This document shows positions 1-64,000 of a DNA stretch of 64,000 nt, piece by piece. The stretch's first letter is position 1. Each line of letters opens with the position of its first letter. The DNA comes from an uncultured Steroidobacteraceae bacterium (lineage in GTDB: Bacteria; Pseudomonadota; Gammaproteobacteria; Steroidobacterales; Steroidobacteraceae): assembly GCA_964600315.1 (NCBI GenBank), contig CAZRKS010000001.1, positions 7,078-71,077 on the forward strand, read 5' to 3'. The position numbers were made by a program, and so were the translations under genes. Below the pieces are notes generated by a model. It did not search any database. It saw only the letters and a program-made list of their open reading frames with translations, and was not told where the DNA came from.

Positions 1-608
1 CCCTGCAGCCGCACCTCGGCGACGGGACGGGTGGCGTCGTGACTGGCTCGCGGACGGCGCGTGACGCCCGCAGCGTCGAGCGCGACGGCCAAGAGCAGTC
101 GGCCCTGTTCGCTCTGCGCTGGCAGCAGCAGCCAACGCGCGGCCATCGCCGCAGGCACCGCCGGCAGCACCCCGTCGAGGCGCCAGCCCGCGTCCTCGCG
201 GCGCGCCTCGGGCGGCGCTCCCTCGAGCAGACCGATGTCGAGCGTGAAGATTTCTTCGCCGCTCGCGAGGGCCGGCAGCCAGCGCGCCGCGACCGCCTCG
301 TCGCCGACCGACAGGATCGTCGTGCCGGCGAGCGCCACGCTCTCGAGCCAGGGCACGCAGGCCAGGCGGCGACCGAACGCCTCCGCGACCAGCACGAGTT
401 CGGTGACGCCGAGGCCGAGGCCGCCGTGCGCCTCGGGAATGTGCAACCCGCAGGCGCCGAGCTCGGCGACCTGCTGCCACAGCGCCGGATCGAAGCCACC
501 GCCTTCGAATGCCGCACGCCGCATGCGCGTCGAGTCGCTCGCATTGGCGAGCAGCTCCTCGACCGAGTCCGCGATCTGACGCTGCTCTTCGCTGAGCCTC
601 AGGTCCAT
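1..608 (-). CDS. acyl-CoA dehydrogenase, N-terminal part (gene runs off the left edge)
   Basis: Own translation of the minus strand from ATG at 608: MDLRLSEEQRQIADSVEELLANASDS...GLHIPEAHGGLGLGVTELVLVAEAFGR, a typical ACAD N-domain. Absent from the ORF track because it has no stop inside the window. Starts 9 nt after the stop of the upstream SDR. Confidence 0.7.
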   Translation of the reverse strand, partial: MDLRLSEEQRQIADSVEELLANASDSTRMRRAAFEGGGFDPALWQQVAELGACGLHIPEAHGGLGLGVTELVLVAEAFGRRLACVPWLESVALAGTTILSVGDEAVAARWLPALASGEEIFTLDIGLLEGAPPEARREDAGWRLDGVLPAVPAAMAARWLLLPAQSEQGRLLLAVALDAAGVTRRPRASHDATRPVAEVRLQ

Positions 609-617
609 CTGCTCGCC

Positions 618-1493
618 TCAGCTGCCGTAGACCGGCTGTGCCGGCCGCCCTTCGGCGATCAACTGGTCGACCACCGCGGTCAACTCCGCCGGCTCCCAGC
701 GCGCTTTCTTGTCCGTGATCCGGCCCGTGTGCCAACCCTCGGCGATCGACAGCTCGCCGCCCTTGGCCTCGAAGCAGCGCCCGGTGACGTGGGACGACCG
801 CGGGCTGCCGAGCCAGACCACGATCGAGGCCACGTTCATCGGGTCCCAGACGTCGAATCCGCTCTGCGGCTTCTTGACCATCTCGGGCATCGCGCCTTCG
901 GTCATCGCGGTGCGCGCCGCCGGCGCCAGGCAATTGACGGTGATGCCGTAGCGCTTCAACTCCGCTGCCTGCACCAGCGTCAGCGCGGCGATGCCGCCCT
1001 TGGCCGCCGAGTAGTTGCTCTGCGCGACCGAGCCCTGCAGGCCGGCGCCGGAGCTGGTGTTGATGATGCGCGCATCGACCGGCTTGCCCGCCTTGCTGGC
1101 ATCGCGCCAGCGACGCCCGAGCACGCTGGCGAGGCAGAAGTGGCCCTTCAGGTGCACGCGCATCACGGTGTCCCAGTCGTCCTCGCCGAGCGACAGGAAC
1201 ATGCGGTCGCGCAGCACGCCGGCGTTGTTAACGAGCACGTGCACCTCGCCGAACGCCGCCAGCGCAGCGTCGACGATGCCCTGCGCGCCCTCGAGCGTGG
1301 TGATGTCGCCGCTGTCGGCCAGCGCGCGTCCGCCCGCGGCGCTGATCTCCGCGACCACGGCCTCCGCCGCCTCGCGCCGGATGTCGTTGACGACGACGTT
1401 GGCGCCCTCGGCCGCGAACGTGAGCGCGTAGGCGCGGCCGAGGCCGCCGCCGGCGCCGGTGATGATTGCGGTGCGTCCGTCACAGATGCCCAT
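618..1493 (-). CDS. short-chain dehydrogenase, MFE-2/Hsd4A-type 3-hydroxyacyl-CoA dehydrogenase-like
   Basis: Track ORF 618..2444 trimmed to the in-frame ATG at 1493 (MGICDGRTAIITGAGGGLGRAYAL...). Has TGxxxGxG, NNAG and YSAAK motifs. The upstream part of the track ORF is an Arg/Gly-rich shadow over the thiolase gene. Confidence 0.85.
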   Translation of the reverse strand: MGICDGRTAIITGAGGGLGRAYALTFAAEGANVVVNDIRREAAEAVVAEISAAGGRALADSGDITTLEGAQGIVDAALAAFGEVHVLVNNAGVLRDRMFLSLGEDDWDTVMRVHLKGHFCLASVLGRRWRDASKAGKPVDARIINTSSGAGLQGSVAQSNYSAAKGGIAALTLVQAAELKRYGITVNCLAPAARTAMTEGAMPEMVKKPQSGFDVWDPMNVASIVVWLGSPRSSHVTGRCFEAKGGELSIAEGWHTGRITDKKARWEPAELTAVVDQLIAEGRPAQPVYGS

Positions 1494-1498
1494 CTTTG

Positions 1499-2653
1499 CT
1501 ATCCCAGTCGTTCGATGATCGTCACGTTGGCCTGCCCGCCGCCCTCGCACATCGTCTGCAGGCCGTAGCGCCCGCCGGTGCGCTCGAGTTCGTGCAGCAG
1601 GGTCGTCATCAGCTTCGTTCCGCTCGCCCCGAGCGGGTGACCGAGCGCGATCGCCCCGCCGTTCACGTTGGTGCGCCCGTGCGGATAGCCGGTTTCCTTC
1701 AGCCAGGCCATGACCACCGAGGCGAAGGCCTCGTTGATCTCCACGAGGTCGATGTCCTCTAGCCCGAGGCCGGCTTTCGCGAGCGCCCGCCGTGTCGCCG
1801 GAATCGGCGCGGTGAGGTGCCAGATCGGGTCGTCGGCCAGCACCGACAGGTGCACGATGCGCGCGCGTGGCTCGAGCCCGTAGCGCTTCAGGGCCGCCGC
1901 CGAGACCACGAGCACCGCGGAAGCGGCGTCGCAAACGGAACTGGATACGGCCGCGGTGATCTTCGGGAACGCCGGGTCGACCGGCTGCAACGTCGCCATC
2001 TTCTCGAGCGTGCTGACGCGCGCCGTCTCGTCCATGCGCAGCCCGCCGAGCGGAACCACCTCGCGGTCGAAGCGCCCCTCGGCCATGGCCGCGAGCGCAC
2101 GGTCGTGGCTCTCCTTGGCAAAGACCTCCATCGCCTCGCGGCTGATGTCCCAGCGGTCGGCGATGCGCTGCGCCGCGTAGAACTGGTTGACCGGCGCATC
2201 GCCGAATCGCGCCTGCCAGCCCTTGCTCTGCGCGAACGGGGTCGTGAACCCGAGGGGCTGCCCGGCCCGCATCGCGGAGGAAATCGGGATGCTCGACATC
2301 GTCTGCACGCCGCCGGCCAGCACCACGTCCTGCGTGCCGCTCATCACGGCCTGCGCCGCGAAATGCACCGCCTGCTGCGAACTTCCGCACTGCCGGTCCA
2401 CCGTCGTTCCCGGCACGTTGATCGGCAGGCCCGCGGCCAGCCACGCCGTGCGCGCGATGTCGCCCGCGAGTGCGCCGATGGTGTCGACACAGCCGAAGAT
2501 GACGTCGTCGTACTCGGCCGCCGGGATGGCGTTGCGGTCGACGAGCGCCTTGATGACGTGCGCGCCGAGATCGGCGCCGTGCACCTGGGCCAGCGAGCCG
2601 TTGCGCCGGCCCGTGGGCGAGCGCAGCGCGTCGACGATGAAGGCTTCGGCCAT
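1499..2653 (-). CDS. acetyl-CoA C-acyltransferase (degradative thiolase)
   Basis: Track ORF trimmed to ATG 2653 (MAEAFIVDALRSPTGRR...). Thiolase motifs VDRQCGSSQQA, NGGAIALGHPLGASG and CEGGGQAN. 384 aa. Confidence 0.9.
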   Translation of the reverse strand: MAEAFIVDALRSPTGRRNGSLAQVHGADLGAHVIKALVDRNAIPAAEYDDVIFGCVDTIGALAGDIARTAWLAAGLPINVPGTTVDRQCGSSQQAVHFAAQAVMSGTQDVVLAGGVQTMSSIPISSAMRAGQPLGFTTPFAQSKGWQARFGDAPVNQFYAAQRIADRWDISREAMEVFAKESHDRALAAMAEGRFDREVVPLGGLRMDETARVSTLEKMATLQPVDPAFPKITAAVSSSVCDAASAVLVVSAAALKRYGLEPRARIVHLSVLADDPIWHLTAPIPATRRALAKAGLGLEDIDLVEINEAFASVVMAWLKETGYPHGRTNVNGGAIALGHPLGASGTKLMTTLLHELERTGGRYGLQTMCEGGGQANVTIIERLG

Positions 2654-2670
2654 GGAGCGTCCTTCCATTC

Positions 2671-3741
2671 TCATTTCAGGGTGGCGGCCGGCCCGAGCGG
2701 CGCGCCGTCGCAGAGCAACGCGTCGCCCAGGCGCGCCTTGTGGAACGCGCGATCGCCCCAGGCGGCGTCCAGCACCCAGGCTCGCTTCATGAACATCTGC
2801 AGGTCGACCTCCCAGGTGTAGCCGTTCGCGCCGTGGACCTGGATGCCCTTGCGCGCCGCGGTCCAGGCGGCGTCGGCACAGGCGAGCTTCGCGTGCGACA
2901 CGAGCGCCGCGCGGTGACGCTCGCCGCGCTGCAGCGCCAGCGCCGCCCGGTAGAGCACGGGCCGGGCGAACTCGATCCGGGTCACGACGTCGGCGAGGTG
3001 ATGCTTGACGGCCTGGAAGGAGCCTATCGGCTTGCCGAACTGCTTGCGCTGCGCGGCGTAGTCCACGGACAGGTCGAGCATGCGCTGCGCCAGGCCCACC
3101 AGCTGGCCGGCCACTGCGACGGTTGCACGGTCCACCGTCTCGTCCGCGAGCGCCTGCACCTCGGCACCCGCCATCAGCCTCGTCGAGACATCGAGCGGCT
3201 GCGGCAGGGTGGCGAGACGGCGCGACGCATCGATGCTGCTCATCGCCGAGCGCTGCAACTCGGCGCCGGGCACCGCGTGCAGCTCGAGGGAACCGCCCGC
3301 TCCCGCGCGGAACGCGAGCAGCAGGTCGGCCATGTGCGCGTCGGCCACCCACGGATTGACCGGGTGCTCGATCGACACGCGCGCGGTGCCGTCGGCGATC
3401 CTGGGCAGCCACTGGTCACGCAGCTTGCCGGCCCCGGGCAGTGCGCACAGCAGGCCCGTGGCCACGCAAGCCGTATCGGCCAGCGAGTCGGGAATCGCGT
3501 AGTAGCCGAGTTCCTCCGCGATCAACGCCCAGTCGACGTCGCCCATGCCGAGACCGCCATAGGCCTCCGGCACCGACAGTCCCGTCATGCCCTGCGCGGC
3601 GATCTTGGCGCGCAGCTCGGGCGAGCGGCCGCCGCCGGTCTCCCAGATCTCGCGCAGCAGCTCGGGAGCCGCCTCGTTCATCAGGAAGCGGCTGACCGAA
3701 TCGCGCAGCGCGAGCTGGTCTTCGGTGAACGTGAAGTCCAC
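2671..3741 (-). CDS. acyl-CoA dehydrogenase family protein, beta-type subunit (no catalytic-base motif)
   Basis: GTG start at 3741 preceded by GAGGGAGGG. ACAD-like over its whole length, but the C-terminus (GANGYTWEVDLQMFMKRAWVL) lacks the G-T-x-E-I motif present in its neighbour. Confidence 0.85.
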   Translation of the reverse strand: MDFTFTEDQLALRDSVSRFLMNEAAPELLREIWETGGGRSPELRAKIAAQGMTGLSVPEAYGGLGMGDVDWALIAEELGYYAIPDSLADTACVATGLLCALPGAGKLRDQWLPRIADGTARVSIEHPVNPWVADAHMADLLLAFRAGAGGSLELHAVPGAELQRSAMSSIDASRRLATLPQPLDVSTRLMAGAEVQALADETVDRATVAVAGQLVGLAQRMLDLSVDYAAQRKQFGKPIGSFQAVKHHLADVVTRIEFARPVLYRAALALQRGERHRAALVSHAKLACADAAWTAARKGIQVHGANGYTWEVDLQMFMKRAWVLDAAWGDRAFHKARLGDALLCDGAPLGPAATLK

Positions 3742-3756
3742 GATGCTCGCCCTCCC

Positions 3757-4911
3757 TCAGGATTTCGGCAGGCCGAGCACCCGCTCGGCGATGATGTTGC
3801 GCTGGATCTCGTTGGTGCCCGCGTAGATCGGCCCGGCCTGCGCAAACAGGAAACCCTCGAGCCAGTCGTGCACCTCGGGATCGTCGATGAGCTCGGCGCG
3901 CGGCCCGAGGATCCGCATCGCGGTCTCGTGCATCTGCAGGTCGAGCTCCGACCAGAAGATCTTGTTGGTGCTCGATTCGGCGCCGATTCGAGCACCCTTC
4001 AGCAGCCGGCCCACGGTGTGGTAGCTCGCGAGGTTGTAGGCCTCGGCGTCCATCCACGCCTTCAGCACCCCGTCGCGGATCGAAGGGTCGCGATCGGCAG
4101 TCGCCTGATGACGCCGGTACAGCTCGACGAGTCGCTGCGCCGTCCGCTGGAAGCGGGCCGGCGAGCGCAGCAGCAGTCCGCGCTCGAAGCCGGCCGTGGC
4201 CATCGCCACGTTCCAGCCCTGGCCTTCTTCGCCGATGCGGTTGCCGACGCTGACCCGCACGTCGTCGAAGAACACCTCGGCGAACGCCTGCTTGCCGTTC
4301 AAAGCCTTGATCGGACGGATGGTGATGCCCTTGGCATCCAGGGGCACCAGCAGGTAGCTGAGGCCATGGTGGCGGGCGCTCTGCGGGTCGCTGCGGAACA
4401 GCCCGAACAGCCAGTTGGCGAACACCGCGCGCGTCGCCCAGATCTTCTGGCCGTTGATGACGTACTCGTCGCCGTCGCGGATCGCACGGCTCGTGATGTT
4501 GGCCATGTCCGAGCCGGCGTTGGGCTCGCTCCAGCCCTGCGCCCACATGTCGTCGCAGCGGGCCATGCGCGGCAGGAAGCGCGCCTTCTGCTCCGCCGTG
4601 CCGAACTCCATCAGCGTGGGCCCGAGCAGCAGGATGCCGTTCTGGTTCACGCGCATCGGCGCGTCGGCCGCGTGGTACTCCTCCTCGAAGATCAGCCACT
4701 CGATGAGGTCGGAACCGCGGCCGCCGAGTTCCTTCGGCCAGATCACGCTGCTATAGCCACCCTCGGCGAGCCGTGCCTCCCAGGCGCGATGCTGCTCGAA
4801 ACCTTCGCGCGTATCGTAGCTCCCGAGCGGCGACTTCGGCACGTTGTCGCGCAGCCACGCGTGCACCTCGGCGCGAAAGGCTTGCTGCTGCGGAGTGAAA
4901 TCGAGGTCCAT
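3757..4911 (-). CDS. acyl-CoA dehydrogenase, alpha-type (catalytic) subunit
   Basis: 384 aa, ATG at 4911. C-terminal IYAGTNEIQRNIIAERVLGLP carries the catalytic Glu motif. The adjacent partner gene starts 16 nt downstream. Confidence 0.9.
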   Translation of the reverse strand: MDLDFTPQQQAFRAEVHAWLRDNVPKSPLGSYDTREGFEQHRAWEARLAEGGYSSVIWPKELGGRGSDLIEWLIFEEEYHAADAPMRVNQNGILLLGPTLMEFGTAEQKARFLPRMARCDDMWAQGWSEPNAGSDMANITSRAIRDGDEYVINGQKIWATRAVFANWLFGLFRSDPQSARHHGLSYLLVPLDAKGITIRPIKALNGKQAFAEVFFDDVRVSVGNRIGEEGQGWNVAMATAGFERGLLLRSPARFQRTAQRLVELYRRHQATADRDPSIRDGVLKAWMDAEAYNLASYHTVGRLLKGARIGAESSTNKIFWSELDLQMHETAMRILGPRAELIDDPEVHDWLEGFLFAQAGPIYAGTNEIQRNIIAERVLGLPKS

Positions 4912-4922
4912 GCGTCGCTCCG

Positions 4923-5678
4923 TCAGAACTTGGTGTCGCGCTTCTCGACGAAGGCGCGCCGCGTCTCCGCCGAGTCCGGGCTCAGGTAGGCCTGCAGCGT
5001 GAAGCCCTGCTCCCAGCGGTACTTCGCCTCGAGGTTGCCGTCCTCGATGCCGGTGAGCGCTTCCTTGGCGATGCGGATCATCGCCGGGCTCTTCGCGGCG
5101 ATCTTCGCGGCCACGGCCAGCGCCTCCTCGCGCAGGCGCTCGCGCGGGACCACCCGCTCGATGGCGCCGAGCCGGAACGCTTCGGGCGCAGCGATCATCT
5201 CGCCCGTGAAGAACAGGTAGCGCGTCTTCTGCACGCCGAACATGCGCTGCAGGTGCGCGGCCCCGCCCATGGCGCCGCGGTCGACCTCGGGCAGGCCGAA
5301 GCGCGCGTCCTCGGCGGCGATGACGATGTCGGCCGCGCCGCAGATGCCGATGCCGCCGCCGAGCACGAAGCCGTGCACCGCCGCGATCACCGGCACCTTG
5401 TTGAGGTGCACGGCCTGGAATGTCGCGTAATTGCCGGCGTTGACCTGCACGATCAGGCCCGGGTCGGCATCGAGTTCCTTGATGTCCACGCCCGCGCAGA
5501 AGCCACGGCCCTCGGCGCGGATGACGATGACGCGCACGGCCGGGTCGTCGCCGAGCGCGGCGATGCGCTGCGCGAGCGCGTGCCAGCCGGCGGAATTCAG
5601 CGCGTTGACCGGCGGGCGGTCGAGCACGACCTCGGCGACGCCCTCGTCGTGCACCTTGCTCGTGAACTGGTCAGTCAT
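4923..5678 (-). CDS. enoyl-CoA hydratase/isomerase (crotonase family)
   Basis: 251 aa. Crotonase oxyanion-hole motifs FCAGVDIKEL and GGGIGICGAADIVIAAEDARFGLPEV. Overlaps the upstream gene by 8 nt. Confidence 0.9.
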   Translation of the reverse strand: MTDQFTSKVHDEGVAEVVLDRPPVNALNSAGWHALAQRIAALGDDPAVRVIVIRAEGRGFCAGVDIKELDADPGLIVQVNAGNYATFQAVHLNKVPVIAAVHGFVLGGGIGICGAADIVIAAEDARFGLPEVDRGAMGGAAHLQRMFGVQKTRYLFFTGEMIAAPEAFRLGAIERVVPRERLREEALAVAAKIAAKSPAMIRIAKEALTGIEDGNLEAKYRWEQGFTLQAYLSPDSAETRRAFVEKRDTKF

Positions 5679-6756
5679 GGCCTTCCTCGACAGTGCTTGT
5701 GGCGAGCAACGAGTCGCGGCGTTCGCGCGCCTGCGCGATGATGCCGTCGATGAGTTCGCGGCAGCTCGGCAGCCGGTCGATCAGCGCCGCCACCTGGCCC
5801 GCGGACATCACGCCCTCGGCAGGCCTGCCGTCCACCATGGAGCGCTGCAGCAGCATCGGCGCATTGGCGGCCATCACCGTCTGTGCGACGCTGCTCGCGT
5901 CCTCGCGCAGGCCCTGCCAGAGCACGCCAAGGGCGTGTCCGGTCGTCATGCCGGTCTGCGCTTTCCACTGCAGCGCGAGCTGCAGCGCGAGACGCAGCCG
6001 CTTGAGCGGCGAGGCCTTCTCGAGCATCGCGAGGTACTCGTTGGGGATCATCCGCTGCGGCATGCCGTCGACGAGGTAGGAGACCTGGATCTTCTCGGCA
6101 TCCCTGGCGTCGAGGTAGCGCTGCAGCGTCGCCTGCGGCACGTGGCTGTCGCTGGTCATCAGGAAGCGCGTGCCCATGGCGATGCCCTGTGCGCCGAAGG
6201 CGAGCGCGGCCAGCAGCCCGCGACCGTCGTAGAAGCCGCCCGCGGCCACCACCGGCACCTGCACGGCGTCGACGACCTGCGGCAGCAGCACCGTGGTCGG
6301 CACGCTGCCGGTGTGGCCGCCGCCCTCGGCGCCCTGGATCGTGATGACGTTGGCGCCCATCTCGATCGCCTTCTGCGCATGCTTGAGCGCGCCGACGGTG
6401 GGCATGCAGACGATGCCTGCATCGCGCAGGCGACCGATCACTTTCTTGTCCGGCCCGCGCCCGTAGCTCACGGCGCGGACGCGATGCTTGACCGCCAGGT
6501 CGAGCAACTGCGCCGCATTCGGCTGGAACATGTGGAAGTTGAGGCCGAAAGGCCGGTCGCCCGTGAGTTCCTTGACCCGGACGATCTCGGCCTCGATGCG
6601 ATCGGCGGCGATGGTGGCGCCGGCCAGGAAGCCGAAGCCGCCGGCGTTGGTCGTCGCCGCCACCAGGTCCGAGCCCGCCACCCAGCCCATGGCCGTCTGC
6701 ACGATCGGGTAACGGCAGCCGAGCAGGTCACAGAGCGGCGTGTGGAAACCGGACAT
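5671..6756 (-). CDS. ipdC: nitronate monooxygenase-fold flavoprotein (IpdC-like acyl-CoA enoyl reductase)
   Basis: 361 aa. YPIVQTAMGWVAGSDLVAATTNAGGFGFL, GAEGGGHTGSV and VVAAGGFYDGRG are typical of the NMO/2-nitropropane dioxygenase fold. The symbol is by analogy only, from synteny with the CoA-transferase pair, crotonase, thiolase and ACADs (actinobacterial KstR2-regulon pattern). Confidence 0.75.
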   Translation of the reverse strand: MSGFHTPLCDLLGCRYPIVQTAMGWVAGSDLVAATTNAGGFGFLAGATIAADRIEAEIVRVKELTGDRPFGLNFHMFQPNAAQLLDLAVKHRVRAVSYGRGPDKKVIGRLRDAGIVCMPTVGALKHAQKAIEMGANVITIQGAEGGGHTGSVPTTVLLPQVVDAVQVPVVAAGGFYDGRGLLAALAFGAQGIAMGTRFLMTSDSHVPQATLQRYLDARDAEKIQVSYLVDGMPQRMIPNEYLAMLEKASPLKRLRLALQLALQWKAQTGMTTGHALGVLWQGLREDASSVAQTVMAANAPMLLQRSMVDGRPAEGVMSAGQVAALIDRLPSCRELIDGIIAQARERRDSLLATSTVEEGHD

Positions 6757-6768
6757 CGCGTTCGGGCC

Positions 6769-7950
6769 TCAGCGCTTGACGATGACCGTGGAGCCGTGGC
6801 CGAACAGGCCCTGATTGGCGGTGATGCCGACCCGAGCGCCGCTCACCTGACGCGCACCGGCCTCGCCACGCAACTGCCACGTCAGCTCGCACACCTGCGC
6901 CAGCGCCTGCGCCGGCACGGCCTCGCCGAAGCACGCGAGGCCACCGGAGGCGTTGACCGGGATGCGGCCGCCGACCCGCGTCGCCCCGGCGCGCAGCAGC
7001 GCGGCGGCTTCGCCGCGACCACACAGCTGCAGGTCCTCCATCCAGTCGAGCTCGAGCGCCGTCGACAGGTCGTAGACCTCGGCGAGACTGACGTCGGTCG
7101 GGGCGATACCAGCCTCCTCGTAGGCCTTCGCGGGCAGTGCGGCGCGAAAACTGTGCGCCTCGGCGGCGACGGCCGAGTCCGTGGCGAGGTCCGGCATCTC
7201 GATCATCGCCGAGGCGAAAGTCGGCGTGACGGTGGAGATCGCGGCCACGCGCGGCGCGTCCGCTCGCCCGATGCGCCGCGCATACTCGACGCTCGACACG
7301 ATCAGCGCCGCCGCGCCATCGGAGGTTGCGCACACGTCCATCAACCGCAGCGGGTTCGCCACCATCGGCGAGGCGGCGACCTCGGCCGCGGTGAAGCGCT
7401 TGCGGTAGCGCGCGTTCGCGTTCTCGAAACCGTGCTCGGAGTTCTTGATCTTGACGCGTGCGAAGTCGTCGACCGTGTCGCCGTACAACGCCATGCGCCG
7501 CCGCGCATACAGCGCGAAGTAGGTCGGATTGGTGATGCCGAGCCGAAAGCGCACCCAGTCCGGATCGTCGGGGCGATCGCCCTTGGCGGGCGCGAGGAAC
7601 CCCTTGGGCGTGGTGTCGGACCCGATCACCAGCGCGAGTTCGCACTCGCCCGAGAGGATCTTGGAGCGCGCCGCGGCCAGCGCCTGCGAGCCCGACGCAC
7701 ACGCGGCATAGGAGGTGTTGACCTGCGCGCCCTGCCAGCCGAGCGCCTGCGCGAAGGTGGCGCCGGCCACCTGCCCGGGATAGCCGTTGCGGATCGTCGC
7801 CGCGCCGCTGACGAACTGCACGGCCCGCCAGTCCACGCCGGCGTCGGCGAGCGCCGCGCGCGCCGCGACCACGCCGTAGTCGATGAAGCTGCGTCCCCAC
7901 TTGCCCCAGGGGTGCATGCCGACGCCGAGGATCGCGATGTCCTTGCTCAT
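6769..7950 (-). CDS. SCPx/lipid-transfer-protein-type thiolase-like protein
   Basis: Track ORF trimmed to ATG 7950 (MSKDIAILGVGMHPWGKWG...), 393 aa. Nucleophile-like AACASGSQA is present, but the C-terminal loop reads NASGGLACFGEAV. 4-nt ATGA overlap with the DUF35 gene. Confidence 0.85.
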   Translation of the reverse strand: MSKDIAILGVGMHPWGKWGRSFIDYGVVAARAALADAGVDWRAVQFVSGAATIRNGYPGQVAGATFAQALGWQGAQVNTSYAACASGSQALAAARSKILSGECELALVIGSDTTPKGFLAPAKGDRPDDPDWVRFRLGITNPTYFALYARRRMALYGDTVDDFARVKIKNSEHGFENANARYRKRFTAAEVAASPMVANPLRLMDVCATSDGAAALIVSSVEYARRIGRADAPRVAAISTVTPTFASAMIEMPDLATDSAVAAEAHSFRAALPAKAYEEAGIAPTDVSLAEVYDLSTALELDWMEDLQLCGRGEAAALLRAGATRVGGRIPVNASGGLACFGEAVPAQALAQVCELTWQLRGEAGARQVSGARVGITANQGLFGHGSTVIVKR

Positions 7951-8381
7951 GCGGCGGGCTTCCACTTCCAGGTGAGGTGACGCTCGCCCGAGGCCTCGGA
8001 CAGCGTCTCGATCACGAGTTCCATCGGCATGCCGAGTTGCAGTGCATCGACGTCGACGCCCTGCACCACCGGCCCGAGCACGATCATCTTCTCCCGCTCG
8101 AGTTCCACGGCGGCGATCGCGAACGGCTGGTACGGTTCGGCCGCGATGAACGGTTCGGGCGGCTGGTAGCACGCGTTCGTGTACGACCACAGGCGACCGC
8201 GCCGCGACAGCGGCACCTCCTCGAACTGCTCGCCCTGGCACGCGGGGTTGCGGCAGAAGCGCGCCTGGCGCGGAAAATAGAACGTGCCGCAACTCGTGCA
8301 GCGCGTGCCGACCAGGTGCGCGCCGGACTCGCCCTGCGCGAACCAGCCTTCGAGGAACGGTCGTTCGGTCTTCGCGCTCAT
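7947..8381 (-). CDS. DUF35 OB-fold/zinc-ribbon protein (thiolase/aldolase partner)
   Basis: 144 aa. Zn-ribbon cysteines CTSCGTFYFP...CRNPAC followed by an OB-fold-like region. Translationally coupled to the SCPx-thiolase-like gene. Confidence 0.85.
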   Translation of the reverse strand: MSAKTERPFLEGWFAQGESGAHLVGTRCTSCGTFYFPRQARFCRNPACQGEQFEEVPLSRRGRLWSYTNACYQPPEPFIAAEPYQPFAIAAVELEREKMIVLGPVVQGVDVDALQLGMPMELVIETLSEASGERHLTWKWKPAA

Positions 8382-8385
8382 GGCC

Positions 8386-9153
8386 TCAGGTTCCCAGCGC
8401 GGACGCCCGCAGCCCGTGCGGATCGAGCTGCGCGAGCAGCGCCAGCTGCCCGGCCGTCGGCGCCGCGGTGACCGGCACCTCGGCCGGGACGTGCAGCGGG
8501 AAGCCGGTCGCCTGCTGCACCTGGCCGGAGGTCACGCCCGCGTGGAGGCTGCGCAGCCGCACCTGGCGCGACGGACCGCCGAAATCCATCACGCACAGGT
8601 TGGTGACGATGAGCCGGATGTCGATGTCCTCGAGCCGCCAGCCGCGCGCGAGCCGCGCCGGGTTGTAACCCGCGGAGGCGACCATGTCGACCTCGCCCTC
8701 GACGAACACCTTGGGGCTGTGGTTCGGCACGAAGAACGAGTTGGCGTGGTTCATCGAGTTCCCCGGGAAACCGCGCACGCCTAGCATCTGTGCCTTCGGC
8801 CTGCGGTAGTCCGCGCCGATCATCGAGATGTTGGCCTGGCCATAGCGGTCCACCTGCGTGGGCCCGACCATGGCGTGGCGCTTGCCGCCCCAGACGTTGT
8901 CGAAGATGCGCGCGAAGCCCATGTGCGCCTCGCGCCGGATGCGGTAGTCGCCGCGAGGCCCGACCGGCACCGGTTCGGCCACCAGCCACGCCTCGCTGTC
9001 GGTCATCATCAGGTCCGGATTGCAGGTCCTCTTCGCGAGCGAGGCGGCCAGCCGCGGCACGATGCCGATGCCGCTCGCGAGCACCTCGCGGTCGTGGCGC
9101 CAGGCCTCGGAGGCCGCGCAGATGAGGGTGTCCACCAGGGTCGTGTCGGTCAT
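8386..9153 (-). CDS. ipdB: CoA-transferase subunit B (IpdB-like)
   Basis: 255 aa, ATG 9153, glutaconate/3-oxoacid CoA-transferase beta-subunit-like. Follows the subunit A gene by 11 nt. Symbol by synteny analogy. Confidence 0.8.
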   Translation of the reverse strand: MTDTTLVDTLICAASEAWRHDREVLASGIGIVPRLAASLAKRTCNPDLMMTDSEAWLVAEPVPVGPRGDYRIRREAHMGFARIFDNVWGGKRHAMVGPTQVDRYGQANISMIGADYRRPKAQMLGVRGFPGNSMNHANSFFVPNHSPKVFVEGEVDMVASAGYNPARLARGWRLEDIDIRLIVTNLCVMDFGGPSRQVRLRSLHAGVTSGQVQQATGFPLHVPAEVPVTAAPTAGQLALLAQLDPHGLRASALGT

Positions 9154-9164
9154 CGCGCGCTCCG

Positions 9165-10040
9165 TCAGAACACCGGCAGCGGCAAACTCTTCACCGCCAC
9201 CTCACCGCCGACACGCTGCAGGTACTCGGCCTCGCCGCAGGCGACGTAGCGCTCGAAGTACTGCGCCCAGCCGCTCTGTTCCTTCGCGCTCGCGGCGTAC
9301 TCCTTGAAATGCCTGACGTCGAACCCGTAGAGCGGCGCACAGGAAGTCGGGTGTGCGCCACAGGGCGCGTGCACGACGCCGGTGGTCTGTGCGCGCTCCC
9401 AGAACACGTAGCGCGCCTCCTCGCCCTGCTCGAACACGGCCGGCTCGACCAGTTCGTCGCACGTGACGTACGTGCGCGTGGCCGCGCGCGCGTACAGATC
9501 GTCCATGTAGAGGTCCGGACCCTTGACCTGACAGACGCCGCGCGCATCGGCACGGTCCACGTGCAGCAGGGCGACGTCGAGCGGCAGCGCCGGCATCGCC
9601 ACCCACTGCCGGTCGTCGTAGGGCGAGTCGACGAGCTGGATTCCGGGGTTGTGCCGGAGCACGTCGGTGCCGAGCCCCACGCGCGTCGGTATGAACGGCA
9701 CGCGCATCGCCGCCGCCTTCAATCCGAGCAGGAGCAACCCTTCGTCGATCTCCATCACTTCGATCGACCCGGACTGGCGCGCGACGCGGAAGTAGGGTTC
9801 GAGCGGGATGAAGTCGAGCGACACGAAGGCGAAGACCAGCTTCTTCACCTTTCCGGCAGCGCACAGCATGCCGACGTCCGCGCCGCCGTAGGACACGAGG
9901 GTGAGATCCTCGAGCGGGCTGCGCAGGATCTCGCGGATGAGCGCCATCGGCTTGCGCCGCGGCCCCCAGCCGCCGATGCCGATGGTCATGCCGTCGCGCA
10001 GCTGCGCGACGACGTCGCTGGCAGTCATGAGCTTGTTCAT
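9165..10040 (-). CDS. ipdA: CoA-transferase subunit A (IpdA-like)
   Basis: 291 aa. MTIGIGGWGPRRKPMALIREI is a typical class I CoA-transferase alpha N-terminus. First gene of the minus-strand operon. Alternative start at MTASDVV (10028). Confidence 0.8.
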   Translation of the reverse strand: MNKLMTASDVVAQLRDGMTIGIGGWGPRRKPMALIREILRSPLEDLTLVSYGGADVGMLCAAGKVKKLVFAFVSLDFIPLEPYFRVARQSGSIEVMEIDEGLLLLGLKAAAMRVPFIPTRVGLGTDVLRHNPGIQLVDSPYDDRQWVAMPALPLDVALLHVDRADARGVCQVKGPDLYMDDLYARAATRTYVTCDELVEPAVFEQGEEARYVFWERAQTTGVVHAPCGAHPTSCAPLYGFDVRHFKEYAASAKEQSGWAQYFERYVACGEAEYLQRVGGEVAVKSLPLPVF

Positions 10041-10116
10041 TCGAAAGCCATCCAGGCCACGAGCGCATCCCGAAAGATGCCAGCTCGCTTTTTACGCGAT
10101 CAGGTGGTGGGTGGCG

Positions 10117-10136
10117 CTACGTCCTAAAGGACTAGG
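10117..10136. promoter_or_regulatory. operator-like palindrome CTACGTCC-TAAA-GGACTAGG
   Basis: 12/16 arm positions match CATCGTCC-N4-GGACGATG. Lies in the 285-nt divergent region between the ipdA-like gene (start 10040) and the SDR (start 10326). Confidence 0.4.
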
Positions 10137-10325
10137 ACCGGCAAGCATCGAGCGAAATTGCCTTGCAACTGAGACGCTTGCGCGGACGCAGCCTGCGGCG
10201 GACCCAGGTTGGGGCTGCTCCATTTGCCATTCGCTCAATCGTTCTCGCAAACTGACCTCAACCACCCCCGCCTGCCGAGGACTCGCGGCGGCCCGGTGGA
10301 CCCGCGCTACGGAGGCAGGAACGCA

Positions 10326-11135
10326 ATGACGAGGCTCGCCGGAAAGATCGCGATCGTGACGGGTGCCGCTCGCGGCATGGGGGCGGCGATTGCGCGCCGT
10401 TTTGCGGAGGAAGGGGCGACCGTCGCGCTGACCGATGTCCTGCCCGAGGTCGAAGCGACGGCCGCGGCGATCGGTCCGATGGCCACGGCCTACCGCCACG
10501 ACGTTACCGATGAATCCCGCTGGCAGGAAATCGTCGACGGCGTGATCGCGCGCCACGGCCGCATCGACGTGCTGGTCAACAACGCGGGCATCCTGATGTT
10601 CAAGGACCTGCTCACGACGACCGTCGCCGACCTGCGCAGGATCCTCGACGTCAACGCGGTGGGCACGTTCATCGGGATGCGCACCGTCGCGCCCCACATG
10701 ATCCGGCAGCGCAGCGGTTCCATCGTCAACAACTCGTCGTGCGACGGCATCTCACCGGCCAACTCGCTCATCGCCTATGCCAGCTCGAAGTTCGCCGTGC
10801 GCGGGATGACGAAGGTTGCCGCGCTCGAACTCGGCCCGCATGGCGTGCGCGTCAACTCGGTGCACCCCGGCAGCATCAACACCCCCATGGTGAACCCGCT
10901 GGGTGCACCCACCGACGCGCTCAACCGAGGAATGTCGTGGTACTCGGCACAGCGGGTCGGCGATCCCGTAGAGGCCGCCAACTGCTTCGTGTTCCTCGCC
11001 TCCGACGAGTCGAGCTTCTGCATGGGCACCGAGTTGGTCGTCGACGGCGGCCTCATCGCCGGTCACTATTACTACGGCCTGCCTGGTGCACCCGAAGGGG
11101 TCCTGCCGCCGATGCGGAAGCCTTCGGGAGAATAG
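10326..11135 (+). CDS. short-chain dehydrogenase/reductase (hydroxysteroid dehydrogenase-like)
   Basis: Track ORF trimmed to ATG 10326, with GGAGG 10 nt upstream. [30 protein letters not shown] and YASSK motifs. Confidence 0.85.
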
Positions 11136-11200
11136 GCCGGATCGGTCACGGATGGCCTGGCGGCGCGGCCCCGGCGCCGCGCAGCGCCGCACCCGGTCCG

Positions 11201-12661
11201 TCAGCCGCGGCAATCGAAGTCGGCGGGATCGGGCGTCGTCATGGCATCCGCGAACGCCTGGTAACTCCACGGCCAGGTGTTTGGCACGCCCTCGGCGTCG
11301 AGGTACCAGCTGGCGCAGCCGGTCCCGAAGATCGTGCCTCGCGCCGCGGCGATGCGCCGCTCCTCATAGGCGGCAAGTGCGCTGCGCCTGGGCGCGATCT
11401 CGCGGCACTCGCCCCGATCGAGGCGTTCGATGAGCTGGGCGATGTAACCCCACTGGCGCTCGGCGACGTCGATGAGCGAGAAATTGCCGACGGGTGCGCC
11501 CGGTCCGTTCAGCATGAACAGGTTCGGAAAATCGGGCATCGAGATCGCCAGGTAGGCGTGCGGCCGCCTCGCCCAGAACTCCTCGAGCCGGACCCCGTCG
11601 CGGCCGACGACGTCCATCGGCCGCATGAAGCGATCGGCATGGAAGCCCGTCGCGAGAATCAGGACGTCGAGACCGTGGAGTGCGCCGTCGGCCGTCCGCA
11701 CCCCCTCCCCCTCGATGCGCTGGATCCGCTCCGTGACGAATGCGACGTCGGGTCGCTGCACGGCCTGGTAGTAGTCCGGCGAGAACACGAGACGCTTGCA
11801 CGCCGCGCGGTACGTCGGGCGCAGTTTCTCCCGCAGCGCCGGATCCTGGATGCTGCTCTCGAGGTGGGACCGGACGAGGCCCTCGATGAGGTGCATCGGC
11901 TCGGCGTCCGGATCCGCCACGGCATCGGTGAAGCGGCGGACGTTCGCGAGGTACGTATCGTCGAAGCGGATGGCATCGATGAGCCCGGGATCGGCGCGAA
12001 ACGCGCGCCGCTGCTCGTCGGTGTAACGCGGGTTCTCGATCGGCATGATCCACTGGGGCGAGCGCGAGAACTGCTCGACGCGCGCGGCGACTCCGGCGAG
12101 GGCGGAGACGAGCTGCACGCCCGTCGAGCCGTTGCCGATGATGCCGACGCGCTTGCCCTTCAGGTCGATGCCATCCTGCCAGCGCGCACTGTGGAAACAC
12201 GGACCCGCGAACGACCCGAGGCCCTCGATGTCCGGCATCCGCGGATGGTGCAGCACGCCGGTCGCGGCAATGACGACGTCGGCCTCGTAGCGGCCGCCGC
12301 GCAGGGTCTCGACCCGCCAGCAGCCGTCGAGAAAGCGGCACCGGCTGACCTCCTCGTCGAAGCGCATGACCTCGTGCAGTCCGAATCGGTCTGCGACGCC
12401 CTCGAAATAGCGCTGGATCTCCGGACCCGGGGCCAGATAACTGCTCCAGTCCGGATTCGGCGCGAAGGAATACGTGTAGGCATGGGCGGGCACGTCGCAA
12501 TAGAGCCCCGCATAGCGGTTCTCGCGCCAGGTGCCCCCGAGAGTCGCCCCCTTCTCGAGAATCGCGACCTTCTCATAGCCCGCCTCGCGCAGCCGGATAC
12601 CCGCGAGAATGCCGGACATTCCGGCGCCGATCACCACGAACCGCAGGTCACGATCAGGCAT
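11201..12661 (-). CDS. type I Baeyer-Villiger monooxygenase (FAD/NADPH)
   Basis: 486 aa. Dinucleotide motifs GAGMSG and GNGSTG. BVMO fingerprint FAGPCFHSARW (FxGxxxHxxxW). Confidence 0.85.
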   Translation of the reverse strand: MPDRDLRFVVIGAGMSGILAGIRLREAGYEKVAILEKGATLGGTWRENRYAGLYCDVPAHAYTYSFAPNPDWSSYLAPGPEIQRYFEGVADRFGLHEVMRFDEEVSRCRFLDGCWRVETLRGGRYEADVVIAATGVLHHPRMPDIEGLGSFAGPCFHSARWQDGIDLKGKRVGIIGNGSTGVQLVSALAGVAARVEQFSRSPQWIMPIENPRYTDEQRRAFRADPGLIDAIRFDDTYLANVRRFTDAVADPDAEPMHLIEGLVRSHLESSIQDPALREKLRPTYRAACKRLVFSPDYYQAVQRPDVAFVTERIQRIEGEGVRTADGALHGLDVLILATGFHADRFMRPMDVVGRDGVRLEEFWARRPHAYLAISMPDFPNLFMLNGPGAPVGNFSLIDVAERQWGYIAQLIERLDRGECREIAPRRSALAAYEERRIAAARGTIFGTGCASWYLDAEGVPNTWPWSYQAFADAMTTPDPADFDCRG

Positions 12662-13499
12662 CTTCGTCGTACTCCGCGGCCATCGATGGCGTCGCCTGGG
12701 TCGTGAGGTAGTGCGCGCGTTCCGCAGCCATCTGCGTCGTCATCTCCGGGTGGGTCGATACCCAGAAACGACGCGCCGCAATGCCTTCCAGGATGAGCCG
12801 GGCCGCCTCGTCGGGTTCCATTCCATGGGCGGCCAGCAGCCGCTTCATCTGGGCGACGTGGCGGGTGACAGGCCCCGGGCGGGTATCTTGCGGTACATCC
12901 TCGAAGATACGGGTCTTGACCGGGCCGGGCAGCACCGCCGAGACGCTCACGTGCGGCGCCGCGAACTGCAACTCGAGCGACAGGCACTCGCTGAACGAGA
13001 GGACGGCGTGCTTGCTCACGAGGTACGGCGCTTCCCACGCGGCCATGCCCAGACCGCCGACCGAGGAGAGGTTCGCGATGTAGGCCGGAGCACCGCGCTC
13101 GATCATCGGCGGCAGGAAGGTGCGCGCGCCGTGGATCACGCCGAGCACGTTCACGCGCAAGGCCCGCTCCCAGTCCCCAGCCGTCAGGTCCCACGTGCTG
13201 CCCGCGAGTTCGACGCCCGCGTTGTTGACGAGGAGACGGACGTCGCCGAATCGTTCGCGGGTCGCGGCGGCGAGCGCTTCGACGGAGGCTGCGTCGGCGA
13301 CGTCGGTCGTCACGGGCAACGCAGCACCTCCTCCGGCGCAGATTTCCTCCGCGACGCGCGCGATGCGCTCCGCGGCGATGTCCGCGAGCACGACGCTCAT
13401 GCCGAGGCCCGCGGCGGCGCGCGCAATGCCCTCGCCGATGCCGCTGCCGGCCCCCGTCACCACAGCGACGCCGCCTGCGAATGCTTCTCGCGGATTCAC
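12654..13499 (-). CDS. short-chain dehydrogenase/reductase
   Basis: GTG start 13499. VAVVTGAGSGIGEGIA, NNAG and YLVSK motifs. 8-nt overlap with the BVMO gene. Confidence 0.85.
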   Translation of the reverse strand: MNPREAFAGGVAVVTGAGSGIGEGIARAAAGLGMSVVLADIAAERIARVAEEICAGGGAALPVTTDVADAASVEALAAATRERFGDVRLLVNNAGVELAGSTWDLTAGDWERALRVNVLGVIHGARTFLPPMIERGAPAYIANLSSVGGLGMAAWEAPYLVSKHAVLSFSECLSLELQFAAPHVSVSAVLPGPVKTRIFEDVPQDTRPGPVTRHVAQMKRLLAAHGMEPDEAARLILEGIAARRFWVSTHPEMTTQMAAERAHYLTTQATPSMAAEYDEDA

Positions 13500-13533
13500 T
13501 GCAAGCCGTGTCCTCTGTCGCCCTGCCGGGCCG

Positions 13534-14505
13534 TCAGTCGAACATCGCGCGACGCAGCGCCTCGCGACTGTCGCGCAGCGCTGCCAGTGACGTGCGCGCC
13601 TCTGCCGCGATGTTGAATCCGTGGTACGCGCCCGGATAAACGTGCAGTTCGACCGCGACCCCTGCGCGAGTCAGGCGACGCGCGAACTCCAGGTTTTCCT
13701 CCAGGAACAGGTCGAGCGCACCGACCGAGATGAAGGCCGGAGGGAGCCCGGAGAGATCCGTCGCTCGCGCCGCGGCGGCGCAGGCCGGGACGCCCTCGCC
13801 TCCGGCGGGCCGCCCCAGGTACGCCTCCCAGCCAATCCGGTTGTCCTCCGGCGTCCATACGAATTCGCCGGTGTACGGATGCGGATCTGGATCGACGCAG
13901 GTCCGGTCGTCGATCATGGGGTAGATCAGGTGCTGGAAGGCGATGGCCGCCAGACCCCGATCACGTGCCAGCAGGGCGAGGGCGGCCGCGAGCCCGCCGC
14001 CTGCGCTCTCGCCCATGACGCCGATTCGCGCCGGATCGACCCCGAGCGACGATGCCTCGCGGGTGAGCCAGTGCAGGACCGTGAAGCAGTCCTCCAGAGC
14101 CGCCGGGTACGGATGCTCGGGCGCCAGGCGGTAGTCCACCGAGCAGACGACGCAACCGAGTTCCGCGACCAGCAACCGGTTCGACAGGTCGTTGACCTCG
14201 GGCGCGCCGACCACGTAGCCGCCACCGTGGATCTGCAGCACAGCCGGACGCAGCCCCGCGGCACCCACCGGCCTGTACAGCAGCACGCGCACGTCCGTTG
14301 CATGGCCCGGCGCGCCCGCCCGAAGCTCATCGCGGCGGACCGGAAGATCGTCGCGCGGTGGAACTTCCGCGTACAACGTCGCGAAGCGCGCGCGCGTTTC
14401 CGCAATGGTCTCGGGGGTGAGTCGAATCGCCGGGAGCAGTTCGAGCCCGGGCTTCAACTGCGGATCGACGAGGTGAGCGGTCGCTCGCACGACGCGGGAG
14501 TTCAA
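13534..14505 (-). CDS. alpha/beta hydrolase, hormone-sensitive-lipase-family esterase
   Basis: HGGGYVVG oxyanion motif and GESAGG nucleophile elbow. The track start at 14505 is TTG, overlapping the upstream stop (TTGA). In-frame GTG codons a few residues downstream are alternatives. Confidence 0.8.
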   Translation of the reverse strand: MNSRVVRATAHLVDPQLKPGLELLPAIRLTPETIAETRARFATLYAEVPPRDDLPVRRDELRAGAPGHATDVRVLLYRPVGAAGLRPAVLQIHGGGYVVGAPEVNDLSNRLLVAELGCVVCSVDYRLAPEHPYPAALEDCFTVLHWLTREASSLGVDPARIGVMGESAGGGLAAALALLARDRGLAAIAFQHLIYPMIDDRTCVDPDPHPYTGEFVWTPEDNRIGWEAYLGRPAGGEGVPACAAAARATDLSGLPPAFISVGALDLFLEENLEFARRLTRAGVAVELHVYPGAYHGFNIAAEARTSLAALRDSREALRRAMFD

Positions 14506-16199
14506 GGCTGCTCACTGAAGAGGCGCTGGAGATCGGCCTTGAGCAGCTTGCCCGTCGGATTCTTCGGCAGCGGTTCCCGGCGCACGAGGATGCGGGACGG
14601 CACTTTGTAGGCGGCGAGGCGCTCGGCGACGAAGGCCCGGAGCTGCGCCTCGGTCGGGGACGCGCCTGCCACCGGAACGACGACGGCCGCCACCGCCTCG
14701 CCGTGTGCCGGGTCGGGGATCGGTATCACGCCGGCCTCGGCGAGTCCCGGGTGCTGCAGCAGGCAGGATTCGACCTCGGCTGCCGCGATCTTCTCGCCGG
14801 CCCGGTTGATGACGTTCTTGATCCGGTCGACGACGAACAGGGAGCCGTCCTTCAGGTAGCCGACATCGCCGGTGCGCAGCCAGCCATCGTGCAGCGCCGC
14901 GGCCGTCGCCTCAGGCATGCCCCAGTACTCGCGCATCACGGCGACGCCGCGCACCTGGATTTCGCCCGCCTCACCCTCCGGCTGGATCCGGCCCTCGGGG
15001 CTCACGATGCGCAGCTCCGCGATCGGTGAGATCTTGCCCGAGCTCGTGGGCGCCGCGCGGAAGCCGTCGCCCGAGATCGCGGTCACCGCGCCGCCGGTCT
15101 CGGTCATGCCGAAGCCGACGCCCGACATCGACGGCCCGAGGCCTTCGAGGACCTCGTCGATCACGCGCTGTGGCAGCCCGGCGCCGCCGAAGCCGATGCC
15201 GGCGAGCAGGCTGCGCACCGCCTTGTAGTCGAACGTCGGGTGCTCCAGCATCCGCATCACCATCGCCGGCGCGGCGTTGAACTGCGTCACCCGGTGCTCG
15301 AGGATCAGTTCGATCGCTTCGGCCGGGTCCCAGCGGTGCATGAAGACGAGCTTGCGGCCGTGGACCAGATTGGTCAGGAGCTGCGCGTGCAGCCCGCTCA
15401 CGTGGAAGAGCGGCACGACCGTGAGCGTGGTCGGCGCCAGCGCGCGGCGCATGAGGTTCTCGACGACGCCCGGGGAGGACATCGCCGACAGGGCGGCGAT
15501 GTAGTCGATGTTCATGATCGACTGGCAGACCGCGAGATGGGTCGTGAGCACGGCCTTCGGCCGCGTCGTGGCTCCCGAAGTGAACAGCAGCAGCGCCGGG
15601 TCCTGCGGACCGAGCTGCACCGGCGGCGGCGCCGGGCGCGCGGGCCGCGTGACGTCGTGCCACGCGTGCACGCCACTGCCGGGCTTGGGCTCGCCATCGC
15701 AGAGCACGACCTCGGCGCCGAGCGACCGCCAGTCCTCGCCCAGCCGCTCGAGCCGGTCGGCATCCATGATCAAGGCCCGAGGCTTGACCGTGGCGCACGC
15801 CCCCAGCAGCTCGTCATGCAGGCCGAAGCTGTTCACCGGCGCGGGCACCGCACCCGCGAGTGCGGCGCCCAGGAACGCGACCGCCCATTCCGGCCGGTTG
15901 CGCATCGCAATCACGACGCGGTCGCCCGGCTGGACACCCAGCTTTTCCCTCAGTGCCCAGGCCAGGGCATCGGCCTCGGCGAACACGCGCGCGTACGTCC
16001 AGGTCTCGTCCCGGTAGACGATGAACGGCTTCTCGCCGTGCGCCCGCGCGGTGTTGATGAGATCGGGCAGCGTCGCCTTTGCGTGGCGGTAGGCCCGGAG
16101 CTTCTGTCCGCCGACTTCGACTTCGGTCAGCTCGAACGGCGCGCCGGGCCCCGTCAGCTTCTCACGCAGGCCCGTCAGCAGGCTGGTAATGGCGTCCAT
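14502..16199 (-). CDS. acyl-CoA synthetase (AMP-forming, ANL superfamily)
   Basis: Track ORF trimmed to ATG 16199 (MDAITSLLTGLREKL...), 565 aa. AMP-binding motif LLFTSGATTRPKAV, plus GFGMTETGG and TGDVGYLKDG. Confidence 0.85.
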   Translation of the reverse strand: MDAITSLLTGLREKLTGPGAPFELTEVEVGGQKLRAYRHAKATLPDLINTARAHGEKPFIVYRDETWTYARVFAEADALAWALREKLGVQPGDRVVIAMRNRPEWAVAFLGAALAGAVPAPVNSFGLHDELLGACATVKPRALIMDADRLERLGEDWRSLGAEVVLCDGEPKPGSGVHAWHDVTRPARPAPPPVQLGPQDPALLLFTSGATTRPKAVLTTHLAVCQSIMNIDYIAALSAMSSPGVVENLMRRALAPTTLTVVPLFHVSGLHAQLLTNLVHGRKLVFMHRWDPAEAIELILEHRVTQFNAAPAMVMRMLEHPTFDYKAVRSLLAGIGFGGAGLPQRVIDEVLEGLGPSMSGVGFGMTETGGAVTAISGDGFRAAPTSSGKISPIAELRIVSPEGRIQPEGEAGEIQVRGVAVMREYWGMPEATAAALHDGWLRTGDVGYLKDGSLFVVDRIKNVINRAGEKIAAAEVESCLLQHPGLAEAGVIPIPDPAHGEAVAAVVVPVAGASPTEAQLRAFVAERLAAYKVPSRILVRREPLPKNPTGKLLKADLQRLFSEQP

Positions 16200-16227
16200 T
16201 CGATCTTCCCCCTGGTCTCGCCGGCCG

Positions 16228-17376
16228 TCAGAACGCCCGCAGGCGCGCGTAGCGATCGCGATGAAACGAGCCGTCGCCGAAAGTCTGTTGTAGCACGCGT
16301 GCCCGCTTGAGAAACAGCCCGATGTCGAGGTCGTCGGTGACGCCGACGCCGCCGTGCATCTGCACCGCCTCGTTGAGCGCCTTCTCGCTAAGGTCGGAGG
16401 CGCGCGCCTTGGCGAGGCTCGCGAGCTCCGCCGCCCCGCCCTCGCCACGGTCGTCGGCATCCGCGGCCTCGAGCGCCGCGGCGAGGCTGCTGCGCAGCAG
16501 TTCGATCTCGACGTACAGCCGCGCAGCGCGGTGCTGCAGCGCCTGGAACGATCCAATGGGCACGTCGAACTGCACCCGCTGCTTGAGATAGGCGACCGTA
16601 CGCTCGAACGCCTCGCTGATCACGCCCAGCAGTTCCGCGGCGACGCAGACGCGCGCACGATCGAGCACGCGGTCGAGCACGCCGAACGCCACGTCCGGCG
16701 CGCCGATGACAGCCTCGTCACCGAGCTGAACGCCCTCGAGGCGGACGCGCGCCGCGTTGCGGCTGTCCACCATCCAGCGGCGCTCGACCTGCACGCCGGG
16801 CGCCGCCGGGTCCACGAGGAAGAGGCTGAGCCCGGCAGACTGACCCGCCGCGCCCGAACTGCGCGCCACCACGATGAGCCGGTCGGCGACGTGGCCGTCG
16901 AGCACGAACTCCTTGTCCCCGTCGAGCCGCCAGAGACCCGCCTCGCGCGAGGCACGCAGCGTCACCCGCGTCGGGTCGTGGCGCGGCGTCTCTTCGAGCG
17001 CAACGGCGAGCAGCGCCTCGCCCGCGGCGATCCTCGGCAGCCAGATCTCGCGCTGCGCCTCGCTGCCGGCCTCCGTGAGCAGGCCCCCGCCCAGCACGAC
17101 GGTGGACAGGAGTGGCGTGGCGGCGAGGTTGCGGCCGATCTGCTCGAAGACGGCGCCCAGGCCCTGGTAGCCGACTCCCAGTCCGCCGTAGGCCTCGGGC
17201 AGCACGGCGGCCGGCCAGCCGAGCCCGGCCATCTCGTGCCAGATTGCCGGGTCGTAGCCGCGCTCGTCGCGTCGATCCCGCAGCGCCCGCAGCGCCGAGA
17301 CCGGCGAACGGGTGGCTAGGAACTCTGCCGCGCTGTCGCGCAGCATGCGCTGCTCGTCGTTCAAGAGGAGCGTCAC
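16228..17376 (-). CDS. acyl-CoA dehydrogenase family protein, beta-type subunit
   Basis: Trimmed to GTG 17376 (VTLLLNDEQRMLRDSAAEFL), with GAGG 5 nt upstream and 8 nt after the partner's stop. The C-terminus HGGVGVTDDLDIGLFLKRARVL lacks the catalytic Glu motif. Confidence 0.8.
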   Translation of the reverse strand: MTLLLNDEQRMLRDSAAEFLATRSPVSALRALRDRRDERGYDPAIWHEMAGLGWPAAVLPEAYGGLGVGYQGLGAVFEQIGRNLAATPLLSTVVLGGGLLTEAGSEAQREIWLPRIAAGEALLAVALEETPRHDPTRVTLRASREAGLWRLDGDKEFVLDGHVADRLIVVARSSGAAGQSAGLSLFLVDPAAPGVQVERRWMVDSRNAARVRLEGVQLGDEAVIGAPDVAFGVLDRVLDRARVCVAAELLGVISEAFERTVAYLKQRVQFDVPIGSFQALQHRAARLYVEIELLRSSLAAALEAADADDRGEGGAAELASLAKARASDLSEKALNEAVQMHGGVGVTDDLDIGLFLKRARVLQQTFGDGSFHRDRYARLRAF

Positions 17377-17383
17377 GGCGACC

Positions 17384-18556
17384 TCAGGTCGGTAGCCCGA
17401 GCACGCGCCGGGCGATGATGTTGAGCTGGATTTCCGAGGCGCCGCCCGCAATCGTGTACGACTTGGCATAGAGCCAGAGCCGGCACACCGCGCGCTCATC
17501 CGTGGTGAAGCCCTCGCCTTCCATGCCGAGACCGCGCTGCCCCATGATCTGCTGCAGCAGTTCGTACTTGGCGGATTCCTGTTCCGTCTGCACGAGCTTC
17601 ATGATCGAAGCGAGCCCGTGGACGTCCTCGCGCGCCAGGGCCATCTCGCGCAGGCGGCGCACCGTCAGCGAGAACGCGTGCTGGTCCATCAGCGCGGCGG
17701 CCATGCGGTCGCGCCACACCGGACCGGCCTCGGCCAGGTAGGGCACGGCAATGGCCAGCGCGTCGAGCGACGGGGCGCCGCCCTCGGACAACTTCGACAT
17801 CGCGGCCCGCTCGTGTTCGAGCAGCTTCTTCGCCACGCCCCAGCCCTGGTTGATGCCGCCGACGACATTCCGCGCCGGCACGCGCACGCCATCGAAAAAC
17901 ACTTCGCAGAACCCGGACTTGCCGCTGATCAGCTCGATCGGGCGCACCGTGACCCCGGGCGACTTCATGTCGAGCAGGATGAAGCTGATGCCCTGCTGCT
18001 TCTTCGCCTGCGGATCGGTGCGCACCAGGGCATACATCCAGTCGGCCAGGTCGCCGTCGCTGGTCCAGATCTTCTGTCCGGTGACGATGAAGTCGTCGCC
18101 GTCGCGCACCGCGGCGGTCTTCAGGCTCGCAAGGTCCGAGCCGGCGTTCGGCTCCGAGAAGCCCTGGCACCAGCGCACCTCTCCACGAGCCATCGGGACC
18201 AGGTGTTCCCGCTTCTGCTCCTCGGTGCCGAACTCGAGCAGCACCGGTCCGAGCATCCAGATGCCCAGGTTGTACTGCGGCTCGCGGCAGCCGAGCGCGC
18301 GCGTCTCCTGCTCCAGGATCCGCTGCTCGCGCGGACCGAGGCCGCCGCCACCAAGCGCCTTGGGCCAGCCGGGGACGAACCAGCCGCGGTCACGCATTCG
18401 CTCGAACCAGACACGCTGGTCCTCCGCGCGGAAGCTGACGCGGGAACCACTCCACACCATCTCGTCCGGGCTCGTGATCGGAGAGCGCATCGAGTGCGGG
18501 CAATTGGCTTCCAGCCATTGCCGCGTCTCGGCCCGAAACGTGTCGCTCTCGCTCAC
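17384..18556 (-). CDS. acyl-CoA dehydrogenase, alpha-type (catalytic) subunit
   Basis: Trimmed to GTG 18556 (VSESDTFRAETRQWLEANCP), preceded by GGGAGA. C-terminal YTIAGGASEIQLNIIARRVLGLP. The exact start is uncertain. Confidence 0.8.
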   Translation of the reverse strand: MSESDTFRAETRQWLEANCPHSMRSPITSPDEMVWSGSRVSFRAEDQRVWFERMRDRGWFVPGWPKALGGGGLGPREQRILEQETRALGCREPQYNLGIWMLGPVLLEFGTEEQKREHLVPMARGEVRWCQGFSEPNAGSDLASLKTAAVRDGDDFIVTGQKIWTSDGDLADWMYALVRTDPQAKKQQGISFILLDMKSPGVTVRPIELISGKSGFCEVFFDGVRVPARNVVGGINQGWGVAKKLLEHERAAMSKLSEGGAPSLDALAIAVPYLAEAGPVWRDRMAAALMDQHAFSLTVRRLREMALAREDVHGLASIMKLVQTEQESAKYELLQQIMGQRGLGMEGEGFTTDERAVCRLWLYAKSYTIAGGASEIQLNIIARRVLGLPT

Positions 18557-18636
18557 CAGTGCGTCTCCCTGTGGTCGGCCCTCTGCGCGACGCTGCGGCG
18601 GAAGGCGTCGTTCGCCTCGATGGGGCGCGCGGCCGC

Positions 18637-19410
18637 CTAGAACAGGGTCGGACGGCTCATCCCGTCGACGCCGCCGTCGACGAAGACCTGGGTGCCATGG
18701 ACATAGCTGGCGCCCGGTCCCATCAGGAACTCGATCACCGACGCCAGTTCCGCGGGCCGCGCTCGCCGCCCGATGGGTGCGACGAATTCGCTGATGGCCT
18801 TGCCATAGAGGGGGTCTGCCAGCCCGGCCTGCAGGAGCGGCGTCTCGACCGCACCGGGCGCCACGGTGTTCAGGCGAATCCCGAGCCGGCCCCACTCGAC
18901 CGTGCGCCGCCGCACCGCCACCGTCAATGCGTTCTTGGAGCCCGCATACGCCAGTTGCCCGGCGTGCTCGCCCGCCTTGCCCAGCACCGCGGCCACCTGC
19001 GCTTCATCCCCGGCCTCGAGTGCCGGTCCGATCGGGTTCTTCTCCCACGCCACGTGCACCGATGCCACCGAGGAGACGACGACTGCAGCGGGCGAGGAGC
19101 CGCGTGCCAGCGCATCGCGGAGTCCGTCGAGCAGCGCCACCGCCCCGAAGTAGTTCACCGCGGCAATCTTCGCGTGGGGCTTCACGACCGGGCCGAGGCC
19201 TGCGCACAGCACGAGGCCGTCCAGCGTCCCGTTGCAGCGCTCCAGCACCGCCGAGACCGCGCCGGCACGCCCTTCCGCCGACGACAGGTCGGCAGTGACG
19301 TCCGCTCCCTCGATGTCGATGCCGAGGGTTCGGTGCCCGCGCTCGCGCAACAGCGCGACCGTCGCTGCCCCGATCCCGGACCTGGAACCCGTGATGGCGA
19401 TGAGTGACAT
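18637..19410 (-). CDS. hsdA: 3alpha-hydroxysteroid dehydrogenase/carbonyl reductase-like SDR
   Basis: Trimmed to ATG 19410, 257 aa. MSLIAITGSRSGIGAAT...GLVLCAGLGP...LAYAGSKNALTVAVR...PLLQAGL...YVHG aligns along its full length with my recollection of Comamonas testosteroni 3alpha-HSD/CR, which is also 257 aa. Confidence 0.8.
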   Translation of the reverse strand: MSLIAITGSRSGIGAATVALLRERGHRTLGIDIEGADVTADLSSAEGRAGAVSAVLERCNGTLDGLVLCAGLGPVVKPHAKIAAVNYFGAVALLDGLRDALARGSSPAAVVVSSVASVHVAWEKNPIGPALEAGDEAQVAAVLGKAGEHAGQLAYAGSKNALTVAVRRRTVEWGRLGIRLNTVAPGAVETPLLQAGLADPLYGKAISEFVAPIGRRARPAELASVIEFLMGPGASYVHGTQVFVDGGVDGMSRPTLF

Positions 19411-19456
19411 GGCGTTTTCCCTCTCCGGGAAACATGTCACAGCTCCCCGGCGGCCG

Positions 19457-19476
19457 CACCCGCCAAACGGACGATG
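19457..19476. promoter_or_regulatory. operator-like site CACCCGCC-AAAC-GGACGATG
   Basis: Contains the exact 13-mer CAAACGGACGATG (19464-19476), 53 nt upstream of the hsdA-like start. 13/16 to the palindrome consensus. Confidence 0.55.
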
Positions 19477-19533
19477 CCGGCCCCGCATGCCCGGCGCCCG
19501 CAGATGCGCCCGGGTCGGTCCGCTGCGCCGTGT

Positions 19534-20904
19534 TCAGGCCGGCTGCAGGCGCAGCGGGACTCCGTCGGCCGGCTTCGGCAGTGGGACCCACTCCAGGCGC
19601 GGCGCGTAGCCCTCCGGCACCGTGAACTCGTAACGCCGGACGAATTTCCAGAGGAAGGCCTTCACCATCAGTTCGGCGAAGAACATGCCGATGCACTTGT
19701 GCGCGCCGCTGCCGAACGGGTGGAAGCACATCGGGTGGCGCTTCTGCTCCTGGCGCGGCGCCGCGAATCGAGCCGGATCGAAGGTGTCAGCGTCGGTCCA
19801 CCAGCGCGGGTCACGCTGGTTCATCATCATCGGCAGGTGGAGGACCGTGTGCGCCGGGACCCTGAACCCGCCGAGCTCGGTGTCGCGGATCGTGCGCCGC
19901 ATGGCCATCGGCACCGGCGGGTGCAGGCGCATGGCCTCGTACAGGCAGTGCTGGGCGAAGTCCATGCGGGCGAGGTCGGCATGGGCGAGCGGACCGGGCC
20001 CGAACTGCGCCAGGTGCTCGCGCAGGCGCGTCTGCAGCGCAGCATCCCGGCCGAGGTACATCGCGAGGTGCGAGAGCGCGCTGGTGCTGGTGTCGTGCGC
20101 GGCGAACAGCAGGAAGATGGTGTGATCGACGATCGCCCCCACGTCGTACGGCCGGCCCTGTTCATCCGTCGCGCGGCACAACTGGCTCAGCACGTCGTCG
20201 CCGGCGGCCCCGCGCTGGCGGCGTTCGGCGATCATCGCCCTGCACCAGCGCTCGAGTTCGCGTCGCGCGCGCATTGCACGACCAAAAGTCCCGAACGGCA
20301 GTTCGACCCGCAACACGGAAGTCAGGCCCGCATTGAGGTCGAGGAACAGGTCGTTGATGGTGACGGCCTCGCGCTCGAAGTCCTCGATGCCGAGGAAGCA
20401 CAGGGCGCCGATCTCGAGCAGCAGCTGCTTGATGCGCGGATAGAAGACGACGCCCTCCTCGCGGCCCCAGACCTGCAGGTGGCGGTCCATCACCGGTTGC
20501 ATCATCTCGACGTAGCGATGCAGCGCCGCCGCCTTGAAGGCGCCCTGCATCATCCGCCGGTTGGCACGGTGCTCGTCGAAGTCCATCAGCAGCAGGCCGC
20601 GCGGATAGAACGTGCCGAGCTGCCTGTTGTAACCCTTCTCCGCGGAGAAGCACTCCTCGGGGTCGTGGAAGATGCGCTCGTACAGATCGACGCCCGTCAC
20701 GAGCAGCCCGCCCTGCCACGCCAGCCGGATACGCGACACTGGCCCGAACTCGCGCACGTGGCGGGTCGCCACCGCGTGCAGGTCGTGCAGCACCGCAAAC
20801 GTCTGGCCGATCACCGGCCAGCCCTCGTCTCCCGGGATGTGCGCCAGGTCGGTCGCGTCGGACGCCTGCCGGTAAGACCGGTCGACCGCGGACTGCGCCG
20901 TCAT
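19534..20904 (-). CDS. cytochrome P450 monooxygenase
   Basis: Heme-thiolate loop FHPFGSGAHKCIGMFFA and EXXR (YEAMRLHPP). Trimmed to the ATG at 20904, because the track start at 20973 is TTG. 456 aa. Confidence 0.85.
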   Translation of the reverse strand: MTAQSAVDRSYRQASDATDLAHIPGDEGWPVIGQTFAVLHDLHAVATRHVREFGPVSRIRLAWQGGLLVTGVDLYERIFHDPEECFSAEKGYNRQLGTFYPRGLLLMDFDEHRANRRMMQGAFKAAALHRYVEMMQPVMDRHLQVWGREEGVVFYPRIKQLLLEIGALCFLGIEDFEREAVTINDLFLDLNAGLTSVLRVELPFGTFGRAMRARRELERWCRAMIAERRQRGAAGDDVLSQLCRATDEQGRPYDVGAIVDHTIFLLFAAHDTSTSALSHLAMYLGRDAALQTRLREHLAQFGPGPLAHADLARMDFAQHCLYEAMRLHPPVPMAMRRTIRDTELGGFRVPAHTVLHLPMMMNQRDPRWWTDADTFDPARFAAPRQEQKRHPMCFHPFGSGAHKCIGMFFAELMVKAFLWKFVRRYEFTVPEGYAPRLEWVPLPKPADGVPLRLQPA

Positions 20905-20963
20905 CGACGCAACCCGGAACCGCCGGCGGGCGGGCGAGCCCGCCTGCGCACGCAACGCGCTGT

Positions 20964-20983
20964 TCGCGTCCAAACGGACGATG
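20964..20983. promoter_or_regulatory. operator-like site TCGCGTCC-AAAC-GGACGATG
   Basis: Exact 13-mer at 20971-20983, in the 143-nt divergent region between the P450 (start 20904) and the OYE-type reductase (start 21048). 13/16. Confidence 0.55.
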
Positions 20984-21047
20984 ACCGGAACGTTTCCAAC
21001 ATCAGAATGCCTCCGACAACTTCGCCGCCCGCACGAGTGGAGTCTAT

Positions 21048-23171
21048 ATGACCGCCGCCCTCACGCACCTCCTCGAGCCGGGTCGCATCGGCGGGCTCGA
21101 ACTGCGCAACCGCATCGGCATGGCGCCGATGGGCTCCAATTTCGCCGAGGCCGACGGACACTGCGGCGAGCGCATCCAAGCTTATTATGAAGCGCGTGCA
21201 AAGGGCGGCGCCGGACTGCTGATCATGGGCGTGGGCTCCATCGCCTACCCCGCGGGCGCGGCCGAGCCTTACCAGGTCGGCATCTCCCGCGATGATTTCA
21301 TCCCGGGCCTGGCCGGCGTGGCTGAACGCGCGCACCGGCACGGCGCCAAGATCGCGATTCAGCTGCAGCACGCCGGCAAGACCGCCATGCGCGACCTCGC
21401 CGAGGGGCGCCCCCTCTGGGCGCCGTCGCCGCCGCCCCCTGCGTCGAACGCGATGCTGAGCGCCCTCACTCGCGAAGAGATGGCGGCCTTCGTCGGCGGC
21501 ATGGGCAGCCACAAGCCGCAATTGCGCGTGATGGACCAGGGCGACATCGAGCAGCTGATCGAGTGGTTCGCCGCCGCGGCCGCACGCGCGCAGGCCGCCG
21601 GATTCGATGGCGTCGAGTTGCACGGCGCGCACGGCTACGTCGTCGCGAGCTTCCTCTCGCCCTACTACAACAAGCGCGAGGACGAATACGGCGGCCCGCT
21701 CGAGAACCGTGCCCGGCTGCTCCTCGAGATCATCCGGGCCGTGAAGAGCCGCGTCGGCGCCGATTTTCCGGTCTGGGTGCGGCTGGACGGCGAAGAACTG
21801 CGCACCACAGGCGGCATCACCATCGACGACACCGTGGCCACGGCCCGCATGGCCGAGCAGGAAGGTGCGGACGCCTTCAGCATTTCGGCGTACTCACGGC
21901 TCACCGACGGCGTCGCGTTCACCGAGGCCCCGCTCGTTCACCAGCCGGGCGCGCTCGTGGGCTACGCCGCAGCGGTCAAGAAGGCCGTCGGCGTTCCCGT
22001 CCTGGCTGCGGGGCGCATCGCCCCGGAGGTGGCGGACGAAGGCATCGCGCAGGGCAATTACGACTTCCTGCTCGTCGGCCGCGGGCTGCTGGCCGACCCG
22101 GAGCTGCCCCACAAGCTCGCGCAGGGAAGCACCGAACTGATTCGGCCGTGCATCTACTGCTACTCGTGCGTCAGCCAGATCTTCATCAACCGGCGCGTCA
22201 AGTGCGCCGTCAACGCGCAGTGCGGCCACGAGTATGAATGGCCGCTCGAGGCGGCCCCGGCACGGCGCCACGTGCTGGTGGTCGGCGGCGGGCCGGCGGG
22301 CCTCGAGGCAGCGCGCGTGGCGGCCGAGCGCGGCCACCGCGTGACGCTCGTCGAGCGCAGTGACCGCCTCGGCGGCGTGCTGTTCTTTGCCGCGCTCGCC
22401 TATGAATCGAACGGCCCGTTGCTCGACAACCTGCTGGCGCAGGTGCGCGCGCTGCCGATCGAGGTGCGACTGTCCACCGAGGCCACTCCGGCGCTGGTCG
22501 CCGAGATCGAGCCGGACGCCATCATCGTCGCGACCGGGCTGCGCCGCACGGCCCCGCCCATTCCGGGCGCGGACCTGCCGCACGTCTGGAGCGGCGACGA
22601 GCTCAAGCGCCTGATGACGGACGACCGCGCCGAGGAGATCGCCGCCCGCAAACTCACGCTCGCCCAGCGCGCGCTGCTGAAGGCAGGCGGCATCCTGAAG
22701 GTCACGGACAGCACGCGCGCGCTGCAGGGTCTGTCGAAGCTGTGGATGCCGCTCGGCCGGCGCGTGGTCATCGTCGGCGGGGGCCTGGTCGGGCTCGAAC
22801 TGGCGGAGTTTCTGCTGGCGCGCGACCGGGAAGTCACCGTCCTCGAGGGCTCGGACAAGGCGGGGCGCGAGCTGCCGATCGTGCTGCGCTGGCGCGTCGT
22901 GGATGCGGTCGAGAAGCGTGCCCAGCTGCACCGCAAGGCGCGCGTGACGTCCATCACGGAGGATGCCGTGCTGTGGACCGACGCGCTGGGCGCCGAGCAG
23001 CGCACCGAGGCGGATTCGGTCATCATGGCTCTCGGCGCCGAGCCGGACGACAGCGTCGCGCAGGCCCTGGCCGCGAGTGGCGTGCCGTTGCACCGCGCCG
23101 GCGACTGTCGCACGGTCGGCTGCATCGAAGGCGCGATCGAGGACGGCTACAACGCCGGGCGCCTCGTCTGA
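21048..23171 (+). CDS. OYE-family FMN / FAD-NAD(P)H / [4Fe-4S] oxidoreductase (2,4-dienoyl-CoA reductase FadH / BaiH-type enoate reductase)
   Basis: 707 aa. N-terminal OYE TIM-barrel motifs (RIGMAPMG, IQLQHAGK, VELHGAHGY). Cys cluster CIYCYSCVSQ...C. C-terminal GGGPAGLEAA and GGGLVGLELA Rossmann motifs. Confidence 0.9.
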   Translation: MTAALTHLLEPGRIGGLELRNRIGMAPMGSNFAEADGHCGERIQAYYEARAKGGAGLLIMGVGSIAYPAGAAEPYQVGISRDDFIPGLAGVAERAHRHGAKIAIQLQHAGKTAMRDLAEGRPLWAPSPPPPASNAMLSALTREEMAAFVGGMGSHKPQLRVMDQGDIEQLIEWFAAAAARAQAAGFDGVELHGAHGYVVASFLSPYYNKREDEYGGPLENRARLLLEIIRAVKSRVGADFPVWVRLDGEELRTTGGITIDDTVATARMAEQEGADAFSISAYSRLTDGVAFTEAPLVHQPGALVGYAAAVKKAVGVPVLAAGRIAPEVADEGIAQGNYDFLLVGRGLLADPELPHKLAQGSTELIRPCIYCYSCVSQIFINRRVKCAVNAQCGHEYEWPLEAAPARRHVLVVGGGPAGLEAARVAAERGHRVTLVERSDRLGGVLFFAALAYESNGPLLDNLLAQVRALPIEVRLSTEATPALVAEIEPDAIIVATGLRRTAPPIPGADLPHVWSGDELKRLMTDDRAEEIAARKLTLAQRALLKAGGILKVTDSTRALQGLSKLWMPLGRRVVIVGGGLVGLELAEFLLARDREVTVLEGSDKAGRELPIVLRWRVVDAVEKRAQLHRKARVTSITEDAVLWTDALGAEQRTEADSVIMALGAEPDDSVAQALAASGVPLHRAGDCRTVGCIEGAIEDGYNAGRLV

Positions 23172-23192
23172 GCCCCCGTCAGGCCCGCGGAG

Positions 23193-23966
23193 TCAGACCC
23201 AGATCGGGGCCTCTGCGCCGCCGTCGACGCCGAGCACCTTGCCTGTGATCCAGCCCGACGCCGGGGACGCGAGGAACAGCGCGGCCGCGGCGATGTCCTC
23301 AATCTCGCCCAGCCGTGCGAGCGGAGTGCGTTCGAGCATCGCCGCGTTGCGCTCGGGCGTGAGGTACGGCCGCAGCGCATCGGTCAGGATGCTGCCGGGC
23401 TCGATGGCATTGATGCGGACGTGCGGCGCGAAGTCCTGCGCCAGGTTGCGCGTCATCTGGTTGAGAGCCGCCTTGGCCGCACCATAGGCGCTGAAATGCT
23501 TCTGCGCATAGCGCGCGGCGCTCGACGAGATGTTCACCACCGCGCCGCCACCGGCCTCGCGCATCCGGGGGACGCACTTCTGGATCAGCGCATAAGCCGG
23601 CACCACGTTCCAGGCCAGCACCTTGGCGAAATCCGCGCCCGGCATCCGCCGCGGATCGTTCGGCCCGGCGCCGCCCGCGTTGTTGACCAGGATCGTGACC
23701 TTGCCGAGTTCCGCCACCGTGGACTGGACCAGTCGGTCGAGCGCCGCGTCGTCGTTGACGTCGCAGGTCACTGCGATGGCGCGCCGGCCTGCGGCGCGGA
23801 TTTCGTCGGCGACTGCATCGATGTCGGGACGCGTGCGCGCCGCGACGGCGACGTCGGCACCCGCCTGCGCGAGGGCGAGCGCGCAGGCACGGCCGATGCC
23901 CTTGCCGGCACCGGTGACGATGGCCACCTGGCCTTCGACGGAAAACAGGGCGGGGATATTCCGCAT
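23193..23966 (-). CDS. short-chain dehydrogenase/reductase
   Basis: Trimmed to ATG 23966 (MRNIPALFSVEGQVAIVTGAGKGIG), with GGAG upstream. NNAG and YGAAK motifs. 257 aa. Confidence 0.85.
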   Translation of the reverse strand: MRNIPALFSVEGQVAIVTGAGKGIGRACALALAQAGADVAVAARTRPDIDAVADEIRAAGRRAIAVTCDVNDDAALDRLVQSTVAELGKVTILVNNAGGAGPNDPRRMPGADFAKVLAWNVVPAYALIQKCVPRMREAGGGAVVNISSSAARYAQKHFSAYGAAKAALNQMTRNLAQDFAPHVRINAIEPGSILTDALRPYLTPERNAAMLERTPLARLGEIEDIAAAALFLASPASGWITGKVLGVDGGAEAPIWV

Positions 23967-24028
23967 CGAGACGACTCCGTTCGCGGACTGGCGAGCGCCA
24001 TGATCCTCGGGCTCCGCCGGGCGGGAAG

Positions 24029-24048
24029 CATCGCACAAACGGACGATG
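24029..24048. promoter_or_regulatory. operator-like site CATCGCAC-AAAC-GGACGATG
   Basis: Exact 13-mer at 24036-24048, in the divergent region between the SDR (start 23966) and the membrane protein (start 24145). 14/16. Confidence 0.55.
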
Positions 24049-24144
24049 GCCCTCGAGCGCGGCACGCCCTAGTCTGGCGGACCATCGGGGGCGAGGCGTG
24101 CGCCGTGGCGCGTGCCACATGTGGCGTGATGTCAGACAAGAGGC

Positions 24145-24648
24145 ATGACCATGTCCAATCGAAGACACTTCATCATCTCGCAGCAGCTGACTCCGTTCGT
24201 CATCAACGGAGTCCTGAACGGCTGGATCGCCTGGGCCACGCACAAGAACCATCCCCCGGCGTCGCTCTGGGGGGCTCATGGCTACTGGTCCGATCTCGTG
24301 CTCACCGGCGTGCTGCTGCCCGGCATCACCTGGCTGATCCTCTGGCCGCTGATCCGCAAGCAGGCGGCCGCCGGCAAGGCCCCGGCAACGGACGGCGTTC
24401 CCGAGCCCTGGGCCCTGCGCTTCTTGCCGAGCACGCTGTGGGGCGGTTCCGCCGTGATCGGCATCCTCGGCGGATTGATCGGTCTCGTCGTCGCGGGAAT
24501 CATGCACGCCCTCGGAGCTCCCAGCCTGCCGGCGGCGAGCTACATGGTCTTCAAGGGCGTCTACGGCGGCATGCTCTCCGTGCTGCTGCAGCCGTCGATG
24601 GTCTTCGCCATTCTGCGATCCGTCCGAGCGGTTCCCGCGCGAGCCTGA
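24145..24648 (+). CDS. hypothetical integral membrane protein
   Basis: 167 aa with several hydrophobic spans (LVLTGVLLPGITWLILWPLI, AVIGILGGLIGLVVAGIMHAL, GGMLSVLLQPSMVFAIL). No family recognised. Confidence 0.5.
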   Translation: MTMSNRRHFIISQQLTPFVINGVLNGWIAWATHKNHPPASLWGAHGYWSDLVLTGVLLPGITWLILWPLIRKQAAAGKAPATDGVPEPWALRFLPSTLWGGSAVIGILGGLIGLVVAGIMHALGAPSLPAASYMVFKGVYGGMLSVLLQPSMVFAILRSVRAVPARA

Positions 24649-24671
24649 GCGACGGGCGGGAGACCGTCTCC

Positions 24672-25697
24672 ATGCGGGTGATGGTCACCGGATCGACCGG
24701 CTACGTCGGCGCCTTCAGCGTCAAGGCGCTCATCGACGCCGGCCACCGGGTCCGGTTGCTCGTGCGCGATCCCGCCAAGGCGGGAACCGTGCTTCGTGCC
24801 GTCGGGGTCAGCGGCCGGCTGGACTGCGTGCAGGGTGACATGACCGACGAAGCGTCGGTGCTGGAGGCCCTGAAGGGCTGCGACGCGGCACTGCACTGCG
24901 CGGCCGTGGTCAGCACGCACGCGTCGCGCGAGCAGGAAATGCTGCGCGCCAATCCGCAGGGTGCCGAGTTCGTGATCGGCCACGCCGTGCGCCTGGGGCT
25001 CGATCCGGTCATCCATTGCTCCAGCGTCACCGCCCTGCTGCGGCCGGGCGCCACGGTCCTCACGGCCGACATGCCGCCGGGCACGCTCACGCGCGGCTAC
25101 GCAGGTTCCAAGATCATCTGCGAGCAGTACGTGCGGACGCTGCAGAGCACGGGCGCGCCGGTCGTCATCACCTACCCCGGCAGCGTGACGGGTCCGGCTG
25201 CGTGGAGCATCCTCGGTGAAGCGACGCTGGGCGTGGCGGCGACCGTCCGCGCGGGCTTGCTGCCGACGCGCGAGGCGGCCCTTTCGATCATCGACGCGCG
25301 CGACCTCGGGGCCATACACGCCGCACTGATGACCCGCGGACGCGGCCCACGACGGATCCTGTGCGGCGGCCACTACCTGACTCCGGTGGACATCGCGCAG
25401 CGACTGCAGAATCTCACGGGGCGAAAGTTCCGCGTGCTGCCCGTGTCCGCCGCGCTGCTGCGCGGCGCTGGCCTGCTGTCCGACGCCGTTTCGCGCGCGC
25501 TGCCGCGGCTCGCCAACCCGTTCACGCACGAGGCCATGGTCTATTTCACGCAGTTACCGCCGACCGACGACTCCGCGGTGTGGCGTGAACTCGGCCTGCG
25601 TTACCGCGATGTCGAGGACACGCTGCGCGCGTCCATCCTCGCGGCGCGGGCCGCCGGTCTGCTGAGCGACGCTCAGATCGGCAAGCTGGCGTCTTGA
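24672..25697 (+). CDS. NAD-dependent epimerase/dehydratase-family (extended SDR, 3beta-HSD-like) protein
   Basis: Trimmed to ATG 24672, with GGGAGA upstream. MRVMVTGSTGYVGAF Rossmann motif and YAGSK catalytic motif. 341 aa. Confidence 0.8.
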   Translation: MRVMVTGSTGYVGAFSVKALIDAGHRVRLLVRDPAKAGTVLRAVGVSGRLDCVQGDMTDEASVLEALKGCDAALHCAAVVSTHASREQEMLRANPQGAEFVIGHAVRLGLDPVIHCSSVTALLRPGATVLTADMPPGTLTRGYAGSKIICEQYVRTLQSTGAPVVITYPGSVTGPAAWSILGEATLGVAATVRAGLLPTREAALSIIDARDLGAIHAALMTRGRGPRRILCGGHYLTPVDIAQRLQNLTGRKFRVLPVSAALLRGAGLLSDAVSRALPRLANPFTHEAMVYFTQLPPTDDSAVWRELGLRYRDVEDTLRASILAARAAGLLSDAQIGKLAS

Positions 25698-26692
25698 CGA
25701 TCCCGCCGCGGCCGTGCCGCGGCGCGCGGTTTCTGCCGGGACCGTCCCCGGGTCCGACCGGACCCTGTCGCACGCACCTTGCGCTTCCCCCCGGCCGTCG
25801 CCGCCTGCGTGGTTTCCCGCATGAATTCGCCCATCCGGGCGATTGCCGCCTTGGTCTCGGGCAGGAACGGCACCATGTGCCACACGTGCGGCACCTGGTC
25901 CCAGACCTCGACCCTGAAGTCCACGCCCTGCGCGACGGCGCGCTTCGCGACGCGACGCGTGTCGTCGAGCAGCACCTCGGTGCTGCCCACTTGCGCGAGG
26001 ACCGGCGGCAGCCCGTGAAAGTCGCCGAACACCGGCGAGACCAGCGGGTTGTCGTGCAGCGCGTCGTCGAGATAGAGCGCGTTCATCATCTTCATGCTCT
26101 TCGGCGACAGCATCGGGTCGCGACGCGCATTCGAGAACCGCGACTCGCCGCCGAAACTGAAGTCGGTGAACGGCGAGATCACGACCGCGCCGGCCGGCAT
26201 CGGGTCGCCGTCGTCCCGCAGCGCCAGCAGGGTCGACAGCGTCAGCCCGCCTCCGGCGGAGTCGCCGGCAATCACGATGCTCGCGGGGTCGGTCCCGAGG
26301 TCCAGCAGGTGGCGATAGGCCGCCAGGCAGTCCTCGAGCCCGGCCGGAAACGGGTGTTCGGGCGCCAGCCGGTAATGCACCAGCAGCGCCCGCGATCCTG
26401 CCGCCCGGCACACCCGTGCCACCATCAGCGGCACCTGCCCCGACGCCGGCAACATGAAGCCGCCGCCCGGCAGGTAGAGCAGGGTCATCGCATCGCTCGA
26501 CTCCCGCGTCCGTATCCATTCGCCGCGGAAGGCGTGAGCCGCCACCGGGGACATCTTCACTCCGGCCGGCAACCTCGGCCTGCCCCGCCCTTCGACGAAG
26601 CGCCGCGTCTCCTCGAGCGTGCTGTTGGTCATCATCCGCTTGACCGTGAAGTGCAGCACCAGGTTCAGGACCTTTGCCTGCCAGCTCGCCAT
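25673..26692 (-). CDS. alpha/beta hydrolase, HSL-family lipase/esterase with basic C-terminal tail
   Basis: 339 aa. LPGGGFM oxyanion region and GDSAGG nucleophile elbow. The last ~40 aa are Arg/Lys-rich (GGKRKVRATGSGRTRGRSRQKPRAAARPRRDR). The 3' end overlaps the convergent gene by 25 nt. Confidence 0.8.
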   Translation of the reverse strand: MASWQAKVLNLVLHFTVKRMMTNSTLEETRRFVEGRGRPRLPAGVKMSPVAAHAFRGEWIRTRESSDAMTLLYLPGGGFMLPASGQVPLMVARVCRAAGSRALLVHYRLAPEHPFPAGLEDCLAAYRHLLDLGTDPASIVIAGDSAGGGLTLSTLLALRDDGDPMPAGAVVISPFTDFSFGGESRFSNARRDPMLSPKSMKMMNALYLDDALHDNPLVSPVFGDFHGLPPVLAQVGSTEVLLDDTRRVAKRAVAQGVDFRVEVWDQVPHVWHMVPFLPETKAAIARMGEFMRETTQAATAGGKRKVRATGSGRTRGRSRQKPRAAARPRRDRQDASLPI

Positions 26693-26699
26693 CGTAACC

Positions 26700-27689
26700 T
26701 CACTTCGCCGGCGCCGTGCGCGCGGCTGACGGTCGCCGGGCCGGTCGCCTCAGCTTGCGGAAAGTCTCAAGCAGCTTCGCCGTGCGCGTCCCTGCCTGCC
26801 GGTAAGGCCGGCCCGCCGCCTTGAACGCCTCGGACCAGATATGCGCCAACTGCCGCGTGATGTCGCCTGACATCCTGGAATTGCGCGTGCAAGCCTCGCG
26901 GACCACCACGACGCGTCGGCGAAACGACTCGGCCCGACGCAGGTCGCGCATGAATTCCAGCTTGGCGCCGAGCGACTCGCGCTGGTGCCGCGACAAGCTC
27001 GCACTCGCCTTCGTCGCTCCGGCGAGCAACGCGCTGACGGCCTCGATCGCCGCGGCCGCCTCGACCCAGTTGGAGCGCGCGGCCTGCCGGCGACCGGCAT
27101 GGGGCGCAATGTCCTCGTGCCCGCGGAGCACCTCGAATTCGGCCGTGGCTTCCTCCCCGAACACCGGGTCCAGGATCGGCTTCATGTTCGCATCGATCTC
27201 GGCCCAGTCCGCGGACCTGAGCACCTGCCGGGCACGCGGGAAGGCCCGGAGTTCCTCGACGTCCATGTGCCGCCGCAGATGGCCGATATAGCGGTGTGCG
27301 CTCTTGCGCAGCGCGAAGGTGTCGGCGGTCCTGGGATCGGCACGGCAGCGGTCGATCAGCGCGAGCAGCTCGGCGCCCCGCGCCAGGATCTGCACGTGGT
27401 CCGCGAGCAAGTGCTCCACCTGCGGCGCGGAGGGCGGATCGCGCTCCACGAGCTTGCGGAAGACGAGGTCCTCCTTGGGGTGGTGGAAGCGGTCCGGGTA
27501 GTTGGTCATGTAGCGCATGACGCCGTGCATGACCTCGTAGTCGGGCTGCTTGCGCTGGTTGAGCAGGGCCACCTGCTTCTCCAGCAGCCTGAACACCCGC
27601 AGCTGGTAATGGTGCTCTTCGACCAGGGCCCGCAGGATGTCGGGCACCTCCAGAGCCTGTTTGCCACGTCCTCGTGCTGGGGTCGCCAT
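26700..27689 (-). CDS. hemerythrin-like domain protein with helical, basic C-terminal extension
   Basis: 329 aa, GAGGGAGA SD. The N-terminal ~190 aa carry His/Glu motifs typical of hemerythrin/HHE domains (EEHH, FHHPKED, LLADH, HLRRHMDVEE). The C-terminal ~140 aa match no family I recognise and end in KLRRPARRPSAARTAPAK. Confidence 0.75.
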   Translation of the reverse strand: MATPARGRGKQALEVPDILRALVEEHHYQLRVFRLLEKQVALLNQRKQPDYEVMHGVMRYMTNYPDRFHHPKEDLVFRKLVERDPPSAPQVEHLLADHVQILARGAELLALIDRCRADPRTADTFALRKSAHRYIGHLRRHMDVEELRAFPRARQVLRSADWAEIDANMKPILDPVFGEEATAEFEVLRGHEDIAPHAGRRQAARSNWVEAAAAIEAVSALLAGATKASASLSRHQRESLGAKLEFMRDLRRAESFRRRVVVVREACTRNSRMSGDITRQLAHIWSEAFKAAGRPYRQAGTRTAKLLETFRKLRRPARRPSAARTAPAK

Positions 27690-27716
27690 GGGGTCTCCCT
27701 CGTTCAGCCTCTGCCG

Positions 27717-28175
27717 TCAGCCGCGGGTGCTCCGGCGCCTGCCCGCTGGCTTCCTGTTGACCGGGCGCGTCCCCGCGGCCCGCCGTTGCGGTTCGGCGCG
27801 CGCGAGCAGGCGATCGACCTTGTCGCGCAGCTCGGCCATGTCCTCGCCGGTCGGCACGCCCAGGCGCATCAAGACCGCCATGACCCGCTCGTCGAACACG
27901 CCCTGCAATCGCCCTTGGGACGGCAAGCCCATCATTCTGCTCGGCGACCCGGTCCAGTCACTCCAGACCTTGCGGGCCACCTCGTGCAGTTCCGGCTCCA
28001 GCCTGCGGCCTTCTGCGACGAGGGTCCTGAAGTCCGCCCGGGCCCGGTTCCTGTCGGCCCCGTTGGCACGGTTCAGGGACGCCAGCCCGGCGAGGACGAC
28101 GTCGTGGGACGACTCCCGGACGCGCGAAAGCCAGGCGTCGGATTCGGCCTTCGTGCGGATCTTTCGGCTCGGCAT
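27717..28175 (-). CDS. phasin-like granule-associated protein (PhaI/PhaF N-domain type)
   Basis: 152 aa, GGAGAAATC SD. VVLAGLASLNRA...FRTLVAEGRRLE...VFDERVMAVLMRLGVPTGEDMAELRDKVDRL matches the pattern I recall for Pseudomonas PhaI/PhaF (WLAGLGAY...FDxRVxxxLxRLGxPSxxDxxxL). Basic tail. Confidence 0.7.
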   Translation of the reverse strand: MPSRKIRTKAESDAWLSRVRESSHDVVLAGLASLNRANGADRNRARADFRTLVAEGRRLEPELHEVARKVWSDWTGSPSRMMGLPSQGRLQGVFDERVMAVLMRLGVPTGEDMAELRDKVDRLLARAEPQRRAAGTRPVNRKPAGRRRSTRG

Positions 28176-28244
28176 GATTTCTCCGGTGCTCGCAGATGGG
28201 AATGCCCGATTCAGACCCTAGGCCCCGGGATTAGAGCAATCAAC

Positions 28245-28937
28245 TCAGGTACTTCCCGCAAGCTGCGGCAGGTAGCGGCGCGCCACGCGCCGGAACTCCT
28301 CCTGCTTCGGGCCTCGAAGGTAAGGGGTGACCAGCGACATCACCTGGAAGACTCCTTGCGAGAGCGCGTCGTCGTCGACCAGGGCCGGTCCGGCACCCAC
28401 CGGGCGCTGCAGGGCTCGAAAGTTCAGCCAGTAGGTCGTCAAGAGCGAGATGTTGGTCGCCAGCGCGCGCGCCTCGTCCGGCGTCGCATCGAGCGAGCCG
28501 GAGGTGACGAGCGCCCGGCAGTAGGCGCTCAGGCGGGAAACGCCGGACTCGAGACCGCGCAGGAAGCGCCGGCGCAGCACTGGATACGCCGAGCACAGTT
28601 CGCTCAGGTCGCGGTGAATGAACTGGTAGTCCTGGATCACCTCGAACGACAGGTGCAACAGCAGCCACAGGTCGTCGACAGCCTGCCGGTAGCCGGCGTC
28701 GTCGCCGGTGACCTCCGCGACGGCGCCCTGGTAGCGCTCGAACAGCGCCATGACGATGTCTTCCTTGTGGCGGAAGTGATAGTAGAGGTTGCCCGGGCTG
28801 ATCCCGGCCGCATCGGCGACGTGATTGGTGGTGACGTGCGGCACGCCTCGTTCGTTGAACAGGGCCAGCGCCGCCGCCAGGATGCGCTCGCGGGTCTGGG
28901 TCGCTCCGCGCCTCGCGGCAGGCTCGCGCGGCTTCAC
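28245..28937 (-). CDS. TetR/AcrR-family transcriptional regulator
   Basis: GTG start 28937, overlapping the WS/DGAT stop (GTGA). HTH segment RERILAAALALFNERGVPHVTTNHVADAAGISPGNLYYHF. Confidence 0.85.
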   Translation of the reverse strand: MKPREPAARRGATQTRERILAAALALFNERGVPHVTTNHVADAAGISPGNLYYHFRHKEDIVMALFERYQGAVAEVTGDDAGYRQAVDDLWLLLHLSFEVIQDYQFIHRDLSELCSAYPVLRRRFLRGLESGVSRLSAYCRALVTSGSLDATPDEARALATNISLLTTYWLNFRALQRPVGAGPALVDDDALSQGVFQVMSLVTPYLRGPKQEEFRRVARRYLPQLAGST

Positions 28938-30433
28938 GCGCGGGCCCGTCGCTTCGCTGCCTTGCGTGGTGTCGCGGCGCGGGGCGACCTGAGGCCCATG
29001 GCCTTCTCGAGGATCGCGAGTTCCTCGCCGGCATACACGGCGATCCGCTGCGGGCTCGGGCAGAGATCGGGACAGGCCAGGATGCCCATGTCCAGGCTGG
29101 CGCCGAAATTGCTCACCGTGATGTTCAGCGCCTGGCCCGCCAGCAGCAGCGAAGTCGCATACATCGCCTCGAGCCGCGCGCCGTTGACGTACTGAGTCTC
29201 GCGCGGTCCGGGCACGTTGGAGATCACGAGGTTGGCATTGAGCACCTTGTGCGCGAACGTCGTCTTCGCCGCGAGAATCTGCGGGATCATCGCCAGCTGG
29301 GTGTAATTCTGGTAAGTGTCCGCGTCGAGCTCGTGCATGAGCCCCTTGTTGGCGCGGCTCGAGGCAACGACGGCCAGCAGGCGTCGCCGGGGGTTGGCGA
29401 TTTCGGTTCCGAGCGACACCAGGATCTGGCCGACCGCATTGCCGCTGGCCGCGTCATCGGCGCGCTCGCGCGCCACCGGGCAGGCGGCGATCAGCGGCTT
29501 CTCCGGCAGTGCACGCTGCTCCTTCAGGTAGCGGCGCAACGCGCCGCCACAGACGGCCAGCAGGACCTCGTTCACCGTGGCGCCGCCGGGCACGGCCGCG
29601 CCGATCGCCTTCATGCGATCGATCGACAGCGACACCGTGCCGAGCCGCCGGCGCGCGGTCAGCGTGCCGTTCAGGATCGTCGCCGGCGCCGAATACGGAG
29701 CGATCTTGCCCCCACCGGATTTGCCGAGGCTCAGCTCGCCCACCTTCTGCAGCGCCGTGCCCCAGGAGGCGAGCGCCTGCAGGGTGCTCGTCTGCGGGAC
29801 CGGCACCTTCTTTTTGGCCGGTGCTTTCGCGGCGCGGGCGCGCAACTGCTTCAGGTCGACCGCCCAGACCGGCGGCATCCCTCGCGCCGCGGGATCGGTC
29901 GAGCGGATGTACCGGCTGAGTTCCATGCCCCGCTTGCCGTCGAACTGCGAGTGGTGGAGCTTGGTGTAGATCGCGAAGCGCCCGCCCTCCAGCCCCTCGA
30001 TCAGGTGCATCTCCCACAGCGGGCGGCTGCGGTCGAGACGGTTCACGTGCAGGCGCGCAACGAGTTCGCCGAGTTCACGCTGGCCGCCGGGACGCGGCAG
30101 GGCGTGCAGGTAGATGTGTTCGTCGACGTTCACCTTGTCGAGCTTGGCCCAGGCCCGGAACGGCTTGGGTTTGCCGCCGCCGAGCACGCGTGGCCGCAGC
30201 TTGCCCAGCAGCGACTTGCGCTTCGGCTCCGGTGCGACCGTCACGAGCTTGTAGTTGAAAGGCTCGGCCCGCACCGGCGACTTGCGCAGGTAGGCGTGCA
30301 GCTGCTGGAGGTAGTCGCGTCCCGCCCCCTCCGGCAAATCGTAGATCTCCAGTCCGCCGATGTGCGTCGGCGCCGCGACAGTGTCGGAGTCGAGGAAATA
30401 TTCGTCCTGCCGGTTCAGTCGTTGGAAGGCCAT
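28934..30433 (-). CDS. wax ester synthase/acyl-CoA:diacylglycerol acyltransferase (WS/DGAT), paralog 1
   Basis: 499 aa. Active-site HHxxxDG motif (KLHHSQFDGKRG) and N-terminal APTHIGGL typical of WS/DGAT. Basic C-terminal tail. Confidence 0.9.
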   Translation of the reverse strand: MAFQRLNRQDEYFLDSDTVAAPTHIGGLEIYDLPEGAGRDYLQQLHAYLRKSPVRAEPFNYKLVTVAPEPKRKSLLGKLRPRVLGGGKPKPFRAWAKLDKVNVDEHIYLHALPRPGGQRELGELVARLHVNRLDRSRPLWEMHLIEGLEGGRFAIYTKLHHSQFDGKRGMELSRYIRSTDPAARGMPPVWAVDLKQLRARAAKAPAKKKVPVPQTSTLQALASWGTALQKVGELSLGKSGGGKIAPYSAPATILNGTLTARRRLGTVSLSIDRMKAIGAAVPGGATVNEVLLAVCGGALRRYLKEQRALPEKPLIAACPVARERADDAASGNAVGQILVSLGTEIANPRRRLLAVVASSRANKGLMHELDADTYQNYTQLAMIPQILAAKTTFAHKVLNANLVISNVPGPRETQYVNGARLEAMYATSLLLAGQALNITVSNFGASLDMGILACPDLCPSPQRIAVYAGEELAILEKAMGLRSPRAATPRKAAKRRARA

Positions 30434-30445
30434 GGCCTCGCCCCC

Positions 30446-31846
30446 CTATGGCTTCGAAACACGTGCATGGGCACCGCGCGCCGCGCGACCCCTCGCGCGC
30501 GGCTTCAGCTCGAGCGCCGCCTCCAGCTCACGCAGCGCGACCGGCAGCTGCAGCGCCAGGTACTGCACGCTCGGCAGCGTGTCGGGGCAGGCGACGAGGC
30601 CGAAATGCAGGTGCTTGCGATAGCTCAGCACCGTGATGTTGAGCCGCTGGTCCCCCGACAACACTGACAGCGGGTACATGCCGTCGACCTCGGCGCCCCG
30701 GAAATACAGTCGTTGCATCGGTCCCGGCACGTTGGAGATCGTTAGGTTGGTGAACGCCGCCCGATCGGGATCCGTGTTCTCGCGCTTCGGGACCATCATC
30801 ATGAGCTGCATGCCGACGGAATTGACCGCCTTGTGCAGCGACATGGGCATGACCTGGAATTCCTCTTTGGCCGCGCGCATTTCCTTGCGAATGGCCAGCA
30901 ATCGCTTGCGGGGGTCGCGCTGCTGCGTCGCGATCGCGGTGTGGATGCTGGCGACGGAACTGCCGTGCGTGTCGCCCGCGGGGCGCGGCAGCGCGACCGG
31001 CACCGTGGCGAGCAGGCTGTCCTTCGGGATGCGGTCACATTTCGCGAGGTAAGCGCGCAGCGCACCGCTGCAGACCGCCAGCACGACGTCGTTGACCGTG
31101 GCGTTCGCCGCACGGGCGACGGCCTTGATGCGCGGCAGGCTCAAGTCCTGCGTGGCGAGGCGCCGCCGGCTGGTGCTGCTCCCGTTCAGCACGCACCGGG
31201 GTCCGCGCGGGATCAGCGGCACGTCGCGCGAACGCGCCCGCGATCCGCCGACGTTGCGCAGCAACTCCGCGAAGAACCGGCGCCAGTCCTCGTCGGCCGA
31301 CTGCGTCGCCCGGACGGTCACGCGGGCCCTGCGCGGTGTCGACCACGGCGGCAGACTCGGGCTGCGCGGCGACTCGCCGAGGGCGCCCGCGACCTTGTTG
31401 ATCAGCCCGATCCCGTCGCCCAGGGAGTGGTGGACCTTGAGGTACAGCGCGAAACGGTCGGGCCGCAGGCCTTCGATCAGCGTGCACTCCCACAGCGGGC
31501 GCGAACGCTCGAGGGGCAGCGAATGCAGGCGCGAGATCGCAAGCCCCAACTCGCGCTGGCCGCCCGGCCACGGCAACGCCTCGTGGCGCAGGTGGTACTC
31601 GAGGTCGACGTGTTCGGCCGCCTCCAGCGCGGGCGAGTACTTGCCGAGGCCCCGCTTCTCCACGAGCCGCAGGTTGAACGGCTCGCTGTCCACGGCGCAG
31701 CGCGCGAGCTTCGCGTGCAGTTCCTGCATGAAGTCGGGCGACGCCCCCTTCGGCAGCCTGCAGGTCATCAGGAGCCCGATGTGCATCGGGGCCTCGGGGG
31801 TTTCGAGTCGCAGGAACAAGGCGTCCTGCGTGCTGAGCTTGACCAT
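30446..31846 (-). CDS. WS/DGAT acyltransferase, paralog 2
   Basis: Trimmed to ATG 31846, with AGGAGAA upstream (MVKLSTQDALFLRLETPEAPMHIG). HHSLGDG motif. 466 aa. Confidence 0.9.
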   Translation of the reverse strand: MVKLSTQDALFLRLETPEAPMHIGLLMTCRLPKGASPDFMQELHAKLARCAVDSEPFNLRLVEKRGLGKYSPALEAAEHVDLEYHLRHEALPWPGGQRELGLAISRLHSLPLERSRPLWECTLIEGLRPDRFALYLKVHHSLGDGIGLINKVAGALGESPRSPSLPPWSTPRRARVTVRATQSADEDWRRFFAELLRNVGGSRARSRDVPLIPRGPRCVLNGSSTSRRRLATQDLSLPRIKAVARAANATVNDVVLAVCSGALRAYLAKCDRIPKDSLLATVPVALPRPAGDTHGSSVASIHTAIATQQRDPRKRLLAIRKEMRAAKEEFQVMPMSLHKAVNSVGMQLMMMVPKRENTDPDRAAFTNLTISNVPGPMQRLYFRGAEVDGMYPLSVLSGDQRLNITVLSYRKHLHFGLVACPDTLPSVQYLALQLPVALRELEAALELKPRARGRAARGAHARVSKP

Positions 31847-31984
31847 CGGCTCTGATTCTCCTGCAGGGGCCGGTTCTGCCGCCGGCACTCGTGAGCGATG
31901 ACACGGCCGGGCCCGACCGTCGAGTCGGCGTTCCGGCCTCGCCAGCGTCGCAGGCAGGACTGCTGCGCTCATCCCCCGTTCAGA

Positions 31985-33469
31985 CTACCGGCGCCGCGCA
32001 GCGCCGCGTCCGGGGCTGGTCGGCCGGGCGGCCCGGCGCGAGCCTGAGCCGGTCGTACGCCGGCCGGCGAGCGCCCGCTCGAGTTCGTCGAGTGACTCCA
32101 GGATGAGCCCGCCGACCCGCCGCGGATCCGGGAGCAGATCCGGACAGACCAGCACGGCCACGTCGAGCATGTTCCGGCGGCTGATCACGGTGATGTTCAT
32201 CGCCTGTCCCGGCACGAGCAGCGACATCGGGTAGTCCGCCTCGATCAGGGCCCCGTTCGAATAGCGCTTCTCGCGCAGGCCCACGACGTTCGAGATCACG
32301 ACGTTGTGGGCGTGCGCCTTCTCGGCCCGGCCGAAAATCGTGAACAGGATGTAGGGCAGGCCGATCAGGCCCATGTAGATGTTGAGCGCCGTGGGCGACG
32401 GCAGGCCGTGGATCAGTTCCTTCGCGTGCTGGCTCGACGAGCGCACGGCCTCGAAGCGCCGCACGGGATCCTTGAGATGCGTCGCGAGCGAAACCTGGCC
32501 GGACGCAATCGCATTGCCGCCGGCCTGGCCGCCGGCCCGGGTCACGGCGACGATCATGTTGGCGACCAGCGCCTCCTTCGGCAACGCGTGCCGCCCGAGC
32601 AGATAGCGGCGGAGCGCGGCGCCGCAGATGGCCATCACGACGTCGTTGATCGTCGCGCCCTGGGACCTGGCCAGCCGCTTGAGGCGCGACAGCGGGAGCC
32701 GCGTGACACCGATCTCGCGCTGGGCCGTGACCTTGCCATTGAGGATGCTGTCGGGTGCGCGGTAGATCGGCACCAGGCCGCCGTCGGTCGGATGCCGATA
32801 CGAGTCGATCACCCGGCCGAACGCGGTGCCGAGTTCGCTCACGACCTCGACGCCGTCGCTCACGCCGGCGCGGCCGCGTTCCAGCCAGCCGCGCGCGGGT
32901 TCCGCGCTCCGCCCGCCCCGCTTCGTCGCCGCCGCTTCGCTCCTCTCCTCCATGGTCACGCCCCAGAACGGCAGCAGCCCGCGTTCGTCGGGGTCCGCGC
33001 TGGTGGTCTCGCGGTAGAGCCGCATGCCCCACTGGCCATCGACGTACGCGTGATGGATGCGCGAGAAGGTTGCGTACCGGTTGCCAGGGAGGCCCTCGAT
33101 CAGGTGGTGCTCCCACAGCGGCCGCGAGCGGTCGAGCAGCCCGGAGTTGAGGCGCGAAACGAGTTCGAACAGTTCGTTCTCCGTCCCCGGCCACGGCAAC
33201 GCGTGATGGAAGATGTGCCTGCGAAGGTCGACCGCGTCGAGGACCTTCCAGCCAGGGATACCCGGCAGCGGCCCGCTCGCCGTGTACAGGTAGTTGAAAG
33301 GCGCGCCGTTCGCAGGGATGTTCATCAGCTGATCGCGCAGCTTGCGCACGTAGTCGCGACCCGCGCCGGGCGGCTTGCGCAGGATCTGCACGCCGGCGAC
33401 GTGCATCGGCGTCTCGGGCGACTCCATCGTCAGCATCATGATGTCCATCGGATTCATCGACTTCAGCAT
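31985..33469 (-). CDS. WS/DGAT acyltransferase, paralog 3
   Basis: Trimmed to ATG 33469 (MLKSMNPMDIMMLTMESPETPMHVAG). HHAYVDG motif. 494 aa. Close paralog of the next gene. Confidence 0.9.
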   Translation of the reverse strand: MLKSMNPMDIMMLTMESPETPMHVAGVQILRKPPGAGRDYVRKLRDQLMNIPANGAPFNYLYTASGPLPGIPGWKVLDAVDLRRHIFHHALPWPGTENELFELVSRLNSGLLDRSRPLWEHHLIEGLPGNRYATFSRIHHAYVDGQWGMRLYRETTSADPDERGLLPFWGVTMEERSEAAATKRGGRSAEPARGWLERGRAGVSDGVEVVSELGTAFGRVIDSYRHPTDGGLVPIYRAPDSILNGKVTAQREIGVTRLPLSRLKRLARSQGATINDVVMAICGAALRRYLLGRHALPKEALVANMIVAVTRAGGQAGGNAIASGQVSLATHLKDPVRRFEAVRSSSQHAKELIHGLPSPTALNIYMGLIGLPYILFTIFGRAEKAHAHNVVISNVVGLREKRYSNGALIEADYPMSLLVPGQAMNITVISRRNMLDVAVLVCPDLLPDPRRVGGLILESLDELERALAGRRTTGSGSRRAARPTSPGRGAARRR

Positions 33470-33530
33470 CGCTGCAAACCTCCCGCTGCCTGACCTCTTC
33501 CCCGGCTCCTCGCAACACCGGCACCCGATC

Positions 33531-34946
33531 CTACCGCTTCCTGGCGAGCGCCCGTTCGAGCTCGTCCAGCGATTCCGCGATGGCCTCGCCGACACGCTGC
33601 GGACCGGGGACCACGCTCGGGCAGACGAGCACGGCCACGTCGAGCATGTTCGCGCGGCTGATGACCGTGATGTTCATCGCCTGGCCCGGCACGAGCAGCG
33701 ACATCGGGTAGTCGGACTCGACCAGCGCCCCGTTGACGTAGCGCCTTTCGCGAAGGCCGATGAGGTTGGAGATGACGACGTTCTGGGCCCGCGCCCTGTC
33801 GGCCCGGCCCAGGATCGTGTAGAGCGCGAACGGCACGCCGGTCAGGCCCATATAGAGGTTGAGCGCCGTCGGCGAGGCCATGCCGTGGATGTGGTCCTTC
33901 GCGCGCCGGCTCGACGAGCGCACGGCCTCGAAACGCTTGACCGGGTCCCTGAGGTGGGTCGCCAGCGACACCTGCGCGGCCGCAACGGCGTTGCCGGCGC
34001 TCGCGCCCTGCTGACGTGCGACGGCCACGATCATGCCCGCGATCAGCGCCTGCTTGGGCAGGGCGTCGCGCTCCAGCAGGTAGCGCCGCAGGCCGCCGCC
34101 GCAGATGGCCAGCACGACGTCGTTGACCGTCGCACCGTGCGCCCGGGCCAGCCGCTTGATGCGCGCCAGCTCGAATTGCGTGACGCCGATCTCGCGTCGC
34201 GCGGTGACCTTGCTGTTCAGGATGCAGAGCGGCGCCTGGTAGATCGGCACGAGGCCGCCGTCCGTCGGATGCCGGCGCGCTTCGAACAGGTGGCCGAATG
34301 CGGCGCCCAGTTCGGTCACGGCCTCGACGCCTTGATCGAGGCCGGCGCGGCCCCGTTCCAGCCAGCCCGGCGTGGGCGGCCCGCCGCGCGGGGAAGCCCT
34401 CTTCGGCGTCGCAGCGGGCTTCTCGTGGATTTCCACGGCCCAGTACGGCAGCAGCCCGCGGACGTTCGGGTCCGGACTGGTGGTCGCCTCGTGCAGCTTC
34501 ATGCCCCACTGGCCGTCGATCAGCGCGTGGTGCACGCGCATGAACGTGGCATAGCGCTGCCCCGCGAGACCCTCGATCAGGTGGTATTCCCAGAGGGGCC
34601 GCGAGCGATCGAGGTGACTCGAGTTGAGGCGCGAGACGAGCTCGAACAGTTCCGCCTGCGTCCCTGGCCAGGGCAGCGCGTGGTGGAAGACGTGCTCCCG
34701 GAGGTCGACCTCGTCCAGCACTTGCCACGCGGGCACGCCCGGCACCAGCCCGCTGGCGGCGTACCGATAGTTGAAGGGGGCGGCGCGCGCCGGGATGCGC
34801 AGCAGCTGGTCGCGCAGCTTGCGCACGTAATCGCGGCCTGCGCCGCGGGGTTTGCGCAGGATTTGCACGCCACCGATGTGCATCGGCGTTTCCGGTGACT
34901 CCATCGCCAGCAGCATGGCGTCCAGCAGGTTCATCGATTTCAGCAT
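33531..34946 (-). CDS. WS/DGAT acyltransferase, paralog 4
   Basis: 471 aa (MLKSMNLLDAMLLAMESPETPMHIGG). HHALIDG motif. First gene of the minus-strand string. Confidence 0.9.
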   Translation of the reverse strand: MLKSMNLLDAMLLAMESPETPMHIGGVQILRKPRGAGRDYVRKLRDQLLRIPARAAPFNYRYAASGLVPGVPAWQVLDEVDLREHVFHHALPWPGTQAELFELVSRLNSSHLDRSRPLWEYHLIEGLAGQRYATFMRVHHALIDGQWGMKLHEATTSPDPNVRGLLPYWAVEIHEKPAATPKRASPRGGPPTPGWLERGRAGLDQGVEAVTELGAAFGHLFEARRHPTDGGLVPIYQAPLCILNSKVTARREIGVTQFELARIKRLARAHGATVNDVVLAICGGGLRRYLLERDALPKQALIAGMIVAVARQQGASAGNAVAAAQVSLATHLRDPVKRFEAVRSSSRRAKDHIHGMASPTALNLYMGLTGVPFALYTILGRADRARAQNVVISNLIGLRERRYVNGALVESDYPMSLLVPGQAMNITVISRANMLDVAVLVCPSVVPGPQRVGEAIAESLDELERALARKR

Positions 34947-35057
34947 CGCCGCAAACTCAACCGCCCGGCACTCTCACCCGTTCTCGTAGCACCTGTTCGA
35001 GCGGGGGTCCATACGCGGCCGCCACGAGCCCCATGAGCGCGCCGGCTTGCGTCCGGG

Positions 35058-35077
35058 CGTCGTCCGAAGGGACGATG
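35058..35077. promoter_or_regulatory. near-perfect palindromic operator CGTCGTCC-GAAG-GGACGATG
   Basis: 15/16 arm positions are symmetric. Lies in the 171-nt divergent region between WS/DGAT paralog 4 (start 34946) and the SDR (start 35118). Confidence 0.6.
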
Positions 35078-35117
35078 TCCGGGCCGGCGGCGGCACTCAA
35101 CCTTTGGACTCGCTGCA

Positions 35118-35966
35118 GTGGAGCACCTCGTGAACCTCCAGAGCCCACCCGTCGTCCTCGTCACCGGCGCTAGCCGCGGCATCGGCGCGGCCACCGCACT
35201 GGCCTTCGCCCGGAGCGGCTGGCGCGTCGCGATCACGGCGCGAACCCAAAGTGAGGGACAGCGGCTGGACCACCAGCTGCGCCGCCCCGACGGCACGGTC
35301 ATGGCGGGCAGCCTGGCGTCCACCGCCGCGGCCGTGAGTGAGGCCGGCGCGGAGGCATTCGCATATCCGATGGATCTCATGGATTCGGGTTCGCTCGACG
35401 CCGCCTTCGATGCGGTGCTCGCGCACTTCGGCCGCATCGACGTGCTGCTGAACAACGCCGTCTACCAGGACAGGGAGTCCAACGCGATGCTCGCCGACCT
35501 GACCGACGCGGCGCTCGAGCGCACGCTGCGGGGCAATGTGATCGCGCCGTTCCACCTGGTACGCCGCGCCCTGCCGGTCATGGTGGCGCAGGGCGGCGGC
35601 CAGATCGTCAACGTCAGCTCGGGCGCCGGCCAGCACGACCCGCCCGTGCCGGCCGACCAGGGCGCCTGGGGCTATGCCTACGGCGCCTCCAAGGCGGCCC
35701 TGGCACGGCTCTCCGGCTGCATCAACGTGGAATATGGCCGCCAGGGCGTACGCGCGTACACGGTCAATCCGGGCCTGGTCAGCACCGAGGCGGTGACGGC
35801 CACGCTCGGCGACGGAGGCGTGCTGGAACAGCGCTATGGCGCGATGACGCCGCAAGCGATCGCCGGCGCCCTCCTCTGGCTCGTCACCGACCCCGAAGCC
35901 GCGACGCTCGCCGCCCGTCCGTCGATGATCGACCTGCAGGACCTGATTCGAGAGGGCCGCGTCTAG
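35118..35966 (+). CDS. short-chain dehydrogenase/reductase
   Basis: VVLVTGASRGIGAATA, NNAV and YGASK motifs. Start is GTG at 35118, or the in-frame GTG at 35130. Confidence 0.8.
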   Translation: MEHLVNLQSPPVVLVTGASRGIGAATALAFARSGWRVAITARTQSEGQRLDHQLRRPDGTVMAGSLASTAAAVSEAGAEAFAYPMDLMDSGSLDAAFDAVLAHFGRIDVLLNNAVYQDRESNAMLADLTDAALERTLRGNVIAPFHLVRRALPVMVAQGGGQIVNVSSGAGQHDPPVPADQGAWGYAYGASKAALARLSGCINVEYGRQGVRAYTVNPGLVSTEAVTATLGDGGVLEQRYGAMTPQAIAGALLWLVTDPEAATLAARPSMIDLQDLIREGRV

Positions 35967-37573
35967 GCGCCGGCCCGCTCCGCCGCCACCTTCTTCGCCC
36001 AGCCGTAGTCGGCCTTGCCGGCGGGCGTGCGCTTGACCTCTTCGACCAGCACGACCGCGCGCGGCACTTTGTAGCCCGCGAGCTTCTCGCGGCAGACCCG
36101 GTCGAAATCGGCGCGGTCGAAGACGGCCCCCGGCAACAGCGCGACCACGGCCACGACCTTCTGGCCCCAGCGCTCGTCGGGCACTCCGACCACCAGCACG
36201 TCGCCGACGGGCGGGTAGCGGCGCACGGCCTCCTCGACCTCCTCCGGGAAGACCTTCTCGCCGCCGGTGTTGATGCACGACGAGCCGCGACCGAGCAGGA
36301 CGTAGGTGCCGTCGTCGTCGATGCGGACGCGGTCGCCGGTGACGACCCAGATGCGGTTGTCGATGCTGACGAAGGTTTCCGCGCTCTTCTTCGCGTCGCC
36401 GTAATAGCCGATCGGTGTGAAACCGGTGCGCGCCAGCGTGCCCTCGGTGCCCGGGGCATCGACGATGCGGCCGTCGTCGCCGATCACGGCGAGGTCCGGG
36501 CGCGGGTCGATCACCATGAAGCCGCCGGAGTGGTCGACGCGGTCGCGGCCGCCGATGACCCCCGATTCCGACGAACCCATGCCGTTGCTCACGATGATGT
36601 TCGGCAGCAGGGCCTTCAGGCGCGCCTGGGCCTGCTGCGAGAACACCGCCCCGCCGTTGCCGAAGGTGATCAGGTACGACAGGTTCCAGCGTCCGGGGTT
36701 CTCCTCGAGCGCACGGATCAGCGGCATGGCCATCGCGTCCCCGACCACCTGCACGATGTTGACGCCGTCGCGCACCACGAGATCCCAGACGTGCTCCGGA
36801 TCGAAGCGCGGCTCGTCGTTCACCACGACCGTGTAGCCGGCGAGCAAGCTGATCAGCGTCGCCCACATCGCCGCGCCATGCATCATCGGCGCGACCGGGA
36901 AGAAGGACAGCGGCGGACCGTGCGGGACGAACTCCTCCAGTTCCTCCGGACGCTGGATCGGCGGGCGGCGGAAGAAGATGCCGCCGCCCCCGAGCGCCGC
37001 CATGAAGATCGACTTGTGCGGCCACATCACGCCTTTCGGCATGCCCGTCGTGCCGCCCGTGCACAGCATGTAGATGTCGTTGTCCGACCGGTCCGGGTCG
37101 TCGAGCTGCGGCTCGCCGGAGGCGATCACGGCGGCAAAGTCCTCGCGGCCGGCCGGCGGGACGCCGTCGCCGACGCGCAGCAGCGTCTGGAGCGTCGGCA
37201 CGCGCGGGACCGTCGCGGCCACCTCGGCTTCGAAGTCGGATCCGTACACCAGCGCCTTGAGATCCAGCATGCCGAACAGGTAGGCGAGTTCCTCGCTGAC
37301 GTAGCGGTAGTTCACGTTGACCGGCACGGCGCCGATCTTGCAGCAGCCGAAGAACGTCTCGAGGTACTCGACCGAGTTGTAGAGCTGGATGCCGACGTGG
37401 TCACCGCGCCGCAACCCGCGCGCGCGCAGCGCCGTGCCGAGCCGGTTGGCGCGCTCGTCGAGTTCGCGGTACGTCAGTGCATGGTCGCCGCAGCGGAACG
37501 CGATGCGGTCCGGCACGCAGCCGGCCACGATCTCGAACAGGTCGGCGAGATTGTAGGTTCGCGAACGGCTCAT
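35963..37573 (-). CDS. acyl-CoA synthetase (AMP-forming, ANL superfamily)
   Basis: Trimmed to ATG 37573, with GGGAGA upstream (MSRSRTYNLADLFEIVAG). Motifs MLCTGGTTGMPKGV and TGDRVRIDDDG, with C-terminal PAGKADY. 536 aa. Confidence 0.85.
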   Translation of the reverse strand: MSRSRTYNLADLFEIVAGCVPDRIAFRCGDHALTYRELDERANRLGTALRARGLRRGDHVGIQLYNSVEYLETFFGCCKIGAVPVNVNYRYVSEELAYLFGMLDLKALVYGSDFEAEVAATVPRVPTLQTLLRVGDGVPPAGREDFAAVIASGEPQLDDPDRSDNDIYMLCTGGTTGMPKGVMWPHKSIFMAALGGGGIFFRRPPIQRPEELEEFVPHGPPLSFFPVAPMMHGAAMWATLISLLAGYTVVVNDEPRFDPEHVWDLVVRDGVNIVQVVGDAMAMPLIRALEENPGRWNLSYLITFGNGGAVFSQQAQARLKALLPNIIVSNGMGSSESGVIGGRDRVDHSGGFMVIDPRPDLAVIGDDGRIVDAPGTEGTLARTGFTPIGYYGDAKKSAETFVSIDNRIWVVTGDRVRIDDDGTYVLLGRGSSCINTGGEKVFPEEVEEAVRRYPPVGDVLVVGVPDERWGQKVVAVVALLPGAVFDRADFDRVCREKLAGYKVPRAVVLVEEVKRTPAGKADYGWAKKVAAERAGA

Positions 37574-37675
37574 CGTCGGGTCTCCCTGAATTTCACTCCC
37601 GGCCGGGACGCGCCGCGCGCAGGCCACGCCAAGGGTTCGTGGCCTCGGATGTTCTGCCCCCTCCTGCCCTCCCCT

Positions 37676-37687
37676 CATCGTCCAAAC
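37676..37687. promoter_or_regulatory. isolated half-site CATCGTCC-AAAC
   Basis: Perfect left arm plus AAAC spacer, but no recognisable right arm. Lies in the divergent region between the acyl-CoA synthetase (37573) and the FAR (37842). Confidence 0.2.
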
Positions 37688-37841
37688 AGGGTAGCGGAGG
37701 GCGTCGGCCGGCGTGTCCCGCACCGCAGCACGACCGGGCCGACGGGCGCCTGCGGCTAGTCCGGTTGAGTGATTTGTCCGTCGACGGGGGAAACTAATGT
37801 GCGTTACTCGAAGATCCAAGCGACAGGCAGGGGAGACAATC

Positions 37842-39833
37842 GTGCAGTACTTCGTCACCGGCGGAACCGGATTCATCGGTCGTTTCCTGATCGGCAAGCT
37901 GCTCGAGCGCGGCGGCACCGTGCACGTGCTCGTCCGGGCCGGCTCCGGGCAACGCTTCGAGCAGTTGCAGGCGCGCTATCCGTCGGCAGGCGACCGCCTG
38001 CAGGCCGTGACCGGCGACCTGGCGCGGCCACGCCTCGGCCTCGCGGACCCCGACGTCGAGCGCCTGCGCGGGCAGATCGGCCACTTCTTCCACGTCGGCG
38101 CGATCTACGACATGAACGCCGACGCCGCGCGCCAGCAGGCGGCCAACGTCGACGGCACACGCCACGCCGTGCAGTGTGCCGAGGCCCTCGAGGCGCGTTG
38201 CTTCCAGCACGTCAGCTCCGTCGCCGTGGCAGGCCTGTACGACGGCAGCTTCAGCGAGGACATGTTCGAGGAGGCAGGCGAACTGCCGCATCCCTACTTC
38301 CAGACCAAGCACGACTCGGAGGCCGTGGTGCGCCGGGAGTGCAGGCTGCCCTGGCGCATCTACCGCCCGGCATCGGTGGTGGGACATTCCGAAACCGGCG
38401 AGATCGACAAGATCGACGGCCCCTACTACTCGTTCAAGCTGCTGCAGAAGATCCGGCGGCTGCTGCCGCCATGGTTCCCGCTGATCGGCATCGATTCCGG
38501 CAAGTTCAACATCGTGCCCGTGGACTACGTCGCGGCGGCGATGGACTGGCTCGCACACCAGGACGGCCTCGACGGCGAGTGCTTCCATCTCGTCAACCCC
38601 GAGCACTACAGCAGCGGCGAGATGCTCAACATCTTCGCGGACGCCGCGCACGCCCCGCGTTTCGCGCTCCGGCTCGACAGCAAGGTGTTCTCGTTCATGC
38701 CGTCGGGACTCGCCGCCACGCTCGGCAAGCTGCCGCCCGTCAAGCGCCTGATGTCGTCGCTGCTGGCCGGGGCCGGCCTGCCGTCGGGCGCGGCGGCGCT
38801 GTTCAACTGGAACACCCGCTTCGAAAGCCGCATGACCCGCAAGGCGCTCAAGGGCAGCGGCATCGAGGTACCGAAGCTCGACAGCTACGCCCACCGGCTC
38901 TGGGATTACTGGGAACGCAACCTCGACCCGGACCTGTTCATCGACCACTCGCTCGAAGGCAACGTGCGCGGCAAGGTCGTCATCGTCACCGGCGGCGGCT
39001 CCGGCATCGGCCTGGCCGCGGCCCGCCGCCTGGCCGGCGCCGGGGCGATCCTCGTGATCGCCGGGCGCACGCTCGACAAGCTCGAGGAAGCGAAGCAGTC
39101 GATCGAGGCCGCCGGCGGCATCTGCCACCTCTATCAGGTCGACCTGGCCGACCTTGCCGCGGCCGACCGCTTCATCGACCAGGTGCTCGCCGACCATGGC
39201 CGCGTCGACGTCCTGATCAACAATGCCGGCCGCTCGATCCGCCGCGCGGTGGAGCATTCCTACGACCGCTTCCACGACTACGAGCGCACCATCCAGATCA
39301 ACTACTTCGCGCCGCTGCGGCTCGCGCTGCGCGTGCTGCCCGGCATGAGCGAGCGACGCTCGGGCCACGTCATCAACGTCTCGTCCATGGGCGTGCTCGG
39401 CCCGCCGGCGCGCTTCTCCGCGTACATCGCGTCGAAGTCCGCGCTCGAGGGCTGGACGCGCTGCGCCGAGGTCGAGTACGCGAACCGCAACGTGCACTTC
39501 ACGAACATCAACATGCCGCTGGTGCGCACGCCGATGATCAGCCCGACCAAGGTGTACGAGTACGCGCCGACGCTCACCCCCGAGGAGGCGACCGAGCTGG
39601 TGGTCGACGCCGTGATCAACCGGCCGAGCCGCGTCGCGACCGACATGGGCCGCTTCATGCAGATCTGGAACCTCCTCTCGCCCAAGTCCTATGCGAACTC
39701 CATGAACGGCATCTTCCGCATGTTCGACGAGACGCTGGCGGCGCCGGCCGCCAGGGGCGCGCCGGCCCTGCCTGCGGAGCCCACCAGCGAGCAGGTCGCG
39801 ATCGCCTCGCTGATGAAGGGGGTCCATTACTGA
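37842..39833 (+). CDS. two-domain fatty acyl-CoA reductase (N-terminal thioester-reductase-type domain plus C-terminal SDR)
   Basis: Trimmed to GTG 37842, 5 nt after GGGGAGA. N-domain FVTGGTGFIG...YFQTK. C-domain VTGGGSGIG...NNAG...YIASK. The architecture matches what I recall for Marinobacter-type FAR enzymes. Confidence 0.8.
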   Translation: MQYFVTGGTGFIGRFLIGKLLERGGTVHVLVRAGSGQRFEQLQARYPSAGDRLQAVTGDLARPRLGLADPDVERLRGQIGHFFHVGAIYDMNADAARQQAANVDGTRHAVQCAEALEARCFQHVSSVAVAGLYDGSFSEDMFEEAGELPHPYFQTKHDSEAVVRRECRLPWRIYRPASVVGHSETGEIDKIDGPYYSFKLLQKIRRLLPPWFPLIGIDSGKFNIVPVDYVAAAMDWLAHQDGLDGECFHLVNPEHYSSGEMLNIFADAAHAPRFALRLDSKVFSFMPSGLAATLGKLPPVKRLMSSLLAGAGLPSGAAALFNWNTRFESRMTRKALKGSGIEVPKLDSYAHRLWDYWERNLDPDLFIDHSLEGNVRGKVVIVTGGGSGIGLAAARRLAGAGAILVIAGRTLDKLEEAKQSIEAAGGICHLYQVDLADLAAADRFIDQVLADHGRVDVLINNAGRSIRRAVEHSYDRFHDYERTIQINYFAPLRLALRVLPGMSERRSGHVINVSSMGVLGPPARFSAYIASKSALEGWTRCAEVEYANRNVHFTNINMPLVRTPMISPTKVYEYAPTLTPEEATELVVDAVINRPSRVATDMGRFMQIWNLLSPKSYANSMNGIFRMFDETLAAPAARGAPALPAEPTSEQVAIASLMKGVHY

Positions 39834-41140
39834 TGGCCGCCGCGCTGCAACTGCTGCGCTCGCTGCTCGCGGGCGTCGTCCTGGCGCTCACCGCCGGCGG
39901 CGCGGCCGGCCAGGCACTGCCGGTTCCCGCGGCGGCTCCGGCGATCGATCCTGCACGGCTGATGCAGGGCTTTCCGCCGCCGCCGGAGTACCGCGTCTAC
40001 ATCGGCAACTGGCAGCGCTGGCCGCAGAAGATCTGGTCGTTCCAGCACACGCGTGAGCTGTTCCCGACGCGCCGGCTGCAGCCCGTGGGTCCGGTGTGGA
40101 AGTTGCCTGCAGCGCGCCGGTCGCTCGACCAGCTGCAGGTCGGGACCGCGGAAGCGCCGCAGACCTGGCCGCAGATGCTCGAAGCCTCGCACACGGATGC
40201 CGTGCTCGTGCTCCACAAGGGGCGCATCGTGGAGGAGCGGTACTTGAACGGCATGCGGCCCGAGACGCCGCACCTGATGTTCTCGGCCACCAAGTCCATG
40301 GTGGGGCTGATGGCCGCAGTGCTGGTCGCCGAGGGCAAGCTCGACCCCGCGGCGCGCGTAGGCACGCTGATTCCAGAACTCGCGGCGAGCGCCTGGGGTG
40401 AGGCGACGGTCCGCCAGGTGCTGGACATGACCGACGCGGTGCGCTTCACCGAGGTCTACACGGACCCGAAGTCGGACATCTTCGCCTACGTCGGCGCGAT
40501 GGGCTGGGCACCCGAACTCAGGAATCCCGCCAACCCGACCGGCATCCGCGACATGCTGGCGACCCTCACCACGCAGACCGGCGAGCCGCGCGGGACGGCG
40601 TTTCACTATCACTCGCCGGCCACGGATGTGGCCTGCTGGCTCGCATCGCGTGCGGCCGGTCAGTCGCTCACCGATTGGCTGCAGCAGCGTCTCTGGAGCC
40701 AGCTCGGCATGGAGTTCGACGGCAACATCATGCTCGACCCGGTCGGTACCGAGGTCGCATTCGCCGGGATGAGCGCCAGCCTGCGCGACCTCGGCCGTCT
40801 CGGCCAGATGCTGCTGCAGCACGGCCGGGTCCACGGCCGGCAGTTCATCCCGGCGAGCGTCGTCGACGAACTGATCCGCGGCGGCGACGTGCGTGCCTTC
40901 GAATCCTCGGGCATGCCGTTCCGGGCCGGCTGGTCGTACCGGTCGCAGTGGTGGGTCAACCCCAACCCGCCGCGGTCCTTTGCGGCGATGGGTGCGTTCG
41001 GTCAGCGGCTGTACGTCTTCCCGGACGCGGACATGGTGGTCGTGATGTTCGGCAGCCACCCCGAGCCGATCGCGGCGCTGATCGACCCGCAGCAACGGCG
41101 CGCGTTCGCGGCCTTGATCGACGCGCTCGGCGAGCGCTGA
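39833..41140 (+). CDS. exported beta-lactamase/esterase-family serine hydrolase
   Basis: ATG overlaps the FAR stop (TGATG). Signal-peptide-like MAAALQLLRSLLAGVVLALTAGGAAGQA. SxxK motif in FSATKSMVG. 435 aa. Confidence 0.8.
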   Translation: MAAALQLLRSLLAGVVLALTAGGAAGQALPVPAAAPAIDPARLMQGFPPPPEYRVYIGNWQRWPQKIWSFQHTRELFPTRRLQPVGPVWKLPAARRSLDQLQVGTAEAPQTWPQMLEASHTDAVLVLHKGRIVEERYLNGMRPETPHLMFSATKSMVGLMAAVLVAEGKLDPAARVGTLIPELAASAWGEATVRQVLDMTDAVRFTEVYTDPKSDIFAYVGAMGWAPELRNPANPTGIRDMLATLTTQTGEPRGTAFHYHSPATDVACWLASRAAGQSLTDWLQQRLWSQLGMEFDGNIMLDPVGTEVAFAGMSASLRDLGRLGQMLLQHGRVHGRQFIPASVVDELIRGGDVRAFESSGMPFRAGWSYRSQWWVNPNPPRSFAAMGAFGQRLYVFPDADMVVVMFGSHPEPIAALIDPQQRRAFAALIDALGER

Positions 41141-41220
41141 TCGAGCGCTCGGCGCGCCTGAGCCGAGGGCCGCCCGAGCGGCCTGGACGTTTCAGTGATT
41201 CGACAGTGGAGGAACAGCTC

Positions 41221-42759
41221 GTGCCCCTGCACCGATTCTTCGCAGCTGCGGTGATGGCCGCCGCGATGGCACCTGTCGCCGCGTCGCACGCCGCGCCGGC
41301 GGCGCAGCGCCCGAACATCCTCGTGATCATGTCCGACGACGTCGGCCACACCAACGTGGGCCTCTACAGCCACGGCATGATGGTGCCCACGCCGAACATC
41401 GACCGCATCGGTCGCGAAGGCCTGCTGTTCACCGACCATTACGCGGAGCCGAGCTGCACGCCGGGCCGCGCGGCGTTCGTCACGGGCCAGATGCCGATCC
41501 GGACCGGCCTGACGACGGTGGGCCTGCCGGGCTCGACCATCGGCCTCGACTCGCGCGACCCCACGCTCGCGGAGGTCCTGAAACCCCTCGGCTACCGCAC
41601 CGGACAGTTCGGCAAGAACCACCTCGGCGACCGCAACAGCCATCTGCCGACGGTGCACGGCTTCGACGTCTTCTACGGCAACCTCTACCACCTCAACACC
41701 GAGGAGGAGCCCGAGCTCGCGATGTGGCCGAAGGACGCGGGCTTCGACCAGCGCTACCGTCCGCGCGGCGTGCTCGACTGCGTGGCCACCGACGTGGACG
41801 ACCCGACAGAGGACGCGCGCTTCGGCCGCGTGGGCCGGCAGCGCTGCAAGGACACCGGGCCGCTCACGGCGAAGCGCATGGAGACGATCGACGACGACCT
41901 CGAGGCTCGCACCGAGAAATTCATCACGGAGTCCGTCCGTGCGAAGCAGCCCTTCTTCGTATGGTTCAACTCGACGCGCATGCACATCTACACGCACCTG
42001 AAGCCCGAGTCGCGCCACCTCGCCGATTCGATCTCCTCGGAGTTCGACACCTTCGGCAGCGGCATGATGGAGCACGACGGGCATGTCGGCCGCCTGCTCG
42101 CGCTGCTCGACCAACTGCAGATCGCCGACGACACCATCGTGATCTACACCAGCGACAACGGGCCGATGAGCGCGTGGTGGCCGGATGGCGGCACCGGGCC
42201 GTTCCGCGGACAGAAGGCCACGACCTGGGAAGGCGGAGTGCGCGTGCCGATGCTGCTGCGCTGGCCCGGACACGTGCCGGCCGGCAGCGTGTCGAACGGC
42301 ATCCAGACACATTACGACCTGTTCACGACGCTGGCGTCCGCCGCAGGCGCGCCCGGCATCGCGGACCGGCTGCGCGAATCGAACAAGGTGCACATCGACG
42401 GCGTCGACAACCTGCAGCACTGGCTCGGCAAGTCGCCGTCGCAGCGCAACTCGCTGATCTACTACAACGAAAGCGAGATCACGGCGGTACGCATCGGGCC
42501 CTGGAAGTCGCATATCAAGACGCGCGAAGGTTTCTTCGACTTCCTGCAGCCGAGCACGCTCGTGTTCAACCTGCGCATGGACCCGTTCGAGCAGCACGGT
42601 GGCCAGAAGTCGAACGACCTCGCCATGCGCATGGGCGTGGCGTTCGGCGGCCAGGTGTACGACCTGATGGGCGCGCACCTGGCCTCACTCAAGCAGTTTC
42701 CCCCGCGACAGAAAGGCGGCAGCCTGATGGTCAAGACGAAACAGGACGCGGCGCAGTGA
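41221..42759 (+). CDS. exported formylglycine-type (aryl)sulfatase
   Basis: Trimmed to GTG 41221, with GGAGGAA upstream. Signal peptide, then ILVIMSDDVG, the CxPxR motif (SCTPGRAAFVTGQ) and GKNHLGD. 512 aa. Confidence 0.85.
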   Translation: MPLHRFFAAAVMAAAMAPVAASHAAPAAQRPNILVIMSDDVGHTNVGLYSHGMMVPTPNIDRIGREGLLFTDHYAEPSCTPGRAAFVTGQMPIRTGLTTVGLPGSTIGLDSRDPTLAEVLKPLGYRTGQFGKNHLGDRNSHLPTVHGFDVFYGNLYHLNTEEEPELAMWPKDAGFDQRYRPRGVLDCVATDVDDPTEDARFGRVGRQRCKDTGPLTAKRMETIDDDLEARTEKFITESVRAKQPFFVWFNSTRMHIYTHLKPESRHLADSISSEFDTFGSGMMEHDGHVGRLLALLDQLQIADDTIVIYTSDNGPMSAWWPDGGTGPFRGQKATTWEGGVRVPMLLRWPGHVPAGSVSNGIQTHYDLFTTLASAAGAPGIADRLRESNKVHIDGVDNLQHWLGKSPSQRNSLIYYNESEITAVRIGPWKSHIKTREGFFDFLQPSTLVFNLRMDPFEQHGGQKSNDLAMRMGVAFGGQVYDLMGAHLASLKQFPPRQKGGSLMVKTKQDAAQ

Positions 42760-43550
42760 GCGACCGCCTGCAGGGTCGCAGCGCCGTCGTCACCGGCGGC
42801 GCGCTCGGCATCGGGCGCGGCATCGCGCGCGCCTTCGCCCGCGAAGGGGCTTCCGTGCTGGTGTCCGACGTCAACGAGGAAGCCGGCCTCGCGACGGTGC
42901 GGCAGCTGCGCGACGAATTCGGCGCGCGCGCGGAGTTCACGCGCACCGACGTCAGCGTCAAGGCCGACGTGCTGGCCATGGTGGCGACGGCGCGCGAGCA
43001 TTTCGGGACGGTCGACATCCTGGTCAACAATGCCTGGGCCGGCAGCGGCCTGAAGCGGGTCGAGCACAAGAGCGACGAGGACTTCGAGCGGTCGCTGCGC
43101 ATCGGCCTGATGGCGGCGCTGTGGTCGATGCAGGCGGTCTTCCCGCTCATGCGCGAGCGCCGGCAGGGCCGCATCATCAACCTCGCCTCGCTCAACGGCG
43201 TGAACGCGCACGTAGGCACCGTCGACTACAACGCCGCCAAGGAAGCGCTGCGCGCGCTCACCCGGACGGCGGCGCGCGAGTGGGCTCCGCACCAGATCTG
43301 CTGCAACGTCATTTGCCCGGGCGCACGAACCGAGGCGTTCGACCGCTTCGCCGCACACAGCCCCGAGAATGCACGCGCCATCACGGCTGCCAATCCGATG
43401 GGCCGCTTGGGCGACCCGGAGGGCGACATCGGGCCGGTGGCGGTATTCCTCGCGAGCGACGACTGCCGCTACCTGACCGGCAACACGCTGTTCGTCGACG
43501 GCGGCAGCCACATCAACGGGGTGGCCTGGGCACCGCAGCTCCCGGACTGA
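42756..43550 (+). CDS. short-chain dehydrogenase/reductase
   Basis: GTG 42756 overlaps the sulfatase stop (GTGA). SAVVTGGALGIGRGIA, NNAW and YNAAK motifs. 264 aa. Confidence 0.85.
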   Translation: MSDRLQGRSAVVTGGALGIGRGIARAFAREGASVLVSDVNEEAGLATVRQLRDEFGARAEFTRTDVSVKADVLAMVATAREHFGTVDILVNNAWAGSGLKRVEHKSDEDFERSLRIGLMAALWSMQAVFPLMRERRQGRIINLASLNGVNAHVGTVDYNAAKEALRALTRTAAREWAPHQICCNVICPGARTEAFDRFAAHSPENARAITAANPMGRLGDPEGDIGPVAVFLASDDCRYLTGNTLFVDGGSHINGVAWAPQLPD

Positions 43551-43564
43551 CCGGCGTCGCGGCG

Positions 43565-45001
43565 TCAGTTGGCCGGCACCAACCGTGGCAGCGGAGCGGC
43601 ACCACGGCGCATGGCCTCGGACGGCAGGTAGATGCGCAGCACCAGGGCATAGGCTCCGGCCGGCGCCGGCAGCCAGTGGCTCGTGTCGGACGGCGCCTCG
43701 TGCTGCAGCAGCAGTTCCAGTGAGCCGTCGGCCTGGCGCTGCAGGCCCGGCGTGCGATCGCCGACCGCGTAACGACCGATCGGGTTGTCGATGAAGAACA
43801 GGCGGCCGTCGCCACTCTTCTCGTACATCGACAGCGACCAGAAAGCCTGCGTCTCGATGGGTGGCACGACGAGCTTCCAGCGCTGCGTCCCGCTGAGCGG
43901 CGCGCCGTCCGGATCCGTTTCGCGCGTCAGGTAGAGCGCCTCGATCGGCGGCAACGCACCCAATCCGCCGAGCGCCACGGCAGCGCGCAATGGCTCGTCC
44001 CCCTGGTAGTCGCCCAGTTTCGGCGACGGCATCGACCAACCTTCCACCGTGCGGGCGCCGTATTGCAGGCCGATCTCGAGGTTTTCGTGCAAGACCGGCA
44101 GGCGTCGCTGCCACGCGGCCTGCACCTCCGGGCTCGTGCGCAGGTACGCATCGGGCCCTGCGCCGATGCCGAGATCGCTCCAGCCCCGGTAGCGCGCCCG
44201 CTCGGCCGCCGGCAGCGGGTTGCGCGACAGGAACTCGTTGACCACCGCAAGAAAATTCGCGGGATCGGTCGACGTGGTCACCGTCACCCACTGCGGCAGC
44301 AACGGCGCCTCGGCGGCCACCTGGCTGAGGCGAATGCCGTCCTGCAGGCGGTGAACGGCCGGCGCATCGGCGGGGCCGTCGACCAGGAACCGACCGATGA
44401 GCTGCGCATCGCTGGTGGGCGAGCGGATCACCCGGCCCGCCGGCACCGGGCCCGTCCAGTCCGGCCCCACGACCACCACGTCCACGGGGCCGCTGCCGTC
44501 CATGCGCCGGCCGAGGATCGCGAAGTCGTTCGTCCAGGCGTCGAGCAGCGCGACCGACCAGTAGCGATCGCCGTCGACCCGGGGCACGTGGATGCGCACC
44601 GGCGTGGCATGCAGGTCGAGCCACGTGCCGGAATAGAGCGTGTCGTTGTTTGGTGTCGTGACCTGCCGGGCGGTGTGGTCGGCCAGCGTGCGTCGGTGGA
44701 CGGGAGTGCCGTTCGGCGGGCGCGGCGACGGATTGCGCGGGTTGGCGATCGTGTTGAATCGCATGCGCGCCATTTCGTACAACGGAAACGTCGCGATGAA
44801 GGCCTCGTCCACGCGGCGCTCGAGCTCGCTCGCCGGCCGCGACGGTACCAGGGAATCGGCCGACGCGGGCAGTGCTGCCGCCGGGCCGGGCCACGCCGCA
44901 ATCGCGACGACCGCGACCGCGAGCAGCGCACGCAGTCCGTGCACTCCGCGCACTCCGCGCGCTCCTGGACCGACGACGAAGTTGGGCGATGGCACGTTCA
45001 T
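43565..45001 (-). CDS. DUF1254/DUF1214 two-domain protein, exported
   Basis: 478 aa. Hydrophobic N-terminal leader, DUF1254-like PNNDTLYSGTWLDL and DUF1214-like AFWSLSMYE. ATGA overlap with the upstream paralog. Confidence 0.75.
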   Translation of the reverse strand: MNVPSPNFVVGPGARGVRGVHGLRALLAVAVVAIAAWPGPAAALPASADSLVPSRPASELERRVDEAFIATFPLYEMARMRFNTIANPRNPSPRPPNGTPVHRRTLADHTARQVTTPNNDTLYSGTWLDLHATPVRIHVPRVDGDRYWSVALLDAWTNDFAILGRRMDGSGPVDVVVVGPDWTGPVPAGRVIRSPTSDAQLIGRFLVDGPADAPAVHRLQDGIRLSQVAAEAPLLPQWVTVTTSTDPANFLAVVNEFLSRNPLPAAERARYRGWSDLGIGAGPDAYLRTSPEVQAAWQRRLPVLHENLEIGLQYGARTVEGWSMPSPKLGDYQGDEPLRAAVALGGLGALPPIEALYLTRETDPDGAPLSGTQRWKLVVPPIETQAFWSLSMYEKSGDGRLFFIDNPIGRYAVGDRTPGLQRQADGSLELLLQHEAPSDTSHWLPAPAGAYALVLRIYLPSEAMRRGAAPLPRLVPAN

Positions 45002-46383
45002 GGTCGCAGAGGCTCCACGGGAGGCGCGCTCCAGCGTGCGGAGCGGATCTCCTCGCGCGGCAGGTACGTGCGCAGCGTCAGCACGAACGGCGTGGCCGGC
45101 GTCGGCAGCCAGTTGCTCTCGCGCGCCGGGCCGGGCGATTCGTGTTGCACGTCTATCGTGATCGCGCCATCGGCGTCGCGCTGCAGCGAAGGCAACATCG
45201 GCGAATTGATCACGTATCGCTCGAGCGGGTTGGCATAGAGCAGCCGCTCCTCGGTATAGACGGTGATCGACCAGAACGCGTCGACCGGCGGCAACTGGCC
45301 CGCGGCGAAGCGGATGCGGTAGCGCTTGCTGCCGTCGAACGGCTGCCCGTCGGCATCGGCCTGCCAGCCGACTCCCAGGAATTCTTCGGCCGAGTTGCCG
45401 AGGATCCCGAGCATCGCACCCGTGGCTCGCGTCAGGTAATCCTGCTTCAGGAATTCCCGGCTGCCGAACAACTCGGCCGACGAGCGCACGCGACGCGCCC
45501 GCGCCTGCATCTCCTGCAGGGCCGCGGCCATGCCCGCCTCCACCTCCCGTCGCAGCGCGTCACCGGGCGCGAACCGTCGGCCCGGCACGACGCCCAGCGA
45601 CTCGAAGTCCTCACGCATTCGCGCCTCGTCCGGCAGCACGGGCATGAACTGCAGCATCCAGTTGAGCACGTCGAAGAATGCCGGGTCCGTGGCGCGCTGG
45701 CGCAGGTTCAATGGCGGCGCGAGCGGCGGCAAGGGCAGCGCTGCGGGGGCGCTCCGCCCCAGGTATGCCGAGAGCGTTCGTACGCGCATGCGGTCCTGCA
45801 GCGCGTGCACGTTCGCGAGGTCGTGCGGCCCGAACGACTGCGTGCGGAACATGCCGAGCGTGAGCTGCGTCGTGGAGTGGAAGACCTGGCGGATACCCGG
45901 CGGTGTCGGTCCCAGCCAGCCCGGCGGCGCCACCAGGAAATCCCCGCCAGCCTGTCCGTTGGTACGCGGGGTGACGTAACCGAGGATCCACGAGTAGAGG
46001 TCGGACAACTGCAGGGACAGGTAGCGTTCCCGCTCGAACGGCGGCACGGTGACGACCACCGGTTCCGCGCGCAGGTCGAGCCAGGCATACGAGTACGGCG
46101 TATCGACATTCGGGGCGATGACCGCGCGGTCGTCCGGCGTCGCCACGGCACGGGCATGGCCGACACCGTTGAGCGGAGCCTTGAACTCGGGCGACGACCG
46201 ATCCAGCGCGTATCCGCACAGGATCGCGTAGAGATCCACGGTGGGATAGCCCCAGATGTACGCATCACGCGCCAGATCCCGAGCGGCAGCCTGCCCCCGC
46301 CCTATGGCGGGCCAGCCGAGGCCGAGCGCGCCCAGTGCGCGCAGGAACGCGCGGCGGTCAAGCGTGCTCGCTGCGCGAGTCAT
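44998..46383 (-). CDS. DUF1254/DUF1214 two-domain protein, Tat-like leader
   Basis: Trimmed to ATG 46383 (MTRAASTLDRRAFLRALGALGLG). PNVDTPYSYAWLDL and AFWSITVYT motifs. 461 aa. Confidence 0.75.
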   Translation of the reverse strand: MTRAASTLDRRAFLRALGALGLGWPAIGRGQAAARDLARDAYIWGYPTVDLYAILCGYALDRSSPEFKAPLNGVGHARAVATPDDRAVIAPNVDTPYSYAWLDLRAEPVVVTVPPFERERYLSLQLSDLYSWILGYVTPRTNGQAGGDFLVAPPGWLGPTPPGIRQVFHSTTQLTLGMFRTQSFGPHDLANVHALQDRMRVRTLSAYLGRSAPAALPLPPLAPPLNLRQRATDPAFFDVLNWMLQFMPVLPDEARMREDFESLGVVPGRRFAPGDALRREVEAGMAAALQEMQARARRVRSSAELFGSREFLKQDYLTRATGAMLGILGNSAEEFLGVGWQADADGQPFDGSKRYRIRFAAGQLPPVDAFWSITVYTEERLLYANPLERYVINSPMLPSLQRDADGAITIDVQHESPGPARESNWLPTPATPFVLTLRTYLPREEIRSARWSAPPVEPLRP

Positions 46384-46414
46384 GCGCCCCGGTGTGCGGG
46401 CACGCACGGAAGCG

Positions 46415-47176
46415 TCACGACAGGATGACGCGGTCGCCGGCGGTCCAGCCGCCGTCGACGAGAAGGCAGTGGCCCGTGACGAACGAAGCATCGTCGGAGA
46501 CGAGGAACAGCGCGGGCCCCGCGACCTCCTCGGGCCGGCCGAACCGGGCGAGCGCGTGCCAGTCCCGCATCTGCTGCTCGACCGGAGGGTACTGTGAGAT
46601 CGCCGCCGTCATCGGCGTCTTGATCACCCCCGGACACAGCGCGTTGACGCGGATGCCGAGCGCTCCGTATTCCATCGCCATGGACCGGACCAGCATCACG
46701 ACCCCGCCCTTCGACATGCTGTACGCGGCGCTGCCGGCCTGGGCGTGCAGCCCGAGCACGCTCGCGAGCAGCACGATGCTGCCGCTGCGCGCCGCGAGCA
46801 TCGGCCGGACCGCGTGCTTGGCCACGTACGCCGAGCCCTTCAGGTTCACGTCGAGGACGCGCTCGAGGCTCGCGGCCTCGAGCTCGTGTGTGGCGCCGTG
46901 GCCTTCGATGCCGGCCGCGTGCACGACCGCGTCGAGCCGGCCGTGCCGCTGCAGCACGGCCGCCACCATGGCTTCGACACTGCGCTCGTCGCTGACGTCG
47001 ACCGCGAGCGACAGCGCCCCGGGCGCCTGGAGCCACGCCGCGGCGCCGTCCATCGGCTGCTGGTCGGCCCCGGCGACCAGCGCGCCCTCCCGTGCGAAGC
47101 GCTCCGCGCAGGCCGCACCGATGCCCGAGGCGGCGCCGGTGACCAGGACGACCTTGCCATCGATTCTGTGGGCCAT
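46415..47176 (-). CDS. short-chain dehydrogenase/reductase
   Basis: 253 aa. KVVLVTGAASGIGAACA and YSMSK motifs. Confidence 0.85.
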   Translation of the reverse strand: MAHRIDGKVVLVTGAASGIGAACAERFAREGALVAGADQQPMDGAAAWLQAPGALSLAVDVSDERSVEAMVAAVLQRHGRLDAVVHAAGIEGHGATHELEAASLERVLDVNLKGSAYVAKHAVRPMLAARSGSIVLLASVLGLHAQAGSAAYSMSKGGVVMLVRSMAMEYGALGIRVNALCPGVIKTPMTAAISQYPPVEQQMRDWHALARFGRPEEVAGPALFLVSDDASFVTGHCLLVDGGWTAGDRVILS

Positions 47177-47279
47177 GGTCAGTTCATCCGTATCGTGATT
47201 GGCGATCGCGCTGCCGCTGATGCGGCCGGCCAGTTGTCGGCGGCTCGAGCTTCAGTCTCGCAGCGCGGGTCTGGCCACG

Positions 47280-47299
47280 CCTCGTCCGAACGGACAACC
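47280..47299. promoter_or_regulatory. operator-like site CCTCGTCC-GAAC-GGACAACC
   Basis: 12/16. Sits between the TetR stop (47322) and the SDR start (47176), directly abutting a hairpin. Confidence 0.45.
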
Positions 47300-47320
47300 G
47301 GGTGCCCGATTCGGGCACCC
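47300..47320 (-). terminator. GC-rich hairpin GGGTGCCCG-ATT-CGGGCACCC immediately after the TetR stop
   Basis: Perfect 9-bp stem with a 3-nt loop, 1 nt downstream of the stop codon at 47322-47324. No U-tract follows, so intrinsic-terminator function is uncertain. Confidence 0.35.
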
Positions 47321-47321
47321 G

Positions 47322-48050
47322 TCACTGCGCACCGCGGGCCTTGCGTCCGTTCGACAGCATCAGTTCGCCGCTCAGCATTCGCTCGAAGGCACGCAGCAGG
47401 GACGCAAAGTCCTTGCTGCCTGTCGGCGGACCGTCCACCGCAGCCAGCCCCGAGATGCAGGCAATCAGCATCTGTGCCGCCGCCTCGATGTCGACGCCGC
47501 GCCCGAGTTCCCCGCGCCGACGGGCCCGCCGCAGCAAGCCGCGAAAGAACTCCGGAAACGCGTTGGCATCCTCGGGGTCCAACCAGTCGAGATCGTCGTA
47601 GCGAGCGATCTCGCCGGCCGAAGCCCCCGCGAATGCCATCAGCCCGGGATAGCGCCGCGACAGCGCCAGCACCTTTTCGAGGCCCAGGCACAACTGCCCC
47701 ATGCTGGTGCCGTCCGGAAGTTCCTCGCACGCCGAACGGTAGGCATCGACGAGGATCGCATTCGCCGCCTGCAGGGCACTGCGGTACAGCGCCGCCTTCG
47801 AGTCGAAATAGTGATACAGGAGCGTCGCCGTGACGCCTGCATCGGCTGCGATGGTCTTGTTGCTCGCCTTGGCGTAGCCCTGGCTCGCAAAGCACCGGAT
47901 GGCCGCTTCGATGATCCGCTGCCGCGTGTCCGCCGCGACGCTGCCGCCCCGGGGGCGACCCGGTCGGCGCCGGGCAGGGGCGGTGGCGGCTGGCTTGCGG
48001 GGCATGGTTGCGCGCCAGTCTATGCGCAGCGTGCGCGGCTCGACAATCAT
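47322..48050 (-). CDS. TetR/AcrR-family transcriptional regulator
   Basis: HTH segment RQRIIEAAIRCFASQGYAKASNKTIAADAGVTATLLYHYF. ATG at 48050 or the in-frame ATG at 48005. Neither has a clear SD. Confidence 0.8.
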   Translation of the reverse strand: MIVEPRTLRIDWRATMPRKPAATAPARRRPGRPRGGSVAADTRQRIIEAAIRCFASQGYAKASNKTIAADAGVTATLLYHYFDSKAALYRSALQAANAILVDAYRSACEELPDGTSMGQLCLGLEKVLALSRRYPGLMAFAGASAGEIARYDDLDWLDPEDANAFPEFFRGLLRRARRRGELGRGVDIEAAAQMLIACISGLAAVDGPPTGSKDFASLLRAFERMLSGELMLSNGRKARGAQ

Positions 48051-48213
48051 CCGCGCTGGGCAAGGCGCGCACGGGCCGCAGCCGTTTCGGGTTGGCCACC
48101 GGCAACGGAGGCTTCATGTCGAAGCAATCGGTGGGCATCTACTCGAGCCTGCCCGGCGCGGGCTAGTGGCGGCGCTAGGCGACGTCAGCAACCACAAGGG
48201 GCGCAACACGTTC

Positions 48214-48233
48214 GTGCCGAGGCCATTCGGCAC
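48214..48233 (-). terminator. hairpin GTGCCGA-GGCCAT-TCGGCAC downstream of Mo operon 1
   Basis: 7-bp stem about 80 nt after the delta 1 stop. A second short stem, CGGTG-TCTTCGG-CACCG, lies nearby. No U-tract. Confidence 0.25.
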
Positions 48234-48315
48234 CTGATCCCGCCGGTGTCTTCGGCACCGCCGTTCACCGGAGCGAAGATCGCGGCGCTGCGACGCCCCG
48301 GCTCGTCGACCCGAC

Positions 48316-48951
48316 CTACGGCAGGGTCGCGAGGCGCGCAATCAGGCGCGCGAGGGTGAGGTAGTACCGGTGCGCGTCGTGGCGCTCCAGCCGCGCCGCC
48401 AGATCCGTCGCCCAGCGCGCCGGATGGCGGCGCTGGAAATCGGTACGCGCGCGCCGGTAGTCGTCGGCGCCTGTGCCCGCGACCAGGCACTCGGCCTCGC
48501 GCTGGCTCAAGAAATGCAGGAAATCCATCTGCGCGAACGCATGATCGGGCAGCTCGTTCCCCGGCGCACCGGCGGCGGTGAGCCCGAAGTGGTTATAGAA
48601 CCGCACCAGTTCCTCCAGCAGCTTCATGCGTCCGTCCTGCCCGAGCAGCGCACCGCTGTTCAGCGGGCACGCCGGGCCGCCCGGCCCGATCGGGTCGAAC
48701 AGCCGTGAGTATTCGGTCGCGAGCGCTTCGCCCGCGGGAACGTCCGCGAGCGCCGACCAGTCGATCGCACCTTCCAGCGACGGGTCGAGCGCGCCGAGCA
48801 GCTCCCTCGCCCGCTGCATCACCGCACCATCCTGGATCAGTGCCACCAGCGCTGCGTCGGGGTATTCGAGCGCGGCGGCCAGCAACCCCCACGCCTCGCT
48901 GCGCAGCCGCGCCCTCTCGGCCAGGCGCCCGCGGTCGAGCGCAATCGTCAT
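48316..48951 (-). CDS. NarJ/TorD/EbdD-type molybdoenzyme assembly chaperone (delta 1)
   Basis: Trimmed to ATG 48951, overlapping the alpha stop (ATGA). 211 aa. EYSRLFDP motif and acidic helical character typical of redox-enzyme maturation proteins. Confidence 0.7.
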   Translation of the reverse strand: MTIALDRGRLAERARLRSEAWGLLAAALEYPDAALVALIQDGAVMQRARELLGALDPSLEGAIDWSALADVPAGEALATEYSRLFDPIGPGGPACPLNSGALLGQDGRMKLLEELVRFYNHFGLTAAGAPGNELPDHAFAQMDFLHFLSQREAECLVAGTGADDYRRARTDFQRRHPARWATDLAARLERHDAHRYYLTLARLIARLATLP

Positions 48952-51836
48952 GCCCGGGTCACCTCGACCGCCGCGCCGCGCGGGACGTGGCTGGGTGCGC
49001 CGTAGAACATCCGGTAGTGCAACTGGCTGTAGCCACCCGCAAGGTGCAGCGCCTTCCACGGCGCCTCGATCGGTTCGGTGGGCCCCTTCCACTGCTTGAA
49101 CTGGTAAGGCTCCCACGCGTGATAGACGATCACCTCGCCCGGGGCCGTCGCCGCCGCGACCTTCACCATGCACTCGAACTCGCCGCGGTCATTGTGCACG
49201 CGCACGCGGTCGCCGTCGGCGATGCCGCGCGGCTCGCAGTCGCGAGGATTCATGAAGCAGACCGGCTGCCCGCGCTCGAGTTGCAGCATGAGCTTCATGT
49301 CGCGCCAGATGGCGTGGACGCTCCAGCGGTTGTGCCCGCCATAGACCCGCAGCGGAAACCTGCTGCTCGCGAGCGGCGGATCCTTGTGCACCGGCAGCAC
49401 CTCGCCGCCCTCGAGGTACCACGGATGGTCGAGGTAGAACTGCTGGCGGCCGGTCAGCGTGGGCCACGCGACCTTCTTCTCGACGAAATCACGGTGCGGC
49501 CAGTGCGTGTCGTTCCGGTCGTAGTCGCTGTAGTTCTGGTAAATCAGTGTCGGGCGCGCGGTATCGATCACCGGGACCGCGCCCATGTCGAGCGCTTCGC
49601 GCGCGCTGTTCGCGGCCACGCTGGGGCTCCCGGCGAAGATCGCGTCCATCAGCCGCAGCGGATCCTCCGGATCGGTCGGGTCGTACTTGCCGTCCTGCGT
49701 GTGGCGGTCGTACACGGTCCGCAGGTCGAGCGGCTCGTCGCGGAAGCCGCGTACCGTCGAGACGCCGCGCTGCCGTGCTCGTTCGGCGATGTACTTGCTC
49801 AGCAGGCCGAACGTCTCCCAGTCGGACTTGGCCTCGCCGGGCGGCTCGGTCGCCTTGTCCGAGCAGATGATGTACGGCACGTAGGTCTGTCCGTACTTGA
49901 TGCCGTACTTCTCGTAGTAACCCGCCACCGGCAGGACGTAGTCGGCGTACATGCCCGAAGTCGACATGCGGAAGTTGACCGACACGACGAGGTCGAGCTT
50001 CGGCCACAGCTTCTCGCGCGCGATCTGCGCCGCCGGCCAGCGCCGCAACGGGTTGCAGCCGGTGAAGATGTAGACCTTCGGCGAACGGTCCTCCGGCGGG
50101 TGGACCTTCATCCAGCCGCGGTCGAGGGATTCGCGCACGTACTCGCGGAGGTGGCGCGGCAGCGCCGGGTCCTGCAGGTGAGCCTCGTCCCACATCTCGC
50201 GGTAGCCACCGTGGACGTACAGGAACACCATCAGCGGCACGATCGGCTCCCGCTCGCTCATGCCGACGAAGACGCTCTCGTAGTCGCGCGGCGTCAGTCC
50301 GCGGATCGCCTTCGGAATGAGCCGCAGCTTCTCCATCGTGGTCAGCGCCGACTGCGAGGCGATCGCATCGAGGCCGTCCATGCCCCACCACGCCGCGATG
50401 CGCACGCCGCCGCCCTGCCGCCCCTGGTTGCCGGTCAGCGCCATCAGCAACATCATCGAGCGCTGGAACAGATCGCTGTGGTAGTGCTTGCAGGCACCCC
50501 AGGACGCGAAGATCATCGAGCGCCGCGCGCCGGCCATCCCACGCGCAAAGGTCCGGATGGTGTCCGGATGCAGGCCGGTGAGCACCGCGGCCTGCTCGGG
50601 GCGATAGTGCGCGTCGAGCTGCGCGCGCAGCCTGTCGAACACCGTCTCGACCCAGACTTTGGAGCCGTCGGCGAGCTTCACCTCGAAGCGTCCGGACAGC
50701 GCCGGACGGATGCTGCCGAGCGCGAGGCTGCGCCCGCCCTCGCCATCGCCCTCGCAGCCGGGTGCCTGCACGAGCCGATTCGTCGCCTGGTCCCACAGGT
50801 ACAGCGCGTTGTCCGCACCGCCGCGCCGGAGGTCGGATTCACGCAGGAAACGCTGATTGTCGGCGCGCACCAGGAACGGCAGGTCGGTCTGTTCGAGCAC
50901 GTAGTCCGGCTTGAACAGCTGCTCCTCGATCATGACCTGCGCGCACGCGAGCCCCAGCGCGGCGTCGGTCTCCGGCCTCACGTTGAGCCACAGGTCGGCG
51001 TGGATCGCGCTCGGACTGTAGTCCGGCGCGATCACCACCAGCCGCGCGCCACGGTAGCGTGCCTCGTGCATGAAGTGCATGTCGGGGATGCGCGTGTACG
51101 CGGGGTTCCCCAGCCAGACCACGATGTAGTCGGACAGGAACCAGTCGTCGGCGGTGCCCTCGCTGTTGAACAGCCCCCAGGTCTGCACCGCGCCCATCGG
51201 CATGTCGCTCACGCCGGCCCACGAGTCGATGCGCGTCGCCTGCAGCGACTGCGCGAAACGCATGTCGCCCGCCGAATCCGGCCCGTAGCCGGCATTGGTC
51301 GTGCCGTCGTCGAAGATCACCGACTCGGTGCCGTGCTCGAGCGCGGCGTCGATCACGCGATCGGCGATGTCGGTCAGGGCCTCGTCCCACGAGACGCGCT
51401 TCCACTTGCCCTCGCCGCGCTCGCCCACCCGCTTCAGCGGATGCGTGACGCGCGATTCGGCGAGCTGCAGGTGCGTGTAACAGGCACCCTTCTGACAGCC
51501 ACGCGGGTTGAAGTCTGGTACGTCGGGACGGTGCGGCGCGTAGACCGCGGCCTGCTCCTCGCGCCACGCGATCCCGTCCTTCACGTAGACGTCCCACGAG
51601 CACGCGGAGATGCAGTTGGCGCGAGTGTGCGTGCCCTTGGCCACCCGGTCCCAGGTCCATTTCTCGCGCCAGATGTCGGAGAAGTCGTCGTAGCGCACGC
51701 GCTCGGTGGCCACCGGCGGCACCGGCTGGTAGGCGGGCTTCTGCGCCGGCCGCGGGCGCAGGTTGTGGAGAATCAGGCCACCCGCAGCGGCCACCGCGGC
51801 CGAACCGAGGATGAAGCGACGACGTGAGATGGACAT
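48948..51836 (-). CDS. molybdopterin oxidoreductase catalytic subunit, type II DMSO-reductase family (EbdA / steroid C25 dehydrogenase alpha-like), copy 1
   Basis: 962 aa, AAGGAGAA SD. Twin-arginine leader MSISRRRFILGSAAVAAAG. N-terminal His/Cys cluster HTRANCISACSW...NPRGCQKGAC. Candidate Mo-ligand Asp in WAGVSDMPMG. Confidence 0.9.
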   Translation of the reverse strand: MSISRRRFILGSAAVAAAGGLILHNLRPRPAQKPAYQPVPPVATERVRYDDFSDIWREKWTWDRVAKGTHTRANCISACSWDVYVKDGIAWREEQAAVYAPHRPDVPDFNPRGCQKGACYTHLQLAESRVTHPLKRVGERGEGKWKRVSWDEALTDIADRVIDAALEHGTESVIFDDGTTNAGYGPDSAGDMRFAQSLQATRIDSWAGVSDMPMGAVQTWGLFNSEGTADDWFLSDYIVVWLGNPAYTRIPDMHFMHEARYRGARLVVIAPDYSPSAIHADLWLNVRPETDAALGLACAQVMIEEQLFKPDYVLEQTDLPFLVRADNQRFLRESDLRRGGADNALYLWDQATNRLVQAPGCEGDGEGGRSLALGSIRPALSGRFEVKLADGSKVWVETVFDRLRAQLDAHYRPEQAAVLTGLHPDTIRTFARGMAGARRSMIFASWGACKHYHSDLFQRSMMLLMALTGNQGRQGGGVRIAAWWGMDGLDAIASQSALTTMEKLRLIPKAIRGLTPRDYESVFVGMSEREPIVPLMVFLYVHGGYREMWDEAHLQDPALPRHLREYVRESLDRGWMKVHPPEDRSPKVYIFTGCNPLRRWPAAQIAREKLWPKLDLVVSVNFRMSTSGMYADYVLPVAGYYEKYGIKYGQTYVPYIICSDKATEPPGEAKSDWETFGLLSKYIAERARQRGVSTVRGFRDEPLDLRTVYDRHTQDGKYDPTDPEDPLRLMDAIFAGSPSVAANSAREALDMGAVPVIDTARPTLIYQNYSDYDRNDTHWPHRDFVEKKVAWPTLTGRQQFYLDHPWYLEGGEVLPVHKDPPLASSRFPLRVYGGHNRWSVHAIWRDMKLMLQLERGQPVCFMNPRDCEPRGIADGDRVRVHNDRGEFECMVKVAAATAPGEVIVYHAWEPYQFKQWKGPTEPIEAPWKALHLAGGYSQLHYRMFYGAPSHVPRGAAVEVTRA

Positions 51837-51890
51837 GGCGCAATTCTCCTTCCGGCCGACCGATCCGTGCCCCGCCCCGACGCGCTCCGC

Positions 51891-52913
51891 TCAGACCCAC
51901 TTGATCGTCTGGGGATCGCGGTCAAAGCCGCCGAACATGTCCTGCCAGCGGTAGGCGATCAGCAGGTCCATGAGTTCGGAGCGCTCGCCGCGCGCGGTCT
52001 TCGCGCGCTCCTCGGCCAGGATGCGCAACGCGTCGAGCACCCGCTCGCCGAACAGCGACACGAGGTACTCGTTCGGGATGCGCGGGCTCGCGGTGTCGAC
52101 GCGTCCCTCGGCGTCGAAACGCGCGGGAGCGCTCGGCGGCACGTAGAACACGTTCGGCTCGGTGCCGAATTCCGGATGCAGCGGCAAGGCAACCTGCCAC
52201 TTGTCGACCAGCTTCCAGATCGGCGCATCCTGGTCGTCCCGGTACCCGACGAAGCGCACGCGCCCCGGGCACTGGCGGGCGCACGCCGGCGCCACGCCCT
52301 GCTCGAGACGGGGAAAGCAGAAGATGCACTTCTGTGACACGCGCGTGGCGTGATTGAAGTAGATCTTCTTGTACGGGCAGGCTTCCATGCAGTGGCGGTA
52401 GCCGCGGCAACGGTCCTCGTTGACCACCACGATGCCGTCCTGCGCGCGCTTCTCGATCGCCCCGCGCGGACAGGCCTCCCTGCACGCCGGATGTGTGCAG
52501 TGGTTGCAGAGGCGCGGCAGGTAGAAGAAGAAACTGTTGGGGAATTCACCGCCACCCTGGTCCTCGTCCCAGTTCGGTCCCCACTGCGGCGCGGCGCCCT
52601 TCACCGACAGGTGCACGTCCTGCCCTTTGCCGCCGTAGAACACTTCCTCGTGGTTGTACTGCCACGCATCGCCGAATTCGCCCAGCGACGGCAGCGTGCC
52701 GAGTTGCGCCTCGCCGCCCGGGAAGCCGCCGCCCATCTTCTCCCACTGCCGCGGTGTGCCCTCGCCGGGCATCGTGTTCACGGTGTTGAAGAACATGTGC
52801 TCCATGCCCTGGCTCGACGTCCACAGCGTCTTGCAGGCGACGCTGCAGGTCTGGCAGCCGATGCACTTGTTGAGATCCAGGACCATCGCCATCTGGCGCT
52901 TGATTTCCGCCAT
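51891..52913 (-). CDS. four-cluster Fe-S electron-transfer subunit (NarH/EbdB-like beta), copy 1
   Basis: 340 aa. Cys clusters CIGCQTCSVACK, CNHCTHPACREACP, CRGYRHCMEACP and CIFCFPRLEQGVAPACARQCP. Confidence 0.9.
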   Translation of the reverse strand: MAEIKRQMAMVLDLNKCIGCQTCSVACKTLWTSSQGMEHMFFNTVNTMPGEGTPRQWEKMGGGFPGGEAQLGTLPSLGEFGDAWQYNHEEVFYGGKGQDVHLSVKGAAPQWGPNWDEDQGGGEFPNSFFFYLPRLCNHCTHPACREACPRGAIEKRAQDGIVVVNEDRCRGYRHCMEACPYKKIYFNHATRVSQKCIFCFPRLEQGVAPACARQCPGRVRFVGYRDDQDAPIWKLVDKWQVALPLHPEFGTEPNVFYVPPSAPARFDAEGRVDTASPRIPNEYLVSLFGERVLDALRILAEERAKTARGERSELMDLLIAYRWQDMFGGFDRDPQTIKWV

Positions 52914-52955
52914 CGCCTCGCTCCCCTGGGTGCCCCGGCCAGATCGCCGACGTGA

Positions 52956-53600
52956 CTACGCGAGCACCAGTTCCCGCCAATCGCCCGAGTACGCCTTCAG
53001 TCCACCGCGTTCCCGGTGCGACCCTTCCCACACCGCGACGCCGAAACGCGTCGTCTGTCCGGCCGCGAGCGCGAGGCTGTCGGCGTTGCCTTCGCCCGCA
53101 AGCGTGCGCGCCATCACCAGTTGCCAGGCCTCACCGCGCCATGCCGCCCGCGCCTGCACGCCACGGCCGGTGATGCGCGTCGTCCCCGGCCCCTCGGCAC
53201 GAACCTCGAAGCCCTGCGGGCCGCTGTCGGCACGCCACAACCACGCCGTGAGCGGCATGCCCGGTGCGCCCATCGTGATCAGGGGCGCAGACGCGTGCAG
53301 CGGCAGTGCGATCGCGGCGGCGTCCGGGAACACCGTGTTGTCACCGTGGTCGTAGTTCGGTGCGGGATCGGCCCAGCGCAGATGGAAGAGCAGTGAATCA
53401 CCCGCGACGAGGGCCCGCACCTCGACCGCGCGGACTGCGCCGATGACACGATCGTACCAACCGTTGCGCACCGCGGCGGTGGGCTGCAATCCGACCGGAG
53501 TGCCCTGCAACGCGACCGCGGTCGCCGCCACCTCGCCCCACGCGGGTGCGGCGGGATCGAGCAGGCTCGCCAGGGAGTGAACGGTGGAACTCGCTTTCAT
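52956..53600 (-). CDS. heme b-binding gamma subunit (EbdC / EB_dh-domain-like), copy 1
   Basis: 214 aa. LITMGAPGMP and C-terminal ERGGLKAYSGDW resemble the Met and Lys heme-ligand contexts I recall for ethylbenzene dehydrogenase gamma. The N-terminus also resembles EbdC. Confidence 0.75.
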   Translation of the reverse strand: MKASSTVHSLASLLDPAAPAWGEVAATAVALQGTPVGLQPTAAVRNGWYDRVIGAVRAVEVRALVAGDSLLFHLRWADPAPNYDHGDNTVFPDAAAIALPLHASAPLITMGAPGMPLTAWLWRADSGPQGFEVRAEGPGTTRITGRGVQARAAWRGEAWQLVMARTLAGEGNADSLALAAGQTTRFGVAVWEGSHRERGGLKAYSGDWRELVLA

Positions 53601-53817
53601 CGCCCTGCTCCGGAAACGGCAGCCGCCATCGGCACGTGTCGGGATTCACCTGACCAACGATTCTAGGGAGCGTGCAACGGCACGGAGGGCCGGCATCCCC
53701 AGATTGGGCGATCTGGCGCCCGCTCTGGCCGGGACCCGTCGCGTCGACAGTTCGCCGCACCCTTCGCTATCATCGCGCGGGGCCCGAGCCCGCCAGCCGA
53801 CTCGCCGGGGCCGCGAC

Positions 53818-54276
53818 GTGAAGATCGACGAAGCCGAGTTCTCCGCGCATTACTACCAGCTCTCGTACATGCTCTCGCGCTTCCTCGTACCGACGATGCG
53901 CGAAACCTACCGCGAGTTCGGCGGAGACATGCTGCTAACGCTGGTGCTCGGCGAGATCGCCACGCGCAACCTCGGACAATTCTTCGCACGCGGCGAACCC
54001 GAACTGCCGGAATCGGTGCTGAACGACCCGTCGCTGCAACGACGGTTGCTGCGTCCCTGCAATGCTCTGTCGATCAGCGACGCGACCGGGATTCCGCGCG
54101 AAACCGTGCGTCGACGCGTCAAGACGCTGTGCGAACTCGGATTGATCGACCAGGACGAACGCGGACACCTCTACGTGACACAGAAGGCCGCGGACCGATT
54201 CCAGCGCATCACCCGCTCGGCGCTCGAGGACCTTCTCCCCATCGCCGAATCCCTCAACGCCCTGCTGCGCCGGTAG
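53818..54276 (+). CDS. putative winged-helix transcriptional regulator
   Basis: The C-terminal two-thirds contain ISDATGIPRETVRRRVKTLCELGLIDQDERGHLYVT (HTH plus wing). GTG 53818 was chosen because the longer track ORF would overlap the gamma gene start. The start is uncertain. Confidence 0.45.
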   Translation: MKIDEAEFSAHYYQLSYMLSRFLVPTMRETYREFGGDMLLTLVLGEIATRNLGQFFARGEPELPESVLNDPSLQRRLLRPCNALSISDATGIPRETVRRRVKTLCELGLIDQDERGHLYVTQKAADRFQRITRSALEDLLPIAESLNALLRR

Positions 54277-54294
54277 TTCGGTCTACGAGCGAAA

Positions 54295-55743
54295 TCAGCC
54301 GCCGGCGACCGCCTCGGCGACGGTGAAGCCCGACATGATCGCCTGCTGCGTGCCGATGCCCCGGCCGCCGGCATCACAGCCGACCAGGTAGAGGCCCTGC
54401 ACCGGAGTCTGGATCGACGGCTTGCTGTCCCCGCACTGGCCGACGATCTGTGCCAGGCCGATGGTCTCTCCACCGGTGCCTGGCAGGGTGGGGTCACGGG
54501 TGGCGTTCGAGACGCTTCGGGTGGTGTAGAGGTCCTTCTCCTCGATCAGGCCGCGCGCCTGCGGGAACAGGCCGAAGAAGATCTCCTCGCCGGCATTGGC
54601 CCACGCCGCAATCGATTCCTTCCTCATCGCCGGATCGGGCGGGCAGAACGAGCCGGTGAGGATCACCTGCTTGCCGGCCGGTGCGGCGCCGGGGTGGTAG
54701 TTGTTGGGTGCTTCGAAATAGAGCACCCCTTCGCGCGACGCCTCGCCGCGGTCGGCGGCAGCCAGCCGGGCACTGCTCCAGGGGCTGCTGTCGGAAAAGA
54801 CCACGCCGAACCCCTTGTCGGTGATCGGCTCCCGGAGGAAGTAGCGGTAGCCGAGCAGCGCCTGCGAGGGCACGAGTCCCTTGACGCGCTCGACGTAGTC
54901 GGTCGGGAATGCCGCCTCGCCGGCCAGCTTCAGCACGGTCGGCTGGATGCCGGCGTTGCTGATCACGATCGGCGCCCGATGGATGGCGCCGTCCCTGGTT
55001 TCGATGCCGGTCACCCGCCCCGCTTCGATCAGGATGCGGTTGACGCGGGTGTGCATCCGCACCGTACCACCGTTGCGACGCACCGATTCCACGCATGCCT
55101 CGCCCAGTGCGCCGTATCCCCCCTGACAGAAGAGCCCACCGCCGCGCAGGAAGATGTCCTGGAGCCCCAGGATCGCCTCGGCGGCGTCGAGCCGGTCGAC
55201 CGGCACCATGTACATTCCGTCGAGACAGAGACTGACGATGAAGGCATAGAGCGGCTGCGGGAGGCCGGCGGCCCTGATGAGGCTCTCGAAATCGGTGCCC
55301 TCGTGGCTCTTGATCCGCTCCGGCGGCATCAGGGTGAGGGCGATGAAGAACTCGAGCGCCCGGGCGCGGTCGGGACCGGCGACGCCGAGCCAGTCGAAGA
55401 GAAGGTTGGGGTCGACATGGCCGTCCATTTTCGGCATCGCGTGGTACTTCCCCTGGGGGGTCTTGTAGTAGCTGCCCGACTCGGAGGCGACCAGCGTGAC
55501 GGCATCCGCGATCCCGAGCTCATCGACCAGCTTCTGGCACCCGTTCGGCCTGACCGGAGCCCCCATGATCGGCCAGGCGGAGTAGGTGAAACCCTTCTTG
55601 CTCAGGGACAGCGCCTTGCCGCCGGCGACGCTGTTCTTCTCCACGACCAGGACGTTGAGCCCCCGCCTGGCGAGCAGTCCGGCACAGGCGGCACCGCCGA
55701 GGCCAGCCCCGATCACGATGGCGTCGAGACCTCTGCTGGTCAT
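54295..55743 (-). CDS. FAD-dependent oxidoreductase, phytoene desaturase (CrtI)/amine-oxidase-like family
   Basis: Trimmed to ATG 55743, overlapping the TetR stop (ATGA). DAIVIGAGLGGAACAGLLARRGLNVLVVEKNSVAGGK dinucleotide fold and C-terminal GLYLVGCDAGGRGIG. 482 aa. Confidence 0.8.
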   Translation of the reverse strand: MTSRGLDAIVIGAGLGGAACAGLLARRGLNVLVVEKNSVAGGKALSLSKKGFTYSAWPIMGAPVRPNGCQKLVDELGIADAVTLVASESGSYYKTPQGKYHAMPKMDGHVDPNLLFDWLGVAGPDRARALEFFIALTLMPPERIKSHEGTDFESLIRAAGLPQPLYAFIVSLCLDGMYMVPVDRLDAAEAILGLQDIFLRGGGLFCQGGYGALGEACVESVRRNGGTVRMHTRVNRILIEAGRVTGIETRDGAIHRAPIVISNAGIQPTVLKLAGEAAFPTDYVERVKGLVPSQALLGYRYFLREPITDKGFGVVFSDSSPWSSARLAAADRGEASREGVLYFEAPNNYHPGAAPAGKQVILTGSFCPPDPAMRKESIAAWANAGEEIFFGLFPQARGLIEEKDLYTTRSVSNATRDPTLPGTGGETIGLAQIVGQCGDSKPSIQTPVQGLYLVGCDAGGRGIGTQQAIMSGFTVAEAVAGG

Positions 55744-56432
55744 GCGGCGCGGGCCGCCCGGTCCATGGCCCCCTCGACCAGCATGGCCACGAGTTCGGCC
55801 TGCTTCTTCCTCGCCCTCGCAGACATCGGCTCGGCGCCCAGCAGTCCCGCATAGAGCGGCGCCATGGTGATGTAGGACATCACCATGTTGTTGAGGGCCA
55901 CGACGGCCCAGCCCTGCAGCAGCCGCTCTCCCAGCACTTCGAGATTCGCGGTTTTCAACTTCGCCGGATCGCGGCGAAACATCGGTCCGAGCAGCCTGGC
56001 GACGAGCTCCTCGGTGCGGGGTCCGCCGTCGAGCGCGGCATGCTGCAGCAGTCGCGCCAGGTTCGGATGCTCGAAGTGCCGCGCGACGTAGCGGCGCAGC
56101 CATTCGAGCACGCGCTCGCGCGAGATCACCCCGGTCTGCAGCTCGGTCGTGAGCGGCACGAAACGCGCGAGCAGCCGCTCCATCACCGCGAGGTACAGCG
56201 CTTCCTTGCTGCGGTAGTGGCTGTAGAGGCTCGGGGCGCGGATGCCGACCTGCTCGGCGATGTCCACGAGCGAAGCGGCCGCGTAGCCGCGCGCCGCGAA
56301 CGTCTGTTCCGCGACGTCGAGGACGCGTTCGGCGGTGGACGTGCGCTGCCCGGTGCCGCGTGCGGGGAGTGCCGCGGGCCGGCGCCGGCGGCCCGTGCGG
56401 GCCGGCTCAGCCCGCTGCGATGCGCGTGTCAT
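55740..56432 (-). CDS. TetR/AcrR-family transcriptional regulator
   Basis: 230 aa. HTH segment AERVLDVAEQTFAARGYAAASLVDIAEQVGIRAPSLYSHY. The 5' end overlaps delta 2 by 26 nt. Confidence 0.8.
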   Translation of the reverse strand: MTRASQRAEPARTGRRRRPAALPARGTGQRTSTAERVLDVAEQTFAARGYAAASLVDIAEQVGIRAPSLYSHYRSKEALYLAVMERLLARFVPLTTELQTGVISRERVLEWLRRYVARHFEHPNLARLLQHAALDGGPRTEELVARLLGPMFRRDPAKLKTANLEVLGERLLQGWAVVALNNMVMSYITMAPLYAGLLGAEPMSARARKKQAELVAMLVEGAMDRAARAA

Positions 56433-56910
56433 GTTGGAATGCCTCGAGAATGGCTGTCATGCGTGCATCGCCGTGCTGCAGCGCCGTGCGCGCCGCCTCC
56501 GACCAGGGGGCGATGCAGCGCTGCACCAACCCTGCCACGAGCACCGGCTCCTCGCGCTCGATGGCGAGCGCGTAGAGCTCGCACGCGAGCGCCAGGTGAT
56601 CGGGCGGCAGCAGTCGCCCGCTAGTCTCGACCTCGAGGTGCTCGGCAACCCTTAGCAGCGTCTCGCGCAGCGTGCTGCCGTCGGCGCCCGGCAGCGCGTG
56701 CAGTTGCAGGGGCACGGGGGGTTGCGGCACTCCGGCATGGAAGGTGTTCCAGAAATCGACGCACGCGGTGTCGTAGCTGCCCGGCAGCGCGAGCGCCTCC
56801 CACGCTGCGTGGAGCGTGGCTACCTCGCTCAACGGGCTCCACAGTCGCGCCCAGGCGAGCATGCGCAGCGTGCCGTCCTTGATCGCGGGCACCGTCGCCA
56901 CGGAGTTCAC
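56407..56910 (-). CDS. putative molybdoenzyme assembly chaperone (delta 2)
   Basis: GTG 56910 overlaps the gamma 2 stop (GTGA). 167 aa, acidic and helical, in the position of EbdD/NarJ. Sequence similarity to delta 1 is weak by eye. Confidence 0.5.
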   Translation of the reverse strand: MNSVATVPAIKDGTLRMLAWARLWSPLSEVATLHAAWEALALPGSYDTACVDFWNTFHAGVPQPPVPLQLHALPGADGSTLRETLLRVAEHLEVETSGRLLPPDHLALACELYALAIEREEPVLVAGLVQRCIAPWSEAARTALQHGDARMTAILEAFQHDTRIAAG

Positions 56911-57452
56911 GCGAGCTCCACCCAGCCGGGGCTGACGGACTTGAGTCCGGCGCGTTCCTGCTCGGCGCCGCGCCAGATGGCGAGCGCGAGGCGACGGTGC
57001 GCCGCGAGCGCCGGCCACTCCGCCACCGCGAAGGCCACGCGCCAGCGGCCGCTCTCCCAGGCCGACGTCGCGCGGATGCCGGATGGAACTGCACTGCGCT
57101 GCATGCTGCCGAGACCTTCCGCACGCACCCGCAGTGGCGCGTCCTTGTCCGCGCGCCAGAGCCAGCCCTGCACGGCCATGCGCGGCGCGCCCATGGTGAT
57201 CCACGGCGCCTCGGGGACTTCGGGCGCGAAGATGGCACAGGCGTCGACGAAACGGTCGGTCTCGCGGGCGACATCCCGCACCGGCTGTGGGCAATCCCAG
57301 GCGAGCACGATCTGCCACCCCTGGTCCGCGGGCTCCACGGCGATCTCAGCCGTGGCGGTGAGCGGCGTCGCGCGATCGGCGTAGGCTGCCGGCACGTAGC
57401 CGCCGGGCTGGATCGCGGTCGGCGCCGACATCAGTGCGACTCTCTGCTTCAT
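56907..57452 (-). CDS. heme b-binding gamma subunit (EbdC-like), copy 2
   Basis: 181 aa. WITMGAPRMA and ERAGLKSVSPGW are counterparts of the copy 1 motifs. Starts 4 nt after the beta 2 stop. Confidence 0.7.
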   Translation of the reverse strand: MKQRVALMSAPTAIQPGGYVPAAYADRATPLTATAEIAVEPADQGWQIVLAWDCPQPVRDVARETDRFVDACAIFAPEVPEAPWITMGAPRMAVQGWLWRADKDAPLRVRAEGLGSMQRSAVPSGIRATSAWESGRWRVAFAVAEWPALAAHRRLALAIWRGAEQERAGLKSVSPGWVELA

Positions 57453-57456
57453 GGCA

Positions 57457-58494
57457 TCACGCGAACACTTCGCGCTGGTGCGGTGCCAGCCGGAAATTCT
57501 GCTGCCAGTCGTACGCGATCAGCAGGTCCATGAGTTCGCTCGGCTCACCGCGCTGGCGCTTCGCGCGCTCGGCACGGAGCGTCTCGAGCGCAGGTCGCAC
57601 GGCCGCGCCGAACAGCGACTCGAGATACGCGAGCGGAATGCGCGGCTCTGCCGTCGGGCGCCCGTCCGCATCGAGCTGCGGCGGCGAGAGCGGCGGCACG
57701 TAGAAGACGTTCGGCCCCAGGCCGTACTCGGGGTGCAAGGGAATGGCCACCTGCCACTTCTCGACCAGCTTCCAGATCGGGCCCTGCTCGTCGTCGCGGA
57801 AGCCGACGAAGCGCAGGCGGCCCGGGCACTGCCGCGCGCAGGCCGGCGCCACGCCCTCCTCGATGCGCGGCAGACAGAAAATGCACTTTGCCGCGACCTG
57901 GCGCACGTGGTCGTAGTAGACCTTCTTGTAGGGACAGGCCTCGACGCAGAAACGATAGCCGTGGCAGCGGTCCTGGTCGACCAGCACGATGCCGTCCTGC
58001 CTGCGCTTCTCGATCGCCGCGCGCGGGCAGGCATCGAGGCAGGCCGGATGCGTGCAGTGGTTGCACAGGCGCGGCAGGTAGAAGTGGTGATTGTCCCGAG
58101 GATAGCGGCCGGCGCCCTGGTCCTCGTCGAAGTTCGGCCCCCATTGCACCTGCCCGGCGGGCCGGATCCAGATCTTCTCCTTCGCGCCCGCCGACGCGCG
58201 CGCCTGCTCGTGATCGAAGGTCCACGCGCGCCCGTAGCCGGTATCGACGTTCGGCACGACGCCGCGCTTCACCTCGCCGCCCACGGTGCGCCCACCCGTC
58301 GCGGGATCGTGCACGCCCGCCGGGAAGCCCTTGCCCGGCAGCGTCTCGACGTTGTTCCAGTAGCTGTAGTTCGTGCCCTCGTCGGTGTTCCAGAGCTTCT
58401 TGCAGGCGATCGTGCAGGTCTGGCAGCCGAGGCACTTGTTGAGGTCGAGCACCATCGCGACCTGGGCGTCGGGTTTCGGGACGTCGTACTTCAT
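57457..58494 (-). CDS. four-cluster Fe-S subunit (NarH/EbdB-like beta), copy 2
   Basis: Trimmed to ATG 58494 (MKYDVPKPDAQVAMVLDLNKCLGCQTCTIACK). Further clusters CNHCTHPACLDACP, CHGYRFCVEACP and CIFCLPRIEEGVAPACARQCP. 345 aa. Confidence 0.9.
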   Translation of the reverse strand: MKYDVPKPDAQVAMVLDLNKCLGCQTCTIACKKLWNTDEGTNYSYWNNVETLPGKGFPAGVHDPATGGRTVGGEVKRGVVPNVDTGYGRAWTFDHEQARASAGAKEKIWIRPAGQVQWGPNFDEDQGAGRYPRDNHHFYLPRLCNHCTHPACLDACPRAAIEKRRQDGIVLVDQDRCHGYRFCVEACPYKKVYYDHVRQVAAKCIFCLPRIEEGVAPACARQCPGRLRFVGFRDDEQGPIWKLVEKWQVAIPLHPEYGLGPNVFYVPPLSPPQLDADGRPTAEPRIPLAYLESLFGAAVRPALETLRAERAKRQRGEPSELMDLLIAYDWQQNFRLAPHQREVFA

Positions 58495-58504
58495 GCGGGG
58501 CGCC

Positions 58505-61465
58505 TCAGGTGTCGACCACCGGCTTCGCGCCGGTGGCCTGCCCCGTCCAGGGACGCAGGCCGATGCGCGTGTCCTGCACGGCACTGCCGGGTTGATAACG
58601 ATTCATGGCCTGCCGGATGTGGCCGTAGCCTCCCGCCATGTGCAGCGGGTTGACCAGGCCCGGGATTAGGAACTTGTAGGACTCGTGATTCGCGAACTGG
58701 TGCGGCTCCCAGGCGTGGTAGTAGTACGCGACGCCCGGGCGCACCATGGCGGCGACCTTCACGCGCATGCGCACCGAACCGTAGTCGTTGAAGATCTCCG
58801 CGTACTCGTAGTCGTGCACACCGCAGCGCGCGGCATCTTCGGGGTTGACCCACACCTGCGGCTCGCCGCGTTGCAGCCGCAGCATCATCGGCGTGTCGCG
58901 CCAGGTGGAGTGGATCGACCAGCGCGCGTGGCAGCTCACGAACTGGAACGGGTAGTCGCCGCCGGCCTTCGGGCTCGCCTTGTGGGTCGCGAACTGCTCG
59001 CGGAATTCCACGAACCACGGGTGGTCGATGAACGTCGTGATGCGCCCGCTGTAGGTCGGCCACGGCTCCTTGTGCTCGGTGAAGCGCGTGAGCGTCGTGA
59101 GCACGCCGGGGCCCTTCCAGTCGGGGTTGTGCAGCGACGTCGCCGCAATGTCCATGCCGGTGGCGGTGTAGCGGGCGATGCCTGTCTGCTTGAGGCCCGC
59201 GACGGTCATGCCGTCCGTGGACTTGCTGCGCAGGATCTCGTCGGCGAGCTTCTCGGCATCCTTGGGGCCGAGCGTGCCCTGGTTGGAATAACGCTGGTGC
59301 AGCGTCTTCCAGTCGATCGGCCCGCGGCCGCAGCCGTCGAACACCGGCAGGTCGCGCTCCTGCGCGAGGCGCTCGATCTCGCGGCTCAGGAGCCAGTAGA
59401 TCTCGTACTCGTCCTTCGCTTCGCCGAGCGGCGGCACGGCCGCGTCGCAGTAGTGGAGGTAAGGGACGTGCGCGACGGTGTACTTGATGCCCGATTTCTC
59501 GTACCAGCCGGCCGCCGGCAGGATGTAATCCGCGTGCATGCCGGTGAAAGTGAACTTCGGGTTGATGTCGACGATCAGCTCCATCTGGTCGAGCTGATGG
59601 GCCTTCAGGTACTGCGGCAGGTTGTTCCGCCGCAGCAGGTTGGCGCCGCCCGAGAAGTACACCCTGGGCGGCGCCTTGCGCGGCAGGCCCGGCGCCCAGC
59701 CTTTGTCGTGCGCCTCGTCGTAGTAGGCGCCGAGCGGGCGCGGCGACAGGCCCTGCTGTTCGCGCTCGAGCGCGGCCCGGTAGCCCGGCGCCTTCAGGTT
59801 CACCTCCACGACGTCCGTCGTGCAGAGCTTCGTATCGAGGTACTTGGTCTCGCCCGCGAGCGCCACGTCGAGTTCGGTCTTGCGCTTCCTGGCGATCTCG
59901 AGCATTGCGTTGAAGAGTTCGCCGGGCGTGACGGCCCCGAACAGCACGGCGAGCCGGCCGCGCAGCCCGGGCTGCTCCATCCGCATCGCGTTGCTGAACC
60001 CGTCGAGGTCGACCCATGCGGTCGATTGATAGCCCGCGCCCCTGCGCCCGAGCGCGCCCTTCAGCGCCAGGCACAGGAGCTTCGCGCGGTTCATCAGGTC
60101 GGAGTGCACGTAGCGGTTGGAGCCCCACGAGGACAGCACCATCGGCCGTTCGGCCCGCGCCCAGCCCTGCGCGAACTGCCGGACCTGATCGACGTGAAGG
60201 CCGGTGACCTCGGCCGTGCGCTCGAAGGTCCAGGGCTCGAGATGCTCTTTCAGCAATGCGCCCACCGGGACCACGAGCACCTCGCGGCCGTCGGCGAGCG
60301 CCACCGGCCACTGACCGTCGATTGGCGGCTCGAAGTCGAGCGTCAGGCGGCGCGTCTCGCTGCCCGAAGCGCCGGGCGCTGCGACGGGCTCCCTGCGTCC
60401 CGGGTGCCACAGGTAGAGCTGGTCCGGCCGGCCGCCCGTCTGGAGATCCTCTTCGCGCAGGAAGCGCCCCGTGTCGAGGCGCACCAGCAAGGGCAGGTCC
60501 GTCTGCTCGCGCACGAAGGGCAGGTCGACGGCGTTCGCCTCGAAGAGGTGCCGCGCCACGGCGAGCGCGAGCGCCGCATCGGTACCGACGGCAATCGGAA
60601 GCCACTGGTCGGCGTGGATGGCGGTGGGCGAGTAGACGGGATCGATCACCACCAGTTCGGCGCCCCCGTAGCGCGCCTCGTAGAGAAAATGCGCGTCCGG
60701 GATCTGCGTGACCGACGGGTTCATCATCCACACGACGAGGAAGTCGGAGAGGAACCACTCGTCCGAGGAGCCACCGGTGTGCGCGAAACCCAGGGTCATG
60801 GTCGCGCCGATGTTGAGGTCGCCGATCTCGGCCCAGTTGTCGGCGAAGATCCCGCCCGCCATGAACTGGAACTTGAAGCGCCCGGCGGTCGTGGGACCGA
60901 AGTCGAAGTTCGGGCCGAGATCCTGGTACAGCGTGTCGGTGCCGTAGCGCGTGGCCGCGTCGATGCATTTCCCGGCGATCTCGCGCATCGCCTGCTCCCA
61001 GCCGATGCGCTGCCACTGGCCCGAGCCACGGGGCCCGATGCGCTTCAGCGGCACGAGGGTGCGTGAGGGCCCGTACATCACTTCCGTGTAGCAGGCGCCT
61101 TTCTGGCAGCCGCGCGGATTGAAGTCCGGCACGCCGGGCTCCGACTGCGCATAAGTGGCCGTTTGCTCTTCGCGGACCACCACGCCGCCCTTGACGTACA
61201 TGTCCCAGGCGCAAGCCGAGCGGCAGTTGGCCCAGCCGTGGGAGCCCTTGACGACGCGGTCCCAGGTCCACCGCTGGCGGTAGAGGTCCTGCCAGTTGCC
61301 GAGCTTCGGCGTCGTGCGGGGCCCGGGCACGGCGGCGGGCGCGCCACGCTTGAAGACGTAGTGGTACAGCGGAATGCCGGCGGCGCTCGCGGCGGCCGCG
61401 CCACCCAGCAGCTGCAGCAGGCGGCGGCGGTTCAGGCGCAGGCCCCGGCGTTCGTCGACGGACAC
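58505..61465 (-). CDS. molybdopterin oxidoreductase catalytic subunit, type II DMSO-reductase family (EbdA/S25dA-like), copy 2
   Basis: 986 aa. GTG start 61465, preceded by GAGGGAGAG. Tat leader RLNRRRLLQLLGGAAAASAAG. HGWANCRSACAW...NPRGCQKGAC. Candidate Asp in WAEIGDLNIG. Confidence 0.9.
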   Translation of the reverse strand: MSVDERRGLRLNRRRLLQLLGGAAAASAAGIPLYHYVFKRGAPAAVPGPRTTPKLGNWQDLYRQRWTWDRVVKGSHGWANCRSACAWDMYVKGGVVVREEQTATYAQSEPGVPDFNPRGCQKGACYTEVMYGPSRTLVPLKRIGPRGSGQWQRIGWEQAMREIAGKCIDAATRYGTDTLYQDLGPNFDFGPTTAGRFKFQFMAGGIFADNWAEIGDLNIGATMTLGFAHTGGSSDEWFLSDFLVVWMMNPSVTQIPDAHFLYEARYGGAELVVIDPVYSPTAIHADQWLPIAVGTDAALALAVARHLFEANAVDLPFVREQTDLPLLVRLDTGRFLREEDLQTGGRPDQLYLWHPGRREPVAAPGASGSETRRLTLDFEPPIDGQWPVALADGREVLVVPVGALLKEHLEPWTFERTAEVTGLHVDQVRQFAQGWARAERPMVLSSWGSNRYVHSDLMNRAKLLCLALKGALGRRGAGYQSTAWVDLDGFSNAMRMEQPGLRGRLAVLFGAVTPGELFNAMLEIARKRKTELDVALAGETKYLDTKLCTTDVVEVNLKAPGYRAALEREQQGLSPRPLGAYYDEAHDKGWAPGLPRKAPPRVYFSGGANLLRRNNLPQYLKAHQLDQMELIVDINPKFTFTGMHADYILPAAGWYEKSGIKYTVAHVPYLHYCDAAVPPLGEAKDEYEIYWLLSREIERLAQERDLPVFDGCGRGPIDWKTLHQRYSNQGTLGPKDAEKLADEILRSKSTDGMTVAGLKQTGIARYTATGMDIAATSLHNPDWKGPGVLTTLTRFTEHKEPWPTYSGRITTFIDHPWFVEFREQFATHKASPKAGGDYPFQFVSCHARWSIHSTWRDTPMMLRLQRGEPQVWVNPEDAARCGVHDYEYAEIFNDYGSVRMRVKVAAMVRPGVAYYYHAWEPHQFANHESYKFLIPGLVNPLHMAGGYGHIRQAMNRYQPGSAVQDTRIGLRPWTGQATGAKPVVDT

Positions 61466-61566
61466 TGCTTCGCTCTCCCTCGGCTGGACGGTGGACCGCG
61501 GGAGGAGCGTAGCAGACTAACGCCTAATAGGGTATAGGTTCCGCAAGGCGGCGCGACGCGAGGCGG

Positions 61567-62580
61567 TCAGGACCGCAGCAGTTCCGCGACGTCGCGCACG
61601 GCGTCGATGTCCTGGCAGGCGACCAGCATCGTCGTCACCGGTGACTCTTCCCAGACGGCGAGGCGCTCGCGTATGCGCGCGCGTGGCCCGAGCAGCGAGA
61701 TCTCGTCGGCGAACTGGTCCGGGACGGCCCTCACCGCCTCGGTGCGCCGGCCCGCGAGGAAGTGCTCCTGGATGGCGTTCGCCTCGGCCTCATAGCCCAT
61801 GCGCGCCATCAGGTTCTTGTGGAAATTGTGTTCCTGCGCACCCATGCCGCCGACGTAGAAGGCGAGCGCCGTCTTGACCGGCAGCAGCGCAGCCTGCAGG
61901 TCGTCGTTCACGTTGACCATCACCATCGGCGCGATCTCGAAGCCGGGCTTCGCATCGCGGATCTGGTCCGCGTAGATCTCGGGGTGAAACGGTGTGTAAT
62001 AGAGCGGCAGCCAGCCGTCGGCAATGGCCGCCGTCTGGGCAACGTTCTTCGGGCCTTCCGCGCCGATGTAGATGGGAATGTCCGCGCGCAGCGGATGCGT
62101 GTTGGCGCGCAGCGGCTTGCCGACGCCGACGGCCCCGGGCCCGCGATAGGGCAGCGGGTAATGAGGGCCCGGGTTCGTCACGGGCTTCTCGCGCCTGAGC
62201 ACCTGGCGCACGACGTCGACGTATTCCCGGGTTCGCGCCAGGGGCTTGTCGAAGGGCATCCCGTACCAGCCTTCCACGACCTGCGGACCGGAGACCCCGA
62301 GACCGAGGATCATCCGTCCGCCGGACAGCCGGTCGAGCGCCAGCGCCGCCATGGCGCACGCGGTCGGCGTGCGCGCGGAGAGTTGCGCGATGCCCGTGCC
62401 GAGCTTGATGCGCTTCGTGTGCGCACCGATCCAGGCGAGCGGCGTGAAAACGTCGTTGCCCCACGACTCCGCCGTCCAGACCGAGTCGAAGCCGAGACGC
62501 TCCGCTTCCTGCGCCAGCCCGACGTGGCCATCGGGCGGCGGCTCCGAACCCCAGTAACCGAGCTGCAATCCGAGCTTCAT
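61567..62580 (-). CDS. luciferase-like (LLM-class) flavin/F420-dependent oxidoreductase
   Basis: MKLGLQLGYWGS...GFDSVWTAESWGND is typical of LLM TIM-barrel enzymes. ATG 62580 is preferred, with GGAGG 10 nt upstream. The track start is GTG 62589. Confidence 0.85.
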   Translation of the reverse strand: MKLGLQLGYWGSEPPPDGHVGLAQEAERLGFDSVWTAESWGNDVFTPLAWIGAHTKRIKLGTGIAQLSARTPTACAMAALALDRLSGGRMILGLGVSGPQVVEGWYGMPFDKPLARTREYVDVVRQVLRREKPVTNPGPHYPLPYRGPGAVGVGKPLRANTHPLRADIPIYIGAEGPKNVAQTAAIADGWLPLYYTPFHPEIYADQIRDAKPGFEIAPMVMVNVNDDLQAALLPVKTALAFYVGGMGAQEHNFHKNLMARMGYEAEANAIQEHFLAGRRTEAVRAVPDQFADEISLLGPRARIRERLAVWEESPVTTMLVACQDIDAVRDVAELLRS

Positions 62581-62677
62581 TTCGTTCACGCCTCCGCCGT
62601 CATCATGGGTTCTGTGGGCCGAGGGCTGCCTCGGCGGTCGCGAGGGCCCAGCACCACGCCCTCGCCTCGAGCATCTT

Positions 62678-63859
62678 TCAGATCACCTGCTGGTCGTGCA
62701 ACTCCTGCACTTCCCGGGCGCCATAGCCCAGGCTGCGCAGGATCTCGTCACTGTGTTCGCCCAGCCGGGGTGGCCGGCGATCGACGGTGAACTGGAAGTC
62801 ACTCATCTTCACCGGGAAAGTGAAATGCCGATAGCGCTCACCGTCCGGGCCGACACCTTCGGCGACCATGCCCCGCGCCTGCGTCAAGGGATGCGCGACC
62901 ACCTCGTCCAGTCGCAGCACCGGCGTGGCGCAGCCATCGACGCCGTCGAGCAGGGACTGCCAGTCCGCCAGGGAGCGGCTGCGGACGAGTTCGGCGACTT
63001 CCGCCTTCGCGGCCGCCGCCTGCGGTCCCATCGCCCAGGCTTTCGGGATCAGGTCCGGTCGTCGCGCCGCCTCGCAGAGCGCCTGCCAGAATTGCGGCTC
63101 GAGCGCACCGAGCGCCAGCCAGCGGCCATCCGCGGTCTCATACACGCCGTAACAAGGGAGGCAACCGGTCACATAGTCTTCGCCGCGCGCCATCGGCTGG
63201 CCCTGGCCATAGGTGTCCATGGCCGCCATCGCCGACACCATGTTGACCAGACTGGCGTCGGTCATCGAGACATCGAGATACCGGCCGCGACCGCTGCGCC
63301 CGGCGTCGAGCAGCGCGGCCAGCACCGTCATCGCTGCAGTCAATGCTCCGCCCGCCACGTCGCCCACCTGGAATCCGCCCGGCGCCGGCGGACCGCCGGC
63401 GGTGCCGCTTTGTTCGAGGACGCCCGCCATGCTCTGGTAGTTGATGTCGTGGCCGCCGAGCTGCGACCACGGTCCGTCCTGCCCGTAGCCCGAGATGGAG
63501 CAATAGACGAGGCGTGGATTGACGGCCCGGAGCGCTTCGTATCCCAGGCCGAGTCGATTCATCACGCCGGGACGGAAGCCCTCGATCAGGACATCGACCT
63601 CGCCCGCGAGCCGCCTGGCGATGGCAGCGCCCTCCGGACGGCGCAGGTCGAGCGCCAGCGAACGCTTGTTGCGATTGAGCAGCAGGAACATCCGCGAGGT
63701 TCCTCCCCCCGGCTGCGGCCGCGCGAGATCGCCGCCCACGCGGTTCTCGACCTTGATCACGTCGGCCCCGAGGTCGCCGAGGTGCTGGGTTGCCAGTGGC
63801 CCGGGCAGGTATTGCGTGAAGTCGAGGACGCGGATTCCAGAAAGCGGCTTGTCGTGCAT
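62678..63859 (-). CDS. family III CoA-transferase (CaiB/BaiF / alpha-methylacyl-CoA racemase-like)
   Basis: 393 aa. GIRVLDFTQYLPGPLATQHLGDLGADVIKVE, NRNKRSLALDL and VLIEGFRPG are hallmark family III motifs. Confidence 0.85.
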   Translation of the reverse strand: MHDKPLSGIRVLDFTQYLPGPLATQHLGDLGADVIKVENRVGGDLARPQPGGGTSRMFLLLNRNKRSLALDLRRPEGAAIARRLAGEVDVLIEGFRPGVMNRLGLGYEALRAVNPRLVYCSISGYGQDGPWSQLGGHDINYQSMAGVLEQSGTAGGPPAPGGFQVGDVAGGALTAAMTVLAALLDAGRSGRGRYLDVSMTDASLVNMVSAMAAMDTYGQGQPMARGEDYVTGCLPCYGVYETADGRWLALGALEPQFWQALCEAARRPDLIPKAWAMGPQAAAAKAEVAELVRSRSLADWQSLLDGVDGCATPVLRLDEVVAHPLTQARGMVAEGVGPDGERYRHFTFPVKMSDFQFTVDRRPPRLGEHSDEILRSLGYGAREVQELHDQQVI

Positions 63860-64000
63860 CGTCAGGTTCCCGAGGGTTGAGTGCGCCCTGCGACGTCAGG
63901 CGCATGGCCGCTTGCATGCTGTGTGCGCCCGGCGCTCCCGTCAAACGGCGCCCGGCACCGGGAACCGCTTCGCGACGGCGGAATCCGGCCATCGCGGCGG

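What the first reader, a model, noticed from the sequence alone, without database searches (positions are those of the whole stretch)
54295..61465. Second Mo-hydroxylase operon translationally chained to a TetR regulator and a CrtI-like FAD oxidoreductase
Six genes run alpha (986 aa), beta, gamma, delta, TetR and a 482-aa phytoene-desaturase-family flavoprotein. Spacings are 10 nt, 4 nt, a GTGA overlap, a 26-nt overlap and an ATGA overlap, which suggests a single transcript. By eye the alpha subunits of the two operons are clearly diverged paralogs, not recent copies. A desaturase-type flavoenzyme hard-wired to an O2-independent hydroxylase could supply or consume an alkene, via a desaturate-then-hydrate or hydroxylate-then-oxidise sequence. 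This pairing is not part of the described ethylbenzene or steroid C25 dehydrogenase systems, as far as I know. The repressor embedded inside the operon is also unusual.
Basis: partly seen in the sequence, partly recalled or inferred. Interest (0 to 1): 0.75.

Follow-up and report, generated by a model that had tools for sequence, protein, structure and literature searches.

The report
Sterol C26-hydroxylase operon plus orphan flavoprotein
This is a six-gene unit in a Sterolibacterium-like bacterium that joins an oxygen-independent molybdenum enzyme of the steroid C26-hydroxylase type to a TetR regulator and an uncharacterised carotenoid-desaturase-like flavoprotein; a flavin desaturase working with this kind of molybdenum enzyme was already shown in 2024, so this is a new variant and not a new kind of system.

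Summary
Six co-directional minus-strand genes have exactly the reported junctions: 10 nt, 4 nt, GTGA, a 26-nt overlap and ATGA. The delta-TetR-flavoprotein part recurs in three independent assemblies.

The Mo enzyme is not an ethylbenzene or C25 dehydrogenase. Its alpha subunit is 72-75% identical to the three steroid C26 dehydrogenase (S26DH1-3) alphas of Sterolibacterium denitrificans, which hydroxylate the allylic C26 methyl of delta-24 sterols. It has the same alpha-beta-gamma-delta order, a Tat signal, the Mo-ligand Asp and the heme b Met/Lys ligands.

The 482-aa flavoprotein has a CrtI/PDS fold and belongs to a narrow, well conserved, uncharacterised orthogroup. It is not the published delta-24 steroid desaturase type (CtmAB-like): it has Trp at the covalent-FMN His position and is about 22% identical.

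The linkage is sporadic. The nearest relatives of the operon (88-89%) keep alpha-beta-gamma-delta-TetR without the flavoprotein, and the nearest relatives of the flavoprotein (71-77%) have no Mo enzyme nearby. Orthologues of both do lie side by side in four distant loci. One metagenome contig chains a true CtmAB-like pair to an S26DH-type operon.

The flavoprotein's reaction is unknown.

The parts
58505..61465 (-). alpha2: Mo-bisPGD catalytic subunit of the S26DH (steroid C26 dehydrogenase) clade, 986 aa, with a Tat signal (NRRRLLQ)
   Evidence: Pfam Molybdopterin and Molydop_binding. TIGR03479 794.7 bits, below the 984.75 cutoff; EbdA equivalog 469 bits against a cutoff of 2000. 72-75% identical to the three S. 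denitrificans S26DH alphas and 89% to L111. EbdA Asp223 aligns with Asp216. The His/Cys FS0 motif is SHGWANCRSAC...C.
57457..58494 (-). beta2: Fe-S electron-transfer subunit, 345 aa
   Evidence: Fer4_11. TIGR03478 478.2 bits against a cutoff of 480.7. 75-76% identical to the S. denitrificans S26DH betas.
56907..57452 (-). gamma2: heme b subunit, 181 aa
   Evidence: TIGR03477 71 bits, sub-threshold. Aligns with EbdC (2ivf_C, E 3e-12) and keeps the residues at EbdC Met108 and Lys201. 51-52% identical to the 181-aa gammas of S. denitrificans S26DH1-3.
56407..56910 (-). delta2: divergent NarJ/EbdD-type maturation chaperone, 167 aa, GTG start overlapping the gamma stop
   Evidence: No Pfam, NCBIfam or PDB hit. 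Pairwise E 1e-5 to delta1, which is a TIGR03482 chaperone, including the PPDHL motif. 45% identical to the gene after gamma in the S. denitrificans S26DH1 cluster, and 39-62% in 11 other loci.
55740..56432 (-). TetR-family regulator, 230 aa, overlapping delta2 by 26 nt
   Evidence: TetR_N 50.6 bits. There is only one possible start codon. A 76% identical orthologue lies directly after delta in L081/L087, and a truncated copy in L111.
54295..55743 (-). CrtI/PDS-fold flavoprotein of an uncharacterised orthogroup ('CrtI490'), 482 aa, 50.8 kDa, no signal peptide, ATGA overlap with TetR
   Evidence: Amino_oxidase and NAD_binding_8. crtI_fam 85 bits against a cutoff of 238. AF2 pLDDT 85; Foldseek top hits 3ka7, 4rep, 4dgk and 5mog. 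Homologues of 59-77% identity across several phyla. Only about three 50%-identity clusters reach 50% identity or more. Trp57, invariant in the aligned homologues, sits where CtmAB and delta-24-SD carry the flavinylated His.
61522..61538 (-). Conserved AT-rich element CCTATACCCTATTAGGC in the 101-nt region upstream of alpha2; candidate promoter or TetR operator
   Evidence: Unique in the window. Shared almost exactly with the upstream region of the 88% orthologue in L081, while the flanks have diverged. Function is inferred only.

Best explanation
The region is one catabolic operon for oxygen-independent oxidation of a sterol-type (isoprenoid) side chain.

Genes 1-4 encode a periplasmic, Tat-exported alpha-beta-gamma enzyme with Mo-bisPGD, Fe-S clusters and heme b, plus its cytoplasmic maturation chaperone delta. 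The enzyme belongs to the steroid C26 dehydrogenase (S26DH) clade. By analogy with S26DH1 and S26DH2, it hydroxylates with water an allylic methyl group next to a side-chain C=C. It would do this by hydride abstraction to Mo(VI)=O followed by OH rebound, passing electrons through the Fe-S clusters and heme b to an external acceptor.

Gene 5 is a TetR-family regulator. It probably senses a sterol-like intermediate and controls the unit.

Gene 6 is a cytoplasmic CrtI-fold flavoprotein, predicted from sequence to bind its flavin non-covalently. It has been appended to a pre-existing alpha-beta-gamma-delta-TetR unit in this lineage. It most likely acts on a double bond of the same side chain. It could form it (desaturation, as delta-24-SD does), saturate it (delta-24 reduction) or isomerise it. 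Intermediates would flip across the membrane between the two enzymes, as proposed for the published pathway.

Shown here: gene structure, family and clade assignments, cofactor-ligand residues, and conservation and non-conservation of the gene linkage. Inferred: co-transcription, the substrate, and every step that involves the flavoprotein.
For: - Junctions and ORFs are as described, and the arrangement recurs in three assemblies.
- S26DH clade membership: 72-75% identity to the three S. denitrificans alphas, which are 79-84% identical to each other. This matches the published DH5-7 subcluster, now S26DH1-3 (PMC7411048, PMC11061730). The alpha-beta-gamma(-delta) order and the 181-aa gamma are the same.
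- Tat motif, Mo-ligand Asp216, FS0 motif and heme Met/Lys ligands are present.
- The context is steroid-type. In the 88% orthologue, ChsH-like and Ltp2-like genes follow the unit. S. denitrificans S26DH3 sits beside SDR, acyl-CoA ligase and aldehyde dehydrogenase genes. The window carries acyl-CoA dehydrogenases, a thiolase-like gene, CoA-transferases, esterases and SDRs.
- The flavoprotein has a CrtI/PDS fold.
- Its orthologues lie beside S26DH-clade genes in L025, L026, L061 and L071, from different taxa and in a different (convergent) orientation.
- It is often the third gene after two CtmAB-like flavoprotein genes: 21 of 67 loci.
- A CtmAB-like pair carrying the covalent-FMN motif is chained 13 nt upstream of an S26DH-clade operon in L092.
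- There is published precedent for a flavin desaturase feeding S26DH2 (PMC11061730) and for alternating periplasmic and cytoplasmic steps (PMC7411048).
Against: - The linkage is not conserved where it should be most conserved. The 88-89% operon orthologues (L081, L087, L111) and all other alpha2-clade loci with flank lack the flavoprotein.
- The 71-77% flavoprotein orthologues in Rhodocyclaceae/Sterolibacterium MAGs sit in unrelated, partly housekeeping neighbourhoods.
- Only 7 of 67 flavoprotein loci have any EbdA-family gene within the fetched flanks.
- In L025 the orthologue coexists with a true delta-24-SD-like pair, so it may not be the desaturase.
- No transcript, substrate or cofactor data exist.
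- The alpha is outside the S. denitrificans S26DH1-3 trio, and those three already differ in substrate, so its specificity is unknown.
Confidence: 0.62

Rival explanations
1. The flavoprotein is specifically an alkene-forming side-chain desaturase that supplies the allylic substrate of the Mo enzyme. It would be functionally equivalent to delta-24 steroid desaturase and would bypass the ATP-dependent S25DH/kinase/lyase route.
For: - The S26DH clade needs an allylic methyl (PMC7411048).
- Delta-24-SD plus S26DH2 is a proven pair (PMC11061730).
- L092 chains a CtmAB-like pair to an S26DH-type operon.
- The fold is that of CrtI/PDS desaturases.
- The window has no CtmAB-like gene that could do the job instead.
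Against: - It is about 22% identical to CtmAB-like proteins, is a single gene, and has Trp at the flavinylated His position.
- In L025 it coexists with a true CtmAB-like pair.
- Flavin desaturation of a fully saturated, unactivated side chain is chemically demanding. The published enzyme needs a pre-existing delta-22 bond (PMC11061730).
- The fold is shared with isomerases, reductases and amine oxidases.
Confidence: 0.25
2. The flavoprotein consumes or rearranges the alkene. It would be a RetSat-like double-bond reductase (for example the delta-24 reduction mentioned but left unassigned in the published pathway figure) or a CrtISO-like E/Z isomerase, acting after or beside the Mo enzyme.
For: - The legend of Fig. 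[quoted passage not shown]
- The second-best NCBIfam hit is carotenoid isomerase (67 bits, sub-threshold), and JGI annotates homologues as prolycopene isomerase.
- In L025 it sits next to a dedicated desaturase-type pair, which suggests a different role.
Against: - All family scores are far below their cutoffs.
- No reductant-supplying partner is encoded in the unit.
- No biochemical data exist.
Confidence: 0.25
3. The adjacency is a lineage-specific accident. The flavoprotein has an unrelated role in isoprenoid lipids or housekeeping and merely landed downstream of the TetR gene.
For: - The closest relatives of both partners lack the linkage.
- In Sterolibacterium MAGs the gene lies beside gltBD, glmU and cysQ/cysDN-type genes.
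- From the alpha2 side, none of about 10 loci with flank has it.
Against: - The ATGA overlap and matching GC3 (0.89) argue for integration into the unit.
- Orthologues of both partners are neighbours in four distant loci, in another orientation. EbdA-family genes are rare, so 7 of 67 is well above a rough expectation of 1-2%. That expectation is my own estimate, not a computed value.
- Neighbours elsewhere are catabolic: enoyl-CoA hydratase, acyl-CoA dehydrogenase, SCP-x-type thiolase/DUF35 and KstD-like genes.
Confidence: 0.15
4. The Mo enzyme acts on a non-steroid substrate, for example an acyclic isoprenoid, a hopanoid or squalene-type lipid, or an isoprenoid wax-ester alcohol, and not on sterol C26.
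For: - The alpha is a sister to, not a member of, the S. denitrificans S26DH1-3 trio.
- The clade extends at 56-60% identity into Myxococcota, Binatia, Planctomycetota and others.
- The window is rich in wax-ester genes (four WS/DGAT and a fatty acyl-CoA reductase).
- The authors themselves suggest non-steroidal isoprenoids as possible substrates for this kind of reaction cascade (PMC7411048).
Against: - 72-75% identity to enzymes with proven sterol substrates.
- Steroid side-chain genes lie next to the 88% orthologue.
- The lineage is Sterolibacterium-like.
Confidence: 0.2

Closest known systems
Steroid C26 dehydrogenases S26DH1-3 of Sterolibacterium denitrificans (Jacoby et al. 2020, PMC7411048; Zhan et al. 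2024, PMC11061730)
   Same: - The alpha is 72-75% identical, the beta 75-76% and the gamma 51-52%.
- Same alpha-beta-gamma(-delta) order, Tat signal, 181-aa gamma and delta chaperone.
- Expected chemistry is the same: water-dependent hydroxylation of an allylic methyl.
   Different: - It lies outside the 79-84% trio, so the substrate is unknown.
- A TetR and a CrtI-fold flavoprotein are fused to the 3' end. The S. denitrificans clusters have neither at that position.
Delta-24 steroid desaturase (alpha 63 kDa / beta 57 kDa) and limonene dehydrogenase CtmAB
   Same: - Same flavoprotein superfamily (CrtI/COG1233-like).
- Published functional partnership with S26DH2.
- CtmAB-like pairs are gene-linked to S26DH-clade operons in L092 and L025.
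   Different: - The window protein is a single 51-kDa polypeptide, about 22-24% identical.
- It reads GFTYSAWP where the family has GF[LR]x[NS][TL]HA, so it has no His for covalent FMN.
- Elsewhere it is a third gene after a different CtmAB-like pair (fl574/fl562).
Ethylbenzene dehydrogenase EbdABCD (PDB 2IVF)
   Same: - Same type II DMSO-reductase architecture.
- Mo-ligand Asp and heme b Met/Lys ligands are conserved.
   Different: - Far below the NCBIfam equivalog cutoffs (469 against 2000 bits).
- EbdA His192 is Asn186 here.
- It is equally distant from perchlorate reductase PcrA.
CrtI / PDS / CrtD carotenoid desaturases (PDB 4DGK, 5MOG, 4REP)
   Same: - Same fold (Foldseek probability 1.0, TM 0.5-0.75).
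- N-terminal GxGxxG and C-terminal FAD motifs are present.
   Different: - 16-18% identity.
- crtI_fam 85 bits against a cutoff of 238.
- Family-specific invariant motifs C[LC]DGM[FY]MV and PGxGGETIG.
- No carotenoid genes nearby.

Membership tests
S26DH clade of type II DMSO-reductase alkyl-chain hydroxylases | The alpha subunit groups with S. denitrificans DH5-7 (S26DH1-3) and not with other paralogues | tested here: met
   72-75% identity to the three S26DH alphas, against 38% to alpha1 and to the other S. denitrificans paralogue P0257. The test used an identity matrix, not a full phylogeny that includes S25DH1-4, EbdA and CmdA.
S26DH clade of type II DMSO-reductase alkyl-chain hydroxylases | Tat signal on the alpha, Mo-ligand Asp, and His/Cys FS0 cluster motif | tested here: met
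   NRRRLLQ at residues 12-18. Asp216 aligns with EbdA Asp223. The motif is SHGWANCRSAC...NPRGC.
S26DH clade of type II DMSO-reductase alkyl-chain hydroxylases | Fe-S beta subunit, heme b gamma subunit with Met/Lys ligands, and a delta chaperone, in alpha-beta-gamma(-delta) order | tested here: met
   Delta is recognisable only by weak pairwise similarity and by orthology.
S26DH clade of type II DMSO-reductase alkyl-chain hydroxylases | [quoted passage not shown] | not testable with these tools
   This needs heterologous production and an enzyme assay.
Ethylbenzene dehydrogenase EbdABCD | NCBIfam equivalog scores (NF042978-81) | tested here: not met
   Alpha 469 against 2000, beta 382 against 740, gamma 61 against 400 bits; delta has no hit.
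Delta-24-SD / CtmAB-type flavoenzymes | Conserved G-F-L/R-X-N/S-T/L-H-A motif with His carrying covalent FMN | tested here: not met
   The window protein reads GFTYSAWP. Trp57 is invariant in the 24 aligned homologues. The motif is found intact in the CtmAB-like pairs of L025 and L092 and nowhere in the window.
Delta-24-SD / CtmAB-type flavoenzymes | Two adjacent paralogous subunit genes of about 57-63 kDa | tested here: not met
   A single 50.8-kDa gene. There is no fl574, fl562 or CtmAB homologue in the window.
CrtI phytoene desaturase family (TIGR02734) | Curated family score | tested here: not met
   85 bits against a cutoff of 238.1.
CrtI phytoene desaturase family (TIGR02734) | CrtI/PDS three-dimensional fold with FAD-binding Rossmann domain | tested here: met
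   AF2 pLDDT 85. Foldseek matches 4rep, 4dgk and 5mog with E 1e-22 to 1e-25.
TetR family regulators | N-terminal TetR HTH domain | tested here: met
   PF00440 50.6 bits against a cutoff of 24. The ligand and operator were not tested.

The most novel reading that the evidence does not exclude
The 482-aa 'CrtI490' orthogroup could be a new class of stand-alone flavoenzyme with non-covalently bound flavin that creates (or repositions) the side-chain double bond needed by S26DH-type Mo enzymes. That would be a third route to oxygen-independent hydroxylation of a primary carbon, independent of both the ATP-driven S25DH/kinase/lyase cascade and the CtmAB-like radical desaturase. It would also explain why the protein is 51-77% conserved across the phyla sampled, from Dehalococcoidia to Betaproteobacteria.
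Probability: 0.15. Interest if true: 0.75.

Novelty: new variant of a known kind. Interest (0 to 1): 0.48.

Why it matters
Anaerobic sterol degradation depends on a few unusual water-dependent C-H activations. Several steps still have no assigned enzyme, including the processing of side chains other than those of cholesterol and stigmasterol, and the delta-24 reduction.

This operon points to a concrete candidate for one of those steps. It is a well conserved, uncharacterised CrtI-fold flavoprotein that is translationally coupled to an S26DH-type enzyme here, and that neighbours S26DH-type and CtmAB-like genes in Myxococcota and other uncultured lineages.

It also shows that S26DH-type operons with a 3' TetR gene occur beyond S. 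denitrificans, in Rhodocyclaceae-like MAGs and metagenome contigs. Testing the flavoprotein could add a step to the pathway, or a new biocatalyst for sterol side-chain modification. If it proves unrelated to the pathway, the locus is simply another S26DH paralogue.

Tried and rejected
- The sigma-70 promoter and intrinsic terminator scan of 53500-61800 gave nothing inside or after the unit beyond chance. It cannot address co-transcription at 69% GC.
- Rfam (for example a Moco riboswitch) and tRNA scans of the whole window found nothing.
- A six-frame search for the covalent-FMN motif, and tblastn with CtmAB-like, fl574 and fl562 proteins against the window, found none. The window protein is therefore not part of a hidden CtmAB-like pair.
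- Foreign origin of the flavoprotein gene was considered and rejected: its GC3 of 0.89 matches its neighbours.
- An alternative TetR start that would remove the 26-nt overlap was sought; none exists.
- I tried to link the protein to the 53-kDa 'phytoene dehydrogenase' SDENChol_10468 (A0A7Z7HP62), which co-enriched with 25-hydroxysteroid kinase from cholesterol-grown S. denitrificans (PMC8449060 Table S1). No S. denitrificans protein appeared among the top 120 homologues (59% identity or more). Orthology stays untested.
- De novo clustering of neighbours of the flavoprotein family found no universal partner. It was noisy because of antisense ORFs. Targeted tblastn worked better.
- PcrA-type perchlorate reductase was considered because of its equal PDB score. 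It was rejected because of the 72-75% identity to S26DH and the EbdC-type heme b gamma subunit.
- PDB, Pfam and NCBIfam searches gave no hit for delta2.
Full report
**1. Observation**

The minus strand of 54295-61465 carries six consecutive ORFs:
- alpha2: 58505-61465, 986 aa
- beta2: 57457-58494, 345 aa
- gamma2: 56907-57452, 181 aa
- delta2: 56407-56910, 167 aa
- TetR: 55740-56432, 230 aa
- flavoprotein: 54295-55743, 482 aa

The junctions read directly from the sequence are 10 nt, 4 nt, GTGA, a 26-nt overlap and ATGA. These are exactly as reported. The TetR ORF has only one possible start codon, so the 26-nt overlap is not an artefact of choosing the longest ORF. All six genes have GC3 of 0.86-0.92 in a 69% GC window. 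The same delta-TetR-flavoprotein-(opposite-strand HTH)-gamma1 arrangement, with identical gene calls, occurs on contigs from three independent sequencing runs. The two alpha subunits in the window are 38% identical. Co-transcription remains an inference from spacing, because the promoter/terminator scan was uninformative.

**2. The Mo enzyme**

Pfam and NCBIfam place alpha, beta and gamma in the type II DMSO-reductase subfamily. They score far below the ethylbenzene dehydrogenase equivalog cutoffs. In the PDB the alpha is equally similar to perchlorate reductase PcrA and to EbdA.

The decisive result is the homologue search. The alpha is 75% and 73% identical to two S. denitrificans proteins. 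Their genomic loci are a tandem alpha-beta-gamma-delta/alpha-beta-gamma cluster and a third alpha-beta-gamma cluster that is followed by SDR, acyl-CoA ligase and aldehyde dehydrogenase genes. The three S. denitrificans alphas are 79-84% identical to each other and 72-75% to alpha2. Alpha2 is only 38% identical to alpha1 and to the other S. denitrificans paralogue retrieved.

This matches the published DH5-7 subcluster, described as more than 80% identical with DH8 distant. That subcluster was renamed S26DH1-3. S26DH1 hydroxylates the allylic C26 methyl of desmosta-1,4-dien-3-one, and S26DH2 hydroxylates that of the delta-22,24 diene from stigmasterol (PMC7411048; PMC11061730). Mapping the loci to S26DH1, 2 and 3 rests on gene order and on the consecutive accession numbers given in the paper. 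It is likely but was not verified by accession.

Sequence features agree with this assignment:
- A Tat motif is present.
- Asp216 aligns with the EbdA Mo ligand Asp223.
- The His/Cys FS0 motif is present.
- EbdA His192 is replaced by Asn186.
- Gamma2 keeps the residues that align with EbdC Met108 and Lys201.
- Delta2 has no family hit. It resembles delta1, a TIGR03482 chaperone, at E 1e-5 including a PPDHL motif. It is 39-62% identical to the gene after gamma in 12 other loci, including the S. denitrificans S26DH1 cluster.

**3. The TetR**

A 76% identical TetR gene follows delta directly in the 88% orthologous operon (L081 and L087). A truncated copy does so in L111. In L081 the next genes are a second TetR on the other strand, ChsH-like MaoC/DUF35 genes and an Ltp2-like thiolase. 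These are typical steroid side-chain genes.

The ancestral unit in this lineage is therefore alpha-beta-gamma-delta-TetR. The regulator looks 'embedded' here only because the flavoprotein gene was added after it. A 17-nt AT-rich element upstream of alpha2 (61522-61538) is conserved with L081. It is a candidate promoter or operator.

**4. The flavoprotein**

It matches Amino_oxidase and NAD_binding_8 in Pfam. Its best curated family hit is crtI_fam at 85 bits against a cutoff of 238. An AlphaFold model (pLDDT 85) matches 3ka7, CrtD-type 4rep, CrtI 4dgk and plant PDS 5mog at 16-22% identity. 'CrtI-like' is therefore right at fold level only.

It belongs to a narrow orthogroup:
- Its homologues are 59-77% identical in Rhodocyclaceae/Sterolibacterium, other Gammaproteobacteria, Myxococcota, Binatia, Dadabacteria and 'Deltaproteobacteria' MAGs, and 51-55% in Dehalococcoidia.
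- Among 1.84 billion representatives, only 115 clusters reach E 1e-30 or better, and about three reach 50% identity or more.

It is not the published desaturase type:
- Delta-24-SD and CtmAB carry covalent FMN on the His of G-F-L/R-X-N/S-T/L-H-A (PMC11061730). The window protein reads GFTYSAWP, with an invariant Trp.
- It is about 22-24% identical to CtmAB-like proteins.
- It has no signal peptide, so it is cytoplasmic, whereas the Mo enzyme is periplasmic. The published pathway already assumes that intermediates flip between compartments.

**5. Is the pairing conserved?**

From the flavoprotein side I examined 67 species-level genome loci with up to 10 kb of flank:
- An EbdA-family alpha lies nearby in 5 loci.
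- S26DH-clade genes (alpha 58-60%, beta 74%, gamma 50-54%, delta 41-45% identical to those of the window) lie nearby in 4: L025 (Myxococcota), L026 (Myxococcota), L061 (a 'Deltaproteobacteria' MAG) and L071.
- In L026, L061 and L071 the flavoprotein gene is convergent with the S26DH-type genes. In L025 the two lie on opposite strands about 7 kb apart. In none of the four is it co-directional.
- In L061 the intervening genes are a hydrolase, an enoyl-CoA hydratase and a KstD-like flavoprotein.
- None of the 13 loci with the closest flankable homologues (69-76%, mostly Rhodocyclaceae/Sterolibacterium), nor the best homologue of all (77%, L001), has a Mo enzyme nearby. Their contexts are variable and partly housekeeping.

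The most frequent partner, in 21 of 67 loci, is a pair of CtmAB-like genes (fl574 and fl562, 61-84% conserved) immediately upstream. This forms a three-gene flavoprotein module. In L025 that module is followed by a genuine CtmAB/delta-24-SD-like pair carrying GFLHNTHA and GFRLNLHA.

From the alpha2 side, I examined 37 metagenome loci plus the S. denitrificans loci and others. None of about 10 loci with enough flank has the flavoprotein. L092 has a CtmA-like/CtmB-like pair with the covalent-FMN motif ending 13 nt before a Tat-alpha of the S26DH clade.

Two conclusions follow. CrtI-superfamily flavoproteins and S26DH-type operons are recurrently linked, which supports a shared pathway. The specific link seen in this window is sporadic and is absent in the nearest relatives.

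**6. Mechanism**

The best-supported reading is as follows. The alpha-beta-gamma enzyme, matured by delta, is an allylic-methyl hydroxylase of a sterol or isoprenoid side chain. TetR is the local regulator. The flavoprotein acts on the double bond of the same side chain, with the direction unresolved.

The legend of Fig. 5 in PMC7411048 notes that delta-24 reduction is omitted from the figure and names no enzyme. Isomerase models are the second-best sub-threshold hits. The flavoprotein also coexists with a true desaturase-type pair in L025. A smaller weight goes to accidental adjacency.

One lead could not be closed. A 53-kDa 'phytoene dehydrogenase' (SDENChol_10468) co-enriched with 25-hydroxysteroid kinase from cholesterol-grown S. 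denitrificans.

**7. Context**

The window is a lipid and steroid catabolic island. It contains:
- acyl-CoA dehydrogenases, an enoyl-CoA hydratase, an SCP-x-type thiolase, CoA-transferases, SDRs, esterases and AMP-ligases;
- an old-yellow-enzyme-type reductase;
- a P450 and a Baeyer-Villiger-type monooxygenase;
- four WS/DGAT genes, a fatty acyl-CoA reductase, a sulfatase and two DUF1254/DUF1214 genes.

The first Mo operon (gamma-beta-alpha-delta, 48316-53600) has an alpha that is 68% identical to a single S. denitrificans paralogue. This argues for the orphan DH8 type and against S25DH1-4. In the 89% relative L111 the two operons are adjacent in a different order.

**8. Verdict**

The Mo operon is a new member of the known S26DH kind. 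Its fusion to a TetR gene and to an uncharacterised CrtI-fold orthogroup is a new variant of the already published theme of a flavin enzyme working with S26DH. Interest is moderate. The main value is a testable candidate enzyme and a conserved, unstudied flavoprotein module.

Noticed in passing
window 48316-53600 (minus strand) and 53818-54276 (plus strand): The first Mo operon has the order gamma-beta-alpha-delta. Its alpha is 68% identical to only one S. denitrificans 'S25DH-like' paralogue (P0257). No S25DH1-4-like set appears in the hit list, so it is probably the uncharacterised DH8 type. A 152-aa HTH gene is divergently transcribed from it, with the only sigma-70-like site of the region (53744-53773) in front of that gene. 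In the 89% relative L111 the two operons are adjacent in a different order.
   Followed up: partly
L018, L022, L023, L025, L036, L042, L047, L061, L062, L064 and others (21 of 67 loci): There is a conserved three-gene flavoprotein module, fl574-fl562-CrtI490. The two CtmAB-like proteins are 61-84% identical (mostly 74-84%) across Myxococcota, Binatia, Dehalococcoidia and Gammaproteobacteria MAGs. No curated family covers any of the three, and the module's function is unknown.
   Followed up: partly
L092:2269-10679: A metagenome contig carries CtmA-like and CtmB-like genes with the covalent-FMN motifs GFLHNTHA and GFRLNLHA. They end 13 nt upstream of a Tat-signal alpha of the S26DH clade, which is followed by beta, gamma and delta. 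This is a genomic counterpart of the published delta-24-SD/S26DH2 enzyme pair.
   Followed up: yes
window 43565-46491; also L001, L025, L063, L067, L111: Paired DUF1254/DUF1214 genes recur near S26DH-type operons and CrtI490 genes in several lineages, in some loci beside a sulfotransferase. The window also has a sulfatase (41254-42759). This may point to sulfated sterols or lipids.
   Followed up: no
window 28934-34946, 37797-39833, 27717-28175: Four tandem WS/DGAT (wax ester synthase) genes, a two-domain fatty acyl-CoA reductase/SDR and a phasin-like gene suggest neutral-lipid (wax or steryl ester) storage next to the catabolic genes.
   Followed up: no
window 19534-20973 and 11201-12661: A cytochrome P450 and a flavin (Baeyer-Villiger-type) monooxygenase lie in the same island as the oxygen-independent Mo hydroxylases. 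The organism probably uses both oxic and anoxic routes.
   Followed up: no
window 61522-61538 (minus strand): An AT-rich element, CCTATACCCTATTAGGC, lies upstream of alpha2. It is unique in the window and conserved upstream of the 88% orthologue in L081. It is a candidate promoter or TetR operator.
   Followed up: partly
window 54277-54294: The stop codons of the flavoprotein gene and of the convergent HTH gene are only 18 nt apart. There is no room for a terminator hairpin, so the transcripts may overlap.
   Followed up: no
window 61567-62589; L078, L122; PMC8449060 Table S1: A luciferase-like (LLM) oxidoreductase gene sits 101 nt upstream of alpha2. LLM genes also occur near alpha2-clade operons in L078 and L122. 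A luciferase-like protein and a 53-kDa 'phytoene dehydrogenase' co-enriched with 25-hydroxysteroid kinase from cholesterol-grown S. denitrificans.
   Followed up: partly
L025:6073-6471; L055, L061, L092: A small protein of about 132 aa with no family hit recurs (59-65% identity) next to Mo alpha genes or CtmAB-like genes in four loci.
   Followed up: no
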